Source: an uncultured Gammaproteobacteria bacterium
Lineage (GTDB): Bacteria; Patescibacteriota; Patescibacteriia; VMEV01; CAYQCH01
Reading direction: 5' to 3'
Length of the DNA: 64,000 nucleotides
Assembly: GCA_964352335.1 (NCBI GenBank)
Contig: CAYGRO010000002.1
Coordinates: forward strand, 77,138 to 141,137
How positions within the stretch are numbered: position 1 is the first letter of the stretch; every line of letters starts with the position of its first letter. The notes beneath the pieces are model-generated. The model was not told the origin of the DNA. It saw only the letters and a program-made list of their open reading frames with translations, and searched no databases. Positions 1 through 64,000 of the stretch are shown piece by piece. The position numbers were made by a program, and so were the translations under genes.

Positions 1-360
1 AAGAGGAATCAACCAATCCGCAAGTAAAAAAACAAAGCCAGATAGAAGAAATAAAGAAATCAATAATAAAAATAAAACCGATTCAGCCAATTTCCAGGCC
101 TCTTCTTTATTTCGTTTTAAATATTCCGAAAAGACTGGAATAAATCCAGCAGAAAGTGCACCTAAAACAAGTAAACTAAAAACAAAATCAGGAATTCTAA
201 ATGCAGCATAATAAATATCTAATGATTCCCCCGCTCCAAATGTTGTCGCAAGTAAACGATCTCTATATACCCCAAGTAACCGACTAAATAAACCAGCAAA
301 ACCTAAAACAACTGCACCTGAGGCAATTGATCGAGAAGCTTGATTAAAAAGTCTATGCAT
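1..360 (-). CDS. murJ: Lipid II flippase MurJ (MviN), N-terminal part; gene continues beyond window start
   Basis: Minus-strand translation from the ATG at 358-360 gives MHRLFNQASRSIASGAVVLGFAGLFSRLLGVYRDRLLATTFGAGESLDIYYAAFRIPDFVFSLLVLGALSAGFIPVF. The RxxLGxxRDxLxAxxFGAGxxxDAFxxAFRIPN pattern is diagnostic of MurJ N-termini. Confidence 0.6.
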   Translation of the reverse strand, partial: MHRLFNQASRSIASGAVVLGFAGLFSRLLGVYRDRLLATTFGAGESLDIYYAAFRIPDFVFSLLVLGALSAGFIPVFSEYLKRNKEEAWKLAESVLFLLLISLFLLSGFVFLLADWLIPL

Positions 361-416
361 CACATTGTTAAAGTCTAAATACTAAAAGCATTTCTTTTGA
401 TTTGGGAGTTGTTTTT

Positions 417-1577
417 TTATCTTTTTTGTAATCGATAAATAATATCTTCTTTATCATCGCTAATCAAAATTGATTCGTCTGATAAAACAAGAATTCCAGC
501 AGGTCTGCCAATAGAATTACCATCTTCTAAAAGGAAACCAGATAAAAGAGATTCACGAACCTGAAAATCGCTTTCAGAAGTTAAACGTATAACCTCATAC
601 CCCGATGGTTCTTTTCTATTCCATGAACCATGTAAAGCAATAATGGCGTCTCCCTCCAAAAAGTCAATCCCTAATGGTGCTTCATGGGCAATGAAATCAT
701 AAAAACTAGGTTCTGCAGATAAACACTCAGTTGATTGATTATATTCTGGGTCAATTATATTTTTCCCATAACAATAAGGAAAACCATAATCTTTTCCTTC
801 TTTGACAAGATTTAATTCATCTGGTGGCAAGTCATCTCCTAACCAATCTCTTCCCATTTCAGTAGCAAATAATTGTCCTTCATCATTCCAGTTAAAAAAC
901 ACAGCATTTCTCAAACCCGTTGCATAGGTCACAAGCTCTTGAGTAGAAAGTGTGTATCTAAGAATAGTTGTTCTTCGTTCATCATCTTCAATACAAATAT
1001 TACAGCTACTTCCAACGGAAATATATAATTCGTCCGTATCAGGAGCGAAAGCGATTGTTCTTGTCCAATGTCTCCCATCTGCAGGCAAATCTAAAATTGT
1101 CCGCGGATTAGTCGCCTTCTGATTTTTATAATCGTATTCAATTACTTGACCAGTTTCCGCAATATACAATTTTGCATCTTTAATAGCCAAACCATGAGGC
1201 CTATTCAAATTATCGACGAGCACTTCTTGTTCCCCTTTTTCATTCAAAAGTGAAACTCTTGATTGACTTGGCTCACTTACAAGTATGGCACCACTTTCAT
1301 CTTCTATCATGACACGAGGATTAATAATAGCGTCAGAATAAATAGATAACCGAAAGTCTGGATGAACAATAAAGGGCCCATTATCTACATCATTTTCATT
1401 ATCTTGGTTTTTCAGATTTTGTATAAATGTTGAAGTATCATTGCCAGAATCGCCTATTACAGGTTTCAGCGCATTCCAATAGGGTTTTAGATAAACCCCC
1501 GTAATAATAGCAATAATAGTAATAATAAGGGCTGTTCCCAACCAAATCGATTTATTTTTCAACATAATAGTAGACAT
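417..1577 (-). CDS. PQQ-dependent sugar dehydrogenase-like beta-propeller protein (soluble aldose/sorbosone dehydrogenase family), N-terminal membrane anchor
   Basis: 386 aa ORF with an N-terminal TM helix. Propeller-like repeats and motifs (NRPHGLA, GRHWTRTIAFAPD, LYISVGSSCN, EMGRDWLGDD) resemble the YliI/SGDH family. Confidence 0.55.
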   Translation of the reverse strand: MSTIMLKNKSIWLGTALIITIIAIITGVYLKPYWNALKPVIGDSGNDTSTFIQNLKNQDNENDVDNGPFIVHPDFRLSIYSDAIINPRVMIEDESGAILVSEPSQSRVSLLNEKGEQEVLVDNLNRPHGLAIKDAKLYIAETGQVIEYDYKNQKATNPRTILDLPADGRHWTRTIAFAPDTDELYISVGSSCNICIEDDERRTTILRYTLSTQELVTYATGLRNAVFFNWNDEGQLFATEMGRDWLGDDLPPDELNLVKEGKDYGFPYCYGKNIIDPEYNQSTECLSAEPSFYDFIAHEAPLGIDFLEGDAIIALHGSWNRKEPSGYEVIRLTSESDFQVRESLLSGFLLEDGNSIGRPAGILVLSDESILISDDKEDIIYRLQKR

Positions 1578-1606
1578 TTGACAATAAGATACTTCTATTG
1601 TACTAT
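1578..1606 (+). promoter_or_regulatory. sigma70-like promoter TTGACA-17-TACTAT
   Basis: TTGACA at 1578-1583, 17-nt spacer, TACTAT at 1601-1606. No ORF follows; the downstream region is GC-enriched and hairpin-rich. Confidence 0.45.
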
Positions 1607-1612
1607 AGATCA

Positions 1613-2085
1613 GTCATACAGAGATATCCACCGTAGGATGTCAATGTACCAACTATGAGGCTGGGTGCTCAGTAGTGGCTCGTAGTCGCTGCTGAGTATA
1701 TAACCCGTCCGAGTCTCGTCGATAATACGAGATACCTACGACGAAATCCTTTCGCGTTAACGGTATGAGTTGATCACTGCTCGATTCAACTCCTCGGACG
1801 GGTCACTACCAGTATCAAACATGGACTTTGTGTCGCTTCGGCTTCCGGAGGGCAAGACCACAGGCTTAAGCAAAAAGTCGCTCGCGTAAGTGAGGGACCA
1901 TGTTCGTAGAACAGCCAAACTCGGTCAAGTCGTCTAGTTCCGCAGTTGCGGCACAAGTCCCCCTTCTTTCCCCCGAGGGGTCATTCGGTAGCTCCCCCCT
2001 TGCTACTGGATGGCCCCTCTTCTTTTTTCAAAATCTTCAATATCACAAAAATCGCTGTCAGATATTTCTGACAGCGATTTTAAAA
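1613..2085 (+). ncRNA. Candidate structured ncRNA 1 (~470 nt), class unknown
   Basis: Bounded by the promoter at 1578-1606 and a strong intrinsic terminator (14-bp perfect stem 2048-2061/2067-2080 followed by TTTTAAAA). GC is enriched relative to flanking genes. Nested helices include 1704-1713 pairing 1793-1802, enclosing hairpins 1714-1732 and 1767-1792, and a UUCG-loop hairpin at 1835-1842. No credible ORF. Confidence 0.4.
2048..2085. terminator. Bidirectional intrinsic terminator
   Basis: Perfect inverted repeat aaatcgctgtcaga/tctgacagcgattt with a 4-nt loop. T-runs follow it on both strands. Confidence 0.6.
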
Positions 2086-2176
2086 CCACCTGATTATTTG
2101 TCAATAAAAATAGTGATAAATAGTGGTTAGATTTTTTGTCAAAAAAAGTTTTCAACATTTTACCCCAAATAACCTC

Positions 2177-2205
2177 TTGACCTAGCTCACTGCCACTGAT
2201 ATTAT
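2177..2205 (+). promoter_or_regulatory. sigma70-like promoter TTGACC-17-TATTAT
   Basis: TTGACC at 2177-2182, 17-nt spacer, TATTAT at 2200-2205. Confidence 0.4.
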
Positions 2206-2211
2206 TCATAG

Positions 2212-3125
2212 CACCAATACAGAGGACTTGTTCTCTGAAGCGGAAAAAATCCTCCCTTGAAATACAGGAAGGTATGTCAGAATCCTTGGTTACTAAGCTG
2301 AGCAATCAGTAAAAGTGAATAAGGAATACTGGGCATTTGCACTTCACCCGCAAGGTGAAATGATCGTTCAAACTCAAGTATGCTCGTTATGCGAGAGCAG
2401 AGGCAAGGCATTGCCTATTCCCTGCTCACGTAGTAGGGATATACTTGAACAAGAACATCAATTCAGTCTCATCGTCTTGGTTCACTCCTCGGCGCTAACA
2501 ACTGAAATACAAATGACTCACCAATTCAGGAAAACTTATTTCGCTCTCGTAGTGAAAATCGTGATCAAGCCTAAGATAAGCAAACTAACTCTTCTGAGCT
2601 AGCGAGCAAATCGATACCGCAAGACCACGAATAGACCAAAGGAACAAGCCAACACTTGCACCTAGATCTAAAAGTCATCTTTCTGAAATACTGATATGGA
2701 CTCGGAGCAGATCAACTTATACGCCCCTAAACAAGGCGGAGTGAACCGAATCACTAGTTGATCTAAGTAAGGCCTTAAAACCTGAATCATTGCTCCACTC
2801 GCGACCCCTTGCTGAATGAACAGCAATCTGGCAACAGAAAAAGGGAAACGAAAAAACGCGCATCCTGAAAACGTACGCATACGGATGTGAGAGCCGACTA
2901 TTCCAAGGAAGCTCAAGGTCCTCGACGACAAATCACCAGCAGATGGTAACATCGTCAAACGTAGAGACTCTGCAATGTGTGACTGCTAGCAGTCATCTCG
3001 ATTCAAACCGAGTACGAAGCTTTTCGGAGCTCTGTAACAAACGGTCAATACGAGGGCATCCATGAAGCCTGGCACGAGAAACGTTCTTCGGAACTAACTT
3101 GTGCCAGGCTTCTCCCATTTCAGAC
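2212..3125 (+). ncRNA. Candidate structured ncRNA 2 (~900 nt), class unknown (ORF-less group II intron-like or other large ncRNA not excluded)
   Basis: GC-enriched and ORF-free; only short overlapping ORFs on both strands. Many stable hairpins: a GCAA-type loop at 2343-2359; a 12-bp stem 3064-3075/3101-3112 enclosing a UUCG hairpin at 3083-3094; catcc/ggatg and ttgctg/cagcaa hairpins around 2800-2910. Promoter at 2177-2205. The terminal hairpin is followed by a T-rich tract. Confidence 0.35.
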
Positions 3126-3132
3126 CTGTTTT

Positions 3133-4614
3133 TCAAAAAATACTTAAATCCGTTAATAACTCTAAAGGTGCTTTATCATCCGTAAATAATTTCACAGAAG
3201 TATCTGTGATTTTTTTGATCGAAAAATAAGGTGGGAATGGCATTTCAGAATCTTCATAGATTTGATTAAGATCATCAAAATCAATTTCAGTATCGCTCGC
3301 AAAAATGAGTGAATTAGATCCTATTTCTGTATGTAATAAATACACATTTGCAAACACCTTATTGGTCGTTGCAATTAATCTCTCTGCTAATTCTGTTTCA
3401 TGTCCTAATGCGATATTGAATGCAAGTATCCCCTCTGGATTCAATCTTGATTGTGCTAATTGAAAAAACTCAATAGTTGCCATATGAAAAGGGATTTGAA
3501 ACTCATTGGCATATGCATCAACCAAAAGTAAATCATAGGTTGAATCTGTGCTTGCTAAAAATTGCCGTCCATCTGCAATAACCGGATTCACATTAAAAAG
3601 ATCTTCATCAAAATAGTTTTTCACTAAATCAAATACAGCTGGATCAATATCTACCCCATCTATTTCGCTTACAAATTGAGCAGCAGGTGTTTCTCTCCAT
3701 ATCCTAGGAATAGTCCCACCAGCAAAGCCTAGTACTGCAGTATTCAGGTTTTCACCACCATGAATAAATGGCAAAATAGCTAGCCAGTCCCAATACCTCC
3801 CCGTCCATGGAGTTCCTTTTTGATGCACAGACTGGACTCCTAAACCTTCATTAAAGATAATACTAAATTTTTCTTCATCCTCAATTAAACGAATTGTTTG
3901 ATACGGTGTCTCTTTTCCAAAAACAATCCCAGGCCCTTTCAATGGATTTGGTTTAAGTCCAAAACCAATAAGAATTAGTAGAAGAATAAGAATAACTTTT
4001 TTCCATCTATTAGATTTTTCTACAACTATTGAGAGCAACATCACAATAAGAGCAACAGAAATAAATGTAATATGAGTCCCAATAATAGGATAAAAAACAA
4101 TTGGCGTTAAAATAGAGCCAATAATACTACCAATAGTCGAAATTGCGAACACTTTCCCAGATATTGTTCCAGGATGATGCCCATCTCTGCCTAAGAGCTC
4201 GATGATAAGCGGACTAACAAAACCATAAAAGATACAAGCTGGCATTAAAACTATAAGCGATGCAGAAAATATCAGAAAAAAAGCTCCCCCAGATGGAATA
4301 TTCCCTCTATAGATTACAGGCAATATATTCCCTATAACATAAACAAAGTATGGGATGAGAAATGTACAAATCGATGCGAAAAAAAATGCATTCGAAAGCT
4401 CTTTTTTAATATCTTCTCTTTTTGAGATAGTCGCTCCAATAAAATACCCTATTGCCAATGCTGCTAAAGTAACACTAATGGCGCTTGTCCAAATAAAAAC
4501 TGAGGCGCCAAAAAACGGAGTCAGTAACCGTGCACCTGCTATTTCTACGATAAGAACACAAGCACCACTTATTCCAGCAATAAAGTAAAAGAATTTGAGC
4601 GAGTTATTTTTCAT
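3133..4614 (-). CDS. Fused polytopic membrane domain / spermidine synthase-like (polyamine aminopropyltransferase fold) protein
   Basis: 493 aa. The N-terminal ~200 aa contain multiple TM helices. The C-terminal part has the spermidine synthase-like signature (LLLVDAYANEFQIPFHMATIEFFQLAQSRLNPEGILAFN). Confidence 0.55.
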   Translation of the reverse strand: MKNNSLKFFYFIAGISGACVLIVEIAGARLLTPFFGASVFIWTSAISVTLAALAIGYFIGATISKREDIKKELSNAFFFASICTFLIPYFVYVIGNILPVIYRGNIPSGGAFFLIFSASLIVLMPACIFYGFVSPLIIELLGRDGHHPGTISGKVFAISTIGSIIGSILTPIVFYPIIGTHITFISVALIVMLLSIVVEKSNRWKKVILILLLILIGFGLKPNPLKGPGIVFGKETPYQTIRLIEDEEKFSIIFNEGLGVQSVHQKGTPWTGRYWDWLAILPFIHGGENLNTAVLGFAGGTIPRIWRETPAAQFVSEIDGVDIDPAVFDLVKNYFDEDLFNVNPVIADGRQFLASTDSTYDLLLVDAYANEFQIPFHMATIEFFQLAQSRLNPEGILAFNIALGHETELAERLIATTNKVFANVYLLHTEIGSNSLIFASDTEIDFDDLNQIYEDSEMPFPPYFSIKKITDTSVKLFTDDKAPLELLTDLSIF

Positions 4615-4653
4615 ATAATAAAAAAGCTAGTGCAGAATCACTAGCTTAATTTT

Positions 4654-4881
4654 TTATTTTGCTAATTCCTGTTTGATTAATTCTGTCAATTCTGCAATAT
4701 GCTCTTCTTTATCTGACACCATTTTTTTCCAAAATGATTCGCTTTCTACTGCTTGAGCGTCATTAATATAATGCTCTTTGATTTTCCATAAACTTTTATG
4801 TTCTTGAACGCATTGATTCATGAGATTATAAAGGTTATTGTCGTACATCATAAATATAGTTTGACGAATTAATAACCTCAT
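4654..4881 (-). CDS. Small hypothetical protein (75 aa)
   Basis: ORF only. A bidirectional hairpin terminator follows at ~4624-4652. Confidence 0.3.
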   Translation of the reverse strand: MRLLIRQTIFMMYDNNLYNLMNQCVQEHKSLWKIKEHYINDAQAVESESFWKKMVSDKEEHIAELTELIKQELAK

Positions 4882-5117
4882 TATAGCATAAAGCTAGCAA
4901 AACAGACTTCAAGAAAGGAAGTGAAGCTTGCTTATCAACCCATTCGATTATCATTTTAGTTTCGACCAAAAAAAAGGTCGTAAACATTTAACCAACAAAA
5001 TACGCGTCAGAGGCTATCCGCTTCGTGCACGTACCCGAGTGGACCAGTTCCAACGGTATATCACGGGCCATAAGCTCGGTCTCTGAGGAACCAAGAGACT
5101 TAGGAGGGAATCCGCCA

Positions 5118-5151
5118 TGTCGTTCACAAACGACATGGCGTTTTTCATTCA
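5118..5151 (+). terminator. Intrinsic terminator on plus strand (possible 3' end of a small RNA)
   Basis: Perfect 11-bp inverted repeat gccatgtcgtt/aacgacatggc followed by GTTTTTC. No plus-strand CDS lies upstream; the upstream ~130 nt are GC-rich. Confidence 0.4.
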
Positions 5152-5205
5152 CAAATGAAAGCAGAGTAGGTTCAGCGCTGGGCTTACTACTACTCTGCGG
5201 GCGAC

Positions 5206-6081
5206 TTACGCCAGAACGGACTTGTGCATCAAGCTGGTTTTCATTTGCTTGAGGATTTTGGCGAGGTTTTCGGCAGTGCCGATCTCCACCCTCTCCTTTG
5301 ACTTGACCGCCGAAAGATCAAGCATTCTGTCAGAAGCATTACCAGGAGCAACACCAATGACCATCTTTCCCGTCTGCTCGCGAATGGTTTTGAGGAAGGT
5401 CACATCGCTCTCTGAGTCACCGAAGACATAGGAGCGCCTCCAGTCAATGGAAGTACCTCGTGAGTCAGCCCACTTAGTGAGCCGACGAAAGGCCCACTCG
5501 GCTGCAAGGTGCTTGCCGTAGCCCTCAGGAGAGATATCAGCAAGATTGCCTTCTTCCCCATGACTCACTTGAACCCGATGGCCACGGTTGAAGGTCTCAA
5601 CCGCCTCGCGAACCCTCTGAGAGAATTCAGGTGCGGCCTTCCCTGAACTAATCCCTGGGTTGACCAGGATGATGTTCACAACCTGATTCCCGCTTTCGAA
5701 TAGCGTGAGATCGTAGCGGCGAAGATGCTGCAGCAATTGCAGGCGATCCACATTGCACCAGAACGAGTCGTGGTACTGTTTATGGACGGTATGGCTATAG
5801 GACTTGAGGTCCACACAGACCGCCCCGGACTCGGCAAAATGCCAATTCCACGCAGAGCGACCGAGGACCGTATGCGCGATGTCATGAACTCGCCCCGCGG
5901 GCTTATTCGTAACGATCACCACGACAAAGTTGTGCTTGTCGTGCAATTCATCGAGCATCAGCCCGATCTGGTTCATGGACGCACGGTCCAATACCCGAGG
6001 CTTTGGCCAAGGGATAGGCTCGATCAACGTGCGATCGAGATCCATGAAAATGACTTTAACTGGTTTCATTTCACTCTTCAC
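5206..6081 (-). CDS. HAD-superfamily hydrolase, subfamily IIB (Cof-like sugar-phosphate phosphatase)
   Basis: Motif I FMDLDRTL, motif IV GDSESD...GVAPGNASD. GC content is distinctly higher than in neighbouring genes; the opposite-strand shadow ORFs are typical of a GC-rich insert. Confidence 0.55.
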   Translation of the reverse strand: MKSEMKPVKVIFMDLDRTLIEPIPWPKPRVLDRASMNQIGLMLDELHDKHNFVVVIVTNKPAGRVHDIAHTVLGRSAWNWHFAESGAVCVDLKSYSHTVHKQYHDSFWCNVDRLQLLQHLRRYDLTLFESGNQVVNIILVNPGISSGKAAPEFSQRVREAVETFNRGHRVQVSHGEEGNLADISPEGYGKHLAAEWAFRRLTKWADSRGTSIDWRRSYVFGDSESDVTFLKTIREQTGKMVIGVAPGNASDRMLDLSAVKSKERVEIGTAENLAKILKQMKTSLMHKSVLA

Positions 6082-6170
6082 GACGATCCCCTCAGGATGT
6101 AGGTATTATAACCGGAAAGCACCGGTCATCATTTTTGACGAGAATCAAAATGATGACAAGTCCTTTATCG

Positions 6171-6995
6171 TTACCAATCCTTCAATGCTTTTTCATAATC
6201 TTCTGGAGAACCTATATCAAACCACTTCCCAGAAAAATGGTAACCATATAATTTTTTTTGTTCAATAAGCTTAGGTAAAATATCTATTTCAAAACTCTTA
6301 TCGTCTTTTCCTATATGAGATAATACTTGTGGATTTACCACAAAGAGTCCGCTATTAATCATATGTGAACTCATATCGGAATCTGTTTTTTCTTTTACTT
6401 GAACAACTTTATTTCCTTCCATTTTTATCATTCCCCAACTATCCGTATCTTGAACCGTTGTAACAGCCATTGTTACATGAGATGACTGTGACTGATGAAA
6501 ATCAATAAAATCAAGCCAATCAATATCAGCAAGGACATCTCCATAGATAAGCAAGAACGGATCATTATCTAACTTTTTTTGAGCAATCTTAATTGCTTGA
6601 GCAGTCCCTGTTTCTTGCGTATCAGAACAGTAATCAATATTGACACCATAATTTTGCCCATCACTAAAAACTTCTTCAACTTTATTCCCTAAATGACCGG
6701 TTACTAATACAATGTCTTTAAAACCAACTTTTGATAATGACTCAATGGTATGAGCCAATAAAGGTTTATCGTGAACAGGTAAAAGGGCTTTTGGTAATTC
6801 ATACGTAAGTGGTCGCAAACTCATCCCTTTACCAGCTACGAGTATCACTACTTTCGTTATACGTGAAACAATATGCTCACTTAAAATACTCTCGATTGCA
6901 TGTGATCGATTTCGAATCGTTTTTTTGTCAACGAGCTTATCAATTTTTTCTAAAATACTACCCGCTAAGGTAATGGTAATTCGTTCTTTTGGCAC
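6171..6995 (-). CDS. Ribbon-helix-helix (CopG-like) domain fused to sugar-phosphate nucleotidyltransferase
   Basis: The N-terminus (ITITLAGSILEKIDKLVDKKTIRNRSHAIESIL) matches the RHH pattern. The remainder (VVILVAGKGMSLRPLTYELPKALLPV ... GDVLADID ... WFDIGSPEDY) matches the NTP_transferase (G1P thymidylyl/guanylyltransferase-like) fold. Confidence 0.55.
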   Translation of the reverse strand: MPKERITITLAGSILEKIDKLVDKKTIRNRSHAIESILSEHIVSRITKVVILVAGKGMSLRPLTYELPKALLPVHDKPLLAHTIESLSKVGFKDIVLVTGHLGNKVEEVFSDGQNYGVNIDYCSDTQETGTAQAIKIAQKKLDNDPFLLIYGDVLADIDWLDFIDFHQSQSSHVTMAVTTVQDTDSWGMIKMEGNKVVQVKEKTDSDMSSHMINSGLFVVNPQVLSHIGKDDKSFEIDILPKLIEQKKLYGYHFSGKWFDIGSPEDYEKALKDW

Positions 6996-7073
6996 AATTC
7001 AACAGATGATTATTTACTCAAATGAGATTATCATACTCTTTCATACTTGTCATAATAGACTATCCACAGCCAC

Positions 7074-8024
7074 TTATTCAACAAGAGTTTCTGCTAAATA
7101 GACTCCATCACCACCCACAATAGGATTAGCTGTAGGCATGATTAAGACATAATCTTTCTCATAAACATGATTCTGACCATTTTCTATTGCAAGCACCTCC
7201 CCCTTAGGAAGCAACTGAAAAGAACTCCAATCTTGTGCCCAAGTAAAATCAGAAAATTTTGGTAATATATTCGCAATAACTTTATATTTTGACATTGTAA
7301 AATCTGTTGTATTTTTTTCAATATAGCCTTCAATTGAATTCATTGCAGCTAAAAACCTTATAGCTGTTTGCTCGGCGCAATACTTACTATTTTCATCAAA
7401 ATGAGAACCACATTCAACGCCAATAGACACTGTTTTTCCTTTTACTCTCCCGTGCGTATTAGAATACGTTGTCAACGTTGTCCCTGGTATAAATTCTAAT
7501 AAGTCATAAATATGTCGATAAAAAAATAATTTATCAGCAATCGCCATGTCCTCTTTTTCATATGAACTTAATAAGAATGGATCTGAAGGCTTACTTGTTG
7601 AGTGTAAATCTAAGGTTGCATCAAATTCAGGAATAATTGAGGCAATTTGCTTTGCTCTTTGGATTTCATAATAAGACTGATATTCAGGATTATTCAAGGA
7701 ATCCTCCTCATAAATTCGATTTAAATTGATATCTAAAAATCTAAATTCTGTATCAGCTACCTTTCTTTTGGAAATTGCTTCTCTATACCCTTGATAAGCT
7801 TTTATATTATGAACAATGAGAAAAATTTTCCCATGAATTTTTCGATTCAAAAGATCATGATCATCTATCAATTTGACTAGTGCATGAAAACCCGCGATTT
7901 CATTTCCATGAGTCACTCCAAAAATAGCCACTGAAGGACCTGGATTACCTTGATCAAGACAAAGAACACCTGGGATAGTTTTATAGGTTGATTCAAATAA
8001 GAGTTGTTCCGTTTTTGTATACAT
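7074..8024 (-). CDS. AstE/AspA-family zinc deacylase (succinylglutamate desuccinylase/aspartoacylase-like)
   Basis: Signature GVTHGNEIAG near the N-terminus; length 316 aa. Confidence 0.5.
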   Translation of the reverse strand: MYTKTEQLLFESTYKTIPGVLCLDQGNPGPSVAIFGVTHGNEIAGFHALVKLIDDHDLLNRKIHGKIFLIVHNIKAYQGYREAISKRKVADTEFRFLDINLNRIYEEDSLNNPEYQSYYEIQRAKQIASIIPEFDATLDLHSTSKPSDPFLLSSYEKEDMAIADKLFFYRHIYDLLEFIPGTTLTTYSNTHGRVKGKTVSIGVECGSHFDENSKYCAEQTAIRFLAAMNSIEGYIEKNTTDFTMSKYKVIANILPKFSDFTWAQDWSSFQLLPKGEVLAIENGQNHVYEKDYVLIMPTANPIVGGDGVYLAETLVE

Positions 8025-8073
8025 AAAATGTTGTCAGGGAGGGGTCAAAAGACCGCCTCCCCGATTACCACCG

Positions 8074-9399
8074 CTAGGCCTTGGTAGGCAATGCGATGCG
8101 CCCTCTATAGGCAGTGGGAACCACTCCCTTTTCACAGGACATTCGCTCCCACACGGATTGCATGAGAGCTTGGTATTGCTGAACCGTTGGCGCCACCAGT
8201 TGAAAGTGGCACTGCTTCGGAAGCAGGGTCGTCACGAGAGGAATGACACCGTAAGGAGCATCCCCTCTGTAGATGAGGTCACCCAGAACGTTGATAACGC
8301 GCTCAAATGAGTGTACCACATCGGTCGTCGGCTTAAAGATGTTCAGCCCAGTACAGACTTCAGCGCCGAAGATGTTCTCGATCTGAGTCTTCACATGGTA
8401 GGCGTACCAACCATTAGTCAACCGGATATTCGCCTCCGTGATATGGACACATCCATCCGGCAGAATGAGCATGTCAACAGAAAGGCAGCCTTGAACCCCC
8501 TTGAGCATCAGAAGGTCCCCCAACCGAAGCGCCTTATCCCGAATACACGAGAAGACCTTTTCAGTCATGCACGAGCCCTCAGTTGGCCTGCTAAAGACCA
8601 GGTTGCCATAGGAGAGCGGCTTGCCATCCGCACCAGACCTGACCAGAAGCTGGTCAGAAGCACCGAGGAAGTGAACGTGTTGTCCCTCGATTTTTAGAAG
8701 AGCACCTACGGCGACATGGTCACCGAAGAAAGGCTCGACGAGAAGAGAGTTCTTTTCTCCATTCAGCTCGAGCCAGATCTCCTCTAGCCCTTGCTTGGGG
8801 TGAATGCACTGGCCGTCTGACGAAGCCTCGCCATCGATTCGGACCATGCACTCTTCGTGATCTTGGAGGATCACTTCGGCCTGGGACGCGAGCTCCGTGA
8901 ACGATCTAACGATGCAGTGAGGAGTGAAAAGATCATACTCCCCAGCTTCCTTAGCAAGCGCACGTTGGGTGATCTTGGAACCCAGCCCCCAAAGTGAGGG
9001 ATGGTTACTGACCACGTATTGAGCCCAAAACTCATCTTCAGTTGTCAGGCCGAGAAGCTCCGAGAGCAGATGAGCGATGCGAATTTCCCCATCGTTCTTA
9101 CCCGCCTCGAAGAATTCGACCTTGTAGCCGCGCTTGATGTACTCAGCGATCCTTCTCAAGGTCTTTTGACCTGGTTCACTGATCAAGGATTCCACAGGAT
9201 GATCACCACCGACCACCCAAATGTCTGTAGCACCAAGGTTCACAGACTTGAGCCAAGCAACTTGTGCTGCTGAACCACATTCTCCAGTCGATGTGACGAG
9301 AATTCCCGGAACAGCAATTGCCCGAAAGCTCAAACCACGAACCTTGGTTGACTCCAACCCAAGCCAAGAGCTCAGATCTGCAATTGTAATAACTTTCAC
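8074..9399 (-). CDS. ATP-grasp family ligase (pre-ATP-grasp N-domain + ATP-grasp), substrate unknown
   Basis: 441 aa, GC-rich. Assigned on an ATP-grasp-like overall pattern; I did not identify a named motif. A hairpin terminator lies downstream at ~8040-8070. Confidence 0.4.
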   Translation of the reverse strand: MKVITIADLSSWLGLESTKVRGLSFRAIAVPGILVTSTGECGSAAQVAWLKSVNLGATDIWVVGGDHPVESLISEPGQKTLRRIAEYIKRGYKVEFFEAGKNDGEIRIAHLLSELLGLTTEDEFWAQYVVSNHPSLWGLGSKITQRALAKEAGEYDLFTPHCIVRSFTELASQAEVILQDHEECMVRIDGEASSDGQCIHPKQGLEEIWLELNGEKNSLLVEPFFGDHVAVGALLKIEGQHVHFLGASDQLLVRSGADGKPLSYGNLVFSRPTEGSCMTEKVFSCIRDKALRLGDLLMLKGVQGCLSVDMLILPDGCVHITEANIRLTNGWYAYHVKTQIENIFGAEVCTGLNIFKPTTDVVHSFERVINVLGDLIYRGDAPYGVIPLVTTLLPKQCHFQLVAPTVQQYQALMQSVWERMSCEKGVVPTAYRGRIALPTKA

Positions 9400-9439
9400 C
9401 GTTACCTCTTTGTTTGTTACTATTTGTTTTAACTGTCAC

Positions 9440-9478
9440 GAAGGACAAAAAAAACCCGCTTTTTTAAGCGGGCAAAAT
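9440..9478 (-). terminator. Intrinsic terminator (minus strand)
   Basis: cccgctt...aagcggg hairpin followed on the minus strand by a T8 run. Confidence 0.5.
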
Positions 9479-9686
9479 ATGTAGATGTTTATGGAATTTA
9501 CATACTTAGCCCGTTTGAAAAACAAGCAATAATAAGGAAAGACATACTAATATGTCGTTGTTCAATAGCAATAGTATTCAATTGTTGTCGTTGCTCCTTT
9601 TTCATAAAAATCAGTATAAATCAATCAATTATGTTTTGTCAAAAAAAATTAACAAAGAAAAAACACCTCAAATGAGATGCTTTTTC

Positions 9687-9701
9687 TGGTTCCCAGACAG
9701 G
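9687..9701 (-). repeat. Direct repeat of the tRNA-Gln 3' end (last 15 nt: T-stem 3' strand + acceptor + CCA)
   Basis: tggttcccagacagg is identical to 9832-9846. It is immediately followed by the palindrome cctgcctatcggcagg (9702-9717). Confidence 0.7.
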
Positions 9702-10182
9702 CCTGCCTATCGGCAGGTAAAGATTCGCCGTCACCACAAAAAGGGTTAGGATCGATGAGCTTCTCATCCCTTATCGACAGATCTATTTTTAGACAAAGTA
9801 AAACGCTCATCAGATTGATGAACGCTTTACTTGGTTCCCAGACAGGGATTCGAACCCCGATTCCATGGACCAAAACCATGTGTCCTACCTTTAGACGATC
9901 TGGGAATAGATAATCTTCTTTTTTTCTTCGCGTCCGATACCGGACTTTAAATATAGTTCACGAGCACGCGCTTCATCTACAGTAGCAAACTCTTCTGTAT
10001 GAACTAGTTTTAAAGGACGGCATCCTTTTGTTGACCTCACTTTGCCATATGTATGATTTTTAAATCGTTTTTCTATATCGGATGTGCTACCAACATATGA
10101 CCAATTAGCTCTATTTTGTGATACTAAATATAGATAAAAGCCATAACAATTGTTAATGGACCCCTGCCTGCCGGCAGGCAGG
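9702..10182 (-). mobile_element. Candidate inserted element interrupting a second tRNA-Gln copy; carries an intact tRNA-Gln and a GIY-YIG ORF
   Basis: Bounded by hairpin-forming imperfect inverted termini: CCTGCCTGCCGGCAGGCAGG (10163-10182) and CCTGCCTATCGGCAGG (9702-9717). Flanked by the 5' (10183-10237) and 3' (9687-9701) fragments of a tRNA-Gln. No integrase or transposase is seen. Confidence 0.3.
9832..9905 (-). tRNA. tRNA-Gln (anticodon UUG), CCA encoded
   Basis: Manual fold: acceptor TCCCAGA/TCTGGGA (U1-A72), D-arm GTCT-AAAGGTA-GGAC, anticodon arm CATGG-TTTTGGT-CCATG (anticodon TTG), variable loop GAAT, T-arm CGGGG-TTCGAAT-CCCTG, discriminator A, CCA. Confidence 0.85.
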
Positions 10183-10190
10183 AAAACCAT
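9891..10190 (-). CDS. Small GIY-YIG nuclease family protein (YhbQ/YazA/UPF0213-like, ~99 aa)
   Basis: Motifs GFYLYLV...WSYVGSTSDIEKRFKNH...KLVHTEEF...EARARELYLK match the GIY-YIG catalytic domain. The N-terminal 11 codons (start codon included) are encoded by the tRNA 5' fragment plus palindrome; the 3' end overlaps the intact tRNA-Gln by 15 nt. Confidence 0.55.
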   Translation of the reverse strand: MVFLPAGRQGSINNCYGFYLYLVSQNRANWSYVGSTSDIEKRFKNHTYGKVRSTKGCRPLKLVHTEEFATVDEARARELYLKSGIGREEKKKIIYSQIV

Positions 10191-10237
10191 GTGTCCTACC
10201 CTTAGGGCTCACCTTACTCTGGGGAGACGATCTGGGA
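10183..10237 (-). pseudogene. 5' fragment of a second tRNA-Gln copy (positions 1-35) with a 24-nt replacement in the D-loop
   Basis: TCCCAGATCGTCT[CCCCAGAGTAAGGTGAGCCCTAAG]GGTAGGACACATGGTTTT is identical to the intact gene except that the D-loop AAA is replaced. It breaks after anticodon-loop position 35 into a 20-nt perfect palindrome. Confidence 0.55.
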
Positions 10238-10385
10238 ATATCTTCAGTGTCTCAGTGATAGATTATTTCAGTGATACTGAAATAGTGTAGCATTGAATCA
10301 ATGAACCTGAGACTAAACAAAAGCTGGCAAAGAATGCCGAGCTTTTGTGTAGTAATACTAGCGTATTTTCAGGTTTTTCGTCAAG

Positions 10386-11267
10386 CTAGTTTCGTACTGG
10401 AATAACTGAATTATCCCCATCATTTAGAACGATTGTAGGAGTAATTCCTTTTTCTGTTAAGACGATTTTAGCATTTCTGCTTAAACTTTCTTGAGTTACT
10501 TCTAATGCTTTGAATTTTTGTGAATTAGCTTTAAATGTTTCTTCTACAGCTTTATTCACCTCACGTACAGCTTGCGCTTTGGCAATAGCTTCTAATCGAA
10601 TAGATTCTGCTCTACCAGTCGCTCGTTCAATTTGAGATGTTTTATCTGCTTCAGCTTCAATAATACGTGATTCAGAAATTTGTCTTACAGATTCTTTTTC
10701 AGCTTGTGCTGCTGTAATTTTTGCTTCCTTTTCACGCTCAGCAGTTACAACTTGATCCATAGCATGTTGCACAGATTGAGATGGGTGAACATCTTGTAAT
10801 TCAACACGTAAAATATCAATTCCCCATTCTTCTGTTTGTGAGTCTAATTCCGCTTCAATTCTTTGGTTAATTGTATGACGTTGAGCATTTACTTCAACGA
10901 ATTGTAATTCACCAATAATAGATCGAAGTGTTGTTTGTGCTAATGAAGGAATAGCTGAGAAAAAGCTATCAATATTATAAACAGCTTTCATTGCATCTTT
11001 AATTCTATAGTAAACAACGGCATCAATTTGCAAATTTAAGTTATCTTTTGTGATAACAGATTGTTTTGGTACATCTTGCCGAATTTCAGTCATTGGCACA
11101 CTTCGAGCCTTGTCGATAAATGGAATAATCCATTTTAAACCTTGGTCAATTGTTCGATGGTACTTCCCTAATCGTTCAACCAATCGAACTTCGATCGGAC
11201 GAACAACACGAAAACCGAGAACTGTAATAAAAAGAACCACGAGTAATAAGAAAACTAAACCACCCAT
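10386..11267 (-). CDS. SPFH/band-7 (stomatin/prohibitin-like) membrane protein
   Basis: N-terminal TM, SPFH-like core, C-terminal coiled-coil region rich in A/E/K. A terminator hairpin lies downstream at ~10318-10350. Confidence 0.65.
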   Translation of the reverse strand: MGGLVFLLLVVLFITVLGFRVVRPIEVRLVERLGKYHRTIDQGLKWIIPFIDKARSVPMTEIRQDVPKQSVITKDNLNLQIDAVVYYRIKDAMKAVYNIDSFFSAIPSLAQTTLRSIIGELQFVEVNAQRHTINQRIEAELDSQTEEWGIDILRVELQDVHPSQSVQHAMDQVVTAEREKEAKITAAQAEKESVRQISESRIIEAEADKTSQIERATGRAESIRLEAIAKAQAVREVNKAVEETFKANSQKFKALEVTQESLSRNAKIVLTEKGITPTIVLNDGDNSVIPVRN

Positions 11268-11333
11268 ATTGTTTTGGTAAACATTAAAGAAAGCTAAAAT
11301 TAGCAGAAAAAACTAGTTTTGTCAAGCAAAAGA

Positions 11334-12317
11334 TTATACCTTTGAATATTTACTTGTAGCCAAAATACTAGCAATACTTAAAAGTAAGACGAGACCAAGA
11401 AACTGTAAGCCAAAAAGGAATAAAAAGTTTACATTAAAGAATGTAATCAAATTTATCGCAGATCCATCAATAAATAATTCATTCACAAATGGCTGAACAA
11501 AGCTTAGTAAAGGATACCAGATCAAAAGAAAAATCATCATAGATAAAACGGCATACAGTATACTTTCCCAAATGTACGGCATTCGAATAAACCAATTAGT
11601 TGCTCCGACCAATCTCATTATGGCGATTTCTTCACGATGTGTATAAATGATAATCCGTAAAGTATTATAGACGACAATCAGCGCCATCAAACTAAACAGA
11701 ATACTTACGATCGACGCAATGCTTCTAATCCGTTTACTCACCCCAGAGACTCGCTCGATAATAAGCGTATGTTCATCAAAATTCTTATCGGCTATCACGG
11801 CATCATATCGTGGCTCATTTAGTAGGGCAACAATTGGTTGATAATCCTCAGTACTTTGTGCTTGGACAATCAATTGTGAACCAAGCGGGTTTCCACCGAG
11901 CTCTTGAAGTGAATCAATGATAGCTTGATCACCTTCATGTCGATTTAACATCGCAGATAATGCTTCATCTGCAGAAATATAAATAACTTCTTTTACTTGA
12001 TTAAGACCCAGTAAATGAGCTCGTAAATCTAATACAGTCGTTTCGTCGACTCCTGAATTGATAAAAACACTGACATCAATTTTCTTTTCAATCGTCTGAA
12101 GCGTATAGTCACTCACTGTTTTCACTAAAACAAGCGAATTGAAGCTGAATAATGCAAGTAAAATAACCGTAATGGTAATAAGTGACAACCAAATATTTCT
12201 CCAAAAATCTTTAATGGCGTATTTAGCTGTTCTAGATAAAAATGTAAACATAATTTTAGAGTGAATATTTACCACCTTCTTGATCACGAACAATTTGGCC
12301 ATTCTCCATAACAACAA
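11334..12317 (-). CDS. ftsX: Cell division ABC transporter permease FtsX
   Basis: N-terminal TM + periplasmic domain + C-terminal 3 TM (FtsX fold); immediately downstream of ftsE. Confidence 0.7.
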   Translation of the reverse strand: MLLWRMAKLFVIKKVVNIHSKIMFTFLSRTAKYAIKDFWRNIWLSLITITVILLALFSFNSLVLVKTVSDYTLQTIEKKIDVSVFINSGVDETTVLDLRAHLLGLNQVKEVIYISADEALSAMLNRHEGDQAIIDSLQELGGNPLGSQLIVQAQSTEDYQPIVALLNEPRYDAVIADKNFDEHTLIIERVSGVSKRIRSIASIVSILFSLMALIVVYNTLRIIIYTHREEIAIMRLVGATNWFIRMPYIWESILYAVLSMMIFLLIWYPLLSFVQPFVNELFIDGSAINLITFFNVNFLFLFGLQFLGLVLLLSIASILATSKYSKV

Positions 12318-12933
12318 CTCTTCGTCTTAATGAATTTACAATATCCTTGTCATGAGTCATTAAAATAACAGTTGTACCAAATTCGTTAATCTTTTTAAGT
12401 AAATCTAAAATTTCTTGAGCATTAATCGTATCTAAGTTACCGGTGGGCTCATCCGCGATAAGAATTTTAGGTCGATGCGCCAAAGCACGAGCAATTGCTA
12501 CACGCTGAGACTCTCCTCCAGAAATTTGCTTTGGGTATCTTTCTCCTTTACCTTCTAGTCCAACAATACTTAATAATGGCTCAGTTACTTTTTGAATTTT
12601 CTTTTTTGGCACCCCAGCTACTTCAAGTGAATAAGCAATATTTTCATTGACAGTTTTTCCTTCTAGTAGACTGAAATCTTGGTAGACAACTCCAATTTGC
12701 CTTCTTAAATACGGAATTTCATAATTTTTAATACCCGTAATATCCCAACCACCAACAATAATAGAACCTCGTGTTGGATATTCTTGTGCAATGAGTAATT
12801 TTGAAAAAGTTGTTTTCCCTGCACCACTTTGCCCAATAACGGAAATGAATTCTTTCGGCTTAATATGTAGATTGATGTCATGCAAAGCAGATACCCCTTT
12901 GTATTCTTTACTAACATTTTTAAAGTGAATCAT
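12256..12933 (-). CDS. ftsE: Cell division ATP-binding protein FtsE
   Basis: Walker A GQSGAGKTT, ABC signature LSGGESQRVAIARA, Walker B ILIADEPTGNLD; 225 aa. Confidence 0.85.
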   Translation of the reverse strand: MIHFKNVSKEYKGVSALHDINLHIKPKEFISVIGQSGAGKTTFSKLLIAQEYPTRGSIIVGGWDITGIKNYEIPYLRRQIGVVYQDFSLLEGKTVNENIAYSLEVAGVPKKKIQKVTEPLLSIVGLEGKGERYPKQISGGESQRVAIARALAHRPKILIADEPTGNLDTINAQEILDLLKKINEFGTTVILMTHDKDIVNSLRRRVVVMENGQIVRDQEGGKYSL

Positions 12934-12941
12934 AGGTTTTA

Positions 12942-13856
12942 TTAAAACAATTCAGGAAGACCATCATTTAGAAAATCTTCTTCCGAGATTAGATATGGCT
13001 CTACTTTTACATGAGTTAGTCCTCTCCATTTCTCTGTTAATTGCTCAAAAGCAGTAACATCTAAGTCAATAATTCTCCCTGTCCATAACTCTGGCCCATA
13101 ATCATTCACTTCTACAATAACTGACTTTTGAGTCGTGAGATCTGTTACTTTCAATAAAGTACCGGATGGATAGTCTCGAGAAGCAGCACAATTACAATCT
13201 CTATAGGCATACCAACTAGCTTCTCCTTCTTGAGCGATAACATCTGAAAAAATCGCCATCGGAGCATAGGTTAAATGAATAGCAGCTCGTAGAGACTTTG
13301 ATTTCAAATCATTTTGTGTAGGGATAGGAATCCATGCTTTATGTCCTTTATCATAGAAGTATACACCTAGATTTGATTGTGTTTCCGCTAAATAATGAAA
13401 ACGCAACCATAAAGGTTTTTCAGGATCATACAGATCTGCAGCTCCTTTGATATCAAATTCATAAACAGGGCTTACTATTTCTTTCCCTTCTGGTAAGGCC
13501 CAATCAACAACTAATCTTGTTTCTGTTTGTATTTCTTTTGACCCTGTTGTTTCTTGTTCATCAACAACTGAAGTGCTTTCGATTTCTAATGCAGATGGAC
13601 CTACTCTATACAATTCTCGGTGCACATATTCAGAATGATCAAAAACTTTTATTGTCACATCAGTCTCCCCTCTTAAAACATTAGGAAGAACACCAACATG
13701 AAATTGATCATCTGGTGTAGAAACGGTATATCCCTTTTCAATTGTAATGGCATCGAAAGCCCACTTGTATAACTCTTCTGTCGTTTCCGCATGTGCGATT
13801 AAACCAGATGCAGAAAAAAGTAATATAAGAGATACAATAAGATTTTGTTTCTTCAT
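12942..13856 (-). CDS. Secreted RlpA-like double-psi beta-barrel (DPBB) domain protein
   Basis: Signal peptide. The C-terminal part (ASWYAYRDCNCAASRDYPSGTLLKVTDLTTQKSVIVEVNDYGPELWTGRIIDLDVTAFEQL) fits the RlpA DPBB consensus (ASWYG...VRVTNLDNGKSVVVRINDRGP...IIDLS). Confidence 0.6.
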   Translation of the reverse strand: MKKQNLIVSLILLFSASGLIAHAETTEELYKWAFDAITIEKGYTVSTPDDQFHVGVLPNVLRGETDVTIKVFDHSEYVHRELYRVGPSALEIESTSVVDEQETTGSKEIQTETRLVVDWALPEGKEIVSPVYEFDIKGAADLYDPEKPLWLRFHYLAETQSNLGVYFYDKGHKAWIPIPTQNDLKSKSLRAAIHLTYAPMAIFSDVIAQEGEASWYAYRDCNCAASRDYPSGTLLKVTDLTTQKSVIVEVNDYGPELWTGRIIDLDVTAFEQLTEKWRGLTHVKVEPYLISEEDFLNDGLPELF

Positions 13857-13889
13857 AGAATGTTGTATAATTATAGCATACTCTGATCT

Positions 13890-14426
13890 GTGGATAAGAT
13901 ATTCAAAATGGCGCTAGCAAAAACGAAAACAAAAACAATTCGTTCAAAAAGAAAAGTAAAATGGACAGAAGAGCATTTTGCTATTCGCAAACTTTTAGAA
14001 GAAGAATTGCATGGACTTTTAGCTTATATACGGTCTATCCATAATATAGCTATTTTATTAATCCTAACTTCTGTTATCGCCTTACTTTATTCGTTAAATT
14101 CCCTATTTCAAAATGATCATAAAGCAGTTATTGGTTTTTTAATCATTATCCTTACATCATTAGCTGTTGCATCTACCTCTACTTGGGTATTAAGACCTTG
14201 GATTATGCCAAGATTCTTACTTCCAATGGATATGAATAAGTTGAATTTACCTGAATTAAAACTGCTCTTTAAAGACCCAGATGAATACTTGATGCTATTA
14301 AAAACTCATACACAAATCCTAACAGATCAATTTTTGCTCCCAAAACTTTCTCGACTACGAAATGCCATTGCCCTATTCGTTTTTGGAGTCTCCATTGCAA
14401 TTTTATTATCTATTGCTTTACCCTAA
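13890..14426 (+). CDS. Hypothetical membrane protein (one of the few plus-strand genes)
   Basis: 178 aa with a basic N-terminus and 3 predicted TM helices. Confidence 0.4.
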   Translation: MDKIFKMALAKTKTKTIRSKRKVKWTEEHFAIRKLLEEELHGLLAYIRSIHNIAILLILTSVIALLYSLNSLFQNDHKAVIGFLIIILTSLAVASTSTWVLRPWIMPRFLLPMDMNKLNLPELKLLFKDPDEYLMLLKTHTQILTDQFLLPKLSRLRNAIALFVFGVSIAILLSIALP

Positions 14427-14427
14427 A

Positions 14428-14862
14428 TTACTGTTCAATTCGCCAAAAATAGCTCAACCATTTTGAGCTATTTTTTTGTTTTCTTAATTCAACTTGTACT
14501 CCATCACTTGTAAACTTCTTTTCTCCACCTAATTCTTGTGCTGAATCTGAATTAGATTCTTTTAATACAACCACTTTTTCACCAGGAGCTTTCATTCCAA
14601 GTTTAATCCTTGCTTGCTCTTCTAAGTAGACATCCGTTTTTAAGAACTCAACAAATTCAGAGAAATCACTATTCTTTCCTTCTAATTCTTTTATTTCGTC
14701 TTGCAATTGCGCTATCTCTTTATTGATTTGATGACTCCTAAAAAATTCTTTTCCAAGAGCAATACCTATAAGAACAAAAACAATCAATACCAATACCAAA
14801 AACCACTTTGAAGTAAACCAAGATCTATTACGTACAGGATTACGTTTAAGGTTCATAGGCAA
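14428..14862 (-). CDS. FtsB/DivIC-like septum formation initiator (TM + coiled coil)
   Basis: Single N-terminal TM followed by a heptad-like coiled coil (INKEIAQLQDEIKELEGKN); typical size and architecture. Confidence 0.5.
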   Translation of the reverse strand: MPMNLKRNPVRNRSWFTSKWFLVLVLIVFVLIGIALGKEFFRSHQINKEIAQLQDEIKELEGKNSDFSEFVEFLKTDVYLEEQARIKLGMKAPGEKVVVLKESNSDSAQELGGEKKFTSDGVQVELRKQKNSSKWLSYFWRIEQ

Positions 14863-14865
14863 AAA

Positions 14866-16518
14866 CTAACTCAAAGCTAATTCATCATCAATAGTGATCT
14901 GAGTTGATTGAATATTAGATAAATCTACATTTGAAGCAAAATTAATCTTTGGGCCAAATGTATAATTAAACAATAATGATTCTTGTAAATCATGGATTTG
15001 TTTATTCCATGTTGAGCCAAATAAATCTTTGGCAACTTGTTCCGTACCAATATGTTTTAATATTTGCCCTCTATCTACAAAATACACTTCATTAATACTA
15101 GGAGCTGTTAGCATACTTCCGGGTCTAAACCCAACATTTTTCCCCAAAGGAATACTTGCAAGCTCTGCATCTGTAATTGTTTTAACGGTAGAAAAGTCTC
15201 CTTTGTACCAAGTATCATAGACAGCCTGAGTAACAAATACATGTCTTGTGCCAGCTGAACTATAGTAATAAACAGCATCTAAGCTTCCTTTAATTAAGTC
15301 TCCAGCTTTAAATGAAGTTGTTGGTGACACTGGTGTTGGGTTTGGATTAGGTACTGGTTGAGAAGATCCAATTTCAACGGAAAATGTTGAAAATACATCT
15401 CCATCATACATAATTTCTAAGGTATATTTTGTATTTGAGTTCAGTGTTGTGAGTAGGTCTAATTTACCAAAATCATCTGTAAGCCCAGAAAGTGTAGAAA
15501 CAATTTGCCCCCCAGTTTTGATTGTTACTAGTAATTCTCTTAATGGCAATAATTCTCCTTCTTCACTACGCAATGTAATAACAGCCATTAATTCATTTCC
15601 ATCAACAGAAGATTCAACGAATGATTTATCTAAAGATGGCTGACGCAAATCAACATAGACATCATAATTTGGGCTAATCCATGTATTATTATCTCCATCC
15701 ATTGTTGTTAAAAACAATTCTCCGTTAATGAACTTGACTTCTGGATCAATTGATGCAGACCAAGTAGAAAAATTTGTTCCTGTATTTGTTGCAATATACT
15801 GCTTGCCATTTAAATTAACGATGACATTTTTTGTAATACCAAGCCCTCTATCTCTTGCTTGCCCTGTAAGAATAATAGGCTGATCCGGATTAATGAGGGT
15901 ATTATTTTCTCCATAAACAAAACCGTTTACAAAAGCGAGTGGACCTTGCTGATCAATTTTACTTTCTTTGAAAAAGATCGTTGTAGAAGTTTCTAATGGA
16001 ACTGTGGTTGCAATTCCAGAAGAAAAAAAGACACCTTTGTCATTTGTTTGGAAAACACCATCATTACCAGCGTCTTGTGGCTGACTTAATGCAACTTGAA
16101 AAATTTTATCACTAATAAAGGCATTTGATTCTAAACTGACAAAAAATCTTTGTGTAGAAGCCGTAAATATATGACTAATATTTTTAAATTCCCATACATT
16201 TGTAAATTGTCCTTCTGCTAATAGTTTATCATACCCCCACCCTTGAAAACCAGCATCACCAGTATCTAACCATAAGCGCATTTTGGCTACTTCAATACCA
16301 TTTCTTGCAGTTCCAGAAGATGTCAAAGTAAGCGTATTTAAGACTTCTCCTATATTTGTTGATATATCAAAATCAAGAGCCAAAACATTAAAATCACCAC
16401 CATAAACTCGTGGTTCAGTTATATGACGAATAGTAAAAGTTGCATCAGAAGCAGCCTGTGCAGGAAGAACCGGTAATAATGATAGTAATAACGCACCAAG
16501 TAAAAATAGATATCTCAT
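14866..16518 (-). CDS. Secreted protein with the C-terminal ~120-aa shared domain described in findings
   Basis: Signal peptide (LLSLLPVLPAQAAS). The C-terminal segment GDLIKGSLDAVYYYSSAGTRHVF...YKGDFSTVKTITDAELASIPLGKNVGFRPGS...VYFVD is homologous to the N-terminal domains of the 17419-21021 and 38121-39299 proteins. Confidence 0.5.
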   Translation of the reverse strand: MRYLFLLGALLLSLLPVLPAQAASDATFTIRHITEPRVYGGDFNVLALDFDISTNIGEVLNTLTLTSSGTARNGIEVAKMRLWLDTGDAGFQGWGYDKLLAEGQFTNVWEFKNISHIFTASTQRFFVSLESNAFISDKIFQVALSQPQDAGNDGVFQTNDKGVFFSSGIATTVPLETSTTIFFKESKIDQQGPLAFVNGFVYGENNTLINPDQPIILTGQARDRGLGITKNVIVNLNGKQYIATNTGTNFSTWSASIDPEVKFINGELFLTTMDGDNNTWISPNYDVYVDLRQPSLDKSFVESSVDGNELMAVITLRSEEGELLPLRELLVTIKTGGQIVSTLSGLTDDFGKLDLLTTLNSNTKYTLEIMYDGDVFSTFSVEIGSSQPVPNPNPTPVSPTTSFKAGDLIKGSLDAVYYYSSAGTRHVFVTQAVYDTWYKGDFSTVKTITDAELASIPLGKNVGFRPGSMLTAPSINEVYFVDRGQILKHIGTEQVAKDLFGSTWNKQIHDLQESLLFNYTFGPKINFASNVDLSNIQSTQITIDDELALS

Positions 16519-16547
16519 AAAATTATTGTTAACTTACCAAATGTAAA

Positions 16548-17264
16548 TTATTTATTATATTTTGATTTTAATTCAGCAATTCGTTGATCCAATAACGGCT
16601 GAGGATTAATACTGTTAATAACTTCATAATAAGGAATAGTCTCGCTTTCTCTATCTGTTTTTTCTAACCAGTCGATAAAGGCTTCATACAATTCATATTG
16701 CCCAGGGATTTCATTTAAACCTTGTCTATAGACATCATCAACAACATATTGTGGTGTGCCAGGAATTTGCATATAGGCTTTTGCTTGACCGAGATACAAT
16801 TCATAAATAGATGGAAATTCTATTTTTGCAAATTCATATGTTTTAGCAGCTAGTTCTGGTTGTCCCAGTTCTAAATACAAATCTCCTTTATCAGCTAATA
16901 ATAAATAATCCTCTGAATTTAATTCTTCGGCAATTTCATACATTACAAGAGCTTTTTGATTGTCGTTTAGATCATCTAAAATCCTAGCTATCTCTAATGC
17001 CTGTTCATCTGTAATTGTAGCCCCTTGTTTAAATTCTTGAACAGATACACGGATTTCCTCTTCAAAACCTCTATTTTCTCCCGTTGTAAAAAGCGAATGC
17101 GAGGTATCAATCCCCTCTTGTAATAGAAGGATTGTTTTTTGCGTAGGTGTTTTTTCGGTTAAAAAGCCATCACCATAAGTCAAAAAAAATGGTACAGCGA
17201 TAGCAAGAATAACTGCAATAACAGCTAATAAAACTAGTTTCTTATTTGTTGTCGTATTTTTCAT
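16548..17264 (-). CDS. Membrane-anchored TPR-like repeat protein
   Basis: N-terminal TM followed by helical repeat-like sequence; no enzymatic motif. Confidence 0.35.
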   Translation of the reverse strand: MKNTTTNKKLVLLAVIAVILAIAVPFFLTYGDGFLTEKTPTQKTILLLQEGIDTSHSLFTTGENRGFEEEIRVSVQEFKQGATITDEQALEIARILDDLNDNQKALVMYEIAEELNSEDYLLLADKGDLYLELGQPELAAKTYEFAKIEFPSIYELYLGQAKAYMQIPGTPQYVVDDVYRQGLNEIPGQYELYEAFIDWLEKTDRESETIPYYEVINSINPQPLLDQRIAELKSKYNK

Positions 17265-17418
17265 ATATGCTTACTTTACTATAAAAACAAAGACCAAATC
17301 AATAATTCTATTTTACCATTAATACCTGTTTCCACGCTATTTTCTCCTAATAAAAGAACCCCGCCAATTGGCGGGGTCTTTTAACTCGATGAGTAATCTT
17401 ACGCGCTAGGCGAAAAGA

Positions 17419-20400
17419 TTATCCACAAAGGTTAGACTCGAAAGTCATATTGTTCGCAGCGAATGTATTAAGATCAGCTAATCGAGCAGCAAGCGTAGTA
17501 TACGCAACACCACCGATAGTGAAATCATATTGATTCATTGTTAATTGGATGTTGTCATTTGTAGAACATCCAGTAGCATCAACACGTAATTCGTAGTCAT
17601 GTGTTCCTGAAGTGTTAAGCAATGTTAACCCTGGGAATACATAAGCTGAAGCAGCGATAGCTACAGTAGCTTGAACTGTTCCATCGATAACAAGATCAAT
17701 GTTATCAGTACCAAGACAAACAGCAGCAGCATCGTTAGTGTTACAGTTCCCACCAAGAGCATTTAACTGAATATTTGAACCAGAACCAACGATCAAGTCG
17801 AAGTTTCCAATAGGCATATCAGTTTGACCTGGTAAGATGCTTGCAGCACCAGTAGCTTTAGATACAACACGTAATTGTCCATTTAATGGAGTTAATACAC
17901 GCCCTGTGAATGTTGTTAGACCAGCAGCGTCATTTACAGTAATACCTGAATCAAGTCCTTTCATTGTAATACCAGTTTGGTTTACAACGTCAACAGACAA
18001 TGTGTCATTTGTTGGATCTGGTTGATTTGAATCACCAGCATTAGGACCAGTCGCTTCTACAGTAATAACCGCATTAGAACCAGCGGCCACTTTAATTTGA
18101 CCAGGGTTGAAAGTACAGTTAGGAGTAACATTTGTTACAGTACGAGAACAAATTTCTGTAGCAGCAGAGGCATATGTACCAGCAACTGTAGCTCCTTCGA
18201 TGAAGAATTTAACAGTTTTGATATTTTGCAATGCAGCAGCAGAGTTTTGTGTAATTGTTGCAGCAACATTTGTTAATGAAGCACCTTCAGCATTTGTCAA
18301 TTGAACAGAAACTTTATTACCAGTTAATGTTTCATTTTGACCAAGGAATTGTTGTGGAGGAAGTGTAGACTGAGCAGTTGTAATTACAACAGCAGCAGAG
18401 AAGATCACAGATCCACCAGCAGTAACAGTTGTAAAGTTAAGTGCTTGTCCAGAACTAGCTCCAGAACCAGAAAGTGCATTCAAAGTAGTAGCAGCTACTA
18501 CAGTACCTGGAGTTACAGTTCCAGCTTGTGTACATTCAACAACTAATGTTCGTTCACTATTAGATTGTACAGTGAAGTTCATTGAGAATGTTAATGTTTG
18601 GATTGCTGCAGCACCACTTAAAGCTTGTGATTGACTTTGGTTTTCACCGTCCTTTGTTTTCACTCGAACAGTTGTACATGAACCATTGTTTACACCAGCA
18701 GCGAAAGCGATTGTTACAGAAGTAATCAATACATTTTCAGTTGATGGACCAAGGATTACATATTCACCCATTGCTTTATTAGAAGCATTAGATACAACGT
18801 TCAAAGATGTAGAGTCAGCTTGTACGCTGATTCCAGAAAGAAGAACCACAGTTACAAGTGTTCCTTGAACTGTCCCAGATGGGAAGTTTACAGAACCACC
18901 AATATCAAATGAGATATTGCTTGAACCAGCAGTTAATTGAAGACCAACGATATCATTAGCTTCATATGTAGTATCTACTCCAGATGGGTTAGCATCACAT
19001 TCAACGATGATAACATAGTCACCAACGTTCAATACTTTAGAGAAGTTTACAGTTACAATAGTAGCTAAATTAGGGCTTACTGTAGAACCAACTTGTGATC
19101 GGTTCATAGCACCTAAGTCTACATTTGATTCGTCAATTTCAGCAGCACCTGGAAGGTTAGAAATGTAAGTTTCACAATTCGTTAAACCTTCAGCAGTACC
19201 AGTTTGAGCTTGAATCATTTGTAAGTTCAAAGAGTTTAATGTAGCTCGAGAACCTCGAATTTCTACTAAGAATACAGCAACAGTAGCGTTAGATGTACCA
19301 TTAGAGATTTGGTCACCAGATCCAGAAGATTGGTTAAGACCAGTTACAGAAGTAGCTAAGTTTACATTAGTAACAGTTGCAGATGAACCATTAATTGTGA
19401 AAGTAGCAGATAATGTAAGTGTTGTTACTGTAGGCGCAACAAATACATTCCGTTGAGCATCAATGAAGATGAACATTGGAGCTGGGTATTCAACATCGAT
19501 ACCGATAGTTTGTCCAGCTTGACCCCAAACGTCACACCATAATTCAATAGTGTAAGATTGGTCGTTAAAGAATTGGTCAGATTCGTTCACCATGAATACC
19601 ATGAATGAACCAACCCACATCCAATCACCAGTAATTACATTACCATTTCGAGTAGCGAAACAGTTTGTAACATCAAGAGTTCCAGAAGTATCGAAAACTA
19701 AATGTGGAACATTAGCTTCGTTTCCAGAAACGCTTAATTGGTATTGGAATAATCGAACTTGTTCTCCTGGTTCTACTGTACCTGGACCAACTGGAGAGTT
19801 GAAAGAGATTACAGAGATATCAGAAGAAAGAATAGTAACAGCTGAACGGTTCATTAATTCAATAGCAGAGCTAAGAACTACAGCAGAACCATTTACAGTC
19901 ATTCCTGTTAAATCAAGAATGAATAGACCAGAAGTAGATGTAGTACCACCCATTACCATTACTTCATTACATTCACCTGTTCCGAAAGTAAGACCATTTC
20001 CTTCAATTACTTCAGCAACACCTTTAGTGTCGTCAGATGAAGTAAGTTTAGCGAAGAAACCGTCACCTTCTACGTGAACTGTTGCATTAGAGTTGAAACT
20101 TACTGTCCCTCGACCAGAGTCGAAAGTCCAAGCATCAACAGTAACTGAACCAGAACCGTTGTAACAGATGTTTAATTCAACATGACCTAATGTGAACACT
20201 GTTCCGTTAGAAGCATTAGCAGTTTTATCTACTCCACTTGTAACAGTAAGTGACCAGTCAGCACCAGAAGTTGGAGGAGGAGTTCCTGAACCACCTTCTA
20301 AAGTACCTTTTCGATCTGGAGTTGTAACACCAGCGAAAGGCATAGCTGATCCCATTGTGCTACCAAACCATGTGTTTAAAGCAGCTTGGTCAGAGAACAT

Positions 20401-21021
20401 GATTACAGCAGCTAATACAGCTGAGTTTACTCCAGTTAACATAGAGTGTCCTGCAGAAGTAGCAACGTAGTAATCAGAACCTAACATACCAATAGTACCA
20501 ATTGGAGCCATAGCAGCACCAATAGCATTAGCATTTACATTTCCAGAAGCTACAGTGTAGTTTGTGAAAAATGCGTCAGGTACGTCTTGAATTTTTGTTG
20601 CCCAGTTAGATCCGAAAAGAGCCAAAGCAGTAGCTTCGTCAGCAATTGAATGTAATTGAGCATTAGCACCTACCATATAAACTTTAGGGTCAGTAGTGAT
20701 TTTCACTAATTGAGCACCTGGACGGTAAGTAACATTTCCTCCGATAGCAACAGCAGCTAATTCAGAATCAGTAATAGTTTTTACTGTGCTGAAATCAGAC
20801 CACCAAGTTTTGTAAGTTTTTTCATTAGGGAAAACATATCGTTTACCGTCATTACCAACGTAGTAAAGAGCGGCTAAACTAGCTTTCACTAATTCACCTG
20901 GAGCTACAGCAGCTTCAGAAGCAGCAGCAGATAGAGGTGCAAATGCTGCGATTCCGATAGACCATGTAATAGTCATCACAGAAACAGCGATTGTGAATCC
21001 TTTTTTAAGAGTTTTTTTCAT
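17419..21021 (-). CDS. Giant secreted surface protein (1200 aa), Thr/Ser/Gly/Asn/Val-rich beta-repeat body, N-terminal shared domain
   Basis: Signal peptide. Residues ~40-160 carry the shared domain (ALYYVGNDGKRYVFPNEKTYKTWWSDFSTVKTITDSELAAVAIGGNVTYRPG...). The remainder is low-complexity and adhesin-like; no LPXTG motif. Confidence 0.6.
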   Translation of the reverse strand: MKKTLKKGFTIAVSVMTITWSIGIAAFAPLSAAASEAAVAPGELVKASLAALYYVGNDGKRYVFPNEKTYKTWWSDFSTVKTITDSELAAVAIGGNVTYRPGAQLVKITTDPKVYMVGANAQLHSIADEATALALFGSNWATKIQDVPDAFFTNYTVASGNVNANAIGAAMAPIGTIGMLGSDYYVATSAGHSMLTGVNSAVLAAVIMFSDQAALNTWFGSTMGSAMPFAGVTTPDRKGTLEGGSGTPPPTSGADWSLTVTSGVDKTANASNGTVFTLGHVELNICYNGSGSVTVDAWTFDSGRGTVSFNSNATVHVEGDGFFAKLTSSDDTKGVAEVIEGNGLTFGTGECNEVMVMGGTTSTSGLFILDLTGMTVNGSAVVLSSAIELMNRSAVTILSSDISVISFNSPVGPGTVEPGEQVRLFQYQLSVSGNEANVPHLVFDTSGTLDVTNCFATRNGNVITGDWMWVGSFMVFMVNESDQFFNDQSYTIELWCDVWGQAGQTIGIDVEYPAPMFIFIDAQRNVFVAPTVTTLTLSATFTINGSSATVTNVNLATSVTGLNQSSGSGDQISNGTSNATVAVFLVEIRGSRATLNSLNLQMIQAQTGTAEGLTNCETYISNLPGAAEIDESNVDLGAMNRSQVGSTVSPNLATIVTVNFSKVLNVGDYVIIVECDANPSGVDTTYEANDIVGLQLTAGSSNISFDIGGSVNFPSGTVQGTLVTVVLLSGISVQADSTSLNVVSNASNKAMGEYVILGPSTENVLITSVTIAFAAGVNNGSCTTVRVKTKDGENQSQSQALSGAAAIQTLTFSMNFTVQSNSERTLVVECTQAGTVTPGTVVAATTLNALSGSGASSGQALNFTTVTAGGSVIFSAAVVITTAQSTLPPQQFLGQNETLTGNKVSVQLTNAEGASLTNVAATITQNSAAALQNIKTVKFFIEGATVAGTYASAATEICSRTVTNVTPNCTFNPGQIKVAAGSNAVITVEATGPNAGDSNQPDPTNDTLSVDVVNQTGITMKGLDSGITVNDAAGLTTFTGRVLTPLNGQLRVVSKATGAASILPGQTDMPIGNFDLIVGSGSNIQLNALGGNCNTNDAAAVCLGTDNIDLVIDGTVQATVAIAASAYVFPGLTLLNTSGTHDYELRVDATGCSTNDNIQLTMNQYDFTIGGVAYTTLAARLADLNTFAANNMTFESNLCG

Positions 21022-21367
21022 AGAGAATCTTTAAGTGACTAACAGTCGACATCTCCATATTTTGAAAACGTTTTTGCCATTACCTATTTCTATCACCAAT
21101 GAAGGTGTCTACCTTTCTATAGAGATAACTAATGCGTTTTGCGAAAATATGATTGAGAAGCAATCAATTAACCACTAGTAATTCCTGAACTCCTTCAACT
21201 ACCACGAATTAAAATTTTGGTAGTATAGGGACAGGGTTATGAGGGTGAGAGGTTCTCCTCCCCCATGAACCCTGCCTTGAAGGGCTCAGATTATTTTTCT
21301 AGCTACAAAAGTAGCAAACGGGATACAAATCAAAATGATTTGAACCTTGTTTACTACTCTTCAATAT

Positions 21368-21395
21368 ATTGTAAATGAGCGAACCGAACTGTCAA
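21368..21395 (-). promoter_or_regulatory. sigma70-like promoter TTGACA-16-TACAAT (minus strand) driving a ~340-nt leader of the giant surface protein gene
   Basis: On the minus strand, TTGACA at 21395-21390 and TACAAT at 21373-21368. The downstream leader contains a 7-bp stem cagggtt/aaccctg enclosing a G/C-rich element at ~21222-21266. Confidence 0.4.
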
Positions 21396-21406
21396 TGTGG
21401 ATAGAA

Positions 21407-22765
21407 TTATTCTTTCTTCACTTCTATCAGCTCCTCTAGTACCTTTTCTGTAGAATTTGAGTCATCCTCTTCTTGCATCTCCTCTTTTGGTTCTTCTTGG
21501 TCTACTTTTTCTGAAGCTTCTTTTTTATTTAATTCAATGAGTGCATCTAATTTTGCTTGACGATTTTTTCGCTCAAGTCTTAGATTTTGACTAAGGACAT
21601 CAATTTCAGTTTTTGTTTCCGAAAGACGATCTAAAGCAGTTTTAAACTCACCTAATTCAATCAATTCTTCGATAAAACTGATTTGCTCTTGTATCTTCGT
21701 CTCTAAAGAACCACGCATTGTTACCAAGAGGTCTTGTTCTTTCGTAGTTGAAGGTTCTTCTGTTGAATCTGAATCATTAGAAGAATCATCTTCAGTAGTA
21801 TCGTCATCTTTAGATTCTTCAACAAGAGTTGCTTCGATTGAAACAAGTGAATTTTCTTCGATTTGTTTTGTAATAAGCTCAACATCCTCTAATCGTTTTG
21901 TAAAACCATTTACTTGTTCTTTTACAGTAGCTAATTGTGCTTGAACGGATTTTTTAAGATCTTCTTTACTAACTTCTTCCCCACCGTCTTCATGATTTAC
22001 CGCAATAATATTAAGCGCATTAATAGCGACTTCTTGAACAGCGCTTAAAGCTAATTGAATATCTTCAGAATCTTGTGCTACTTCATGCCCTAATTGCTCA
22101 ACGGATGTTTTTAAATCCTGTTTATATGAAGCTGTTTTTTCTTCAATAATTCTTGCAATTTCAAGAGCATCATCAGATGAATTATCTGAAGTATTTTCTT
22201 CTTTTGTTGAATCTAAACGTTTTTTAACCGTATCTGTATTCTTTTTAAGCTCTTCTAAAGCTAAAACAATTTTTTGTTGTCTTTCTGGACTTGGAGTTTG
22301 TTCTTGAGTAATACGATTTAACTCTGTTAAACGATTGGCAATTTGACCAACCTCTTTCGTTGCTTTTTTCTTTTCTGTAAAAGCAAATGAAAGCTCTACC
22401 GTTTCTAAGCTTCGTTTTAACGGATAAAGTGTGTCTCCTGGTAAACTAGAACGAGCCGCACTTACCGTAGCGATACCAGGCCCAACGATAATACCAGCAA
22501 CTAAAATAACCATTCCTAATGGCTTAAGAGAGATTCGACGAATTGCTTCTTGAAAATATAAAGCGAGAATTGCAAAAAATGAAGCCGAAGAATTGTTTTT
22601 AGAAACACCAAAATCCAACTCTGAAAGAAGTTGTTGTTTAAGAAGATTCTTTGAGTCTTCACTCAATTGAATATCTTTAAGATCTTTAAACTGATTTTGA
22701 ATTGTTTTCGGAAACTTTTTCATATTCGCGCTGTAATGCTTTTTGTGCTCTATGGAGAAGAACAC
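21407..22765 (-). CDS. Putative anti-sigma factor (TM + DUF5667-like LYPLKR motif + long acidic coiled-coil extracytoplasmic region)
   Basis: Immediately downstream of an ECF sigma gene. Contains a TM helix and the motif DTLYPLKRSLE. The annotated start overlaps the sigma gene by 80 nt; Met15 at ~22723 is the more likely start. Confidence 0.45.
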   Translation of the reverse strand: MFFSIEHKKHYSANMKKFPKTIQNQFKDLKDIQLSEDSKNLLKQQLLSELDFGVSKNNSSASFFAILALYFQEAIRRISLKPLGMVILVAGIIVGPGIATVSAARSSLPGDTLYPLKRSLETVELSFAFTEKKKATKEVGQIANRLTELNRITQEQTPSPERQQKIVLALEELKKNTDTVKKRLDSTKEENTSDNSSDDALEIARIIEEKTASYKQDLKTSVEQLGHEVAQDSEDIQLALSAVQEVAINALNIIAVNHEDGGEEVSKEDLKKSVQAQLATVKEQVNGFTKRLEDVELITKQIEENSLVSIEATLVEESKDDDTTEDDSSNDSDSTEEPSTTKEQDLLVTMRGSLETKIQEQISFIEELIELGEFKTALDRLSETKTEIDVLSQNLRLERKNRQAKLDALIELNKKEASEKVDQEEPKEEMQEEDDSNSTEKVLEELIEVKKE

Positions 22766-23267
22766 GAGTAGCTACAGGAGTTTTTTCAATGACTTGAGCA
22801 ATTTCACGTAAGCTCAATTCATCTACATGTCGTAATAAAATAATTTCTTTGTACGAATCTTTCAGTCTTTGTGTAAGTGATAATAGTTGTTCTGCATCTA
22901 TACTGATTTCAACTTTTTTATGAGAGTTATCTTCTTGTTGTTGTGCAGAATAATGTTCTAAAGGAACATCTTTTTGCCTTGCAGATTTTCTGTAATGGTC
23001 TATTACACGATTTCTGGCAATAATATAGATGAAGGCCTTTAAGTGCTTAACCTGAGAACTATTCTCATTTGTAAGCTCTTTCCAACTTTTGAGGAAAATA
23101 TCAGCAGTTAAGTCTTTCGCAATTTCTACATCACTGACCTTAAAATAGACAAACCTATAAATAGGATCAGCTAAATGGTCATAAAGTTGAGAAAATGCTT
23201 CTGCATCTTTTCCCTTCTGGATACGAACCAGCAATAATTGTTCTTTTACTTTATTCACAGGCTTCAT
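22686..23267 (-). CDS. ECF-subfamily RNA polymerase sigma-70 factor
   Basis: Region 2 (IYRFVYFKV...DLTADIFLKSW) and region 4 HTH (LREIAQVIEKTPVATRVLLHRAQKAL); 193 aa. Confidence 0.75.
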   Translation of the reverse strand: MKPVNKVKEQLLLVRIQKGKDAEAFSQLYDHLADPIYRFVYFKVSDVEIAKDLTADIFLKSWKELTNENSSQVKHLKAFIYIIARNRVIDHYRKSARQKDVPLEHYSAQQQEDNSHKKVEISIDAEQLLSLTQRLKDSYKEIILLRHVDELSLREIAQVIEKTPVATRVLLHRAQKALQREYEKVSENNSKSV

Positions 23268-23431
23268 TTAATAAGACGCTGAGGAATTTAAAATGTTACA
23301 CTAAGAAATTTTTAGAGAAAGAAAAAAGACAAATACTCTTTGAAATTAGGGTTATTTGCCTCTTTTATAGTGAGAGTACTATAACAAAAATAGATAAATT
23401 TGACTAGCTTTTAGGGTAGATTAAATCAATA

Positions 23432-23473
23432 TTGACAAGACATTCATATTTGTCTACACTATTCTAGACAAAT
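23432..23473 (+). promoter_or_regulatory. Promoter TTGACA-17-TACACT with overlapping palindromic operator ATTTGTCTA-N8-TAGACAAAT
   Basis: -35 at 23432-23437, -10 at 23455-23460. The inverted repeat 23448-23456/23465-23473 overlaps the -10 and lies upstream of the HTH gene. Confidence 0.45.
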
Positions 23474-23484
23474 AACGGAATTAT

Positions 23485-23757
23485 ATGGAATTTGAAGATA
23501 TTCGACTCAATGTCTCAGAGGCAGCCAAAATCTTTGGTATTAGTCAAAAAACGGTACGAAGAGCGCTGAATCAAGGCTCTCTCTCTTATATTGTTGTAAG
23601 AGGAAGATATAAGCTTTCCTTTAAAAGCCTTCTCGAATGGTCACAAAAATCAATAACAGTGAACAAAAAGCTTTCGACGAAAGGAATTGGTCAATATGTA
23701 AACCAATGGAAGATTTCAAATAAGCTATATAGCCCCCATCCTAAAAATATAAAGTAA
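23485..23757 (+). CDS. Small helix-turn-helix DNA-binding protein (excisionase/MerR-like HTH)
   Basis: N-terminal HTH (NVSEAAKIFGISQKTVRRALNQGSLSYIVVRGRYKL); 90 aa. Followed by a bidirectional terminator at ~23762-23792. Confidence 0.5.
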   Translation: MEFEDIRLNVSEAAKIFGISQKTVRRALNQGSLSYIVVRGRYKLSFKSLLEWSQKSITVNKKLSTKGIGQYVNQWKISNKLYSPHPKNIK

Positions 23758-23789
23758 AAAAGAACGTCCACTTAATGGACGTTCTTTTT

Positions 23790-24821
23790 TTATTTAAGTA
23801 ATACTCTCGCAGTAAGTGGGTCCCCTCTTCGAACGATCCCCAGCTCTATAGATTGCCCTGGCTGAGCTTTCTGTATAAGGTCAGATAAAGTAACTTGATG
23901 ATTTAATAAGTTGCCATCAACACTTACAATAAGATCATTGAGCTGAATTTGGTTTGAAACAATTGTTCTATCAATGGCCATAACAAGTGCACCTGATGAT
24001 GGTTGATTCACTATTGGGCTTTGTGCTAAATCAACATAGGTAATACCAAGACTTCCTCTTGTCAATTCATCGCTCTTCAATAACAAATCTAAACTTGAGC
24101 GAAGTGATAGGGCGTGAATCATCAGAGTTGTATCTGATTGTTCATCAGGAAGAACAAGACCAACCAGCTCGCTTTTTAAATTGTAGATCATTCCAGAAGA
24201 ATACTTACCAGAAAATTTGTGAAATGAGTTTTGCTGATCTGAATCGTACTCATTTGTCATTCGCTTTGCAGTACCAATATATTCCGTTCTTGCAATCAGT
24301 CCATCAAAATCTGTAACTAAGAGTGAATCAAATACTTCTAAATTGTCTTCTCTGGTTAAGGTTGCTGCTGTTAGATTTGATGATTCTACTTGGACATAGA
24401 CGAGCTCGACAGAAGGATCTTCAACAAATTCAATAACAGGAAGTAATTCACCTGAATTGAATCGTACATAATCCCATTGTTCTGCTTCAATAGTAGAATC
24501 GCTTACAGCAACGATCCATCCGTCATTTGTTAAAACAATACCTTGTGCAACAAAAACCAAACCTGAATCTGATGTATAGATTTCAACAATGCTAGGAGTT
24601 TCCGTTTTTTGTAGAGAGAGTAAGGCTGATTTCACTTTATCTAATTGATCACTACTATCTGTAATAATAAATGGTTGAGACAAGTCTAATGATGGACGAG
24701 TATTTAGTGAAGTGATAAGAACTTGTCCTAGAAATGCAGCTAAAAAAGCCGCAATACTAACAATGATTACTAGTAATACTCTAGATTGAAGAGAGAATGT
24801 TTTTTTACGATTAGATGCCAT
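23790..24821 (-). CDS. Membrane-anchored HtrA-like protein with C-terminal PDZ domain; protease triad apparently degenerate
   Basis: N-terminal TM and a trypsin-like middle region without a recognizable His or GNSGGP serine motif. C-terminal PDZ (GSLGITYVDL...GALVMAIDRT...DLIVSVDGNLL...GQSIELGIVRRG). Confidence 0.5.
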   Translation of the reverse strand: MASNRKKTFSLQSRVLLVIIVSIAAFLAAFLGQVLITSLNTRPSLDLSQPFIITDSSDQLDKVKSALLSLQKTETPSIVEIYTSDSGLVFVAQGIVLTNDGWIVAVSDSTIEAEQWDYVRFNSGELLPVIEFVEDPSVELVYVQVESSNLTAATLTREDNLEVFDSLLVTDFDGLIARTEYIGTAKRMTNEYDSDQQNSFHKFSGKYSSGMIYNLKSELVGLVLPDEQSDTTLMIHALSLRSSLDLLLKSDELTRGSLGITYVDLAQSPIVNQPSSGALVMAIDRTIVSNQIQLNDLIVSVDGNLLNHQVTLSDLIQKAQPGQSIELGIVRRGDPLTARVLLK

Positions 24822-24829
24822 ATGAGAAA

Positions 24830-25633
24830 TTACTGAATAAAGTAAGTTGAAAAAAAGATAATTGAAGCACTTAAACCCGCAATTACAAGCGGAATTGTTA
24901 ATTTAAGTTCTCCTTGTTGCCTCTTTTTAAGTAATTGTATTACTAATTCATTATAAATATAGTAGAACAACATTATAATCAAACCATACAGGAAAAAGTG
25001 GGTTGGAAGCAAGTTAAGAACAAGTAATAATTGTACCCCCAATAGTGTTCCAAAAGCTGAAAATATGAGTGTATGTTTTAATGCAATCTTATGTATTGAA
25101 TAAAGATCAAATTGAATGAAAAAATATACGAGAGCTGAAACAGAAATGCTAATACCAAATGGCACTTGAATGAAGGTCTGAAGCCCCACAATAGCCGTTG
25201 TAAAAAGCATTAGTGATAAAAGGTAGAGATAATTACTTAACTTCTCCAATGTATAAGCTTGATAGGAAATAGGTCGTTGCCAAAACAAAAATAGAGATTC
25301 TAACCATATCCATGTACAAAGAGGAAGCAAAACAAGTAACCCCCATAAAAGAAAAATGTTTTCCGAAAAAAAGAAGACTGTTAAACCAGATGCCCAAAGC
25401 AAAAAGAGAAATGGATAAAATCTTAGTCGAGAAATAAACGGATGCCCAGCGCCGATAAAAATAAGAATCAATAAGACAGAAAGAAGAATGATTCCACTAA
25501 TAACTCCGATGATAGGAAGAGTAATAGGCCCGAGTACTGTTGCAATCCATTGTGGATACGAATGCAATAATAACAATAACAAAAAGAGCACTGTACTAGA
25601 TAGAAACGGACTGAATCTCAGAAGAAAATACAT
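24830..25633 (-). CDS. Polytopic integral membrane protein, unknown function
   Basis: 267 aa with ~8 hydrophobic helices. Confidence 0.4.
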   Translation of the reverse strand: MYFLLRFSPFLSSTVLFLLLLLLHSYPQWIATVLGPITLPIIGVISGIILLSVLLILIFIGAGHPFISRLRFYPFLFLLWASGLTVFFFSENIFLLWGLLVLLPLCTWIWLESLFLFWQRPISYQAYTLEKLSNYLYLLSLMLFTTAIVGLQTFIQVPFGISISVSALVYFFIQFDLYSIHKIALKHTLIFSAFGTLLGVQLLLVLNLLPTHFFLYGLIIMLFYYIYNELVIQLLKKRQQGELKLTIPLVIAGLSASIIFFSTYFIQ

Positions 25634-25651
25634 GTGAAATAAGTGAGTAAT

Positions 25652-26776
25652 TTATTTTGTTTGGTCGATATACTTTAACAATTGTTCTTTGAACTGTTTT
25701 GTTGAAAATATTTGTGCATGTTCACAAAGGACTTTTGGATCATAATCTTGATCTTTGAAGCGAATAATTGTGTCTGAAATCTCTTCCCAAGTTTGTTCAT
25801 GAAAGAATAAACCTGTTTTTCCATCAATAACCGTTTCTTTTGCGCCACCTTGTGAATAAGCAATCACAGGAGTCCCAGAAGCCATTGCCTCAATAGGCGT
25901 AATACCAAAGTCTTCTACTTGAGGGTTAATAAAAGCTCTTGCATTTCTATACAATTGCGCTCTTTCCTCATCTGTAACATACCCTAATAATTCAATATGA
26001 TCTCTCGCTAGTTTTTTTAAAGCCTGAAACTCTGGACCAGTTCCAAAAATTTTTAACTTCATTCCTAATCGGTTAAAGGCTTTAACTATTAGATCAAAAC
26101 GTTTATAGGCGACTAATCTTCCACCGGCTAAGAAATACTCTCCACCTGGTTCCGATTTAGGAGTGAATGCTTCTAAATCAACAGGAGGATATAAAACGGT
26201 AGAATCTTTTTTATAATATTTTTGAATCCGTTCTTGAACGGTTTTAGAATTCGCTAAAAAATAATCAACTCGATCTGCGGCAAGTCGATCCCAGATTCTT
26301 AATTTCGTTAAAACAAGCGGAAGTAATTTTTTGATTAAAAATGGATACCGTAATTCTTTTATGTAAGAATGTGTATCTGTCCAAAGATATCTTGTTGGTG
26401 AATGACAATAACAAATATGCTTTGTTGTTGGTAATGTTAATACTCCTTTTGCAAATGCGGAACTGCTTGAGATAACAAGATCATATTCAGTTAAATCATA
26501 AGCTTCTGTAGCTGTTGGCATTAATGGTAAATACCATTGATATTTACTTATACTGAAAGGAAGTTTTTGCAAAAAGGACGTTCGAATATCCTTACCTTTA
26601 AATATCCTATTTGCATTTTTTTTATCATAAAGCAACGTAAAGGTAGGAGCATCTGGAAAAATATCCTGAAGCACCTTTAGTACTTTTTCTGCTCCGCCAT
26701 CTTGGACAAGATGATCATGGATTAATGCTACTTTCATGTATAATTCCCCTTTATTTATGTCGTTTAAGTACTGCAA
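25652..26776 (-). CDS. Glycosyltransferase family 4 (GT-B, group 1)
   Basis: GT1/GT4 C-terminal domain with an EX7E-like region (ITPIEAMASGTPVIAYSQGGAKETV). Confidence 0.7.
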   Translation of the reverse strand: MQYLNDINKGELYMKVALIHDHLVQDGGAEKVLKVLQDIFPDAPTFTLLYDKKNANRIFKGKDIRTSFLQKLPFSISKYQWYLPLMPTATEAYDLTEYDLVISSSSAFAKGVLTLPTTKHICYCHSPTRYLWTDTHSYIKELRYPFLIKKLLPLVLTKLRIWDRLAADRVDYFLANSKTVQERIQKYYKKDSTVLYPPVDLEAFTPKSEPGGEYFLAGGRLVAYKRFDLIVKAFNRLGMKLKIFGTGPEFQALKKLARDHIELLGYVTDEERAQLYRNARAFINPQVEDFGITPIEAMASGTPVIAYSQGGAKETVIDGKTGLFFHEQTWEEISDTIIRFKDQDYDPKVLCEHAQIFSTKQFKEQLLKYIDQTK

Positions 26777-28172
26777 TTGGCGTTTTCAGCAGAATAGCAA
26801 TATCTGCACGTAAACTCCAGTTTTCGATATAAAATACGTCTAAACGAGCTTCTTCATCATAATTAAGGTCTGATCTTCCAGAGATTTGAGCTAAACCAGT
26901 AATCCCTGGTTTGGCAACGAAAACTCGCTTGTGCTCGCGCTTATATCCTTCTACTTCTCGTGGTTGATGCGGACGCGGACCAACAAGGCTCATATCACCA
27001 CGTAATACATTGAAAAATTGTGGTAATTCATCTAGGCTCCATTTTTCTAAATAAGAACCAATTTTTGTATTTCGAGGGTCATTAAGTACTTTATAAATTG
27101 GCCCATCTCGCTCACTTTGTTTTTGAATAAGCTCTTTTTCATATGTTTCTGCATTTCCTTTTGTATCGTAACCAGGTCCGGTATTAAATTCAGATTTAAA
27201 TCGTCTAAATTTATAGAGCGAAAATTGATCACCTGATTTCCCTACTCGCAAATTTTTATAAAATACGGCTCCCCGACTTTCTATTTTGATGAGTATTGCG
27301 ATAACTAACATCACTGGTGAAGCTATGATTAATGAGAGCGACGCGACGATAATATCAAAAATACGTTTTACAATTCTTCCCCATCCATCAAGTGGTGTTT
27401 GTTTAATTTCAACAATCGGAATATCTCCAACAGCTGTGATCTCTGTATTTGAAACTTTGGTATTAAAAAGATCTGCAACATAAGCAAATTGAAGATGATG
27501 ATCTCTTGCAAAATCTAAAACAAGTTCTGTTGATTTTCGACTTGTATTTACAGAAGCAATTAAAATACTATCTGCATGAAGATTTGGAAGAGCAGCTGTT
27601 AATTGCTCTAAAGAATCTTTATTCACCAGATGAAGCCTCTTTACCACCATTAAACCATGGCGATAATTAGCCTTAATTGTTTTTAGCACACCTTGAGTAT
27701 GTTTATCGTCACCAACGAGAATAACACGTCTAACTCCAATTTTACGCTTATAAAATCGAAATTTAATTAATCGAACTATTGATCTAGCTGCAATTACATA
27801 AAATATCGCTAAAGCAGATCCTGCTAAAACAATAAAACGTGAATTAAATAATTCTCCGCGTAAAAAGATGAGAATAGTGATGGCAGCAAAACCAAGTAAG
27901 CTTGCTGCAATAATTTTTTTCCACTCTGTTAATATTTTTCTTGGATGCCCAATCGAATACAAGCCAGAAAGTGCAAATAAAAAAATCCACAAAAGAATAA
28001 GTGGAATCGCAATCTTAATATAACTAAGAAAATCAAATTCAAAAATAGCTGGACGATACTTAGTCACAACGCTCTCAAACCGCAATGAATAAGCAGTTAC
28101 AGTCGCAGCAAAAAGCATTAGAAAATCTAATGGTATTAAAAGAAATCCAACAATGAGCTCAAACTTTTTCAT
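26751..28172 (-). CDS. Polyprenyl-phosphate hexose-1-phosphate transferase (WbaP/CpsE/WcaJ-like priming sugar transferase)
   Basis: Bacterial sugar transferase C-domain (IFDIIVASLSLIIASPVMLVIAILIKIESRGAVFYKNLRVGKSG...LDELPQFFNVLRGDMSLVGPRP) with N-terminal TM helices. Confidence 0.75.
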   Translation of the reverse strand: MKKFELIVGFLLIPLDFLMLFAATVTAYSLRFESVVTKYRPAIFEFDFLSYIKIAIPLILLWIFLFALSGLYSIGHPRKILTEWKKIIAASLLGFAAITILIFLRGELFNSRFIVLAGSALAIFYVIAARSIVRLIKFRFYKRKIGVRRVILVGDDKHTQGVLKTIKANYRHGLMVVKRLHLVNKDSLEQLTAALPNLHADSILIASVNTSRKSTELVLDFARDHHLQFAYVADLFNTKVSNTEITAVGDIPIVEIKQTPLDGWGRIVKRIFDIIVASLSLIIASPVMLVIAILIKIESRGAVFYKNLRVGKSGDQFSLYKFRRFKSEFNTGPGYDTKGNAETYEKELIQKQSERDGPIYKVLNDPRNTKIGSYLEKWSLDELPQFFNVLRGDMSLVGPRPHQPREVEGYKREHKRVFVAKPGITGLAQISGRSDLNYDEEARLDVFYIENWSLRADIAILLKTPIAVLKRHK

Positions 28173-28301
28173 AAATCGTATTCACGAGAATAAATACAAG
28201 ACCAATGCAGGTTTCATTCAGACAAGTACAAACGAATTATACCATTGTCTGTCGTCGTCTGAAACTAATCTGTAATCGTCTGTATATGTCTCCGCCAAAG
28301 C

Positions 28302-28758
28302 GGCTCAGGTTGGCAATAAGCCGAATTTTGTCCCCATCTTCGCATGAAGCTTAGATGGGTGATGATTATCTATCTAGCCCTGCAATTGCTTGCAGGATCG
28401 AGCGCACTACCAAATTTGCACTTGCACCAGGTAGGGTTTACCACCAATACCGCTCACACGGCATGGACAGATGTAGCAGTCAACGCATTAGCTTTTAGGG
28501 CTAAAAAGATGTTAAAGACATCATCTGACTTTTCACGTTTCAATTTGCGCAGCAAATCAATCCCGAGCTTTGCCGAGGGATACCCTTCGACAAGCTCAGG
28601 GTAGCTTTGCTACGCAAACCTAGTATAGTCTCTGTGGCACTGGCCCTAGGTTACCCTTGGTTCCATTTCGGAACTACCTTTTTTATGGTGTTCGGACTTT
28701 CCTCCTGTTTTGAGCTAAAAATAGCAAAAAAACAGGCAATCATCTAGCTAACCTGAGA
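28302..28758 (-). ncRNA. rnpB: RNase P RNA (rnpB), bacterial type A-like
   Basis: The minus-strand reading contains P4 5' strand GGAGGAAAGTCCGAACACC (cf. AGGAAAGTCCGGGCUCC) and 3' P4 GGGGACAAAATTCGGCTTATTGCC (cf. ACAGAACCCGGCUUA). GTAAACCCTACCTGGTGCAAG matches the GGUAAACNCCACCYGGAGCAAG region. P1 pairing CTCAGGTT/AACCTGAG; P3 hairpin CCTGTTTT...AAAACAGG. Confidence 0.8.
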
Positions 28759-28763
28759 GCAGA

Positions 28764-28792
28764 AATATAACATATTTTAAGGTATTCGTCAA
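28764..28792 (-). promoter_or_regulatory. sigma70 promoter TTGACG-17-TATATT for rnpB
   Basis: On the minus strand, -35 at 28792-28787 and -10 at 28769-28764, placing the TSS ~7 nt upstream of the P1 helix. Confidence 0.55.
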
Positions 28793-28809
28793 ACACCCTT
28801 TTTTCTTCT

Positions 28810-31800
28810 TTATTTGTCGTCAAATGCCTTCAAAATAGCAGAAATTTGCTCTATATGACTCAATGTATCATTTACTGGGTAAATGACCTTATTATCCCCC
28901 ACAATCTTAAAATCAGGGATATAGGGAATCAGTAAATCTACATATTGTGGTCTCAATTTTGTAAATGTTAATTCAATTTGTTTTTTCACCATTCCATCTG
29001 GAAGCAAGACCTGTTGATAGTCTACCCCAATAATTGGTGTAGAACGTGCAAGGAATTTTAATCCCAAAAGCGATTTTAAATTATTTAATTGCTCACGATC
29101 CTCAATTGGTAGTTGATCGATTTGATCTTGATATTCATCTAAACTTTCGTCGAGATCAGTTACCGATATGGCTTGAGATAAAAGTCGATACAATTTCAAT
29201 CTTTCTGAAGGCTCTGAAATTAAGGCATTAGGTAAACCATAATTAATCGGTAAATTGATATTTACAGGAGTATCTTGTTTTTGTATCTCCCCTGTTTCTA
29301 ATTCTTCAACGGCTTGTCGTAGTAATTTTCCATAGAGAGATAATCCAACTTTTTGAATTTGACCATGCTGTTGCTTACCAAGCATTTGTCCCATACCACG
29401 CATTTCTAAATCACGCATTGCCAGTTGAAAACCAGAACCGAGTTCTTTTGCTTCTTCTAAAATTTGTAATCTAGTTGCAGCAACCCCACTAATCCCCGCT
29501 TCTGGATACAGGAATAAAGCATGCGCCTTTACTGTTCCTCGACCAATACGACCACGAATTTGGTATAACTGACCAATTCCATATCTCGTTGCATTATGCA
29601 CAATAAGCGTATTTACATTTGGTAAATCAAGACCATTTTCTACAATGGTGGTACAGACAAGAACATCAATTTTACCAGCTCCAAACTCAGAAGCAACACG
29701 TGCCATTTCTGAGGGAGGCATTTGACCATGTACAATATCAATTTTCACTTTAGCCCCCAATAATTCCTGCAGTTTTCTCTTCATGGTTGTAATTGTTTGT
29801 ACACGATTATACAAATAAAATGCTTGTCCACCTCGTTTAAGTTCATCAGAAATAGACTTCTTAACAATGTCTTGATCATATTCATGAATCTTCGTGATAA
29901 TTGGCTGTCTCCCTTTTGGTGGAGTTTGAATTGTAGAAATATCGCGTAACCCTGAAATAGAAAAATACAATGTCCGAGGAATTGGTGTAGCACTTAACGT
30001 GAGAATATGCGCATGAGACCTTAATGATTTTAATTTTTCCTTATGGCGAACTCCAAATCGTTGTTCTTCATCTACAATTACAAGCCCCATATTATCAAAA
30101 TTGACATCTTTAGATAATAATCGATGTGTGCCAATCACAATATCAATAGATCCATTTTTCACACCTTCGACCACTTTTGTAATAGATGTATTCTCGCTAT
30201 CTTTGCCTACTTTTCCTGTAAAGCGTGAAAGCATTTCAATATTGACCCCCAAGCCTTTTAATCTTTTTGAAAATGTATCGTAATGTTGTTGAGCAAGTAA
30301 TGTAGTTGGACAAAGGACTGCAACTTGTTTGTGATTGAGCACGGCTTGATAGGTAGCACGTATTGCTACTTCGGTTTTCCCAAAACCAACATCTCCAACA
30401 ACAAGCCGGTCCATTGGTGTCGGTTTTTGCAAATCTGTATAGACATCATTAATGGCCTGTTCTTGATCTGGAGTTTCTTGATAAGGAAAGGATTCATGAA
30501 GTTGTTTATCTGCATCTAAATAGACTTGCCATGAAGGAACAGAAATAAGTGAACGCTGTGCATAGAGTTTTAACAAATCTCGTGCAAATTCTTGCGATTC
30601 CTGACTTGCTTTTCTCGATAAACGAATCCAACTAGTACCAGAAAGTCTTTGTAACTTAGGTTTCGCTTCCCCAATATATTTATCAACTTTATAGGCGAGT
30701 TCTACAGGAACATAGAGTTTATCTCCGTTTGCATATTCTAAAATCAAATTTTCACGTTTATAGCCTTCGATTTCTGTTTCAGTCAAACCTAAATAACGAC
30801 CAATCCCATGATCTTCATGCACGATATAATCATTGATTTGTAATTTTGTAACAAAGGCGGCATTATCTCTTCTTTTTTGTTTCTTTACTTCTTTGCGACC
30901 AAATATTTCTGAATGAGTAAGCAAAACATATTTTTCTTTTCGGTCAATAAAACCTTCTAATGGAATAAATTGCTCGATGAATGTAATATCATCAAACTCG
31001 ACTTCTGCTTCATGTAAAGCTGTTTTAATGACTTGTTCATCAATAGTTGCAATAACAATTGCATATCCATGATCCATAAACTGATTGAGATCCATCGCTA
31101 ATTTCCCAAAATCTCTTTTATACTTTGCAACATGATGTAAATCAAACTTCTCTAATTCTTCATCTGTTGTATTTTCAAATGTTTGAAAAATGAAATTCTT
31201 TTCCTTTTGGTCCGATTTATAACCTAATTGATCTGAATAAACCTCACTGCCTGGATATTTTTTGATATCTAAAGCAGATAATTCTTCTAAGTTAATTTCT
31301 GCTGGTAAAATTTCTAATGCTGACTGAGCACTTTTTGAAGAAAGCGAGACAATAGACTCAATTTTATCAATAGCAAATACAATTCGAGTTTCATCATCTT
31401 TTTCTCTAAGAATGAGTGATTCTCCTTTTACAGAAAATGAAAAAGAATCTTCTTCATGATTTGTATATCCTAATGCTAGTAATCTCTTTTTAAAATTTTG
31501 TGGAGTCATCGATTGACCAACTGAAACGGAAATACTTTTTTCAGAAATAAGTGATAAAGCACGATTTAAAACAGCGTAGGTTTCAACCGTCATGACATAA
31601 ACACCAGAAGTTTTGTCTAAAAGAGCTTTTAAAGATGCCCCAAAATGAGCATGCGTAGGATCTAAATAAAACGCACCAATTTTATGATTTAAATGTTTTG
31701 CTAGTACTAATACCGTTTCAGTTGCCACTTGAGCCAAATGATCCGACTCAACCAACCAATAATAAATTTCACCCTCTTTATGGGAGGATGTTATGGTTTT

Positions 31801-31851
31801 CAGCAAAGCATAGGCTTGCTGTGAAAGAGATTTAGCTCCGTAAATTTGCAT
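28810..31851 (-). CDS. mfd: Transcription-repair coupling factor Mfd
   Basis: SF2 helicase motifs (GDVGFGKTEVA, DEEQRFG, LTLSATPIPRT) plus a C-terminal TRCF-like region; 1013 aa. Confidence 0.8.
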   Translation of the reverse strand: MQIYGAKSLSQQAYALLKTITSSHKEGEIYYWLVESDHLAQVATETVLVLAKHLNHKIGAFYLDPTHAHFGASLKALLDKTSGVYVMTVETYAVLNRALSLISEKSISVSVGQSMTPQNFKKRLLALGYTNHEEDSFSFSVKGESLILREKDDETRIVFAIDKIESIVSLSSKSAQSALEILPAEINLEELSALDIKKYPGSEVYSDQLGYKSDQKEKNFIFQTFENTTDEELEKFDLHHVAKYKRDFGKLAMDLNQFMDHGYAIVIATIDEQVIKTALHEAEVEFDDITFIEQFIPLEGFIDRKEKYVLLTHSEIFGRKEVKKQKRRDNAAFVTKLQINDYIVHEDHGIGRYLGLTETEIEGYKRENLILEYANGDKLYVPVELAYKVDKYIGEAKPKLQRLSGTSWIRLSRKASQESQEFARDLLKLYAQRSLISVPSWQVYLDADKQLHESFPYQETPDQEQAINDVYTDLQKPTPMDRLVVGDVGFGKTEVAIRATYQAVLNHKQVAVLCPTTLLAQQHYDTFSKRLKGLGVNIEMLSRFTGKVGKDSENTSITKVVEGVKNGSIDIVIGTHRLLSKDVNFDNMGLVIVDEEQRFGVRHKEKLKSLRSHAHILTLSATPIPRTLYFSISGLRDISTIQTPPKGRQPIITKIHEYDQDIVKKSISDELKRGGQAFYLYNRVQTITTMKRKLQELLGAKVKIDIVHGQMPPSEMARVASEFGAGKIDVLVCTTIVENGLDLPNVNTLIVHNATRYGIGQLYQIRGRIGRGTVKAHALFLYPEAGISGVAATRLQILEEAKELGSGFQLAMRDLEMRGMGQMLGKQQHGQIQKVGLSLYGKLLRQAVEELETGEIQKQDTPVNINLPINYGLPNALISEPSERLKLYRLLSQAISVTDLDESLDEYQDQIDQLPIEDREQLNNLKSLLGLKFLARSTPIIGVDYQQVLLPDGMVKKQIELTFTKLRPQYVDLLIPYIPDFKIVGDNKVIYPVNDTLSHIEQISAILKAFDDK

Positions 31852-31858
31852 AAACTAC

Positions 31859-32269
31859 CTATTGTTTATTTCTATCCATTGCATCATTTGCTAATTGGTC
31901 AGCTACTTTATTTTTTTCCCTCCGAACATGCTCAAAAGTAACATCAACAAATTGTTGTCTCAAATTCCAAATCTGTACAAATAACTTTGCAAGATGCTCG
32001 TTTTTTACTCTATATTCACCCGACATTTGCTTAACAATCAACTCTGAATCTAAACGACAATGAACACGCTCAGCTTCTAATTCCTTAGCTTTTTGCAATG
32101 CCAAAAGCAAGGCAGTGTATTCTGCCACATTATTAGTTTGTTTGCCAAGATACTCAGAAATTTCAGCAAGAACCTCATTTGTTTCCTTATCATATAAAAC
32201 AGCACCAGCGCCCGATGGACCTGGATTACCGCGTGAACCTCCGTCTGTGTAGATGAGAATATTTAACAT
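31859..32269 (-). CDS. rnhA: Ribonuclease HI
   Basis: IYTDGGSRGNPGPSGAGAVL...EYTALLLAL...DSELIVKQM motifs. Start placed at Met28 (32269) because the longer ORF would overlap the recJ stop; the 32270-32352 interval is full of short palindromes. Confidence 0.7.
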   Translation of the reverse strand: MLNILIYTDGGSRGNPGPSGAGAVLYDKETNEVLAEISEYLGKQTNNVAEYTALLLALQKAKELEAERVHCRLDSELIVKQMSGEYRVKNEHLAKLFVQIWNLRQQFVDVTFEHVRREKNKVADQLANDAMDRNKQ

Positions 32270-32339
32270 GTGACTTGTCACAATTGACTTGAAAGTCAGT
32301 TGCCTCAGCCAAAGGCTGATCCGCCTTTGGCGGAAATGG

Positions 32340-34088
32340 TTAATTGTCAATTGTAGATGTGTCTCTTAATTCTTTTATCATTAATTGAATTTCACGATTT
32401 CCGTTCCATTCGTTTATCTCTAAAGAATAAACTAAATCAATCTTATCGCCAACTTGTAATTTTTCAACCCATTCCTTTTTACTAAAAGCAATCCCTTTTC
32501 GTAAGATTTTTCCATCATGTGTCACGACAAGACTTAAATGTTTGCCTTCTTGCCCAACGCCTCTACATTCAACGACCTCAACATTTTTAGAAACAAATAG
32601 TGGTTCTGGATTTCCTTGCCCAAATGGCTTTAATTCATCTAAGGCATCTGAAAAATCCCAGTCAAGATCTGAAATAGATAATTCCGCATCAATTTCTAAT
32701 TTTGGGACAAGATCTTCTGTCTTTAAACACTCCCTTGCATATTCATTAAATTGTGAAATCAACTGATCGAAATTATTATTATCTGCAATGGTAAATCCAC
32801 ATGCACGAGGATGCCCTCCAAATTTCAATAATAAATCTTTCGATCTGGCTAATGCTTCTGTACAATCAAAACCTTCGATACTTCTTCCAGATCCAGCAAT
32901 TTTCCCATCGAATTCACCAAGAATAAAAACAGGGCGGTGATATTTTTCCATGACTCTCCCAGCAATAAGCCCAACCACACCCATTGGCCATTCACGATTA
33001 TGAGCAACAAGCACAGAAGGCTCTTCTGGAATTTCGCCAATTTGTTCAAGCACTTCTTCAAAGATAGCGGTCGTTAATGTTCTCCTTTCGCGATTTGTTA
33101 TTTCTAATTCTTCTGCAAGGCGTATTGCATCAATTTCATTATCTGCCATTAATGTTGCATAGGCGGCATTTGCATGAGCCATGCGACCAGCCGCATTCAT
33201 GCGAGGGCCAATCACAAAACCTATTTGATAAGTCGACATTGGTGGGATCACACCATTTTTAATGACTCCGGCTTGTTGTAAGATCGCTTTCATTCCTATT
33301 CGATTCACTTTTTCGAGCACGAGAAGGCCATACTTAACTAAGGTTCGGTTTTCCCCAATCAATGGCACCATATCAGCCACTGAAGCAATTGCTACCATGT
33401 CTAATAACCATTTTTCAAAAGCTTCGTATTCTTTTGCCTTTGTTGGATCTTCTTTTAGCTTGGTTCGCAATAAGCCTTGTGCCAGTTTAAAAGCCACACC
33501 ACCACCAGCTAAATGCTTAAAAGGATAGGTTTCTCCCGGTACTTTTGGATGCAAAATAATACATGGAGGTAATTCTGGCTTAGATTCATGATGATCGGTC
33601 ACAATAACATCTATCCCTAATGCTTTGGCTTCTTTGATTTCTTCGACATTACTAATTCCGCAGTCACAGGTGATAATCAATTTTGTTTCTTGTTCATGAA
33701 GCAAATTTATTGTATTTGTATTAATTCCATATCCATCTTTTTCTCGATGAGGTAAAAAAACATCAATATCTTCTGCTCCGAGTTTTTTTAATGTTGTTGA
33801 GAGAATAACAGCCCCCGATAAACCATCCGCATCATAATCACCGTGGATAACGATTCGTTCCTTGGCTGCGATGGCATCAAAAACGCGTTTCACAGCTATT
33901 TCCATTTGATCAAAAAGAAATGGATCTAAAACATCATCTTCATAACGAGGATGTAGAAACTGTTCCATTTCTTCCTCGGTACGAATTTCGCGATCATAAA
34001 GTAAATCTGCAATAACCGGGTGCAACTCTGGGAATTCTTTTTTAAATTCAGCAGGAGCAGATTCGTTTATAATCCATTGTTTTTGCAT
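32340..34088 (-). CDS. recJ: Single-stranded-DNA-specific exonuclease RecJ
   Basis: DHH motifs (IVIHGDYDADGLSGAVIL, VIVTDHHE) and the DHHA1 region; 582 aa. Confidence 0.8.
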   Translation of the reverse strand: MQKQWIINESAPAEFKKEFPELHPVIADLLYDREIRTEEEMEQFLHPRYEDDVLDPFLFDQMEIAVKRVFDAIAAKERIVIHGDYDADGLSGAVILSTTLKKLGAEDIDVFLPHREKDGYGINTNTINLLHEQETKLIITCDCGISNVEEIKEAKALGIDVIVTDHHESKPELPPCIILHPKVPGETYPFKHLAGGGVAFKLAQGLLRTKLKEDPTKAKEYEAFEKWLLDMVAIASVADMVPLIGENRTLVKYGLLVLEKVNRIGMKAILQQAGVIKNGVIPPMSTYQIGFVIGPRMNAAGRMAHANAAYATLMADNEIDAIRLAEELEITNRERRTLTTAIFEEVLEQIGEIPEEPSVLVAHNREWPMGVVGLIAGRVMEKYHRPVFILGEFDGKIAGSGRSIEGFDCTEALARSKDLLLKFGGHPRACGFTIADNNNFDQLISQFNEYARECLKTEDLVPKLEIDAELSISDLDWDFSDALDELKPFGQGNPEPLFVSKNVEVVECRGVGQEGKHLSLVVTHDGKILRKGIAFSKKEWVEKLQVGDKIDLVYSLEINEWNGNREIQLMIKELRDTSTIDN

Positions 34089-34310
34089 AAATCTGAATGA
34101 AATTTAATGAGGATCTATTATAGCACACCAAACAAAAAGGCTTATAGATACTATTATCTACAAGCCCTTTCGCACTTCCTTTTGATTTAAAATATTCCTA
34201 CAGCAGGTGCAATAAGAATAAAGATCATAGAAAAGATGACCATGATACTTACAACCAGCCAAAAGGCTTTAAAAACGGTTTTTTTCTTCATAGAGTAAAT
34301 CAATAAGCAA

Positions 34311-36098
34311 TTATCGTTTTAAAACGGCTAAATAGGCTTCTGAACTAATATCAACTTTTCCATGCCCCATAGCTTCCATTTTCTTCTTTCCTTTCTTTTG
34401 TTTTTCAAGCACTTTACGTTTTCGAGTAACATCTCCACCATATAATCCAGCAGTAACATCTTTTCTAAATGCAGTTATTTGTTCACCCGCAACGACTTTC
34501 CCCCCAATAGCAGCCTGAATTTTAATCTTGAACATTTGTCTTGGTAAAACATCCTTTAATGTTCGTACAATTTTCTTACCAACTTCATGTGCATCATCTC
34601 GATAAACAATTGATGACAAAGCTTCTACTTTTTCTTCAGCAACCAAAATATCCATTTTCACTACATCTGCTTTTTGAAAACCATCAAATTCGTAGTTAAG
34701 TGAAGCATAACCAGAAGTTATTGACTTTAGTTTATCATAAAAATCGACAAGCATTACAGAGAGTGGTAAACGATAATGCAAAATAGCTCGAGTTTCATCA
34801 ATATATTCTGTATTGTCATAATCTCCTCTTCTCTCTTGAATCAATTGCATTAGAGCCCCCACATATTCAACAGGAGTAACAACATCTACTTTCATCATTG
34901 GTTCAAACAATTCAGCGATTTTTGTTGGATCTGGTAATTCTTCTGGACTTTTAATCACTCGTTTTTCGTCAGAATCTGTAGTCACAAGTTCATAAGCCAC
35001 ACTTGGTACGGTTACGATGATGTCCAAATCAAATTCTCGCTTGATCCGTTCTTGAATAATTTCTAAATGAAGCATTCCTAAAAACCCGCAACGGAAACCA
35101 AATCCTAAGGCTGGTGAATTCTCTTTTTCAAAAGAAAGCGATGCATCAGAAAGCTTTAAACGCTCCATAGCATCTGCAAGTGTAGGATAATCATCACCAG
35201 ATTTACAAAAAATCCCAGCAAAAACCATTGGTTTCATTTCTTTATACCCTGGCAATGCCTTTGTCACCTCTAAATCAGCTATTGTATCCCCTACGCGAAC
35301 ATCAGAAACATCTTTTAAACCTGTTACAATATAACCAATTTCCCCAGCTTCTAGCTTATCTGCTTTTACAAGATTTGGTTTGAAATACCCAACTTCAGAA
35401 ATAAGTAATTCTCGCCCAGAAGCCATGAATCGTATTTTTTGACCAGCTTTGACCTGACCATCAACAACACGGACATAAGCGATAGCTCCTCGATAATCAT
35501 CAAAAACTGAATCAAAAATCAATGCGCGCAAATTTTCATTTGCTTGTTTTAGCTTGGGTTCAGGAACAAGTCTTACTACTTCCTCAAGAATTTCTGAAAC
35601 ACCTAAGCCAGTTTTTCCAGAAGCTGGCATTACTTTTACATCTTTCCCTAATAATTGATGAATAGCTCTTTCTGTTGCTGGTAAATCAGCACTTGGTAAA
35701 TCAGCTTTATTGGCAACTGGAATAATCACAAGTTCTTGGTCAAATGCTAAATAGAGATTAGCCAATGTTTGTGCTTGAATCCCTTGTGAAGCATCTACGA
35801 GCAATACAGCACCTTCAACCGCTTGTAATGACCGAGACACTTCATAACTAAAATCTACATGCCCTGGTGTATCGATTAAATTCAAAATATATTCTTGACC
35901 ATCCAAAGCAGTATAGTTCATTCTTACTGGTTGTAATTTGATTGTGATACCACGTTCGCGTTCTAAATCCATTTGATCTAGTAATTGAGCTTTCATATCT
36001 CGCTTATCAATGGTCCCAGTCACCTCTAAAAAACGGTCAGCCAAAGTGGACTTCCCGTGATCAATATGTGCAATGATACAAAAATTTCTTATCTTCAT
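34311..36098 (-). CDS. lepA: Elongation factor 4 (LepA)
   Basis: IRNFCIIAHIDHGKSTLADR and GTPase G1-G5; LepA-specific C-terminal domain; 595 aa. Confidence 0.9.
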   Translation of the reverse strand: MKIRNFCIIAHIDHGKSTLADRFLEVTGTIDKRDMKAQLLDQMDLERERGITIKLQPVRMNYTALDGQEYILNLIDTPGHVDFSYEVSRSLQAVEGAVLLVDASQGIQAQTLANLYLAFDQELVIIPVANKADLPSADLPATERAIHQLLGKDVKVMPASGKTGLGVSEILEEVVRLVPEPKLKQANENLRALIFDSVFDDYRGAIAYVRVVDGQVKAGQKIRFMASGRELLISEVGYFKPNLVKADKLEAGEIGYIVTGLKDVSDVRVGDTIADLEVTKALPGYKEMKPMVFAGIFCKSGDDYPTLADAMERLKLSDASLSFEKENSPALGFGFRCGFLGMLHLEIIQERIKREFDLDIIVTVPSVAYELVTTDSDEKRVIKSPEELPDPTKIAELFEPMMKVDVVTPVEYVGALMQLIQERRGDYDNTEYIDETRAILHYRLPLSVMLVDFYDKLKSITSGYASLNYEFDGFQKADVVKMDILVAEEKVEALSSIVYRDDAHEVGKKIVRTLKDVLPRQMFKIKIQAAIGGKVVAGEQITAFRKDVTAGLYGGDVTRKRKVLEKQKKGKKKMEAMGHGKVDISSEAYLAVLKR

Positions 36099-36208
36099 AG
36101 TTGTGATACTAATCTACTAATTCATTCGAATCTACAAATAATTTACAAATAGACTTGTTATTTAAAAAGGACGACGATTTTTGCGCCGTCCTTTTCCCTT
36201 GTTCTTTT

Positions 36209-36517
36209 TTATTCAGAATCTGTAGCATCCGCTAATGACTCATCAATTGCTTTATCTATATGATCAACAATTTCATCATCCTGCATTTCTTCGTCGTCCC
36301 AATCCTCGTCTGAGAGTGCTGTACCATCTTCTTGTAATTCTTTAAGCCGTTTCCCTGCAATAGCGGCAGCATCATCGCTAGAATCATCCCAGTGTTTTTC
36401 TGTGGCCAATTGCTCACCACGTTCATCATGATCACTTAGGTCAGAAGGAACTGCTTTATTTGTTGTTTTGTCATCATTCATATGTGGATATATTAGCATT
36501 ATTGAGCTAATTGTCAA
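36209..36517 (-). CDS. Small acidic hypothetical protein
   Basis: 102 aa, highly acidic (D/E-rich). Followed by a hairpin terminator at ~36165-36200. Confidence 0.3.
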   Translation of the reverse strand: MTISSIMLIYPHMNDDKTTNKAVPSDLSDHDERGEQLATEKHWDDSSDDAAAIAGKRLKELQEDGTALSDEDWDDEEMQDDEIVDHIDKAIDESLADATDSE

Positions 36518-38115
36518 TCAATAAAATTAGTTGTTTCGCTAAAAATAGCTGTGATTTCTACTTCTTCAACCATTGTTTGCGTATAGACTTTATTAGGAGC
36601 ATTTGCAAGAATTGTAGCAATAATTGACCAGAAGATTAAATAGCCAATGCCAAGTGGATGATTAATATAGGGACTAAATACATGCGTTGCTAGTAATACG
36701 ACACCACCCAAGACCATTCCTAACATCAAAAGATCACCAGCTTCAAACTCTTGTTTTCTTCTTACCCATAAATACAGAAAAGATTGTTTAAACAAAATAG
36801 CGACAAAGAAAACATACAGCAATACACCAACCAAACCGAATTTAATGACTAATTCTAAATACCCCCATTCAAAGGCACTTGTTGTATATTCACCAGTTGG
36901 GTTTTCCGCCAATATTCTTGGGTCTTTCGTTATATACGTTAGCGTTTTTCCAAATCCATGCCCAAATATTGGCTTCTCTTGAATCGCTTCTAACATCGGA
37001 GGTAATAACCCAAAACGACTATCAACAGCAGCTTCTCCGCCAGTAAAACTAGTTAATCTTCCACCAAAGATATCGCGAGCGGAAAAACCGTCTCCTGGAA
37101 GCGGTAATGGAAAGAGAATGGTGCCAATGATAACAATAAAACTCACGCAAGTAATAGCAATCGTTAAAGCAATAGAAGTAAAAATTTTTTTGAATGGATT
37201 TTTAAATAACAGAAAAAAAGAAAGTAGTAAAACAATCGCAGAACAAATAAGACCAACCCAATTGCTCCTAGATAGACTTATTAACGTAGAAGTAAACAAT
37301 AATGATGTCAAAAGAAATAACCCCCAAAATGTTTTTTCTTTAATCATCTCCACCAATCTTTTTCCTTTGATAAAAAATAGTAAAAAAACGAAAATAATGA
37401 CAAATGCTATTGCAGCATAAATCTGACTCGCAAAAAAGATTCTCCAAAAAGACCCAAGTATTTCTGTAACTTCCCCTACCCTTGTATCACGGATCCATTT
37501 ATAGGTTTCTGGCATCATCCACCAAAATTTATGAGAAAACGTATAAAGAATAAATAGTACTTTTCCAATAGAAGCAAGAAGCCCTGCAACCCCCATTTGC
37601 AGAAGAACGGTAAGATCATTTCTTTCTTTAAAAGCTTGCCAAACAGGAATGATTAAGAGAAAAAATAGATATCCATTTCCATCTAAAAACGCTTGGCCAA
37701 ATCCATTTTTTACCACACCAAGTAAAAAAGCCAATACCAGTGAAAGTGCAAATAGCACTAATGGCCAAAAATAAGAAGAGCTGTAAATTCTTAATTCCCT
37801 TTTTTTTACAGCATCTAATATACCTAGAATAAATAAACAGAGAAAGAGACCAATCCGCAATGAAATTGATCCCCCATCATATTGAAAAGAAAAAAGATAT
37901 CCATGTGATGAAATAAGTAAATCAACAAGTGCAATACCAACTCCAATCCTCAAATCTTTTAATCCGATGACGACCACACCAATGAGAATCAAAAAAAATG
38001 AGACATTTCCTAAACTTGGATACACCCAAGAAGCAAATGAAAGCAATTCTAAACAAATAACACCAACGAGCGTTAATTGAAATAATTTAGTTGTTAGAAT
38101 CTTTGGCAATTGCAT
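36514..38115 (-). CDS. O-antigen ligase/polymerase-like (Wzy_C-type) polytopic membrane protein
   Basis: ~12 TM helices with a large loop; part of a glycosyltransferase/Wzx cluster. Confidence 0.45.
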   Translation of the reverse strand: MQLPKILTTKLFQLTLVGVICLELLSFASWVYPSLGNVSFFLILIGVVVIGLKDLRIGVGIALVDLLISSHGYLFSFQYDGGSISLRIGLFLCLFILGILDAVKKRELRIYSSSYFWPLVLFALSLVLAFLLGVVKNGFGQAFLDGNGYLFFLLIIPVWQAFKERNDLTVLLQMGVAGLLASIGKVLFILYTFSHKFWWMMPETYKWIRDTRVGEVTEILGSFWRIFFASQIYAAIAFVIIFVFLLFFIKGKRLVEMIKEKTFWGLFLLTSLLFTSTLISLSRSNWVGLICSAIVLLLSFFLLFKNPFKKIFTSIALTIAITCVSFIVIIGTILFPLPLPGDGFSARDIFGGRLTSFTGGEAAVDSRFGLLPPMLEAIQEKPIFGHGFGKTLTYITKDPRILAENPTGEYTTSAFEWGYLELVIKFGLVGVLLYVFFVAILFKQSFLYLWVRRKQEFEAGDLLMLGMVLGGVVLLATHVFSPYINHPLGIGYLIFWSIIATILANAPNKVYTQTMVEEVEITAIFSETTNFID

Positions 38116-38120
38116 AGGTA

Positions 38121-39299
38121 CTAGGAAACAGGAAACATCAATGAATCTATCATGACATCTATAACATCTAAGTATGAATCAATCCCATATTCAACACTGG
38201 TAAATTGCGCCTCATAAAAATAAGGCCCCATATCAAAAATGACATATCTAAAAATTACGCCATCATTTTGTGAGGTCACGAGTTCATATGCATTCGGATA
38301 TTGTAAACTTGGTCCACTATAAAACACTCTATCAGACAGATCTTTTCTAATTTCTAAAATCTGATTTATATCGTCTCCAAATTGTTGCTTAAACCAACGT
38401 ATCACAAGTAAGTTCTCAGCAAATTCATCACCTGGTTCAAATTTTGACTCAATCGATATCAACGGTGAATCAAATAATTCAGTACTCGTATCTGTGAATT
38501 CAACAGAGAAATAGGTTGGGACTTCCAGAATATGCCCAGCCTCTGTATATGTTTGGGTAGATTGTACTGATTTTTTTTCAAAATGTTCTTTTGAACAAGA
38601 AACACATGAATAAGCAGCCTCTGGTGTAAGTACACTGGGACCTTTTGTAATATGAGCTGGTAATGTGGCAGATCTAAAAGTGAGTTTTTCTAAAGACTCA
38701 AAACGGTTCCAAATCCAAGCTAAACCAGAAATAGGACGAATTTGCCATAAACCATCCGTTCTTTGCTCTGAAAGGTATCTTTGCCCAGCAAAATCAAAAA
38801 CACTTCCTATCGGATGAATTGCTTGGCCATCGATAATCTCAACCGTACCACCAATTGTATAGTCGAAGAAAAAAGAAATATCTACATCATCCACTTTTTT
38901 AGACCAGTCATTTCCATACAGCTCCTCAGCAACAGCTTCTGATGGTAAATTTCTCAATACACCAAAAGGTTCTACAGCATAAACTTCTGGAACAGAAGGA
39001 ATTTTAATTAATCGGCTCCCAGGTCTATAAAGAACATTTTTCCCAAGTGAATAAGAAGCCAGTTCTTCTGGAGTAACTACTTGTACTTGAAGGAAGTTGT
39101 CATACCATGAAAAATAAATTTTCTCATTTGGAAAAGCATGTCTAAAATTATCTGGCCCTACCCAATAGACTGCAGTAGACTGTGTCGATTTAATTAGCTT
39201 CCCATCTAATAAATTAAACGATTCTTGAGCATGCGCAAAACCACCAACAAAAAAGCTTGCCGAAACAAAGAGGATGAGTTTTAAAGTAAGTGATTTCAT
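38121..39299 (-). CDS. Secreted protein with N-terminal shared ~120-aa domain
   Basis: Signal peptide; residues ~35-150 (LIKSTQSTAVYWVGPDNFRHAFPNEKIYFSWYDNFLQVQVVTPEELASYSLGKNVLYRPGSRLIKIP...) are homologous to the domains in the 14866-16518 and 17419-21021 proteins. Confidence 0.45.
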   Translation of the reverse strand: MKSLTLKLILFVSASFFVGGFAHAQESFNLLDGKLIKSTQSTAVYWVGPDNFRHAFPNEKIYFSWYDNFLQVQVVTPEELASYSLGKNVLYRPGSRLIKIPSVPEVYAVEPFGVLRNLPSEAVAEELYGNDWSKKVDDVDISFFFDYTIGGTVEIIDGQAIHPIGSVFDFAGQRYLSEQRTDGLWQIRPISGLAWIWNRFESLEKLTFRSATLPAHITKGPSVLTPEAAYSCVSCSKEHFEKKSVQSTQTYTEAGHILEVPTYFSVEFTDTSTELFDSPLISIESKFEPGDEFAENLLVIRWFKQQFGDDINQILEIRKDLSDRVFYSGPSLQYPNAYELVTSQNDGVIFRYVIFDMGPYFYEAQFTSVEYGIDSYLDVIDVMIDSLMFPVS

Positions 39300-39304
39300 A
39301 CGAA

Positions 39305-40228
39305 CTAGGCTTTTTTAAACTGGTCTTTAGATTTATTTTCAAGCTGTTTTCCTTTTGATGATTTTTTAAACAATCCCCCAAACCAAGCTAATACAATACT
39401 AAGGGGGGTGAAAAAGGAAATCACTAAATAGGACCACCAATGCTTGTGCTTCTTAAAATAATACCGCAAACTCTTCAAATATATTCTCTGTTTTTTCATT
39501 GAACGCAATTTATCGAAACTATCTCCTCCTGCATGGATCAAATGAGAGTGCGCATTATAGTAAATTTTATAGGATGAACGTTCATAGACACGCCGACAAA
39601 AATCTACTTCATCAAACCAGAGAAAAAAAGTTTCATCAAAAATCCCAACCTGTTCAAATACTTCTTTTCTAACAAGCATGCAAGCCCCCATTATTTGCTC
39701 CACTTCTTGCGTAGATTGATAGTTAAAATCACGCCAAAGATATGACTGCATTGCTTTGGAATCCGGAAATAACAGATGTAGTTTTAAGATGATTCGCAAT
39801 TGATCACGTAATCTTGGTCTTCTTCGAATAGAACGCTGAGTTGATTCATCTGTATTAATTAAATGAGGTCCAACTACGCCAACTCGAGGGTATTCTTCTA
39901 AAAACGCTACTAATTGCTCTAATGTTCTATCTACAAATTGAGTATCTGGGTTGAGCACACAAATGTACTTTCCTTGTGAAACCTCTATCCCCTGATTAAC
40001 TCCAGTTGCCCACCCTTTATTTAAGGTATTTTCAATAACTTTTACATTTGCAAATTCATTCATTGCAACCTTAACACTTTGATCCGAAGATGCATTATCA
40101 ATAACAATAACCTCAAAAGTTATTTCTGAAGTTTGTTTGAAAATTGATGCTAAACATTTTCTTAGCCAATCTTCTGAATTCCATGAAACAATTACAATAG
40201 ATACATCCATAAAGCTTTCTTCAATCAA
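39305..40228 (-). CDS. Glycosyltransferase family 2
   Basis: VSIVIVSWNSEDWLRKCLASI...VIVIDNASSDQS...DxD-like DTQF; GT-A fold. Confidence 0.7.
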   Translation of the reverse strand: MIEESFMDVSIVIVSWNSEDWLRKCLASIFKQTSEITFEVIVIDNASSDQSVKVAMNEFANVKVIENTLNKGWATGVNQGIEVSQGKYICVLNPDTQFVDRTLEQLVAFLEEYPRVGVVGPHLINTDESTQRSIRRRPRLRDQLRIILKLHLLFPDSKAMQSYLWRDFNYQSTQEVEQIMGACMLVRKEVFEQVGIFDETFFLWFDEVDFCRRVYERSSYKIYYNAHSHLIHAGGDSFDKLRSMKKQRIYLKSLRYYFKKHKHWWSYLVISFFTPLSIVLAWFGGLFKKSSKGKQLENKSKDQFKKA

Positions 40229-40235
40229 GTGTTAT

Positions 40236-41432
40236 TTATTCTGAAATGCGATCAATAATCTCCAACATTTCTTTTACCCTTTCGTTCCATATATGTAGTT
40301 TAACACGTTTTCTTCGCTTAATCATCATTTCCGGGGAGTCTTCTAAAATCGCATTATTTATTGCCTGTGAAAACCCTTCAACTGAATCAGCAATCGAAAG
40401 AACATCTTTAAAATCCTGTGTCCCAGCACCAGGAGTAGTGACAACCGGTTTTCCTGCAGCTAAATAATCATACATTTTCATTGGATTAGTACTTGCTAAA
40501 AAATCATCTAACTTATGTGGAATAATCGTAATATCTATATCTGCTAATACTAAGGGCAATTCTCTATAGCTAACCCTTCCGTGAAAAACCAGATTCTTAT
40601 TTTTTTTAGCTAATTCATCTACAAGTGACTGAACCCCAGACCAAATAGGCCCGTAAAAATGGAACTCTTTTTTTGGATGAAGTTCACAAAGCTTAGTGAT
40701 CAAATCAAAATCTACACGTTCTTGAATCGTGCCAATATAACCAATTTTTATTTTTTCTGTATGCTGTTTATATGGTATTGCTGAAAACAAATCAAAATCT
40801 ACACCATTTGGTATCCAGTGAATATTTTTATGATCAAATAGATTTAATAACCCCTCTGAAACAGTAAAAATAAGATCAGCTGTATTTGCAATTTCCTCAT
40901 AATTCGAAGTTAGCAAACCTGCTTCCTTAATATAACTTGCATGATGCGCCCAATTATCGACAGTATCAAAAACAGTAAGTTTCGCAGGCAATTCATGAAC
41001 CTGAGGCAAAAAAGCATTATAATTCCAAATGACTGTATCATTTAAATCTACATTGATCTGACCTAAATACAATTGAATTTGGTCTAATCGTTTTGAAGCA
41101 GTTGTGAATAGCCCCATCCCTGCAATATGATGAATTTCTTTTTCGCTCTCAAAGAGCTCTTTATATGATTGCTTATGAACCCCAATTCCCCCACCTAAAG
41201 AAGAATAGGATTGCGAATAAAACCATTTTCCATATTTATAGGTTCGCTGTTTCCCAAAAATCTTTTTTGATGATTGGATTGCTAAAAAATCTACAAGAAT
41301 AATTTCTTCAAATTTATTTGATTGAATCAGTTTTTGCAAAATAAAATAATTTCGATTAACAATACCATGTTGCCAATCGATTAAGTTGGACATATTAAAA
41401 ACCAGCAAATGCATAATACAAAGAATGTTCAA
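40236..41432 (-). CDS. Glycosyltransferase (GT-B, group 1-like)
   Basis: C-terminal GT1-like domain (AGKPVVTTPGAG); weaker N-terminal similarity. Confidence 0.55.
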   Translation of the reverse strand: MNILCIMHLLVFNMSNLIDWQHGIVNRNYFILQKLIQSNKFEEIILVDFLAIQSSKKIFGKQRTYKYGKWFYSQSYSSLGGGIGVHKQSYKELFESEKEIHHIAGMGLFTTASKRLDQIQLYLGQINVDLNDTVIWNYNAFLPQVHELPAKLTVFDTVDNWAHHASYIKEAGLLTSNYEEIANTADLIFTVSEGLLNLFDHKNIHWIPNGVDFDLFSAIPYKQHTEKIKIGYIGTIQERVDFDLITKLCELHPKKEFHFYGPIWSGVQSLVDELAKKNKNLVFHGRVSYRELPLVLADIDITIIPHKLDDFLASTNPMKMYDYLAAGKPVVTTPGAGTQDFKDVLSIADSVEGFSQAINNAILEDSPEMMIKRRKRVKLHIWNERVKEMLEIIDRISE

Positions 41433-41458
41433 ACCGAAATATATTTTAAATACTTAAC

Positions 41459-42559
41459 TTATGCTAATACCTTTTCTAGGATATCTGACTGTCTTTTCCA
41501 CGTAAGATCACTGCTAAGACGCTCTTGACCATTTTGACCTAATTTCTCAGCTAGCTTAGGATCTTCAATCAATCTTAGCAAAGCTTTTGCTATTTCATCA
41601 ATATCGTCAGGATTTACTAAAAGACCAGTCTTTTCGTGAATAATAGCTTCTTTTGGGCCACCTTGATCCCCTGCAATCACAGCTTTTCCTGCCGCATTCG
41701 CTTCTAAATAAACAATACCATACCCTTCAATATCATCTTCATACTGTTTTGCCGGCATACAGAAGAGATCAGCCAAGTGAAACCATGCATCTCGCTCTTC
41801 ATTTGATACTTGCCCAGTAAAAATAACTTGCTCCCTATGAGGTAATGCCATTTTTTCTAATCGACTTCTATCAGGCCCATCTCCAACAATGACATAAACA
41901 CATTCCGGATGCATTTGCCAAAGATGAGTCATTGCTCCCAAAACAGAATCTTGTCCTTTTCGTTTCACCAATCTTCCAACAGTTAGAATTATCTTTTTAT
42001 TCATTAGCTGATACTTTTTTTCTAATTCTGCTTCAACACGCTTATTGGATTTCGGAAATGCTTTTGGAATAGGATAAATGACCTCTATTTTGGAAGCATC
42101 ATCAGAAAAATCTCTTGCTATGTCTCGAACAGCTTGGCTATTTACTAGAAGAAATTTTGATCTATGTAAAATTGCCTTAACCAGTTTTTGTTTTCTTTTA
42201 GATTCTTTCGTTTGAAGCAAGTCCATTCCATAGATTTGAACAATATACGGAATCTTGAAAAAAAGATGTAATACCCAAACCATCGACCCAACTGGTAAAA
42301 CTTGTCCAACTAAAATTTGTTCACAATTTTGCTGTTTATATACTTTATAAATTTCATAAACCCCTTTTAACCATTTTGGCCAAATCCATGCGAAAAAAAG
42401 TTTTTTTCTAATAACTTGATCAGTATCCGGCTGTTCCCCTTTCAATGTAAGGACAATCATTTTTTCTGCTGGAAATGATTGAACCACCTGTTCTAAATAG
42501 GTGGCAACTCCGCCCACTGAAGGCGGATAATCAATTGTAACTAAAAGAGTTTTTTTCAT
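41459..42559 (-). CDS. Glycosyltransferase family 4
   Basis: GT4 signature EGYGIVYLEANAAGKAVIAGDQGGPKEAIIHEKTGLLV. Confidence 0.7.
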   Translation of the reverse strand: MKKTLLVTIDYPPSVGGVATYLEQVVQSFPAEKMIVLTLKGEQPDTDQVIRKKLFFAWIWPKWLKGVYEIYKVYKQQNCEQILVGQVLPVGSMVWVLHLFFKIPYIVQIYGMDLLQTKESKRKQKLVKAILHRSKFLLVNSQAVRDIARDFSDDASKIEVIYPIPKAFPKSNKRVEAELEKKYQLMNKKIILTVGRLVKRKGQDSVLGAMTHLWQMHPECVYVIVGDGPDRSRLEKMALPHREQVIFTGQVSNEERDAWFHLADLFCMPAKQYEDDIEGYGIVYLEANAAGKAVIAGDQGGPKEAIIHEKTGLLVNPDDIDEIAKALLRLIEDPKLAEKLGQNGQERLSSDLTWKRQSDILEKVLA

Positions 42560-44001
42560 ACTGTTTTCTTCCGGAAAGTTTTAAATAACGCTTGTATCTC
42601 AGAAAAAGTAATAACACGCAATACAATGATGAAAAAGGTAAAGACAATAGCTCCAACAAGAGTAATTAAAGTGAAGTGCAGGTATGGGAGTAATACCCAA
42701 ACAATTAGCCCCATAAGGGAAGCAGAAAGAGCCGTTTTCATAAATGAAACAAATAAATGACCCCATCCAATTTCCTCATAACGTGACACCCAATAAATCC
42801 CCATACAAGTAAGCAAAGCATAGCTAATGACCGCTGCTATCGCAGCTCCTACAAATGAATAGAGCGGAATTAAGATAATATTTAAGATAATATTCAATGT
42901 CATAACTATTCCGCGAGTAATCATATTTTTTCTCTGTTGCCCAATCGCTGACAAAAGAGAACCTAATGGAAATTCTACAAAACCAAATACGACACCCCAA
43001 ACTAATATATACATAGCAGGAATAGAAGCAGCAAAATCAGCAGTATAAAGCTCTGTAATAATCACGGGGGTTAATACAAAAATCCCTACGGCAATTGGCA
43101 ATGAAAGAATAAAAAGAAAGAGTATCGATTGCTCAAAAACTTCAACCATCTTTTTTCTATCAGTTTTATATAAACTACTCATTGCTGGATAAATAGAAGC
43201 AGCAAAAGCAGCTGGAATAAACTGTAATGCAAAAACAATTTTATTGGGCACTGCATAATACCCCACAGCTCCCTGACCAATAAATTGTTTTAGTAATACC
43301 GTATCAATCGCAGAAAAGACCCTTGTAAATGCTCCAGAAAAACCAAACGGAATCGATTCTTTTAAAAATGTTTTATCAAAGGTTAAAGCATAATTTGGCT
43401 TTGGCCAAAAGTTTAATTTTATTTTTAATAAGATCGAAGCAAAAATACTTGTAAATAAGCTTCCTAATAAGAGCGCGATAATCAAAATTTCTAATGGAGC
43501 TCCCATTACTAAACCTGTTAAGCCGATTGCCAAAGTTATTCCTTGACTAAGGATAACGGCAAATGCTTCATACTGTAATTTATGATGCCCCCTAAAAACA
43601 CTCCAGATAGATAAATTTAAAGAATCAAATAGCATTAATGCTAACGCTATCCATATCATATTTTGAATAGAACCCGTAAGCCCCATTGCATAACTAACAA
43701 GAGTGGCCAATGCAATAGTACCTATTGCATAATAAGACTTGATCGCCAAAGTTTTACCTAGAATTTTTTCTGCCCATTTAGGTTTTCTTGCAATTTCTCT
43801 TTGAATTAACGGAGCTAAACCAAAGTCAACAAAAACCGAAAAGATTGTTGTAAACGACAATGCAAAAACATAGGCGCCAGTATCTACCACCCCAACCAAA
43901 CGAGCAATCATTGTAAAATAAATAAACGACAAAATTTTCTGCCCAATAAAAGCAGAACTAAGGTATGCAGTATTTTTTACAATATTTTTAGATCCACTCA
44001 T
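42556..44001 (-). CDS. Polysaccharide biosynthesis flippase (Wzx/MOP superfamily)
   Basis: 481 aa with ~12-14 TM helices; position at the head of the GT cluster. Confidence 0.6.
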   Translation of the reverse strand: MSGSKNIVKNTAYLSSAFIGQKILSFIYFTMIARLVGVVDTGAYVFALSFTTIFSVFVDFGLAPLIQREIARKPKWAEKILGKTLAIKSYYAIGTIALATLVSYAMGLTGSIQNMIWIALALMLFDSLNLSIWSVFRGHHKLQYEAFAVILSQGITLAIGLTGLVMGAPLEILIIALLLGSLFTSIFASILLKIKLNFWPKPNYALTFDKTFLKESIPFGFSGAFTRVFSAIDTVLLKQFIGQGAVGYYAVPNKIVFALQFIPAAFAASIYPAMSSLYKTDRKKMVEVFEQSILFLFILSLPIAVGIFVLTPVIITELYTADFAASIPAMYILVWGVVFGFVEFPLGSLLSAIGQQRKNMITRGIVMTLNIILNIILIPLYSFVGAAIAAVISYALLTCMGIYWVSRYEEIGWGHLFVSFMKTALSASLMGLIVWVLLPYLHFTLITLVGAIVFTFFIIVLRVITFSEIQALFKTFRKKTV

Positions 44002-44100
44002 ATGATTCGAATCTACGAATTATTGCTAATCTACAAATAACTCATTTGTAGATTAGTTCAAATTTGTAGATTGGTGATAATTTGTAGATTCGAGCTAATC
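44002..44100. promoter_or_regulatory. Array of TTTGTAGATT-type repeats (three direct copies, one inverted, forming a 14-bp-arm palindrome) abutting the wzx start codon
   Basis: ctaatctacaaata-actc-atttgtagattag is a perfect palindrome; further copies aaatttgtagattgg, aatttgtagattcg and ttcgtagattcgaat lie immediately 5' of the wzx ATG. The same motif recurs at 36109-36150 upstream of lepA. Confidence 0.5.
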
Positions 44101-44223
44101 ACAACAACCTTCTTTAAAACCACAATGTGGACAATGATCCTCTACCGTTCCAATAATAAAATCACGTCTTTCCTTGTGACATTTTATGCATTTAACAAGT
44201 TCTCTTTCTTCTATTCGAGCCAT
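44095..44223 (-). CDS. Possible 42-aa zinc-ribbon miniprotein (CxxC...CxxC), not in the ORF track
   Basis: Minus-strand ATG at 44223 gives MARIEERELVKCIKCHKERRDFIIGTVEDHCPHCGFKEGCCD. Two CxxC/CxxH pairs; located just upstream of the repeat array. Confidence 0.25.
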   Translation of the reverse strand: MARIEERELVKCIKCHKERRDFIIGTVEDHCPHCGFKEGCCD

Positions 44224-44321
44224 AAATTACCTGAATTATAGCATGCGCCAAAAGAGCACACCTATTGACAAATGAACAATAATATGATATAGTTGAAAAA
44301 GCTAAAAAAGGGGCAAAACAG

Positions 44322-44603
44322 ATGAATAGCTTAGTTATTGAGTTTATAAGGACGGTCAAGCAAGATGAGAAACTGCCTCAGTTCGTGAGAGTGGGATTCC
44401 CAGCGATCGTTCCACTCTTCTTCATTGTCGCAGGATTCCTGCTGGGCATTGGAGAAGCATTCTACCTTCAACAGATGTGGGGATTCACTCCCCCGTTTCT
44501 GCCGACGATCCTCATCGGGATCGCCGGAGCGTGCGCCTTGGCTGAAGCCATACTGCGCTTGACGGACGTCGTCATTCGCGCGAAGCACCAACAATCGAAC
44601 TGA
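44322..44603 (+). CDS. Small (93 aa) two-TM membrane protein in a GC-rich (~55% GC) island
   Basis: Good RBS (AAGGGG 7 nt upstream of the ATG) and a shared hairpin terminator downstream (aaaagccccatgaggggcttt at ~44670-44695). The strong GC contrast with flanks suggests horizontal acquisition. Confidence 0.45.
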   Translation: MNSLVIEFIRTVKQDEKLPQFVRVGFPAIVPLFFIVAGFLLGIGEAFYLQQMWGFTPPFLPTILIGIAGACALAEAILRLTDVVIRAKHQQSN

Positions 44604-44711
44604 ACCTTCATCGCAGAAGGGGCCTACCGAAAGGCTTCCGACATGCGTTGGGGGTTCTTTCTATTTGCTAAAAACAAAAAAGCCCCATGAGGGGCTTTGG
44701 ATGAAGTGATT

Positions 44712-45134
44712 TTAACGTTTTGACCATTGTGGTGCACGACGAGCTCCTCGTAAACCATATTTCTTTCGTTCTTTCACACGAGCATCTCGTTTTAAAAGAC
44801 CAAATTTCTTGATTTGAGTTCGTAATGTTTCGTCATGCATAATGAGTGCACGAGCAATACCTAATTGAATAGCATCAGCTTGACCAGCTTTACCACCACC
44901 TTTTACATGAATTGTTGCATCAAAAGCGTCTAATTGATTTTGTGATCGTAAGGCTTCGAATGCTTTTTGTTCATTTAATGGATTTTGTAAATAATCTTTT
45001 GCTGATTTATCGTTAATCAAAAAGATACCAGTTCCTTTTGGATAAAGACGAACTTGCGCAGAGGCCTCTTTGCGACGGCCAATTGTGTAAATATATTTAC
45101 GATTTCCTGGTTTGAATTCTGGTTGGTCTGCCAT
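44712..45134 (-). CDS. rpsI: 30S ribosomal protein S9
   Basis: C-terminal GGGKAGQADAIQLGIARAL...GLRGARRAPQWSKR. Confidence 0.9.
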   Translation of the reverse strand: MADQPEFKPGNRKYIYTIGRRKEASAQVRLYPKGTGIFLINDKSAKDYLQNPLNEQKAFEALRSQNQLDAFDATIHVKGGGKAGQADAIQLGIARALIMHDETLRTQIKKFGLLKRDARVKERKKYGLRGARRAPQWSKR

Positions 45135-45135
45135 A

Positions 45136-45525
45136 TTATTGAGAACGTTTAAACGTTAGACGTTTCATCATATGCTGACGTAAACGTGTACTAGGTAACA
45201 TATTAAATACTGCATCAGAAAGAACTGCTTCATAACCACCATCTTTAGACACGCGTTCTTTAAACGTAGCTTCTTTTAATCCACCTGGGTATTCACTATG
45301 TCGGTAATAAACTTTATCTTCAGATTTATTCCCAGTAATTTTAAGTAAATCAACATTTTCAATTTCAACAAAATCACCAGCATCAATATGTGGTTCAAAG
45401 CTTGGTTTATGTTTCCCACGCAATAAAACAGCTACATCACTAGCAATACGACCTAATGATTTATTAGTAGCGTCAATTACATGATTTTCTCGTTGGATAG
45501 TTGGTTGTGACATATTATTTAACAA
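45136..45525 (-). CDS. rplM: 50S ribosomal protein L13
   Basis: Sequence and size typical of L13; adjacent to rpsI. Confidence 0.9.
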   Translation of the reverse strand: MLNNMSQPTIQRENHVIDATNKSLGRIASDVAVLLRGKHKPSFEPHIDAGDFVEIENVDLLKITGNKSEDKVYYRHSEYPGGLKEATFKERVSKDGGYEAVLSDAVFNMLPSTRLRQHMMKRLTFKRSQ

Positions 45526-45868
45526 ATTCTAATTGAACAACAGGAGCTCCATCACCCACACGACGACCAAGCTTGGTGATACGCATGTATCCACCTGGAC
45601 GTTTTTCGTAACGAGGACCAAGATCTTCTAACATTTTTTTAACTGCGTTTTCATCATAAAAGAAACTAATGAGTTTTCTTTTAGTATGTAAATCATTTTT
45701 ACGACTTGCAGTAACAAGTTTTTCTACAAGAGGTTTTACCGCTTTCGCCTTTGCTTCTGTTGTTTTTACTGATTCATATAAAACAACACTCGTTGCTAAA
45801 TTTCTAAGCAGAGCTTCTCTTGGAGCTTTTTTTCGTCCTAATGATTTTCCTTTTTTACGATGACGCAT
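45515..45868 (-). CDS. rplQ: 50S ribosomal protein L17
   Basis: MRHRKKGKSLGRKKAPREALLRNLATSVVLYESVKTT. Confidence 0.9.
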   Translation of the reverse strand: MRHRKKGKSLGRKKAPREALLRNLATSVVLYESVKTTEAKAKAVKPLVEKLVTASRKNDLHTKRKLISFFYDENAVKKMLEDLGPRYEKRPGGYMRITKLGRRVGDGAPVVQLEFVK

Positions 45869-45914
45869 ATATTTTGCTAGTAGCTTCTAACCAGTAGTTA
45901 GTGCTAGGTAGGGA

Positions 45915-46739
45915 TTATTCTTCTGATTCTTCTTTTTTAGGTCTTCCACGTTTCTTAGGTGCTGGTGCTTCTACTTCAGAGTCAGACATCATTTCATCTT
46001 CAGGCTCTTCTTCTAGAACAACAGGTTCTTCCGTTCGTACTGTTTGTGATTCTAAATCACTTTCTAATAGAACGCTAAAGTGATCTACGATAATTTGAGA
46101 TGCAATAGCAACGGCTTCTTTAATACCAAGAGTTCCATCTGTTTCGATATCTAATTGTACTTGTTCGAAGTTAGTTACTTGTCCTACACGTACATTATCT
46201 ACTTGCATTGCAACATTTTTGATTGGCGTATAAATAGAATCAATAGCCATCATTCCAATTTCTTTCTTTTCTTCAGATCGAGTTTCTGTTGGAACATACC
46301 CTCTTCCTTTAGAGGCAATTAATTCCATTTCAAACTCAGTAGATTCATTTGTTAATGTAGCAATGTGTAAATCAGGGCTTGTGATTTCAGCATCAGCATT
46401 TGCTTCAATATCTGCAGCAGTAATAGGACCTTTTCCTTTTTTCTTCAATGTTAAACGAACTTCTTCATCTGAATGAAGTTTCAATTTAAGTTGTTTCAGG
46501 TTTAAGATAATATCTACTACATCTTCTTTTACTCCATCTAATGTAGAAAATTCATGGTCAACACCTTTGATTTTTACAGAAATAATTGCAGCACCTGGAA
46601 TAGATGAAAGTAATACACGTCTTAATGCATTACCGATAGTAATTCCATACCCTGCGAATAAAGGCTCGATAGTCAAAACTCCACGATTCGTGTCGATTTC
46701 TTTGAGCTCAAACTTGTTTGGTAAAGGGATCTTTTCCAT
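45915..46739 (-). CDS. rpoA: DNA-directed RNA polymerase alpha subunit, N-terminal domain only; canonical alpha-CTD replaced by a short acidic tail with a KKRGRPKK AT-hook-like motif
   Basis: alpha-NTD motifs (GYGITIGNALRRVLLSSIPGAAI); 274 aa versus ~330 in typical bacteria. C-terminus EEEPEDEMMSDSEVEAPAPKKRGRPKKEESEE. Confidence 0.85.
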   Translation of the reverse strand: MEKIPLPNKFELKEIDTNRGVLTIEPLFAGYGITIGNALRRVLLSSIPGAAIISVKIKGVDHEFSTLDGVKEDVVDIILNLKQLKLKLHSDEEVRLTLKKKGKGPITAADIEANADAEITSPDLHIATLTNESTEFEMELIASKGRGYVPTETRSEEKKEIGMMAIDSIYTPIKNVAMQVDNVRVGQVTNFEQVQLDIETDGTLGIKEAVAIASQIIVDHFSVLLESDLESQTVRTEEPVVLEEEPEDEMMSDSEVEAPAPKKRGRPKKEESEE

Positions 46740-46774
46740 AGGTCTTATATTAAAATAGATGATTTATTTTTATT

Positions 46775-47410
46775 TTAGAATCTAGAGTAAAACTCAATGA
46801 TTTGGTTAGCTTCAATAGTATCTTTAAGATCATTGCTATCTGGGAAGCTTACAATTTTTCCTTCTAATGAACCAGCATCTAATGAAAGCCATGAAGGTAA
46901 TTGTAATTGTTTCAGTTTTTCAGAAAGATCTCTAAACATTGGTTTTTGTTTACTTGCATCTTTGATAGAGATAACATCTCCCATTACCACTTGGTAAGAA
47001 GGAATATCCATTTTCTTTCCATTCACAAGTAAATGACCATGAGTAACCATTTGACGAGCTTGTGTTCTAGAACCAGCTAATCCAAGTCTGTAAACAACAT
47101 TGTCGAATCTTCGTTCCAAAATTCGTTTAAGATCTAAAGCAGAATCTTCGTGAGTTGTTGCTTTTTTATAGTAATTCACGAATTGTTTTTCCATAACACC
47201 ATACATTCGTTTTGCTTTTTGCTTTGCACGTAATTGTTGTCCATATTCAGACATACGTGGTTGACGCTTAACACCATGCACACCTGGCATGTAGTTACGC
47301 TTAACAATTGCACATTTTGATGTATAACAACGATCCCCCTTTAAAAAGAGTTTTTCACCTTCGCGTCTGCAAAGTTTACATGAAGCTTGTAATGTAGTAG
47401 TTCGTGCCAT
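46775..47410 (-). CDS. rpsD: 30S ribosomal protein S4
   Basis: MARTTTLQASCKLCRREGEKLFLKGDRCYTSKC zinc-binding N-terminus and S4 domain. Confidence 0.9.
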   Translation of the reverse strand: MARTTTLQASCKLCRREGEKLFLKGDRCYTSKCAIVKRNYMPGVHGVKRQPRMSEYGQQLRAKQKAKRMYGVMEKQFVNYYKKATTHEDSALDLKRILERRFDNVVYRLGLAGSRTQARQMVTHGHLLVNGKKMDIPSYQVVMGDVISIKDASKQKPMFRDLSEKLKQLQLPSWLSLDAGSLEGKIVSFPDSNDLKDTIEANQIIEFYSRF

Positions 47411-47425
47411 AGGTATTCAATTCGA

Positions 47426-47815
47426 TTATACTCGACGTGGTTTTTTAGGTCGACATCCATTATGAGGAATAGGAGTTAAGTCTCTGATAGAAGTTACTTG
47501 CATTCCATTTGCATTAAGTGATCGAACAGCAGCTTCTCTTCCAGAACCGATTCCTTTTACAAATACATCTACTTCTTTGATCCCAGCTTCGTTTGCTCGT
47601 TCAACACAGTCTTTTACAATAACACCTGCAGCATAAGCTGTTGCCTTTTTAGGACCTCTAAATCCCATTTTACCAGCACTAGACCAAGAAACAGCATTTC
47701 CATTCTGATCAGTAATAGTAACAATAGTATTATTATAAGAAGCCTTAACATGCGCTTGTCCTCGTGGACCAACGTTATTTTTTACTTTTTTCTTTTTTAC
47801 AGGTTTAGCTGCCAT
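47426..47815 (-). CDS. rpsK: 30S ribosomal protein S11
   Basis: Typical S11 sequence (...[26 protein letters not shown]). Confidence 0.9.
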
Positions 47816-47844
47816 AGTAAGAGATATTAGATGTAGATGCTAGT

Positions 47845-48228
47845 TTAAGTTTTTGAAACAGCGATTTTACCACTTCCCATAGTTCGACGCACATTTCCTC
47901 GAACAGTACGATTATTGGTTTTTGTTCGTTGTCCACGCGCAGGAAGTCTTTTTGCATGACGTGATCCTCTATATGTTCCAATTGCTTTATAACGACGGAT
48001 ATTTGTTAAAACTTCACGTTTAAGATCACCTTCTGTTGTGTATTCACCTAATGCTTCACGAATTTTGTCTAAATCAGTTTCTGCTAGATCTTTTGTACGG
48101 ATAGATTCATCAATTCCAGCAACTTTTAATACAGCTTCTGAAGTTGTTCTACCAATTCCGAAAATATACGTTAAAGAAATAACGATTCGTTTTTCATTAG
48201 GAATGTTTACACCAGCAACACGTGCCAT
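47845..48228 (-). CDS. rpsM: 30S ribosomal protein S13
   Basis: MARVAGVNIPNEKRIVISLTYIFGIGRTTS. Confidence 0.9.
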   Translation of the reverse strand: MARVAGVNIPNEKRIVISLTYIFGIGRTTSEAVLKVAGIDESIRTKDLAETDLDKIREALGEYTTEGDLKREVLTNIRRYKAIGTYRGSRHAKRLPARGQRTKTNNRTVRGNVRRTMGSGKIAVSKT

Positions 48229-48320
48229 ATTGGTACAACTGACAATTAACCTCTGACCACTGACATGTTCTAAATCATGTCGCTCGTCAGGTGTTAGTTG
48301 TGAGTGGTTAGTTGTTTAAA

Positions 48321-48434
48321 TTATCCTTGTCTTTGTTTATGTCTTGGATTTTTACAAATTACAACAACACGTCCTTTTCGTCGGGTTGTACTGCAATCTT
48401 TACATCGTTTTTTTACAGAAGCCTGAACTTTCAT
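48321..48434 (-). CDS. rpmJ: 50S ribosomal protein L36 (37 aa; below ORF-track cutoff)
   Basis: Minus-strand translation [37 protein letters not shown] matches the L36 consensus (MKVRASVKKICRNCK..RRGRV.VIC.NPKHKQRQG). Confidence 0.8.
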
Positions 48435-48446
48435 AGTGTTGATAAA

Positions 48447-48734
48447 TTAGTAACGGAAGACAATTCGTCCTTTTGTTAAGTCGTATGGAGTCATTTCTAC
48501 TTTAACTTTATCTCCAGGGGTAATACGGATGCGAAACATACGCATTTTTCCACCAAGATGAGCCAAAATTTCATGTCCATTGTCTAATTCTACTTTAAAT
48601 GTTCCCGCTGGAAGTGACTCAAGAACTTCACCATCAACATGGAGAAAGTCACCGTCTTTTTTCCCAGCAGCCGCTGCTCGTTCTTCTTTACTTCGACGAA
48701 CAGGTTGCTGACCCTTCTTATTTTTTTTTGCCAT
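48447..48734 (-). CDS. infA: Translation initiation factor IF-1 with ~25-aa Lys/Arg/Ala-rich N-terminal extension
   Basis: The C-terminal 70 aa ([61 protein letters not shown]) are a canonical S1-like IF-1. Start chosen at Met47 of the longer ORF (48734) because the upstream ORF part is hydrophobic and improbable. Confidence 0.7.
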
Positions 48735-49020
48735 AAGGTCAAGAACCGAAAAATGAAGTAGAAACAAATAAACCACAAGACCTGCTAAGCAAGTGATAGA
48801 GGTCTTCTGGCACATTTTATGCTTAAAAAAAATGGGATTTCCCATTCCTTTTAGGTTGCTGACAGTATACAATATCTCTTGGGATTGTCAACATTTGAGT
48901 GTTCATCTAATCCATTTTTCTAAATCTTAGTCAATTCCCCTATTTTAGGGGCTTTTTACAGAGTTATCCACACCCAATTCCGAAAGCCTCAAAAGACACA
49001 TCCACCTTGAATTCTTATAT

Positions 49021-49659
49021 TTAATTATGAAATTCGAGGGAATTAATGAGACTTTTCAAGGTTTCATTCTCTTCTGGATATGAAATGATATAGTTTAAAC
49101 CTTTATGCCCTACAAAAAGGAAGACCATTTTTTGATCAAAATGACGCTCACCTCTTGGGCTTTTAAAGGTTTCAGTAATAGTAAACTGGTAAGAATTTTT
49201 ACCAGCAAATTCTGTTCTTTCAATGGTGCTAACTAATTTTGTATCTGAATTTAAACTATTATCTTCAGTATTTACTCGCCAAATCTCATTTGCAAAATCA
49301 ATTAGCGGCAATTCCATCTGGTCTTTAAGATGTTGCAAAGTCAATGATTCTGGGTCTTGGACTTCTACACTCGCAATTTCTCGAGAATCCATTTCTATGA
49401 AACGTAATGAATTTGATTGATTTGGCTCTTTTAAGTAATCCAAGCTTAACGGTTTATCTAAATCATCAGATAATTCAACAGAATAGAAAAAAACTTCATT
49501 TACTAAACGACCATCTTCTTTAGCTTGATCAAGAGATCGAAAGTTCGTTACCTTGCCTGAATCTGGATTATCATTCGTAAAATTAATCTTATTCGGTTGA
49601 GTAGCACACCCAGCGCCGAGTAAAATCAACCCAAGTGTTACTGATAGAAGTTTTTTCAT
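49021..49659 (-). CDS. Lipoprotein, unknown function
   Basis: Signal peptide with a lipobox (LLGAGC); 212 aa. Confidence 0.45.
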   Translation of the reverse strand: MKKLLSVTLGLILLGAGCATQPNKINFTNDNPDSGKVTNFRSLDQAKEDGRLVNEVFFYSVELSDDLDKPLSLDYLKEPNQSNSLRFIEMDSREIASVEVQDPESLTLQHLKDQMELPLIDFANEIWRVNTEDNSLNSDTKLVSTIERTEFAGKNSYQFTITETFKSPRGERHFDQKMVFLFVGHKGLNYIISYPEENETLKSLINSLEFHN

Positions 49660-50519
49660 AAAATTTTATTTATCAATGTATTAACAGGATTCATATCTCC
49701 ATCACCAGTAATAATTGCATCAAAGGATGCTTGATAGAGTTTTAGCTCATCATTTACTTGGTAATCTGTATTATAAAAACCAATTGTGAGTAGCTCATTA
49801 GAGTCAAAACCGTCAATCATACCAAGATCACCTAAACCATCCCTCATAAGTAGTACATTTTTTCTCTCTTTTACTTCCTCATACACGGGTAACCCTTTGA
49901 TAATCACTTCATATTTGTTTAAAGAATGTACGATAGGCTTTTTAACGCCAGTTACTTTCCCATCAGTATCAAATTCAAACAAATTTGTGACTAAATGAAT
50001 ATTTGGATAATTTCTTCCCGTTTTTTCTAGATACAAACGAATCATATCTCCTAAACTAGCAGACATGATCACAACAGGTATTTCTTTTTCATGCATGAGG
50101 TCTAAAAACTCTAGGGCACCTTCTCTAAACATTCTTGGATATTGATCTACAACTTCTTGTAAAACATCTAATGTTAATCCACTTTTAGCCAGAAGATCAA
50201 AATGCGCTTGCCACCAATCGTCCATCTCTTTCACTCGCTCTGCAAGTGGAATGGTTTGGTCTACTTCTATTGGTTGATAATGATTGTATAAACGATGCGC
50301 TTCTGCGGCATATTCTTCTGAAAGATAATTTCCAGAACGAAGCCGAGAAATAATAGAAGGCGTTTTTTCTCCATCAATCATTCCTTGGGTAAGGGTTCGA
50401 TCAAAGTCGGTTAACACATGTAACTTTTCTGGACCAGCTTCTTTGAGTTTTTGAAGCTTGGCATCGAAAGCTTCTTTATTTTGGATAAGGAATTCTTGGT
50501 TCTGGGGAAGTTTTTCCAT
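49656..50519 (-). CDS. HAD-superfamily 5'-nucleotidase-like (UMPH-1/cN-III-type) hydrolase
   Basis: Motif I HVLTDFDRTLT and a downstream DGLGDLGM (motif IV-like); overall length and cap consistent with the pyrimidine 5'-nucleotidase family. Confidence 0.45.
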   Translation of the reverse strand: MEKLPQNQEFLIQNKEAFDAKLQKLKEAGPEKLHVLTDFDRTLTQGMIDGEKTPSIISRLRSGNYLSEEYAAEAHRLYNHYQPIEVDQTIPLAERVKEMDDWWQAHFDLLAKSGLTLDVLQEVVDQYPRMFREGALEFLDLMHEKEIPVVIMSASLGDMIRLYLEKTGRNYPNIHLVTNLFEFDTDGKVTGVKKPIVHSLNKYEVIIKGLPVYEEVKERKNVLLMRDGLGDLGMIDGFDSNELLTIGFYNTDYQVNDELKLYQASFDAIITGDGDMNPVNTLINKIL

Positions 50520-50627
50520 AGTAGAAAGTTTGTGAAACTTTAGTTACAGGTTGCAAGGTTGAAACTCTAATGCTTTACAACTTTACTCCCATACGATTCT
50601 ATGCCTTTACACTTTACGCTCTACGCT

Positions 50628-52481
50628 TTACTCAATAACAGCCTTAATTCGCCTCACACCTGCAGAACTCGCTTCTTCTTTTTTAATTTTGAAGCTACCA
50701 AGTTCTTTAGTGTTTTTTACATGAGGGCCACCGCAAATTTCGTAGGAGAAATCTCCCATTTTGTAGACTTTTACATTATTCCCGTATTTATCTTCAAAAA
50801 GTCCAATAGCCCCATTCTTACGAGCCTCTTCGATATCTAATTCTTCAAAGCTCACTTCTAATTCACGATTAATTTGTTCATTCACAATAGCTTCTACTTG
50901 TTGCTTTTCTTCTGGTGTCAATTTTCTGTCGAAATTAAAATCAAATCGTAAACGTTCCGGTGTAATATTACTTCCCTTTTGTTCAACCTCTTCTCCTAAA
51001 ACATTCTTTAAAGCTTGGTGAAGTAAATGGGTTGCGGTATGTAAACGAGTAGAAGCTTCTGAATGATCGGCTAAACCACCAGCAAATTTTTGTTTTGCCC
51101 CTTCTCGCGAAAGATTTTGATGTTGTTCCATTTCTACAGTAAAAGCAGGCATATCTACTTCTAGTCCTTTTTCAGCAGCAAGCTCTTGGGTCATTTCTAC
51201 CGGGAAACCATAAGTAGCAAATAATTGAAAAGCTTGTGGACCTGTAATAGCAGCTTGATGTTCTAGTTTCTCAAATTCTTTAAGTCCTTTTTGTAGGGTT
51301 TTTTTGAATTTTTCTTCTTCATTTGTAACAGCTTCTAAAACAAACCCCTTCTTTGTTTCTAACTCTGGATAAGCTTGTTTGTATTGCTCAATAAATCCTT
51401 CAATAATTTCACCACAGAATTTTTCTTCAATTTCTAGTACATGACCAAATCGAACAGCACGACGAATTAAACGACGTGTAAAGTAACCTTGATCTTTATT
51501 ACTTGGTACAGCTCCATCTGCAATCAAGAATGTTGCTGCTCGTAAATGATCCAGTATCACACGATAAGCAGATGTAATGTCCTTTGAATCCGTATAGCTT
51601 TTCCCTGAAACAGCTTGTATTGCTTCTCGAGCTTTATCAAAAATTGTAAGTAAGAAAACATCTGCAACATCTTGATTGGCAGCCGCTAAACGTTCTACCC
51701 CACCACCAAAATCAATGTTTTTATTTGGCAAAGTGTTAAACCCATCATTCGTTTTAACATATTGCATGAATACATTATTCCCAATTTCAAAGAAGCGACC
51801 ACAATCGCAAGCGACATGACAGGGCTGATCATTCCATTCTGAATTTTCATGGAATTGTAAATCAGCTCCAAAATCCCAAAACATTTCTGAATCTGGACCA
51901 CCAGGTTCTCCTACTGGCATTTTTTCTGGGACACCAACTCGAGACCACCAGTTTTCTGATTCTGGATAGTAAAAAATTTTACCATCTTGCATTCCGTCTC
52001 GTTCAGCAAAATCTACAATACCTGCTTCAATACCAACACTCGCGAATTGTTTTTTCCACAATTCTGCTGCTTCTGTATCTTTTTCTAAACCTAATCCCTC
52101 ATTTCCACGATAGACAGAGATATAAAGTCGACTGGGATCTAAATTGATTTCGTTTACTAAAAAATCAAAAATCCATTCAATTTGTTCATTTTTAAAATAA
52201 TCACCTAAAGACCAATTCCCAAGCATTTCAAAGAATGTTGTATGACGGTTGTCTCCAATTTCTTCGATATCACCAGAACGAAAACATTTTTGAGAATCTG
52301 TTAAGCGAGTCCCTTCTGGGTGTGATTCTCCTAAGAGATAAGGGACCATTGGTTGCATTCCAGACCCTGTGAATAAAGTTGTTGGGTCATTTTCTGGGAT
52401 TAACGAAGCTGAAGCAAGCCGTTTATGCCCCTTTTGTTCAAAATAAGATAGATATTTTTCTCTAATTTCATTGATATTCAT
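50628..52481 (-). CDS. alaS: Alanine--tRNA ligase, short form (catalytic + tRNA-binding + editing HxxxH, lacking the C-terminal C-Ala/DHHA1 region)
   Basis: N-terminal class II AlaRS motifs (FTGSGMQPMVPYLLG...RHTTFFEMLGNWSLGDYFK) and editing-site HTATHLLHQAL; 617 aa versus ~870 in typical bacteria. Confidence 0.8.
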   Translation of the reverse strand: MNINEIREKYLSYFEQKGHKRLASASLIPENDPTTLFTGSGMQPMVPYLLGESHPEGTRLTDSQKCFRSGDIEEIGDNRHTTFFEMLGNWSLGDYFKNEQIEWIFDFLVNEINLDPSRLYISVYRGNEGLGLEKDTEAAELWKKQFASVGIEAGIVDFAERDGMQDGKIFYYPESENWWSRVGVPEKMPVGEPGGPDSEMFWDFGADLQFHENSEWNDQPCHVACDCGRFFEIGNNVFMQYVKTNDGFNTLPNKNIDFGGGVERLAAANQDVADVFLLTIFDKAREAIQAVSGKSYTDSKDITSAYRVILDHLRAATFLIADGAVPSNKDQGYFTRRLIRRAVRFGHVLEIEEKFCGEIIEGFIEQYKQAYPELETKKGFVLEAVTNEEEKFKKTLQKGLKEFEKLEHQAAITGPQAFQLFATYGFPVEMTQELAAEKGLEVDMPAFTVEMEQHQNLSREGAKQKFAGGLADHSEASTRLHTATHLLHQALKNVLGEEVEQKGSNITPERLRFDFNFDRKLTPEEKQQVEAIVNEQINRELEVSFEELDIEEARKNGAIGLFEDKYGNNVKVYKMGDFSYEICGGPHVKNTKELGSFKIKKEEASSAGVRRIKAVIE

Positions 52482-52529
52482 AGGATTTCTCTATTTTCAT
52501 TGATCTTTGTAGATTCCTAGTTTAACGAA

Positions 52530-53417
52530 CTATTTCACATCTTTCAATGCCCATTCATGGCCATGATGCTTCATTCTAGTTAGAAGTAACTTGTCGATCG
52601 TGTCGGCCTCTTCTTCAGAAGAAGTATATCGATATCCCGATAATTCTTCGAAAGCTTGCTTCAAATCTTCCGGCATATTTACTAAGAGATTGCCAGAAGG
52701 AAGATCGTGGGTGCGTAAGAATGAGTTAGCCAGAGATTCATAGGCTGTAGCAGGATGAATATCTCTTGTGAGACTACTATCAACAGGATCCAAATATTGT
52801 AGAATGACACCTACAGAATCTAAAAGCCCCAGTGCATACTTTGAATCCGAATCCTGAGGCATAAAATCTCCCTCTCCATTCGCAATTCGATTCTCATATT
52901 CAATTTGCCGTACTCGATTATACTCAGTGTTTAGATCAACAGTAAGAATTAATCGTTCATCCTCTGATAATTCTTTCCCATCTAAAATCTCGCCTATCAA
53001 AGTGATTGCGTCATCGAATTCGTCTATAGGGTGAGAACCCAGCTGCTGAACATATCCTACATAAAAAGATCGGAAATCAGAAAAAACACTCTTGAAAAGA
53101 GATAATACTGCAAGTTTCCCAAATTCATTTTCGATAAAGTCAAAAAATTTTTTTCGATCTTCAAGCTCCATCGTCGAACTAAAATCAGGTGATTTGTATT
53201 CAGACTCAGGAATGATCAATCTCGATACCTCATCACCTAAAAACGCCATGAAAGCAACTTTCTCTCTTTCTAACTCAACAGAGCGCATCAATTCAGCTAA
53301 ATGCTGTGCTTGTTGCTCAATATCATTTTCTGCATTCCCTCGTCCTAATTCCCGTTTTCTTTGGTCCATAGTATTTATCAAAAGCTGATAGTTAAGATAG
53401 AGAAATTTTGTTAACAA
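52530..53417 (-). CDS. Hypothetical cytoplasmic protein
   Basis: 295 aa ORF, no recognisable motif. Confidence 0.3.
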   Translation of the reverse strand: MLTKFLYLNYQLLINTMDQRKRELGRGNAENDIEQQAQHLAELMRSVELEREKVAFMAFLGDEVSRLIIPESEYKSPDFSSTMELEDRKKFFDFIENEFGKLAVLSLFKSVFSDFRSFYVGYVQQLGSHPIDEFDDAITLIGEILDGKELSEDERLILTVDLNTEYNRVRQIEYENRIANGEGDFMPQDSDSKYALGLLDSVGVILQYLDPVDSSLTRDIHPATAYESLANSFLRTHDLPSGNLLVNMPEDLKQAFEELSGYRYTSSEEEADTIDKLLLTRMKHHGHEWALKDVK

Positions 53418-54646
53418 GCACCCTCACTAGTTTCTGTCACCCCAGCATTTCCTGCTAAACAACTATTTCCATAGGTTCGCCCATTGCTTCCACAAACAGG
53501 GTTAAAGTCAGCTGGACATTCTTCTTGTGGGTAGAGAGATGAAATATCTCGGCCTGAAATTAATGTGTCTGCTAATAGTGTGTAAACTCCTTTTGGATAA
53601 AATTCCGTATCTGCTTTAATAGAAAAAACAAGAGCATAATCATTACCTGTAGAGAAATAGCGTAAATCAAGCAAATCTTGTGGAAGATCAATTTCATGAT
53701 AAACAATAGGGTCTTTTAATGTCCCGAAAAAACCATTTGGATTGGTTAAAATCATTCTTCCTGGTTTCCCAATAACATCCCCCTCTAATTGACTCAGTGG
53801 ATAGCCGTTTATATCTGAATAATAAAAACCTAATGCGGTTTGCAATTCGAGCATTTCATTGATCACTGCTAAAGCATCGTCTGATGCTTCTAACAACTGA
53901 TATTGCTTTGACGTCAAATATTCACTGCGACGCATTAACTTACCACCAACATGCCAATAATATTTATCTCGCGCTAAATAACCAAAATGCTCTAAAGACA
54001 ATGGACTTGTTAATTCAAAGGTGATGAGAACTGTCCCCTCTTTTTCTAATCGACGAATAACGCCTTCATTTAATGCTTCTGTAACTCCACGGTCAGATTG
54101 ACCTGTAATTTCGGCATTTACAGCGCGAGTAGCAATATCAATTTCTGTTAAAGAATGATAATAAGCATTGGACAATTGTAAACGAGAAAACTCTTTAGGA
54201 TCTACACCAATGGCCAAATCTTTAAAGACGCGTTCAGCATCTGCTGGCTGACCAATGAAATAGCGTTGATTATTTTCTGGCCATACATACCAAGCCTGAT
54301 TATTTTCTTCTGTTTGTAATAAAATTCTTCCAGAAAACTGTTCTGCTAATTCCGTATCAACTTGACTTGAATGAACACCTTCTCCTTTTAACTTTTGCAA
54401 ATTTTCATTACTAATCCCAAGACCAAGTTGTTGCATTAAAGCTAGTGCATCCTCTGGTTTGCCTAAATAATGAATTTTTCCTGTGGTTCGATCGGCATAC
54501 CATGCTTCATCAGGTTTATCTGTTTGAATAAGAAAATGCCCTTTTAGCTCTTCTGTTAAACCAGAATTGATATTGCCTGAACTAGACGGTATTGCTAATA
54601 CGGCAAATAGTCCAAAAAATAGAGCTGTATATCTTAAAGCTTTCAT
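53411..54646 (-). CDS. Secreted protein with two N-terminal repeats and a C-terminal Kazal-type inhibitor-like domain
   Basis: Signal peptide; internal duplication (FLIQTDKPDEAWYADRTTGKIHYLGKPEDA / ILLQTEENNQAWYVWPENNQRYFIGQPADA). The C-terminus CPADFNPVCGSNGRTYGNSCLAGNAG fits the Kazal C-x6-PVCG-x2-G-x-TY-x-N-x-C spacing. Confidence 0.5.
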   Translation of the reverse strand: MKALRYTALFFGLFAVLAIPSSSGNINSGLTEELKGHFLIQTDKPDEAWYADRTTGKIHYLGKPEDALALMQQLGLGISNENLQKLKGEGVHSSQVDTELAEQFSGRILLQTEENNQAWYVWPENNQRYFIGQPADAERVFKDLAIGVDPKEFSRLQLSNAYYHSLTEIDIATRAVNAEITGQSDRGVTEALNEGVIRRLEKEGTVLITFELTSPLSLEHFGYLARDKYYWHVGGKLMRRSEYLTSKQYQLLEASDDALAVINEMLELQTALGFYYSDINGYPLSQLEGDVIGKPGRMILTNPNGFFGTLKDPIVYHEIDLPQDLLDLRYFSTGNDYALVFSIKADTEFYPKGVYTLLADTLISGRDISSLYPQEECPADFNPVCGSNGRTYGNSCLAGNAGVTETSEGAC

Positions 54647-54649
54647 AAT

Positions 54650-55753
54650 TTAGCTAATAATTGCATTTCCTAATAATTCATCACCTTGATAAAAAACAAT
54701 TACTTGACCAGGTGTAATTGCTCTTTGTGATTGCATAAACCGAACAAAAAGCTTTGATTCATCTTCATGTGGACGAAAAGAAAGCTCAACATCTTGTAGG
54801 TCTTGATTATACCTAATTTTTGCTTTGCATTCCATTGGAAGTTTTTTGATTTTTCCATCTACCCAATAAAGCTCTTCACAAATAAGTGAGTCTTCTAATA
54901 AATCTTGTTCATTATTACTCACGATCAAAGTATTTGATTTCGCATCTTTTTTCACAACAAAGTATGGTTTTGTCTCTTCTGACTGAACTTTGATATGCAA
55001 ACCTTTTCTCTGACCAATTGTATAAAAAGCAACTCCATCATGCTCCCCTATTTGATTACCATTTTTATCTTGGATTACTCCCTTATCTTGTATTGTATAT
55101 TGTTCTAAAAATTTTTTTAATTTCACATCACCAACAAAACAAATACCTTTTGTTGATGGTTTATCTGCAACAAGATCTAAACCTAATGCTTTTGCTTTTT
55201 CTCTTACTTGTGCTTTTGTAAAAACCCCAATTGGAAAAAGAGAATGACGTAATTGGTGTTGATTCAAACTCGCGAGAAAATACGATTGATCTTTTTCAGA
55301 ATCAATACCTCTCAAAATTTTATACCCATCTCTTTGTTCTTTTCCTGATTGAGGAAAACGTCGAATATGGTGACCCGTTGCAATATAGTCTGCTCCATTC
55401 TCTAAGGCCCAATCTAAAAAGGATCCAAATTTAATTACCTGATTACACAAAATATCTGGATTTGGCGTTCTCCCAGCGGTATATTCTTGTACAAAATAGG
55501 AGAAAACATACTCTTTATATTCTTTTTCAAAATTAACCGTTTCAATCGGAATATTTAACTGAGCCGCAATTGCAATTGCATCTCGACGATCTTCTACCCA
55601 TGGGCAGTATCCAGCATCTTCTAAGTCATCTGACCATATTTTTAAGAAGACCCCCCTTACATCGTATCCTTGCTCCAATAACAAAGCCCCTGCAAGTGCT
55701 GAATCAACACCTCCAGAAAGACCTAAATAAACAATGGGCTTTTGATTAGTCAT
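54650..55753 (-). CDS. mnmA: tRNA-specific 2-thiouridylase MnmA
   Basis: PP-loop YLGLSGGVDSALAG and a catalytic Cys region; 367 aa. Confidence 0.85.
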   Translation of the reverse strand: MTNQKPIVYLGLSGGVDSALAGALLLEQGYDVRGVFLKIWSDDLEDAGYCPWVEDRRDAIAIAAQLNIPIETVNFEKEYKEYVFSYFVQEYTAGRTPNPDILCNQVIKFGSFLDWALENGADYIATGHHIRRFPQSGKEQRDGYKILRGIDSEKDQSYFLASLNQHQLRHSLFPIGVFTKAQVREKAKALGLDLVADKPSTKGICFVGDVKLKKFLEQYTIQDKGVIQDKNGNQIGEHDGVAFYTIGQRKGLHIKVQSEETKPYFVVKKDAKSNTLIVSNNEQDLLEDSLICEELYWVDGKIKKLPMECKAKIRYNQDLQDVELSFRPHEDESKLFVRFMQSQRAITPGQVIVFYQGDELLGNAIIS

Positions 55754-55842
55754 AGTCCAATATTAAATCACAGAAACTAGGATTAGTCAAGATTCTAGCA
55801 ACTTGGGTAGTCGCTACTTTCCTACTCTCCTACAGGCTATTT

Positions 55843-56391
55843 TTAAGCTTTACACAATATTTGAATCAATTGTTGATCTGCTCGTGAAACTTCTCTCCAG
55901 GCATCAATGATTTCGAACCCTACCGTTTCTAACAATGAAGCTAATTGCTCAGGTTGATAATAGACAATGGTCTGTTTTTCTTGTGAGAATGGCATTTGTT
56001 GATGAATTTCTTTTTTCCCTTCTCCCTCAATAAATGAAAGTGAAAATAAGCCATCTTGAACAAGCCAATCGATCATATGCTCAAAATAAGATTGCAATTG
56101 TTCAATTTCATAATGAATAAAAGATTGATGTGCCCAGATACCAGAAAAAGTTCTAAATGGAAATAATAGTTTATCGATACTATTGTAATACGTTTCTTTT
56201 GCAAAAGGATTTTGAATCTGTACCGCTGAGGGGTGTAGCTCTGCAACAATTAACTCGTGTCCGGTTTCGATGATTTCCTTTGAATATTGTGCACTGCCAG
56301 AATTCAATTCTAAAATAAGCCCCTCCTCTGGAAGCGCTTTTAAAAACTTTCGTAAAGCTTGTTCATATTTTAAAGGTGGGTTTTCATTCAT
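55843..56391 (-). CDS. Putative class I SAM-dependent methyltransferase-like protein
   Basis: Motif I-like ILELNSGSAQYS; 182 aa; weak. Confidence 0.35.
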   Translation of the reverse strand: MNENPPLKYEQALRKFLKALPEEGLILELNSGSAQYSKEIIETGHELIVAELHPSAVQIQNPFAKETYYNSIDKLLFPFRTFSGIWAHQSFIHYEIEQLQSYFEHMIDWLVQDGLFSLSFIEGEGKKEIHQQMPFSQEKQTIVYYQPEQLASLLETVGFEIIDAWREVSRADQQLIQILCKA

Positions 56392-57180
56392 TTAAAAAAT
56401 GGAAACGAGTAGAAGTGCTAAGAGAATACGATAAGCCCCAAAATAATACAAGGCATTTTTTTCAATAACACGTTCTAGTAAATGAATGGCGATTAACCCA
56501 CTTAAAAATGAGCCTATTAATCCGATAAAAATAGGAGTATATGCGACCTCCCCAGCATTAGATTGATAAAGATCTAGAAAACTTAATAATCCTGCCCCCA
56601 AAATAACTGGTAATCCCATAAGAAAGGAAAATTTGATCGCATCTTTTCTTTCTATATTTAAAAAGTAACCAGCAGTAAGCGTAATTCCTGAGCGAGAAGT
56701 ACCAGGAATTAGTGCAAGTGCCTGCGCTAATCCAATCAGTAATCCTTGTTTTATTGTAATATCGGAAAAAGCAATTTTTTTCTTTTGTCGTTTTGCGTAG
56801 TATTCAGCAAGAATAAGAACAATTCCCCATGCAATAAGAGAGAAAAGAACAATTTTAAAAGACCTGCCATCAGTTGCAATATAGTCTCTTAAAAAGAACC
56901 CAGCAAAAATAGCAGGAAGAGTTGAAATAAGCAGTGCCCAGACAATTGTTTTTTTACCTTGTTTTTGAAAAAAATCCAGTATGATTTTTTTAAGATCAGA
57001 AAAAAAGTAGACCAGTACTGCTAATGATGTACCTAAATGAACAACAGCATCAAATGCAAGTCCTTGGTCTGGCCAATGAAAAAACTTTGGAATCAAAATC
57101 AAATGTCCAGAACTTGAAATAGGTAAAAACTCTGTAATCCCTTGAACAAGGCTTAAAACAATTGCATGAATTATTGTCAT
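56392..57180 (-). CDS. uppP: Undecaprenyl-diphosphatase (UppP/BacA)
   Basis: VQGITEFLPISSSGHLIL and the C-terminal PGTSRSGITLTAGY motif; 8 TM. Confidence 0.85.
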   Translation of the reverse strand: MTIIHAIVLSLVQGITEFLPISSSGHLILIPKFFHWPDQGLAFDAVVHLGTSLAVLVYFFSDLKKIILDFFQKQGKKTIVWALLISTLPAIFAGFFLRDYIATDGRSFKIVLFSLIAWGIVLILAEYYAKRQKKKIAFSDITIKQGLLIGLAQALALIPGTSRSGITLTAGYFLNIERKDAIKFSFLMGLPVILGAGLLSFLDLYQSNAGEVAYTPIFIGLIGSFLSGLIAIHLLERVIEKNALYYFGAYRILLALLLVSIF

Positions 57181-57182
57181 AA

Positions 57183-58175
57183 TTATTTATCTGAAAACCG
57201 AACAACCACAGTTGATTTTGGCAAAAGATCTGGTGTTAATTTTAAGTCATACAAAACACCAGCTTGAGCAAGATTTGGAATAGAAGATAAAAAAAGTGTC
57301 ATTGGAAAAGGAGCGTCATTCACGAGGTCTTTCCCATTTACATCTGGCTCTATAGATATCATAACTTCTGCACCAGCCAAATCTAATGGAAATGCTAAGT
57401 CAGAGAAGATACCAATTGGTGGGTCTTGTAAAAAATCTTCTCCAGGAAAACTTGGAGATGCGGAATCATTGGAACTAAACCTAGAAAAATTATCTGCGGT
57501 AGTTGAACTTCTAAAGCGACCAGTCGTTAATGTTTTTTCATCAATAATAGCCCAACCTTCGTAGATCCAACCTTGAGGTAATTGTGGTAATTGTAATTTA
57601 GAGTTATTTGAAATAACATCTCCAAACCAAATCCCGCTTCTTTCATTTACTAAAGCATTATTATCCGTTGGGGTCGCTAAAGAATACTGACCACTTGCTT
57701 CATCTAATCCTGCTCCCACATAAGCTAAAACTGTTCTATCATTTTTTATCTCCCCTTCTAAAAATGGGATAATAATAGGCTGTTGGATAATACGATCATC
57801 AAAAAGTGATAAACGAACGGATACTATATCTGTAATATCTGGAGGAAGCTGGATAACCCCATCTTTTATAACCTGACCAGAACTAAAAACCAATTCACCA
57901 GGCGCTCTATGTAAAATTTTTGAAAAACTATGTCTTTGCCCTTTCGCGTTTTCTACCTCTAGTAGATACCCTACATTATCTAAAATGGGTAATGATTGAG
58001 GGAAAAATTGAATACCTGTGGCAATAGGCACCGTTCTTCTGACAACACCATCTAGGTTAGGTCTCTGATTAATATAGAGCTGATACCCCAAAGCAAGAAT
58101 AGCGACAACAGCCAAAGTGACTGTTCCCGAAGTTAAACGACCATAACCAGATTGTGATCTCAATAATTTGAACAT
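57183..58175 (-). CDS. Membrane-anchored hypothetical protein
   Basis: N-terminal TM followed by a 300-aa extracytoplasmic region with no motif. Confidence 0.35.
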   Translation of the reverse strand: MFKLLRSQSGYGRLTSGTVTLAVVAILALGYQLYINQRPNLDGVVRRTVPIATGIQFFPQSLPILDNVGYLLEVENAKGQRHSFSKILHRAPGELVFSSGQVIKDGVIQLPPDITDIVSVRLSLFDDRIIQQPIIIPFLEGEIKNDRTVLAYVGAGLDEASGQYSLATPTDNNALVNERSGIWFGDVISNNSKLQLPQLPQGWIYEGWAIIDEKTLTTGRFRSSTTADNFSRFSSNDSASPSFPGEDFLQDPPIGIFSDLAFPLDLAGAEVMISIEPDVNGKDLVNDAPFPMTLFLSSIPNLAQAGVLYDLKLTPDLLPKSTVVVRFSDK

Positions 58176-58183
58176 TTTTTTAT

Positions 58184-58474
58184 TTATGGATAGATTTGTA
58201 TTCCTTCTTCATCATATAAAATAACAGCTGCTACTGGGCAAGCTTGAGCTGATTCAAGCAATGTTTCAAAATCGACATCTAGAGCCCCTTCTTTAACAAC
58301 GGCTATATTTTCATCATCCATATAATAAGCATCTGGCGCAACAACAACACAACTTTCTGCACCAATACAAAGATCACGATCGACCTCTACTTTGCCAATT
58401 TTTTTTGAACTCGAAGCAGCTGTTGAATCAGTTTTTTGTGGAATAGATGGGTTTTGTACGAGGTCTAGTGACAT
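58184..58474 (-). CDS. Small ferredoxin-like iron-sulfur protein
   Basis: CIGAESC...ACP cysteine pattern compatible with a single [3Fe/4Fe-4S] cluster ferredoxin; 96 aa. Confidence 0.5.
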   Translation of the reverse strand: MSLDLVQNPSIPQKTDSTAASSSKKIGKVEVDRDLCIGAESCVVVAPDAYYMDDENIAVVKEGALDVDFETLLESAQACPVAAVILYDEEGIQIYP

Positions 58475-58480
58475 AATATG

Positions 58481-58945
58481 TTAACTTAATTTTTCAGAAA
58501 TAGATTTCCACATCCCTTTAAATTCTTTTGATAGCTTGTTCAATTTTGGTTGCATTTTTTTACTTCTTGTTGCTTTTTTGACAGCAGAGTCAACAATTTC
58601 TTCGAATCGTTTTTTTGTCATTTCTCCTTTGTATTTAGAAACACGAGCAAGAATATCTGCTTTTGCTTTTGTAAAAATACGTAAAGTTTCTGGCGAGACT
58701 TCACCAAGAGTTTTTTCAATCATTGCATCAGCTTGCTTTTTTGTTATTTTCAATTGTTTCCAAAGCTTATGTGACTCACGCATTAAATCATCTTGCAATT
58801 CTTTTCCTTTTTTCGGAGCTTTTAATAAACCAACAGTCACACCAATAATTCCACCAAGTGCTAATGCAACTGTTGCAATAGAAGCTGACTTTTTGGCTCT
58901 GCTTACTGCAGATGGCTGTTTTTTCTCTTTTTTGTTTTTTGTCAT
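58481..58945 (-). CDS. Lys-rich membrane-anchored helical protein (YtxH-like), unknown function
   Basis: N-terminal TM and a predicted amphipathic helical remainder. Confidence 0.35.
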   Translation of the reverse strand: MTKNKKEKKQPSAVSRAKKSASIATVALALGGIIGVTVGLLKAPKKGKELQDDLMRESHKLWKQLKITKKQADAMIEKTLGEVSPETLRIFTKAKADILARVSKYKGEMTKKRFEEIVDSAVKKATRSKKMQPKLNKLSKEFKGMWKSISEKLS

Positions 58946-59007
58946 ATTAGTATTTTATCTTGCCTTAAAATATGGCATTAATAGGTAAAAATATAAATTA
59001 TCTACGC

Positions 59008-61086
59008 TCATAATTTCACAGTTTGACCAGGTTGTAAAGATTGTGATTCTTCTTTATTATCACCTTCTTTTTCTTTTACTTGACCATGCTGTAATGTGAC
59101 AGTTTTATTTGTAAGCTCGTTCAATTTCATTTCTTTTGATGGAATTTCGTTTTGAGCCTCTTCTGGAGAAGATATGCCATCACGTGGTGATAAAACCTTT
59201 TTTTCTTGTTTTTCAGGTTTTACTGAGTTTGAATTATTCTCAGGTTTCTTTTCAATAACTTTTGATTTCTTTCCTTCTTTTTGTTTATCCCTTCTTTTTT
59301 TTAAACAATCAGAACAATAAATGGGTTTATTTGGATCTGGATCGAAAGGAACACTGTCTTTTTTCCCACAATCGTCACAGGTAATTTCAAATTGCTTTAA
59401 TTGTTTTTTAGGCTTTGTCGTCTCCGACTTTGGTTTTGGTATTGGAGCAGAAGTTGTTTTTTTTGCCACCTCCTTCTTTGGTTCTGATTCTGTTTTTTTA
59501 ATGACGGGAGGTGTTTTAGGCCCTGAACTTGCCACCTCTTTTTGATCTTCCGCATCATCTGCATCGTAGTCTTCATCATCAGCATCTCTTCCAACAATAT
59601 CCCCAATATCCACATCAATATTTTCACTTAAGTCTACCATTGCCTGAGTTAACTGACGCACAATTTCAACTGCATCTGCATTTCCCATTTTTGCAAGTTG
59701 TTCGTATTCTGGTAACAGTTTTTCAATTTTTTTAATTTTCTTTTTATTACGCTTCTTTTTTCGCTTTTCTTCATCTTTAACGCCTTCTTCATCTGGCGTT
59801 GCCATACCTGACCATTCAAGAATTTCTCTTTCAACATCTTCTCTGCTATTTGAATATTTTTCTCGTGTCCTGTCGATAACTTTTTGTGCATTCCCAGTAT
59901 TTCCTGAAAACGGAGCCAATCCGACAGCACTAAAAGGTTCAGAAGCAATCCCATTTATCATTAACTTTAAATAACAATTATACTTTGGGATATTCACCAA
60001 ATCTTCTTCTATATACCTTGGTGTAAATTCTTTCACTAATTCATCTGCATCTGCGGCCCCAATCCTAAAGAGAATCATTGTTCCAACGTTTCCAAATACA
60101 GCAGCTTTTACAACATCCCCTAATTGTTCAACATATTGATGAGCAATAATAAGATTTAATCGGTACTTTCGGGCTTCAGACAAAATATTCGCGAAACTTT
60201 CTGTTGCAAAGTTTTGAAACTCATCTACATAAAGATAAAAATCCTTTCGTGTTTCTTCATCGATATCTACACGACTCATCGCAGCTAATTGGATTTTTGT
60301 AATCATCATAGCCCCTAAAAGCGCCGCATTATCTTCTCCAATTCGCCCTTTAGACAGATTGAACAAAATGATTTTTTCATTATCCATTGCTTCTCGAATA
60401 TTTATTGAAGAAGATGTTTGTCCAATAACGTTCCTGATTAATGAACTAGATAAAAATTGTCCAACTTTATTTTGAATAGGAGAAATTGCTTCCGTTAAGA
60501 ACTGTTGATTATATTTAGAAAATTCATCTACCCAAAATGATTTAACAACAGGATCTTGAATTTTTGCAATCACTTTTTTTCTAAAATTATTGTCAACAAA
60601 CATTCGAGGAATCCCTAGTAATGTTGCATCTTGATAATCGAGTAAAGCTAAAATTACGTTTCTCAATAAATATTCAAGCCGAGGCCCCCAACTATCTGCC
60701 CAAATCTTTTTAAACACCCCGACAAGCCCAGAAGCAACTAAATGACGATATTGAGGCTCCACCTTTTCAACCACATTAAAAGCAATAGGAAAATCCATAT
60801 CTGAAGGATTGAAATAAATCACATCATCTATACGATTGTCTGGAATAAGTTTGATCACTTTTTCTACTAAATCTCCATGCGGATCTACAAGCGCTAAACC
60901 TTTGTTATTATAAATATCTTGAATAACAAGATTTTCAATCATGGTAGATTTACCCATCCCTGTTTTTCCAATCAAATACATATGACGGCGGCGATCGTCT
61001 CTCATAATACCAAATCGCTGACGAGCATTTCTAAAATTTGTTTCGCCAACAAAGGTAATTTCAGGATGAATTGGTATCAAGCCCAT
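59008..61086 (-). CDS. VirD4/TraG/TraD-family (T4SS coupling-protein-like) P-loop ATPase, cytoplasmic, with Lys-rich disordered tail and C-terminal CxxC-x17-CxxC zinc ribbon
   Basis: Walker A LIGKTGMGKST. Walker B/coupling-protein signature YVDEFQNF...EARKYRLNLIIAHQYVEQL. No N-terminal TM. C-terminal KKRKKKRNKKKIKK run, acidic stretch, and zinc ribbon ITCDDCGKKDSVPFDPDPNKPIYCSDCLKK. Confidence 0.5.
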   Translation of the reverse strand: MGLIPIHPEITFVGETNFRNARQRFGIMRDDRRRHMYLIGKTGMGKSTMIENLVIQDIYNNKGLALVDPHGDLVEKVIKLIPDNRIDDVIYFNPSDMDFPIAFNVVEKVEPQYRHLVASGLVGVFKKIWADSWGPRLEYLLRNVILALLDYQDATLLGIPRMFVDNNFRKKVIAKIQDPVVKSFWVDEFSKYNQQFLTEAISPIQNKVGQFLSSSLIRNVIGQTSSSINIREAMDNEKIILFNLSKGRIGEDNAALLGAMMITKIQLAAMSRVDIDEETRKDFYLYVDEFQNFATESFANILSEARKYRLNLIIAHQYVEQLGDVVKAAVFGNVGTMILFRIGAADADELVKEFTPRYIEEDLVNIPKYNCYLKLMINGIASEPFSAVGLAPFSGNTGNAQKVIDRTREKYSNSREDVEREILEWSGMATPDEEGVKDEEKRKKKRNKKKIKKIEKLLPEYEQLAKMGNADAVEIVRQLTQAMVDLSENIDVDIGDIVGRDADDEDYDADDAEDQKEVASSGPKTPPVIKKTESEPKKEVAKKTTSAPIPKPKSETTKPKKQLKQFEITCDDCGKKDSVPFDPDPNKPIYCSDCLKKRRDKQKEGKKSKVIEKKPENNSNSVKPEKQEKKVLSPRDGISSPEEAQNEIPSKEMKLNELTNKTVTLQHGQVKEKEGDNKEESQSLQPGQTVKL

Positions 61087-61115
61087 AGGATGTAAAAGGA
61101 TAATGTGTAAAGGAT

Positions 61116-62666
61116 TTAGCTATTGTCTGTATCGTCTGGAATTTGAATATATTTAACTTGTGAATCATCTGGCATAATAGGATCCGACATAGGTGCTTCT
61201 GGTTGAGCTGGAATATTTTTGAGTAATTCATTGGCAACAGGAATATTAGCTACAGTACCTGAAAGCGGGCTAAAAGGAATTTGTAATTCTGGGGGTTCTG
61301 GCGCGGTATCAGGTAATGGCATACTAATTCCACCAATATCTCCTGTTGGTAATGTAGTTGGTGGCTCACTCTTTTTAGCACCAGTACGTTTTACCAATGG
61401 AGCTTTCACACTCATCATTGGGAAATGATAAATGGTTGCAAGCTCTTCTGAATTTAAGACGAACTTACCAGGAGTATCACCAGCATAGGTACTTCTCCCT
61501 GAAATAGCTGCATAAAAAGAATTTTGTCTTTGATAAATACGTGCTTTTTTAAACCAATAATTTGCTTTAGTCCAAGATCTTTTTTCTACTTTTAATCGAT
61601 TCTTGCTGGCATCTTCAAATTGTTTAATCGCTCCAACAACAGGACCTACTCCTCTTGCTTTACTGTAAACTGAATGTTTTGCAAAATAGGCAATCCTAAT
61701 ACGACATTTATACGCGAGCTTTCCTGTTTTTCTTTCCATATCTTCTAAAACAGTTCTTTCCCCTGGCGTTAATTTAAACATGGGACTTTTACCAATTTCA
61801 TCCGTATTATCGTCACCACTACTAGATACGGTTAATTCAGTTCCCGTTGTAGCATCTAATGTTTTAACAAGTAAATGTGGAATATCTAAAAGAAATCCAA
61901 GAATACCACCTCGCTTTTTTAATTTTAAAGGTCTATCAATCATCTTATTAATTTCATTTTGCGCATCCGGAACCCAATCAGGTTCTACAATTGGAATTGC
62001 AAGTATTTGATACCAAATTTGTTCACCTTTTCCAATTTTACTCATGATTTCTAATAATGCTCCCATTGGATCAATAAGTTCTCCACGAAGCTTATCTTCG
62101 AATTCATTATAGGTTTTGATAGGATAGGCATTTGGTTTATCTAGAGCATATCCTGTTCCAAAAAACTCCCAATCTTTATTTGGCCAAACTGATGGAACAT
62201 CTTTTGTATAATCTTTTACTTCACTAACTTCAGCGTCTGGATATTGTGCATAAACAGCCGCTTCAACAAGATCCCTCCAAGATTCTGGACAACGAATAAT
62301 ATATTGCACATATCCTTCTAAACTCACGATTTCAAAAGAGAACCAATCTTGAAACTCACCACCAATTTTTTCTTCTACCCAAGTCGATGTACCATGAGCA
62401 CCTGCTAATTGATTAAAAATAGCTTCCATTGCTGCTGGTGATTGTTCTGTTATCGCTGGAACATCAACAGCAAGAAAGATAAACCTTCTTGACCGTGCTG
62501 AATAAATACCCGAGGTCCAAAACTGAAAAGCTTCCCAAACCTCGTCTAAAAACCATTTAAAAAAAATAAGCCAGACACCATTTACAAATAACAAAGCAAC
62601 CAACTTCCATGTCGGCTGAGTAATCCAATTAAAGATCCAATCAATGGATGTAAATGAAATCGGCAT
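61116..62666 (-). CDS. Membrane protein (2 N-terminal TM) with Pro-rich C-terminus; probable partner of the adjacent ATPase
   Basis: 516 aa, no recognisable catalytic motif; tightly linked (29-nt gap) upstream of the ATPase gene. Confidence 0.35.
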   Translation of the reverse strand: MPISFTSIDWIFNWITQPTWKLVALLFVNGVWLIFFKWFLDEVWEAFQFWTSGIYSARSRRFIFLAVDVPAITEQSPAAMEAIFNQLAGAHGTSTWVEEKIGGEFQDWFSFEIVSLEGYVQYIIRCPESWRDLVEAAVYAQYPDAEVSEVKDYTKDVPSVWPNKDWEFFGTGYALDKPNAYPIKTYNEFEDKLRGELIDPMGALLEIMSKIGKGEQIWYQILAIPIVEPDWVPDAQNEINKMIDRPLKLKKRGGILGFLLDIPHLLVKTLDATTGTELTVSSSGDDNTDEIGKSPMFKLTPGERTVLEDMERKTGKLAYKCRIRIAYFAKHSVYSKARGVGPVVGAIKQFEDASKNRLKVEKRSWTKANYWFKKARIYQRQNSFYAAISGRSTYAGDTPGKFVLNSEELATIYHFPMMSVKAPLVKRTGAKKSEPPTTLPTGDIGGISMPLPDTAPEPPELQIPFSPLSGTVANIPVANELLKNIPAQPEAPMSDPIMPDDSQVKYIQIPDDTDNS

Positions 62667-62779
62667 AATTGTATTTTAGCATGAATCTTCTTTTCTCGAG
62701 AAGTCTTCTTTCTATTTTTTAATAACAAAAAGCAGGGTATAAAACCCCGCTTGTAAATTGTTTATGATAGTTATAGTTA

Positions 62780-63880
62780 TTATGCACTTGCCAAACTATA
62801 TTTACCACCATCTACTTTATTGAATCGATTTTTATTCATCAAAGCTAAGTGAATTGTACTTTTTCCAACAATTCGTTGATTTAATACACGTTCAACAATT
62901 TCATCTCGTGATAATGGTTTTTCAGCTTCACCTAAGACTCGTTGAATAACATCTGCAACAACACCAGGTTCATATCCCCATTCAGATAAGGCATAAATAC
63001 CTCGTCCAACAAGAACATATTTATCATCTAAGATCAGTTCATTATGAACAGTCGCTGGATATGCTGTTTTGTGATCAAATTGCAATTTATTAATCTGTTC
63101 AGCAATATCTGTGAAATGTAACGGCTTTTTAAGATGTTTTAAGACAAGATGAATTTTATCATTCATTCGTTTTGGAGTAATACTATTCCAATCTGATTTA
63201 CCCCAATGTCCAAAAATATTTTGCTTTAATCTCTTTGAAATCCTTAAATGACCTCTCACTTTTGCTTCTGAATGACCAGTTAATGATTCAAGCAATGCTT
63301 TAATTAAAGCATCTTCTTCAATTGGTTCTGAATGAGAGTCAATATACTTAATGAGCTCTTTAATAAGATCATTAATATGTTGCTCTTCTACGATCGATAA
63401 TTTCCATGAACGTTGAAAATGATCAGCTTTATGAAAAAGATCAAATTGTTCATGCAATAATTTATCCATGAAGAATAATAAAATTGAACGATGAACAGTG
63501 CTTTCTTCATTTCTAGACAAAGCTAAGTCTAAAAGATGATTCTCTTCTAAAACTCCACCATGTTGTTCTAAAACTTGAAATAAAACAGTTTGAACTTGTT
63601 TTAATAAATCTGATAATTCTTCTAATTTTCGAAGCTTTTTAATACTTCCAGTCTCGATTTGACGAACACGTTCTCGTGTAACACCAAAATGTTTTCCAAT
63701 CACTTCTAATGTTTGTGGATCATTTCCTGTTAAACCAAATCGGCGACTTAAAACCTCTTGTTCTCTCTCATTTAATTCTTGAAACAAAGTTAATAATACC
63801 GCTTGAGGATCAAACTGGTTCAAGTCTTCGGCTTGTTTATTCTCCATCACCTTATCTAGAATAGATTCCTTGAAATCCAT
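62780..63880 (-). CDS. Protein with N-terminal sigma-70 region-4-like HTH followed by ~280 aa of unknown function
   Basis: Residues ~30-85 (LNEREQEVLSRRFGLTGNDPQTLEVIGKHFGVTRERVRQIETGSIKKLR) are a textbook sigma region 4.2 HTH, but placed at the N-terminus; no region 2. 366 aa. Confidence 0.45.
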   Translation of the reverse strand: MDFKESILDKVMENKQAEDLNQFDPQAVLLTLFQELNEREQEVLSRRFGLTGNDPQTLEVIGKHFGVTRERVRQIETGSIKKLRKLEELSDLLKQVQTVLFQVLEQHGGVLEENHLLDLALSRNEESTVHRSILLFFMDKLLHEQFDLFHKADHFQRSWKLSIVEEQHINDLIKELIKYIDSHSEPIEEDALIKALLESLTGHSEAKVRGHLRISKRLKQNIFGHWGKSDWNSITPKRMNDKIHLVLKHLKKPLHFTDIAEQINKLQFDHKTAYPATVHNELILDDKYVLVGRGIYALSEWGYEPGVVADVIQRVLGEAEKPLSRDEIVERVLNQRIVGKSTIHLALMNKNRFNKVDGGKYSLASA

Positions 63881-64000
63881 ATCGGTACTTATTAATTACA
63901 ATAGACTGAGAAACAACTAAACTGTCTAGCTGTTTTATAGACATGATTCATAAAAATTAGTCTAATATGCTCAACGGGACTAATATAGCATAAATAAACT

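Follow-up and report, generated by a model that had tools for sequence, protein, structure and literature searches.

VirD4-type coupling proteins (T4CPs), such as TrwB of R388 (PDB 1E9R/1GKI), DotL and Cagbeta, carry an all-alpha domain inserted into a P-loop nucleotide-binding domain, an architecture common to them and the ATPase described here. Some T4CPs also have a variable C-terminal extension (PMC7431656). T4CPs that lack a transmembrane domain (TMD) and rely on a membrane partner are class iii in the scheme of Llosa and Alkorta that PMC7431656 quotes; a published precedent for such a separate partner is TraJ/TraI of pIP501 (PMC7431656). For Patescibacteria, PMC12102498 reports 5,713 T4CP homologues in 2,918 of 3,035 genomes (96%), with their function left open, and VirB4 in 2,417 of the 3,035. 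According to the same paper, only 148 of the 5,713 homologues lie near virB4, relaxases are nearly absent (109), and in S. epibionticum the T4CP homologue is non-essential and the T4SS genes are essential.

The window (the whole stretch of DNA analyzed, 64 kb) contains two adjacent genes on the (-) strand, where all features given below also lie. One encodes a 692-aa ATPase (positions 59008 to 61086) and the other, 29 nt upstream, a 516-aa membrane protein of the DUF8128 family (PF26449; 61116 to 62666). Both reading frames are located where the original prediction had placed them, and the features it described are real, apart from details corrected below. The homologues are so numerous (at least 8,000 for the ATPase among the matches listed, with about 70% core identity, and 3,234 cluster representatives for the partner family) that neither frame is a chance one. 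The reading we prefer, with a probability of roughly 0.55, is that the pair is a split T4CP of Patescibacteria, anchored by DUF8128, which feeds substrate to a T4SS encoded elsewhere in the genome.

The assignment of the ATPase to the coupling-protein family held in profile, sequence and fold searches, which led to TrwB and DotL and not to FtsK or HerA. The protein matched TrwB_AAD_bind in Pfam over residues 30 to 346 with 39.2 bits (curated cut-off, 20.5), and TrwB (1e-7) and DotL were the only significant sequence matches among PDB entries. The best fold match of the AF2 model was TrwBdeltaN70 (E, 4e-9; TM, 0.62 normalized to TrwB), with about 415 of about 420 residues aligned, and the model overlays almost the entire soluble part of TrwB. 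TrwBdeltaN70 outranked HerA, Cagbeta and the VirB4 C-terminal domain, the last of which was also detected by the ATPase profile (85% probability; E, 6e-6). No hydrophobic or TM segment was found in the 692 residues, in agreement with the predicted lack of a membrane anchor.

The ATPase core (residues 1 to 430; 59797 to 61086), comprising the nucleotide-binding domain and the inserted all-alpha domain, was about 55 to 80% identical over 22 Patescibacteria homologues, with long invariant stretches. The Walker A motif GKTGMGKS (residues 40 to 47; 60946 to 60969) was invariant at G40, K41, T42, G43, G45, K46 and S47, and the pattern G.TG.GKS occurred in 113 of 120 homologues. The Walker B region DFYLYVDEFQNF (residues 282 to 293; 60208 to 60243), with invariant D288 and E289, was present in all 120 and aligned with that of TrwB. 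The string EARKYRLNLIIAHQYVEQL was confirmed at residues 304 to 322. The all-alpha domain (residues about 111 to 221; 60424 to 60756) is inserted between Walker A and B and consists of seven predicted helices (H111-H221). Sequence and model together indicate a P-loop ATPase of the TrwB/VirD4 (T4CP) type with intact catalytic motifs.

The protein might instead be an FtsK- or HerA-like chromosome motor for segregation, division or repair, a coupling protein by resemblance only, and HerA (4d2i) was indeed the second-best fold match (E, 7e-8). The DUF87 match (26.5 bits) was just over the Pfam cut-off, PADLOC HerA models matched weakly, several loci have DivIC/FtsB genes a few genes further downstream, and FtsEX is within the window, about 47 kb from the pair. 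However, FtsK_SpoIIIE was not matched in Pfam, FtsK structures were absent from the top 50 fold matches, and the FtsK-like TcpA was a poor match (prob, 0.69; E, 0.47). The T4CP-typical all-alpha domain is present, a NurA-like nuclease was not found among the neighbors in the window and related loci, and a separate ftsK is annotated in Saccharibacterium TM7x. We consider a chromosome motor improbable.

The C-terminal tail of the ATPase (262 aa) has four parts: helical hairpin, disordered linker, zinc ribbon and short C-terminal motif. The poly-Lys run reported earlier is present as the Lys/Arg run KRKKKRNKKKIKK (residues 441 to 453; 59728 to 59766) within the confidently predicted helical hairpin (residues 432 to 487), but the first residue taken for K is E, and with only 23 of 120 homologues having the run it is not conserved family-wide. 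The acidic block was confirmed at residues 501 to 515. Both are confined to the closest relatives. The predicted CxxC-x17-CxxC ribbon, ITCDDCGKKDSVPFDPDPNKPIYCSDC (residues 568 to 594; 59305 to 59385), proved to be a curated domain (PF23477, 48.6 bits, residues 565 to 599; TIGR04272, 48 bits against a cut-off of 36). Its cysteines C570, C573, C591 and C594 were invariant in the homologue alignment, 118 of 120 homologues kept the ribbon, and 117 kept the 17-residue spacer. Zinc binding by a PF23477-type ribbon has been shown experimentally in small proteins of M. mazei (PMC12704099). After the disordered linker, the protein ends in LQPGQTVKL (59011 to 59037; consensus about L.(K/P)GE.(I/V).(F/L)), a form of motif that 62 of the 120 homologues have within their last 14 residues.

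The upstream protein, whose homologues carry the precomputed PF26449 annotation, is a membrane protein as predicted, but with one clear TM helix where two had been claimed. This helix (residues 21 to 41; 62544 to 62606; Kyte-Doolittle window score, 2.08) is followed by SARSRR; no second segment was above the Kyte-Doolittle threshold, and the model has one long helix at residues 19 to 59. Because basic residues follow the TM helix, the positive-inside rule would place the large DUF8128 domain in the cytoplasm, on the same side as the ATPase. This alpha/beta domain (residues 60 to 425, about 365 aa; 61392 to 62489) was modeled with pLDDT mostly 85 to 95. The C-terminal tail (61119 to 61391) is predicted to be disordered (pLDDT, <50) and has the end motif V.YI.IPDD, whereas the family usually ends in PP.NLP (80/120). 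With a single TM helix and a cytoplasmic domain of this size, the partner is far more than an anchor. The 13 best Foldseek PDB matches of the domain were all full-length TrwK/VirB4 (prob, 0.96 to 1.0), with TM of only about 0.3, and profile-profile comparison gave no support to this likeness.

Both window proteins are colinear with single-chain Patescibacteria proteins of 725 to 1,140 aa. They map onto the fused proteins P0420 and P0419; in P0420, the DUF8128 protein corresponds to residues 44 to 382 and the ATPase core to residues 389 to 823. More than 100 proteins are PF26449+PF10412 fusions, mostly from Patescibacteria, and one GTDB locus is a DUF8128-ATPase read-through fusion. The phage family phrog_5156 was matched colinearly by both genes (DUF8128 at positions 75 to 289), and in gp156 of Bacillus phage G the ATPase domain follows the DUF8128-like part in one chain (DUF8128 profile against residues 20 to 323 in hhalign, 96.5% probability; E, 8e-10). 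Because of these fused orthologues, phrog_5156 and gp156, the two genes can be identified by sequence as encoding a single protein in two parts, an N-terminal and a C-terminal half, which supports the proposed anchoring in trans beyond the original prediction. We are highly confident that the pair is a split motor of the T4CP family that has an N-terminal half of its own. The pair was also expected to co-occur in relatives, and all 55 detections among GTDB species representatives had the DUF8128 gene immediately upstream of the ATPase gene and in the same orientation, at a median distance of 11 nt; the order was repeated in loci L001 and L003. Against the split-pair model, about 20 of 70 GTDB loci have a mini TM protein, not DUF8128, upstream of the ATPase.

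The conserved upstream neighbor of the pair encodes a 366-aa protein (62780 to 63880) with Sigma70_r4 (residues 33 to 85) and HARE-HTH (residues 243 to 296) domains (Pfam, 56.9 and 38 bits). This gene preceded the pair directly and on the same strand in 41 of the 44 GTDB loci with sufficient flank, and it is present in loci L001, L003 and L004 too. A terminator-like hairpin with a T-run (62730 to 62752) lies between it and the DUF8128 gene, followed by a -10-like element, TGCTAAAAT, 7 nt ahead of the DUF8128 ATG; both are consensus matches only. These elements suggest that DUF8128 and the ATPase share a transcription unit of their own.

The neighbors in the window and related loci include the housekeeping genes alaS, mnmA, uppP, SecA, SecDF and MurB. 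Conserved synteny and about 70% identity over hundreds of species indicate vertical descent, and by these sequence criteria the pair is inherited vertically in a housekeeping context. Homologues in Bacillus phages G, CP-51, JL and Shanette and in a Microcystis phage could mean that the pair is a mobile-element, phage or anti-phage defense remnant without host function. In the same direction point CP-51 gp91, which adjoins a Replic_Relax nickase-like gene, weak PADLOC matches to mad8 and HerA, and the region 4 of the Sigma70_r4 neighbor, which is like MzaA. However, the phage homologues are only 22 to 27% identical, the DUF8128 partner had no PADLOC match, the G+C content at the pair (0.33 to 0.37) is that of the flanks, and its surroundings showed no integrase, repeat or tRNA border. 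Such an origin, which the conserved synteny and housekeeping context also oppose, is very unlikely; it is refuted by the pattern observed, in which almost every genome of the phylum has the pair and its place on the chromosome is conserved.

The pair had been called stand-alone. This is correct for the window, where a Pfam scan of 42 ORFs found no T4SS, relaxase or pilus/pilin gene; genes for a T4SS may lie in other parts of the genome. The pair most likely forms a membrane-anchored hexameric substrate-receptor motor that either serves the T4SS of the phylum or has been exapted for a different role. The chances that the split motor works together with a T4SS are about even. For this role speak VirB4 in the 2,417 genomes reported in PMC12102498 and the fused P0482, which represents the closest type of fused relative (53% identical to the window ATPase) and adjoins PrgI/VirB3, VirB4 and M23 peptidase genes. 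Against it are the gene content of the window, the scores of all NCBIfam TraD/VirD4 equivalog models, far under their cut-offs, the few T4CP homologues near virB4 (148 of 5,713), T4CP homologues that are commoner than VirB4 by genome (2,918 versus 2,417), the scarce relaxases and the non-essentiality in S. epibionticum. Incomplete MAGs and the presence of two paralogues in each genome could account for the last three.

If exapted, the same split anchored motor would be a T4SS-independent core nucleic-acid translocase or uptake motor of Patescibacteria. It might, for example, serve nucleotide salvage by importing DNA or RNA from the host or the environment, and the zinc-ribbon tail and the Sigma70_r4/HARE-HTH protein would handle the nucleic acid. 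We hold this alternative to be the less probable one. The near-universal family (96% of genomes) with few copies near virB4 (148/5,713) is consistent with it, and the authors of PMC12102498 themselves do not dismiss exaptation. Identity stays near 70% across classes and the surrounding genes are housekeeping ones, which indicates a core function, and the ribbon (118/120) and the DNA-binding-type neighbor are conserved. Some fused paralogues adjoin dnaX or gyrBA, and in a second locus arrangement the ATPase has nrdR-nrdD-nrdG on one side and an exonuclease of the RNase T family on the other. A 2026 preprint (10.64898/2026.06.21.733656) reports host RNA import, without an identified route, for a cultivated member of the phylum. 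However, the nrd linkage looks like a secondary rearrangement, since GT2 and DivIC are downstream in both arrangements, and the closest fused relatives adjoin T4SS genes. There is no evident membrane channel partner, the single TM helix of DUF8128 forming no pore alone, and Saccharibacteria already have ComEC-dependent competence (PMC12857230). The gap between 96% and 80% of genomes may again reflect incomplete MAGs and paralogy.

In the preferred T4SS-linked reading, DUF8128 would supply the single-pass anchor and the cytoplasmic alpha/beta domain of about 365 aa, and the ATPase chain the TrwB-like nucleotide-binding domain, the inserted all-alpha domain and the 262-aa tail. DUF8128 would hold a TrwB-like hexameric ring against the membrane on its cytoplasmic side. 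Substrate, probably nucleic acid or nucleoprotein, may be recruited by the all-alpha domain and the tail, and ATP hydrolysis would drive its hand-over or translocation. The conduit would be the T4SS of Patescibacteria (VirB3/VirB4/VirB6/pilins), with its genes outside the window, and the Sigma70_r4/HARE-HTH protein may be an operon regulator or a DNA-binding adaptor.

Compared with TrwB, the window ATPase has about 15% sequence identity and lacks the N-terminal two-helix TMD. Unlike in VirD4-type T4CPs, the N-terminal module is encoded by its own gene, as a 516-aa protein that has one TM helix and a large folded domain, the tail has a CxxC-x17-CxxC ribbon, and relaxase and T4SS genes are absent nearby. 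The pair resembles TraJ/TraI, likened here by description, in which a soluble T4CP ATPase is thought to be recruited to the membrane by a separately encoded protein. In contrast to TraJ/TraI, the window partner is an N-terminal half that became detached from the same ancestral protein, with a cytoplasmic domain of about 365 aa, and the pair is chromosomal, vertically inherited and near-universal in the phylum, not plasmid-borne.

The order of a non-ATPase N-terminal domain and then a P-loop ATPase recalls VirB4 (TrwK of R388) with VirB3, and full-length TrwK chains were the sole confident fold matches of the DUF8128 model. In pGO1, the gene for the small VirB4-N-terminal-like TrsD directly precedes that for the VirB4 ATPase TrsE (PMC12102498). 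However, the window ATPase is nearer to TrwB, the TM between DUF8128 and TrwK is only about 0.3, DUF8128 had no sequence-level similarity to TrwK, TrsD, TrsE or a 54-sequence VirB4 N-terminal profile, and it gave no CagE_TrbE_VirB signal in Pfam. HerA/FtsK hexameric translocases share the ASCE P-loop fold, but the window ATPase lacks the FtsK_SpoIIIE domain and a NurA partner and has the T4CP-type all-alpha domain.

In phage G gp156, a single chain of 825 aa, the C-terminal half is an ATPase of the type found in the window (27% identity; E, 6e-36). This phage protein differs in being phage-encoded, adjoining the VirB4-like ATPase gp155, having no N-terminal TM helix in its first 180 residues, and carrying PF26449 as its only Pfam annotation, with no zinc finger recorded. 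The VirD4-like orphan T4CP homologues that Quinonero-Coronel et al. 2025 (PMC12102498) describe from Patescibacteria are almost certainly the same family. No mention of zinc, DUF8128 or the Sigma70_r4/HARE-HTH neighbor was found in the passages searched. The present analysis adds these three features, the phage G homologue, the distinction of two paralogue types and the split and fused architecture.

The ATPase and its partner are encoded by two co-oriented open reading frames (ORFs) on the minus strand, as originally predicted: the 692-aa ATPase at 59008-61086 and the 516-aa partner at 61116-62666, 29 nt apart. The proposed membership of the ATPase in the coupling-protein family was borne out by both sequence and fold. 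The Pfam model TrwB_AAD_bind matched residues 30-346 with 39.2 bits against a cut-off of 20.5, and the Walker A motif GKTGMGKS (residues 40-47) and the Walker B motif DFYLYVDEFQNF (residues 282-293) are invariant in the family and align with the corresponding TrwB motifs. When the ATPase alone or a 22-sequence profile was compared with all PDB sequences, the only significant relatives were TrwB (1e-7) and DotL/IcmO (4.6e-4). The best Foldseek match of the AlphaFold2 model (mean pLDDT 70.6) was TrwBdeltaN70 (E 4e-9; TM 0.62, TrwB-normalised; ~415/~420 residues), followed by HerA, DotL, Cagbeta and the VirB4 C-terminal domain. Seven predicted helices between Walker A and Walker B (residues 111-221) correspond to the all-alpha domain of type IV coupling proteins (T4CPs). 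Among homologues of 54 to 82% overall identity, neither the catalytic motifs nor long stretches of the core vary. The NCBIfam equivalog and subfamily models scored below their cut-offs (SXT_TraD, 41 versus 366 bits; conju_CD1115, 38 versus 250; conj_TOL_TraD, 28 versus 648). Because these TraD/VirD4 models were matched so far below cut-off, the ATPase represents a distinct T4CP branch outside the named conjugative subfamilies.

An FtsK- or HerA-like motor is an unlikely reading of the same protein. DUF87 was just over its cut-off (26.5 bits, residues 33-117), TraG-D_C fell just under, and the fold match to HerA was secondary (TM 0.47). No FtsK_SpoIIIE match was obtained in Pfam or NCBIfam, no FtsK was among the top 50 folds, the FtsK-like TcpA gave an E value of 0.47, and VirB4, FtsK and HerA produced no PDB sequence match at E<=1. 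NurA, Sir2 and other effector neighbours of the HerA type were absent from the window and from three of the homologous loci compared with it (L001, L003 and L004). The possibility that the ATPase substitutes for FtsK is weakened by the lack of FtsK signals in the chain and by the separately annotated ftsK of TM7x. The ATPase is also no closer to VirB4 than to T4CPs, the VirB4 C-terminal domain (4ag6) ranking 26th in the fold search behind TrwB, HerA, DotL and Cagbeta.

Hydropathy analysis detected no hydrophobic segment in the ATPase chain and hence no N-terminal transmembrane (TM) domain, in agreement with the prediction of an ATPase without its own anchor. The partner had been assigned two N-terminal TM helices; just one is clear (residues 21-41), and it is followed by SARSRR. 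Since this basic stretch follows the helix, the positive-inside rule would place the remainder of the partner in the cytoplasm. Its AlphaFold2 model (pLDDT 73.9) has one long N-terminal helix (residues 19-59), a confident alpha/beta domain (residues 60-425, mostly pLDDT 85-95) and a disordered tail. A precomputed PF26449 (DUF8128) assignment exists for P0001, the 100% identical database copy of the partner, and for nearly all homologues; the partner gave no match in NCBIfam or in a Pfam set lacking the PF26449 model. The DUF8128 family comprises 3,234 representatives at E<=1e-3 (clusters at 50% identity), 80 of 120 members sharing PP.NLP at the C-terminus, where the window clade has V.YI.IPDD. 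In the literature searched, no paper mentions PF26449 or DUF8128.

Four lines of evidence agree that the two genes encode the halves of one protein. The profile phrog_5156 (824 positions) matches both gene products colinearly, DUF8128 residues 105-331 aligning with positions 75-289 (E 2.4e-14) and ATPase residues 30-440 with positions 408-822 (E 2.1e-62). In the 825-aa gp156 of Bacillus phage G, the C-terminal half corresponds to the ATPase (27% identity, E 6e-36), and residues 20-323 match the DUF8128 profile with 96.5% probability (E 8e-10, 302 columns). With gp156 as the query, more than 100 single-chain PF26449 + PF10412 proteins of 725 to 1,142 aa were retrieved, mostly from Patescibacteria, including Berkelbacteria, Falkowbacteria, Gottesmanbacteria and Saccharibacteria. 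In the fused relative P0420, residues 44-382 align with window DUF8128 residues 59-441 (118 bits) and residues 389-823 with ATPase residues 8-442 (533 bits); the fused orthologues have one N-terminal TM helix. DUF8128 was found in 55 of 80 loci of GTDB species representatives and lies directly upstream of the ATPase gene on the same strand in all 55, the median distance from stop to start being 11 nt; one GTDB locus is a read-through fusion of the two. This Rosetta-stone evidence and operon-level linkage, which includes the synteny in relatives proposed as a check, support the suggested anchoring in trans and sharpen it to a split protein. The pair is thus a T4CP-family ATPase with intact catalytic motifs whose ancestral N-terminal half, anchor plus cytoplasmic domain, now comes from the neighbouring gene.

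The ATPase tail (residues 431-692) consists, in order, of a helical hairpin, a disordered acidic and Pro/Ser/Lys-rich linker, a zinc ribbon and a short C-terminal motif. The hairpin (residues 432-487) is confidently predicted in the AlphaFold2 model and includes the Lys run KRKKKRNKKKIKK (residues 441-453). All strings quoted in the original prediction are present except in this run, whose leading K is actually E; the run itself exists in the window ATPase but is not conserved. A Lys/Arg run occurs in just 23 of 120 homologues and so characterises the closest relatives. The predicted CxxC-x17-CxxC ribbon is firmly established, scoring above the curated cut-offs of TIGR04272 'CxxC-x17-CxxC' (48 versus 36) and PF23477 zf_Tbcl_2 (48.6 versus 27). 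It is present in 118 of the 120 homologues, 117 of them with the 17-residue spacer, and the four Cys are invariant. A double ribbon was observed in four homologues, including P0203. The last 14 residues contain the motif L.(K/P)GE.(I/V).(F/L) in 62 of 120 homologues. In F, the TraD tail binds TraM. A match of the fused protein P0419 reached query residue 625, and direct motif inspection excluded a ribbon there; the fused forms checked in this way (P0419, P0420 and the paralogues of locus L093) all lacked it. The absence from P0419 and P0420 indicates that the ribbon goes with the split forms. Zinc binding in this domain family has been established experimentally in Methanosarcina mazei members only, whose function is unknown (PMC12704099).

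A third gene (62780-63880, minus strand) encodes a 366-aa protein with Sigma70 region 4 at the N-terminus and HARE-HTH at the C-terminus, possibly followed by a second winged helix; sigma region 2 is absent from this protein. The gene is located directly upstream of DUF8128 in 41 of the 44 loci with enough flank (median gap, 75 nt), and its product is a candidate regulator, RNA polymerase accessory factor or DNA adaptor. The intergenic region 62667-62779 holds a terminator-like hairpin, AAGCGGGG...CCCTGCTT, with a T-run (62730-62752, minus strand) and after it the extended -10-like element TGCTAAAAT on the same strand, so that both signals stand between the third gene and the DUF8128/ATPase pair. 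Only 7 nt separate the end of TGCTAAAAT from the DUF8128 ATG, a hint that the leader is very short or missing. No Shine-Dalgarno sequence was obvious in the 29-nt spacer before the ATPase gene.

The remaining annotated genes of the window are housekeeping genes (AlaRS, MnmA, UppP, Mfd, RecJ, LepA, RpoA, FtsEX, an ECF sigma factor and polysaccharide synthesis), together with RNase P RNA and tRNA-Gln (9832-9905). A Pfam scan of 42 window ORFs found no homologue of VirB4, VirB6, VirB8, a pilin or a relaxase. The claim that no other type IV secretion system (T4SS) component lies nearby is therefore upheld, and 'stand-alone' describes the ATPase correctly for the 64-kb window and for the window only; linkage to a T4SS or relaxase was likewise absent from L001, L003 and L004. 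The window is low in G+C (0.33 to 0.39) and nearly every gene is on the minus strand; GC skew is negative across 1-64000 (cumulative, -3.6). The one-sided gene strand and skew are consistent with a single replichore whose genes are co-oriented with replication. A location on a mobile element is made unlikely by composition, gene context and vertical conservation: the pair has been passed on vertically with high conservation and an invariant zinc ribbon. A defence system is similarly unlikely. PADLOC gave only generic P-loop matches (mad8, HerA) for the ATPase and none for the partner, and matched the Sigma70_r4/HARE-HTH protein to MzaA through region 4.

Two segments of the window are raised in G+C, 8001-10000 (0.48) and 4001-6000 (0.44); the former spans an unannotated 441-aa ORF (8074-9399) and adjoins the tRNA-Gln gene. 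Like that ORF, five others on the minus strand lack any Pfam match: 17419-21021 (1,200 aa, the largest gene of the window), 14866-16518 (550 aa), 38121-39299 (392 aa), 24830-25633 (267 aa) and 57183-58175 (330 aa). Two Lys-codon-rich ORFs, one of 150 aa antisense to the YtxH gene (58536-58988, plus strand) and one of 101 aa out of frame within the ATPase tail region (59649-59954, minus strand), are mechanical ORFs and very likely not genes.

Close relatives of the ATPase and its partner are from Patescibacteria/Parcubacteria metagenome-assembled genomes (MAGs). Many contigs with Patescibacteria-type genes (L006, L010, L011, L015, L016, L019, L020 and others) are titled 'uncultured Gammaproteobacteria bacterium' or 'Bdellovibrionales' (TPA MAGs), and P0146 carries the name Bipolaricaulota. 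These titles look like placeholder or wrong taxonomic labels, since gene content and the phylum-typical ATPase (>65% identity) assign the mistitled contigs to Patescibacteria.

About 20 of 70 loci have a different arrangement instead of the DUF8128-linked order: nrdR-nrdD-nrdG, a small protein (80 to 140 aa, one C-terminal TM helix), the ATPase, an RNase T-family exonuclease, a GT2 membrane glycosyltransferase and DivIC. It was found in L007, L008, L012, L016, L017, L022, L026, L037, L042, L043, L045, L047, L052, L053, L063, L064, L069, L070 and L072, with the ATPase at ~6001 in most. The zinc-ribbon ATPases of these loci form one clade nested within the DUF8128-linked ATPases, and the arrangement looks like a derived upstream rearrangement. 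GT2 and DivIC also follow the ATPase in a DUF8128-linked locus; because they are downstream in both arrangements, the nrdDG/exonuclease neighbourhood is weak functional evidence. In L004, a 72-aa TM protein takes the place of DUF8128 between the sigma region 4 gene and the ATPase.

The fused forms comprise at least two paralogous types; the window contains the split copy only. On Berkelbacteria-like contigs, types of ~825 aa and 937 to 1,142 aa occur in tandem (L093, 2432-4921 and 5535-8348; L095, 3456-5924 and 6001-9429), and the longer type is closest to the window pair. The L093 paralogues are separated by a 173-aa ORF without a Pfam match. The tandem order suggests two ATPase types that possibly cooperate, and the two types fit the roughly two T4CP copies per genome in the literature. 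The fused subtype P0482 (L092), which is 53% identical to the window ATPase and has no TM helix, adjoins PrgI/VirB3, VirB4 and an M23 peptidase near dnaA/dnaN; other fused forms adjoin dnaX or gyrBA. In phage G, the VirB4-like ATPase gp155 is encoded directly upstream of the fused gp156 (L088, 1220-5362). Phage CP-51 encodes gp91, a related 911-aa ATPase whose N-terminal half has no detectable DUF8128 similarity, along with gp90 (L089, 2753-6314); a partition protein precedes gp91 and a Replic_Relax nickase-like protein follows it. Both phages carry conjugation-like modules.

By analogy with TrwB, the ATPase would form a hexameric ring at the inner face of the membrane, held there by DUF8128, and would use the energy of ATP to pass on or translocate a substrate chosen by the all-alpha domain and the tail. 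That the conduit is the T4SS of the phylum, to which this motor couples, is given a probability of about 0.5, because the ATPase belongs to the T4CP family, close relatives lie next to T4SS genes and the T4SS is widespread. In the genome survey of Quinonero-Coronel et al. (2025; PMC12102498), VirB4 is reported in 2,417 of 3,035 Patescibacteria genomes and 5,713 VirD4-like T4CP homologues in 2,918, just 148 of them near virB4; relaxases number just 109. The same survey reports from Tn-seq of S. epibionticum that the T4CP homologue is non-essential and the T4SS genes essential, and its authors state that exaptation of the T4CP homologue 'cannot be ruled out'. Such an exapted, T4SS-independent role is a tentative alternative. 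The arguments for independence are weaker than they appear: a single-copy virB4 missing in ~20% of genomes and a two-copy T4CP missing in ~4% are roughly what incomplete MAGs would yield, since only >50% completeness was needed for inclusion in this comparison, and two paralogues could mask essentiality. Term searches of the survey found no mention of zinc, DUF8128 or the other features described here, and no reported function for a Patescibacteria T4CP was found in the literature beyond that survey. In Wang et al. (2023), the main text contains none of the terms VirB4, VirD4 and T4CP.

The fold of DUF8128 provides a lead, not a finding. When the model was searched against the PDB with Foldseek, the 13 best matches were all full-length TrwK/VirB4 chains of R388 (probability 0.96 to 1.00, E 6e-4 to 9e-3, ~450 aligned columns, TM just ~0.3), and the next match had a probability of 0.47. 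Because 4ag6, the C-terminal domain, was not matched, the VirB4 N-terminal domain would be the part that DUF8128 resembles. Sequence homology to VirB4, TrsD or TrsE was rejected, as every comparison at that level was negative. With hhalign, a 28-sequence DUF8128 profile gave <1% probability against single TrwK, TrsD and TrsE sequences, and a 383-sequence alignment gave 0.2% and 0.1% against 54-sequence profiles of the VirB4 N- and C-terminal domains; the positive control, in which the ATPase profile was compared with the VirB4 C-terminal domain, reached 85% (E 6e-6). The DUF8128 profile had no PDB sequence match at E<=10, and the 28 members gave only noise for CagE_TrbE_VirB or any other Pfam model at E<=10. 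The likeness of DUF8128 to the VirB4 N-terminal domain may thus be one of fold only.

It is conceivable, though rather improbable, that DUF8128, the zinc-ribbon T4CP and the Sigma70_r4/HARE-HTH protein form a T4SS-independent core nucleic-acid mover, perhaps importing host DNA or RNA for salvage, with an architecture that is a possible VirB4-VirD4 intermediate. If so, nucleic acid would be moved across or along the cytoplasmic membrane, imported host DNA or RNA would feed nucleotide salvage in organisms unable to make nucleotides, and the VirB4-like N-terminal domain with a VirD4-like ATPase would be a surviving intermediate between the two ATPase families. A 2026 preprint describes a cultivated member of the phylum that imports host RNA by an unknown route, with T4SS pili possibly involved (10.64898/2026.06.21.733656).

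Whichever conduit is used, a T4CP-type ATPase that keeps ~70% identity in ~96% of Patescibacteria genomes must do something important. The Patescibacteria (CPR) account for much of bacterial diversity; they are unable to make nucleotides, lipids and most amino acids and live off host cells by largely unknown mechanisms. The apparently orphan ATPase makes up half of a membrane-anchored motor that is encoded by two genes here and by one elsewhere. Its role becomes experimentally approachable through the definition of the pair, which tells which genes to delete together, which domains to assay and which interfaces to model, and also through the invariant zinc ribbon, the DNA-binding-type partner gene and the two paralogous types.

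Earlier work has catalogued the family and noted it in passing, but has described neither its architecture nor its function. In contrast to VirD4-type T4CPs, the ATPase chain has no TM domain, and the upstream DUF8128 gene supplies a single TM helix. T4CPs that lack a TM domain and have a separately encoded membrane protein are a recognised class, e.g., TraJ/TraI of pIP501 (PMC7431656), but the partner described here is a detached N-terminal half and much more than an anchor. The gene order parallels that of pGO1, with an N-terminal-type protein upstream of the ATPase: the gene for the small TrsD, described as resembling the VirB4 N-terminus, immediately precedes that for the VirB4 ATPase TrsE (PMC12102498). 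The combination of DUF8128, a TrwB-like nucleotide-binding domain with its all-alpha domain, and a zinc ribbon, whether split or fused, is new among coupling proteins, and the DUF8128-T4CP architecture is found in jumbo Bacillus phages too.
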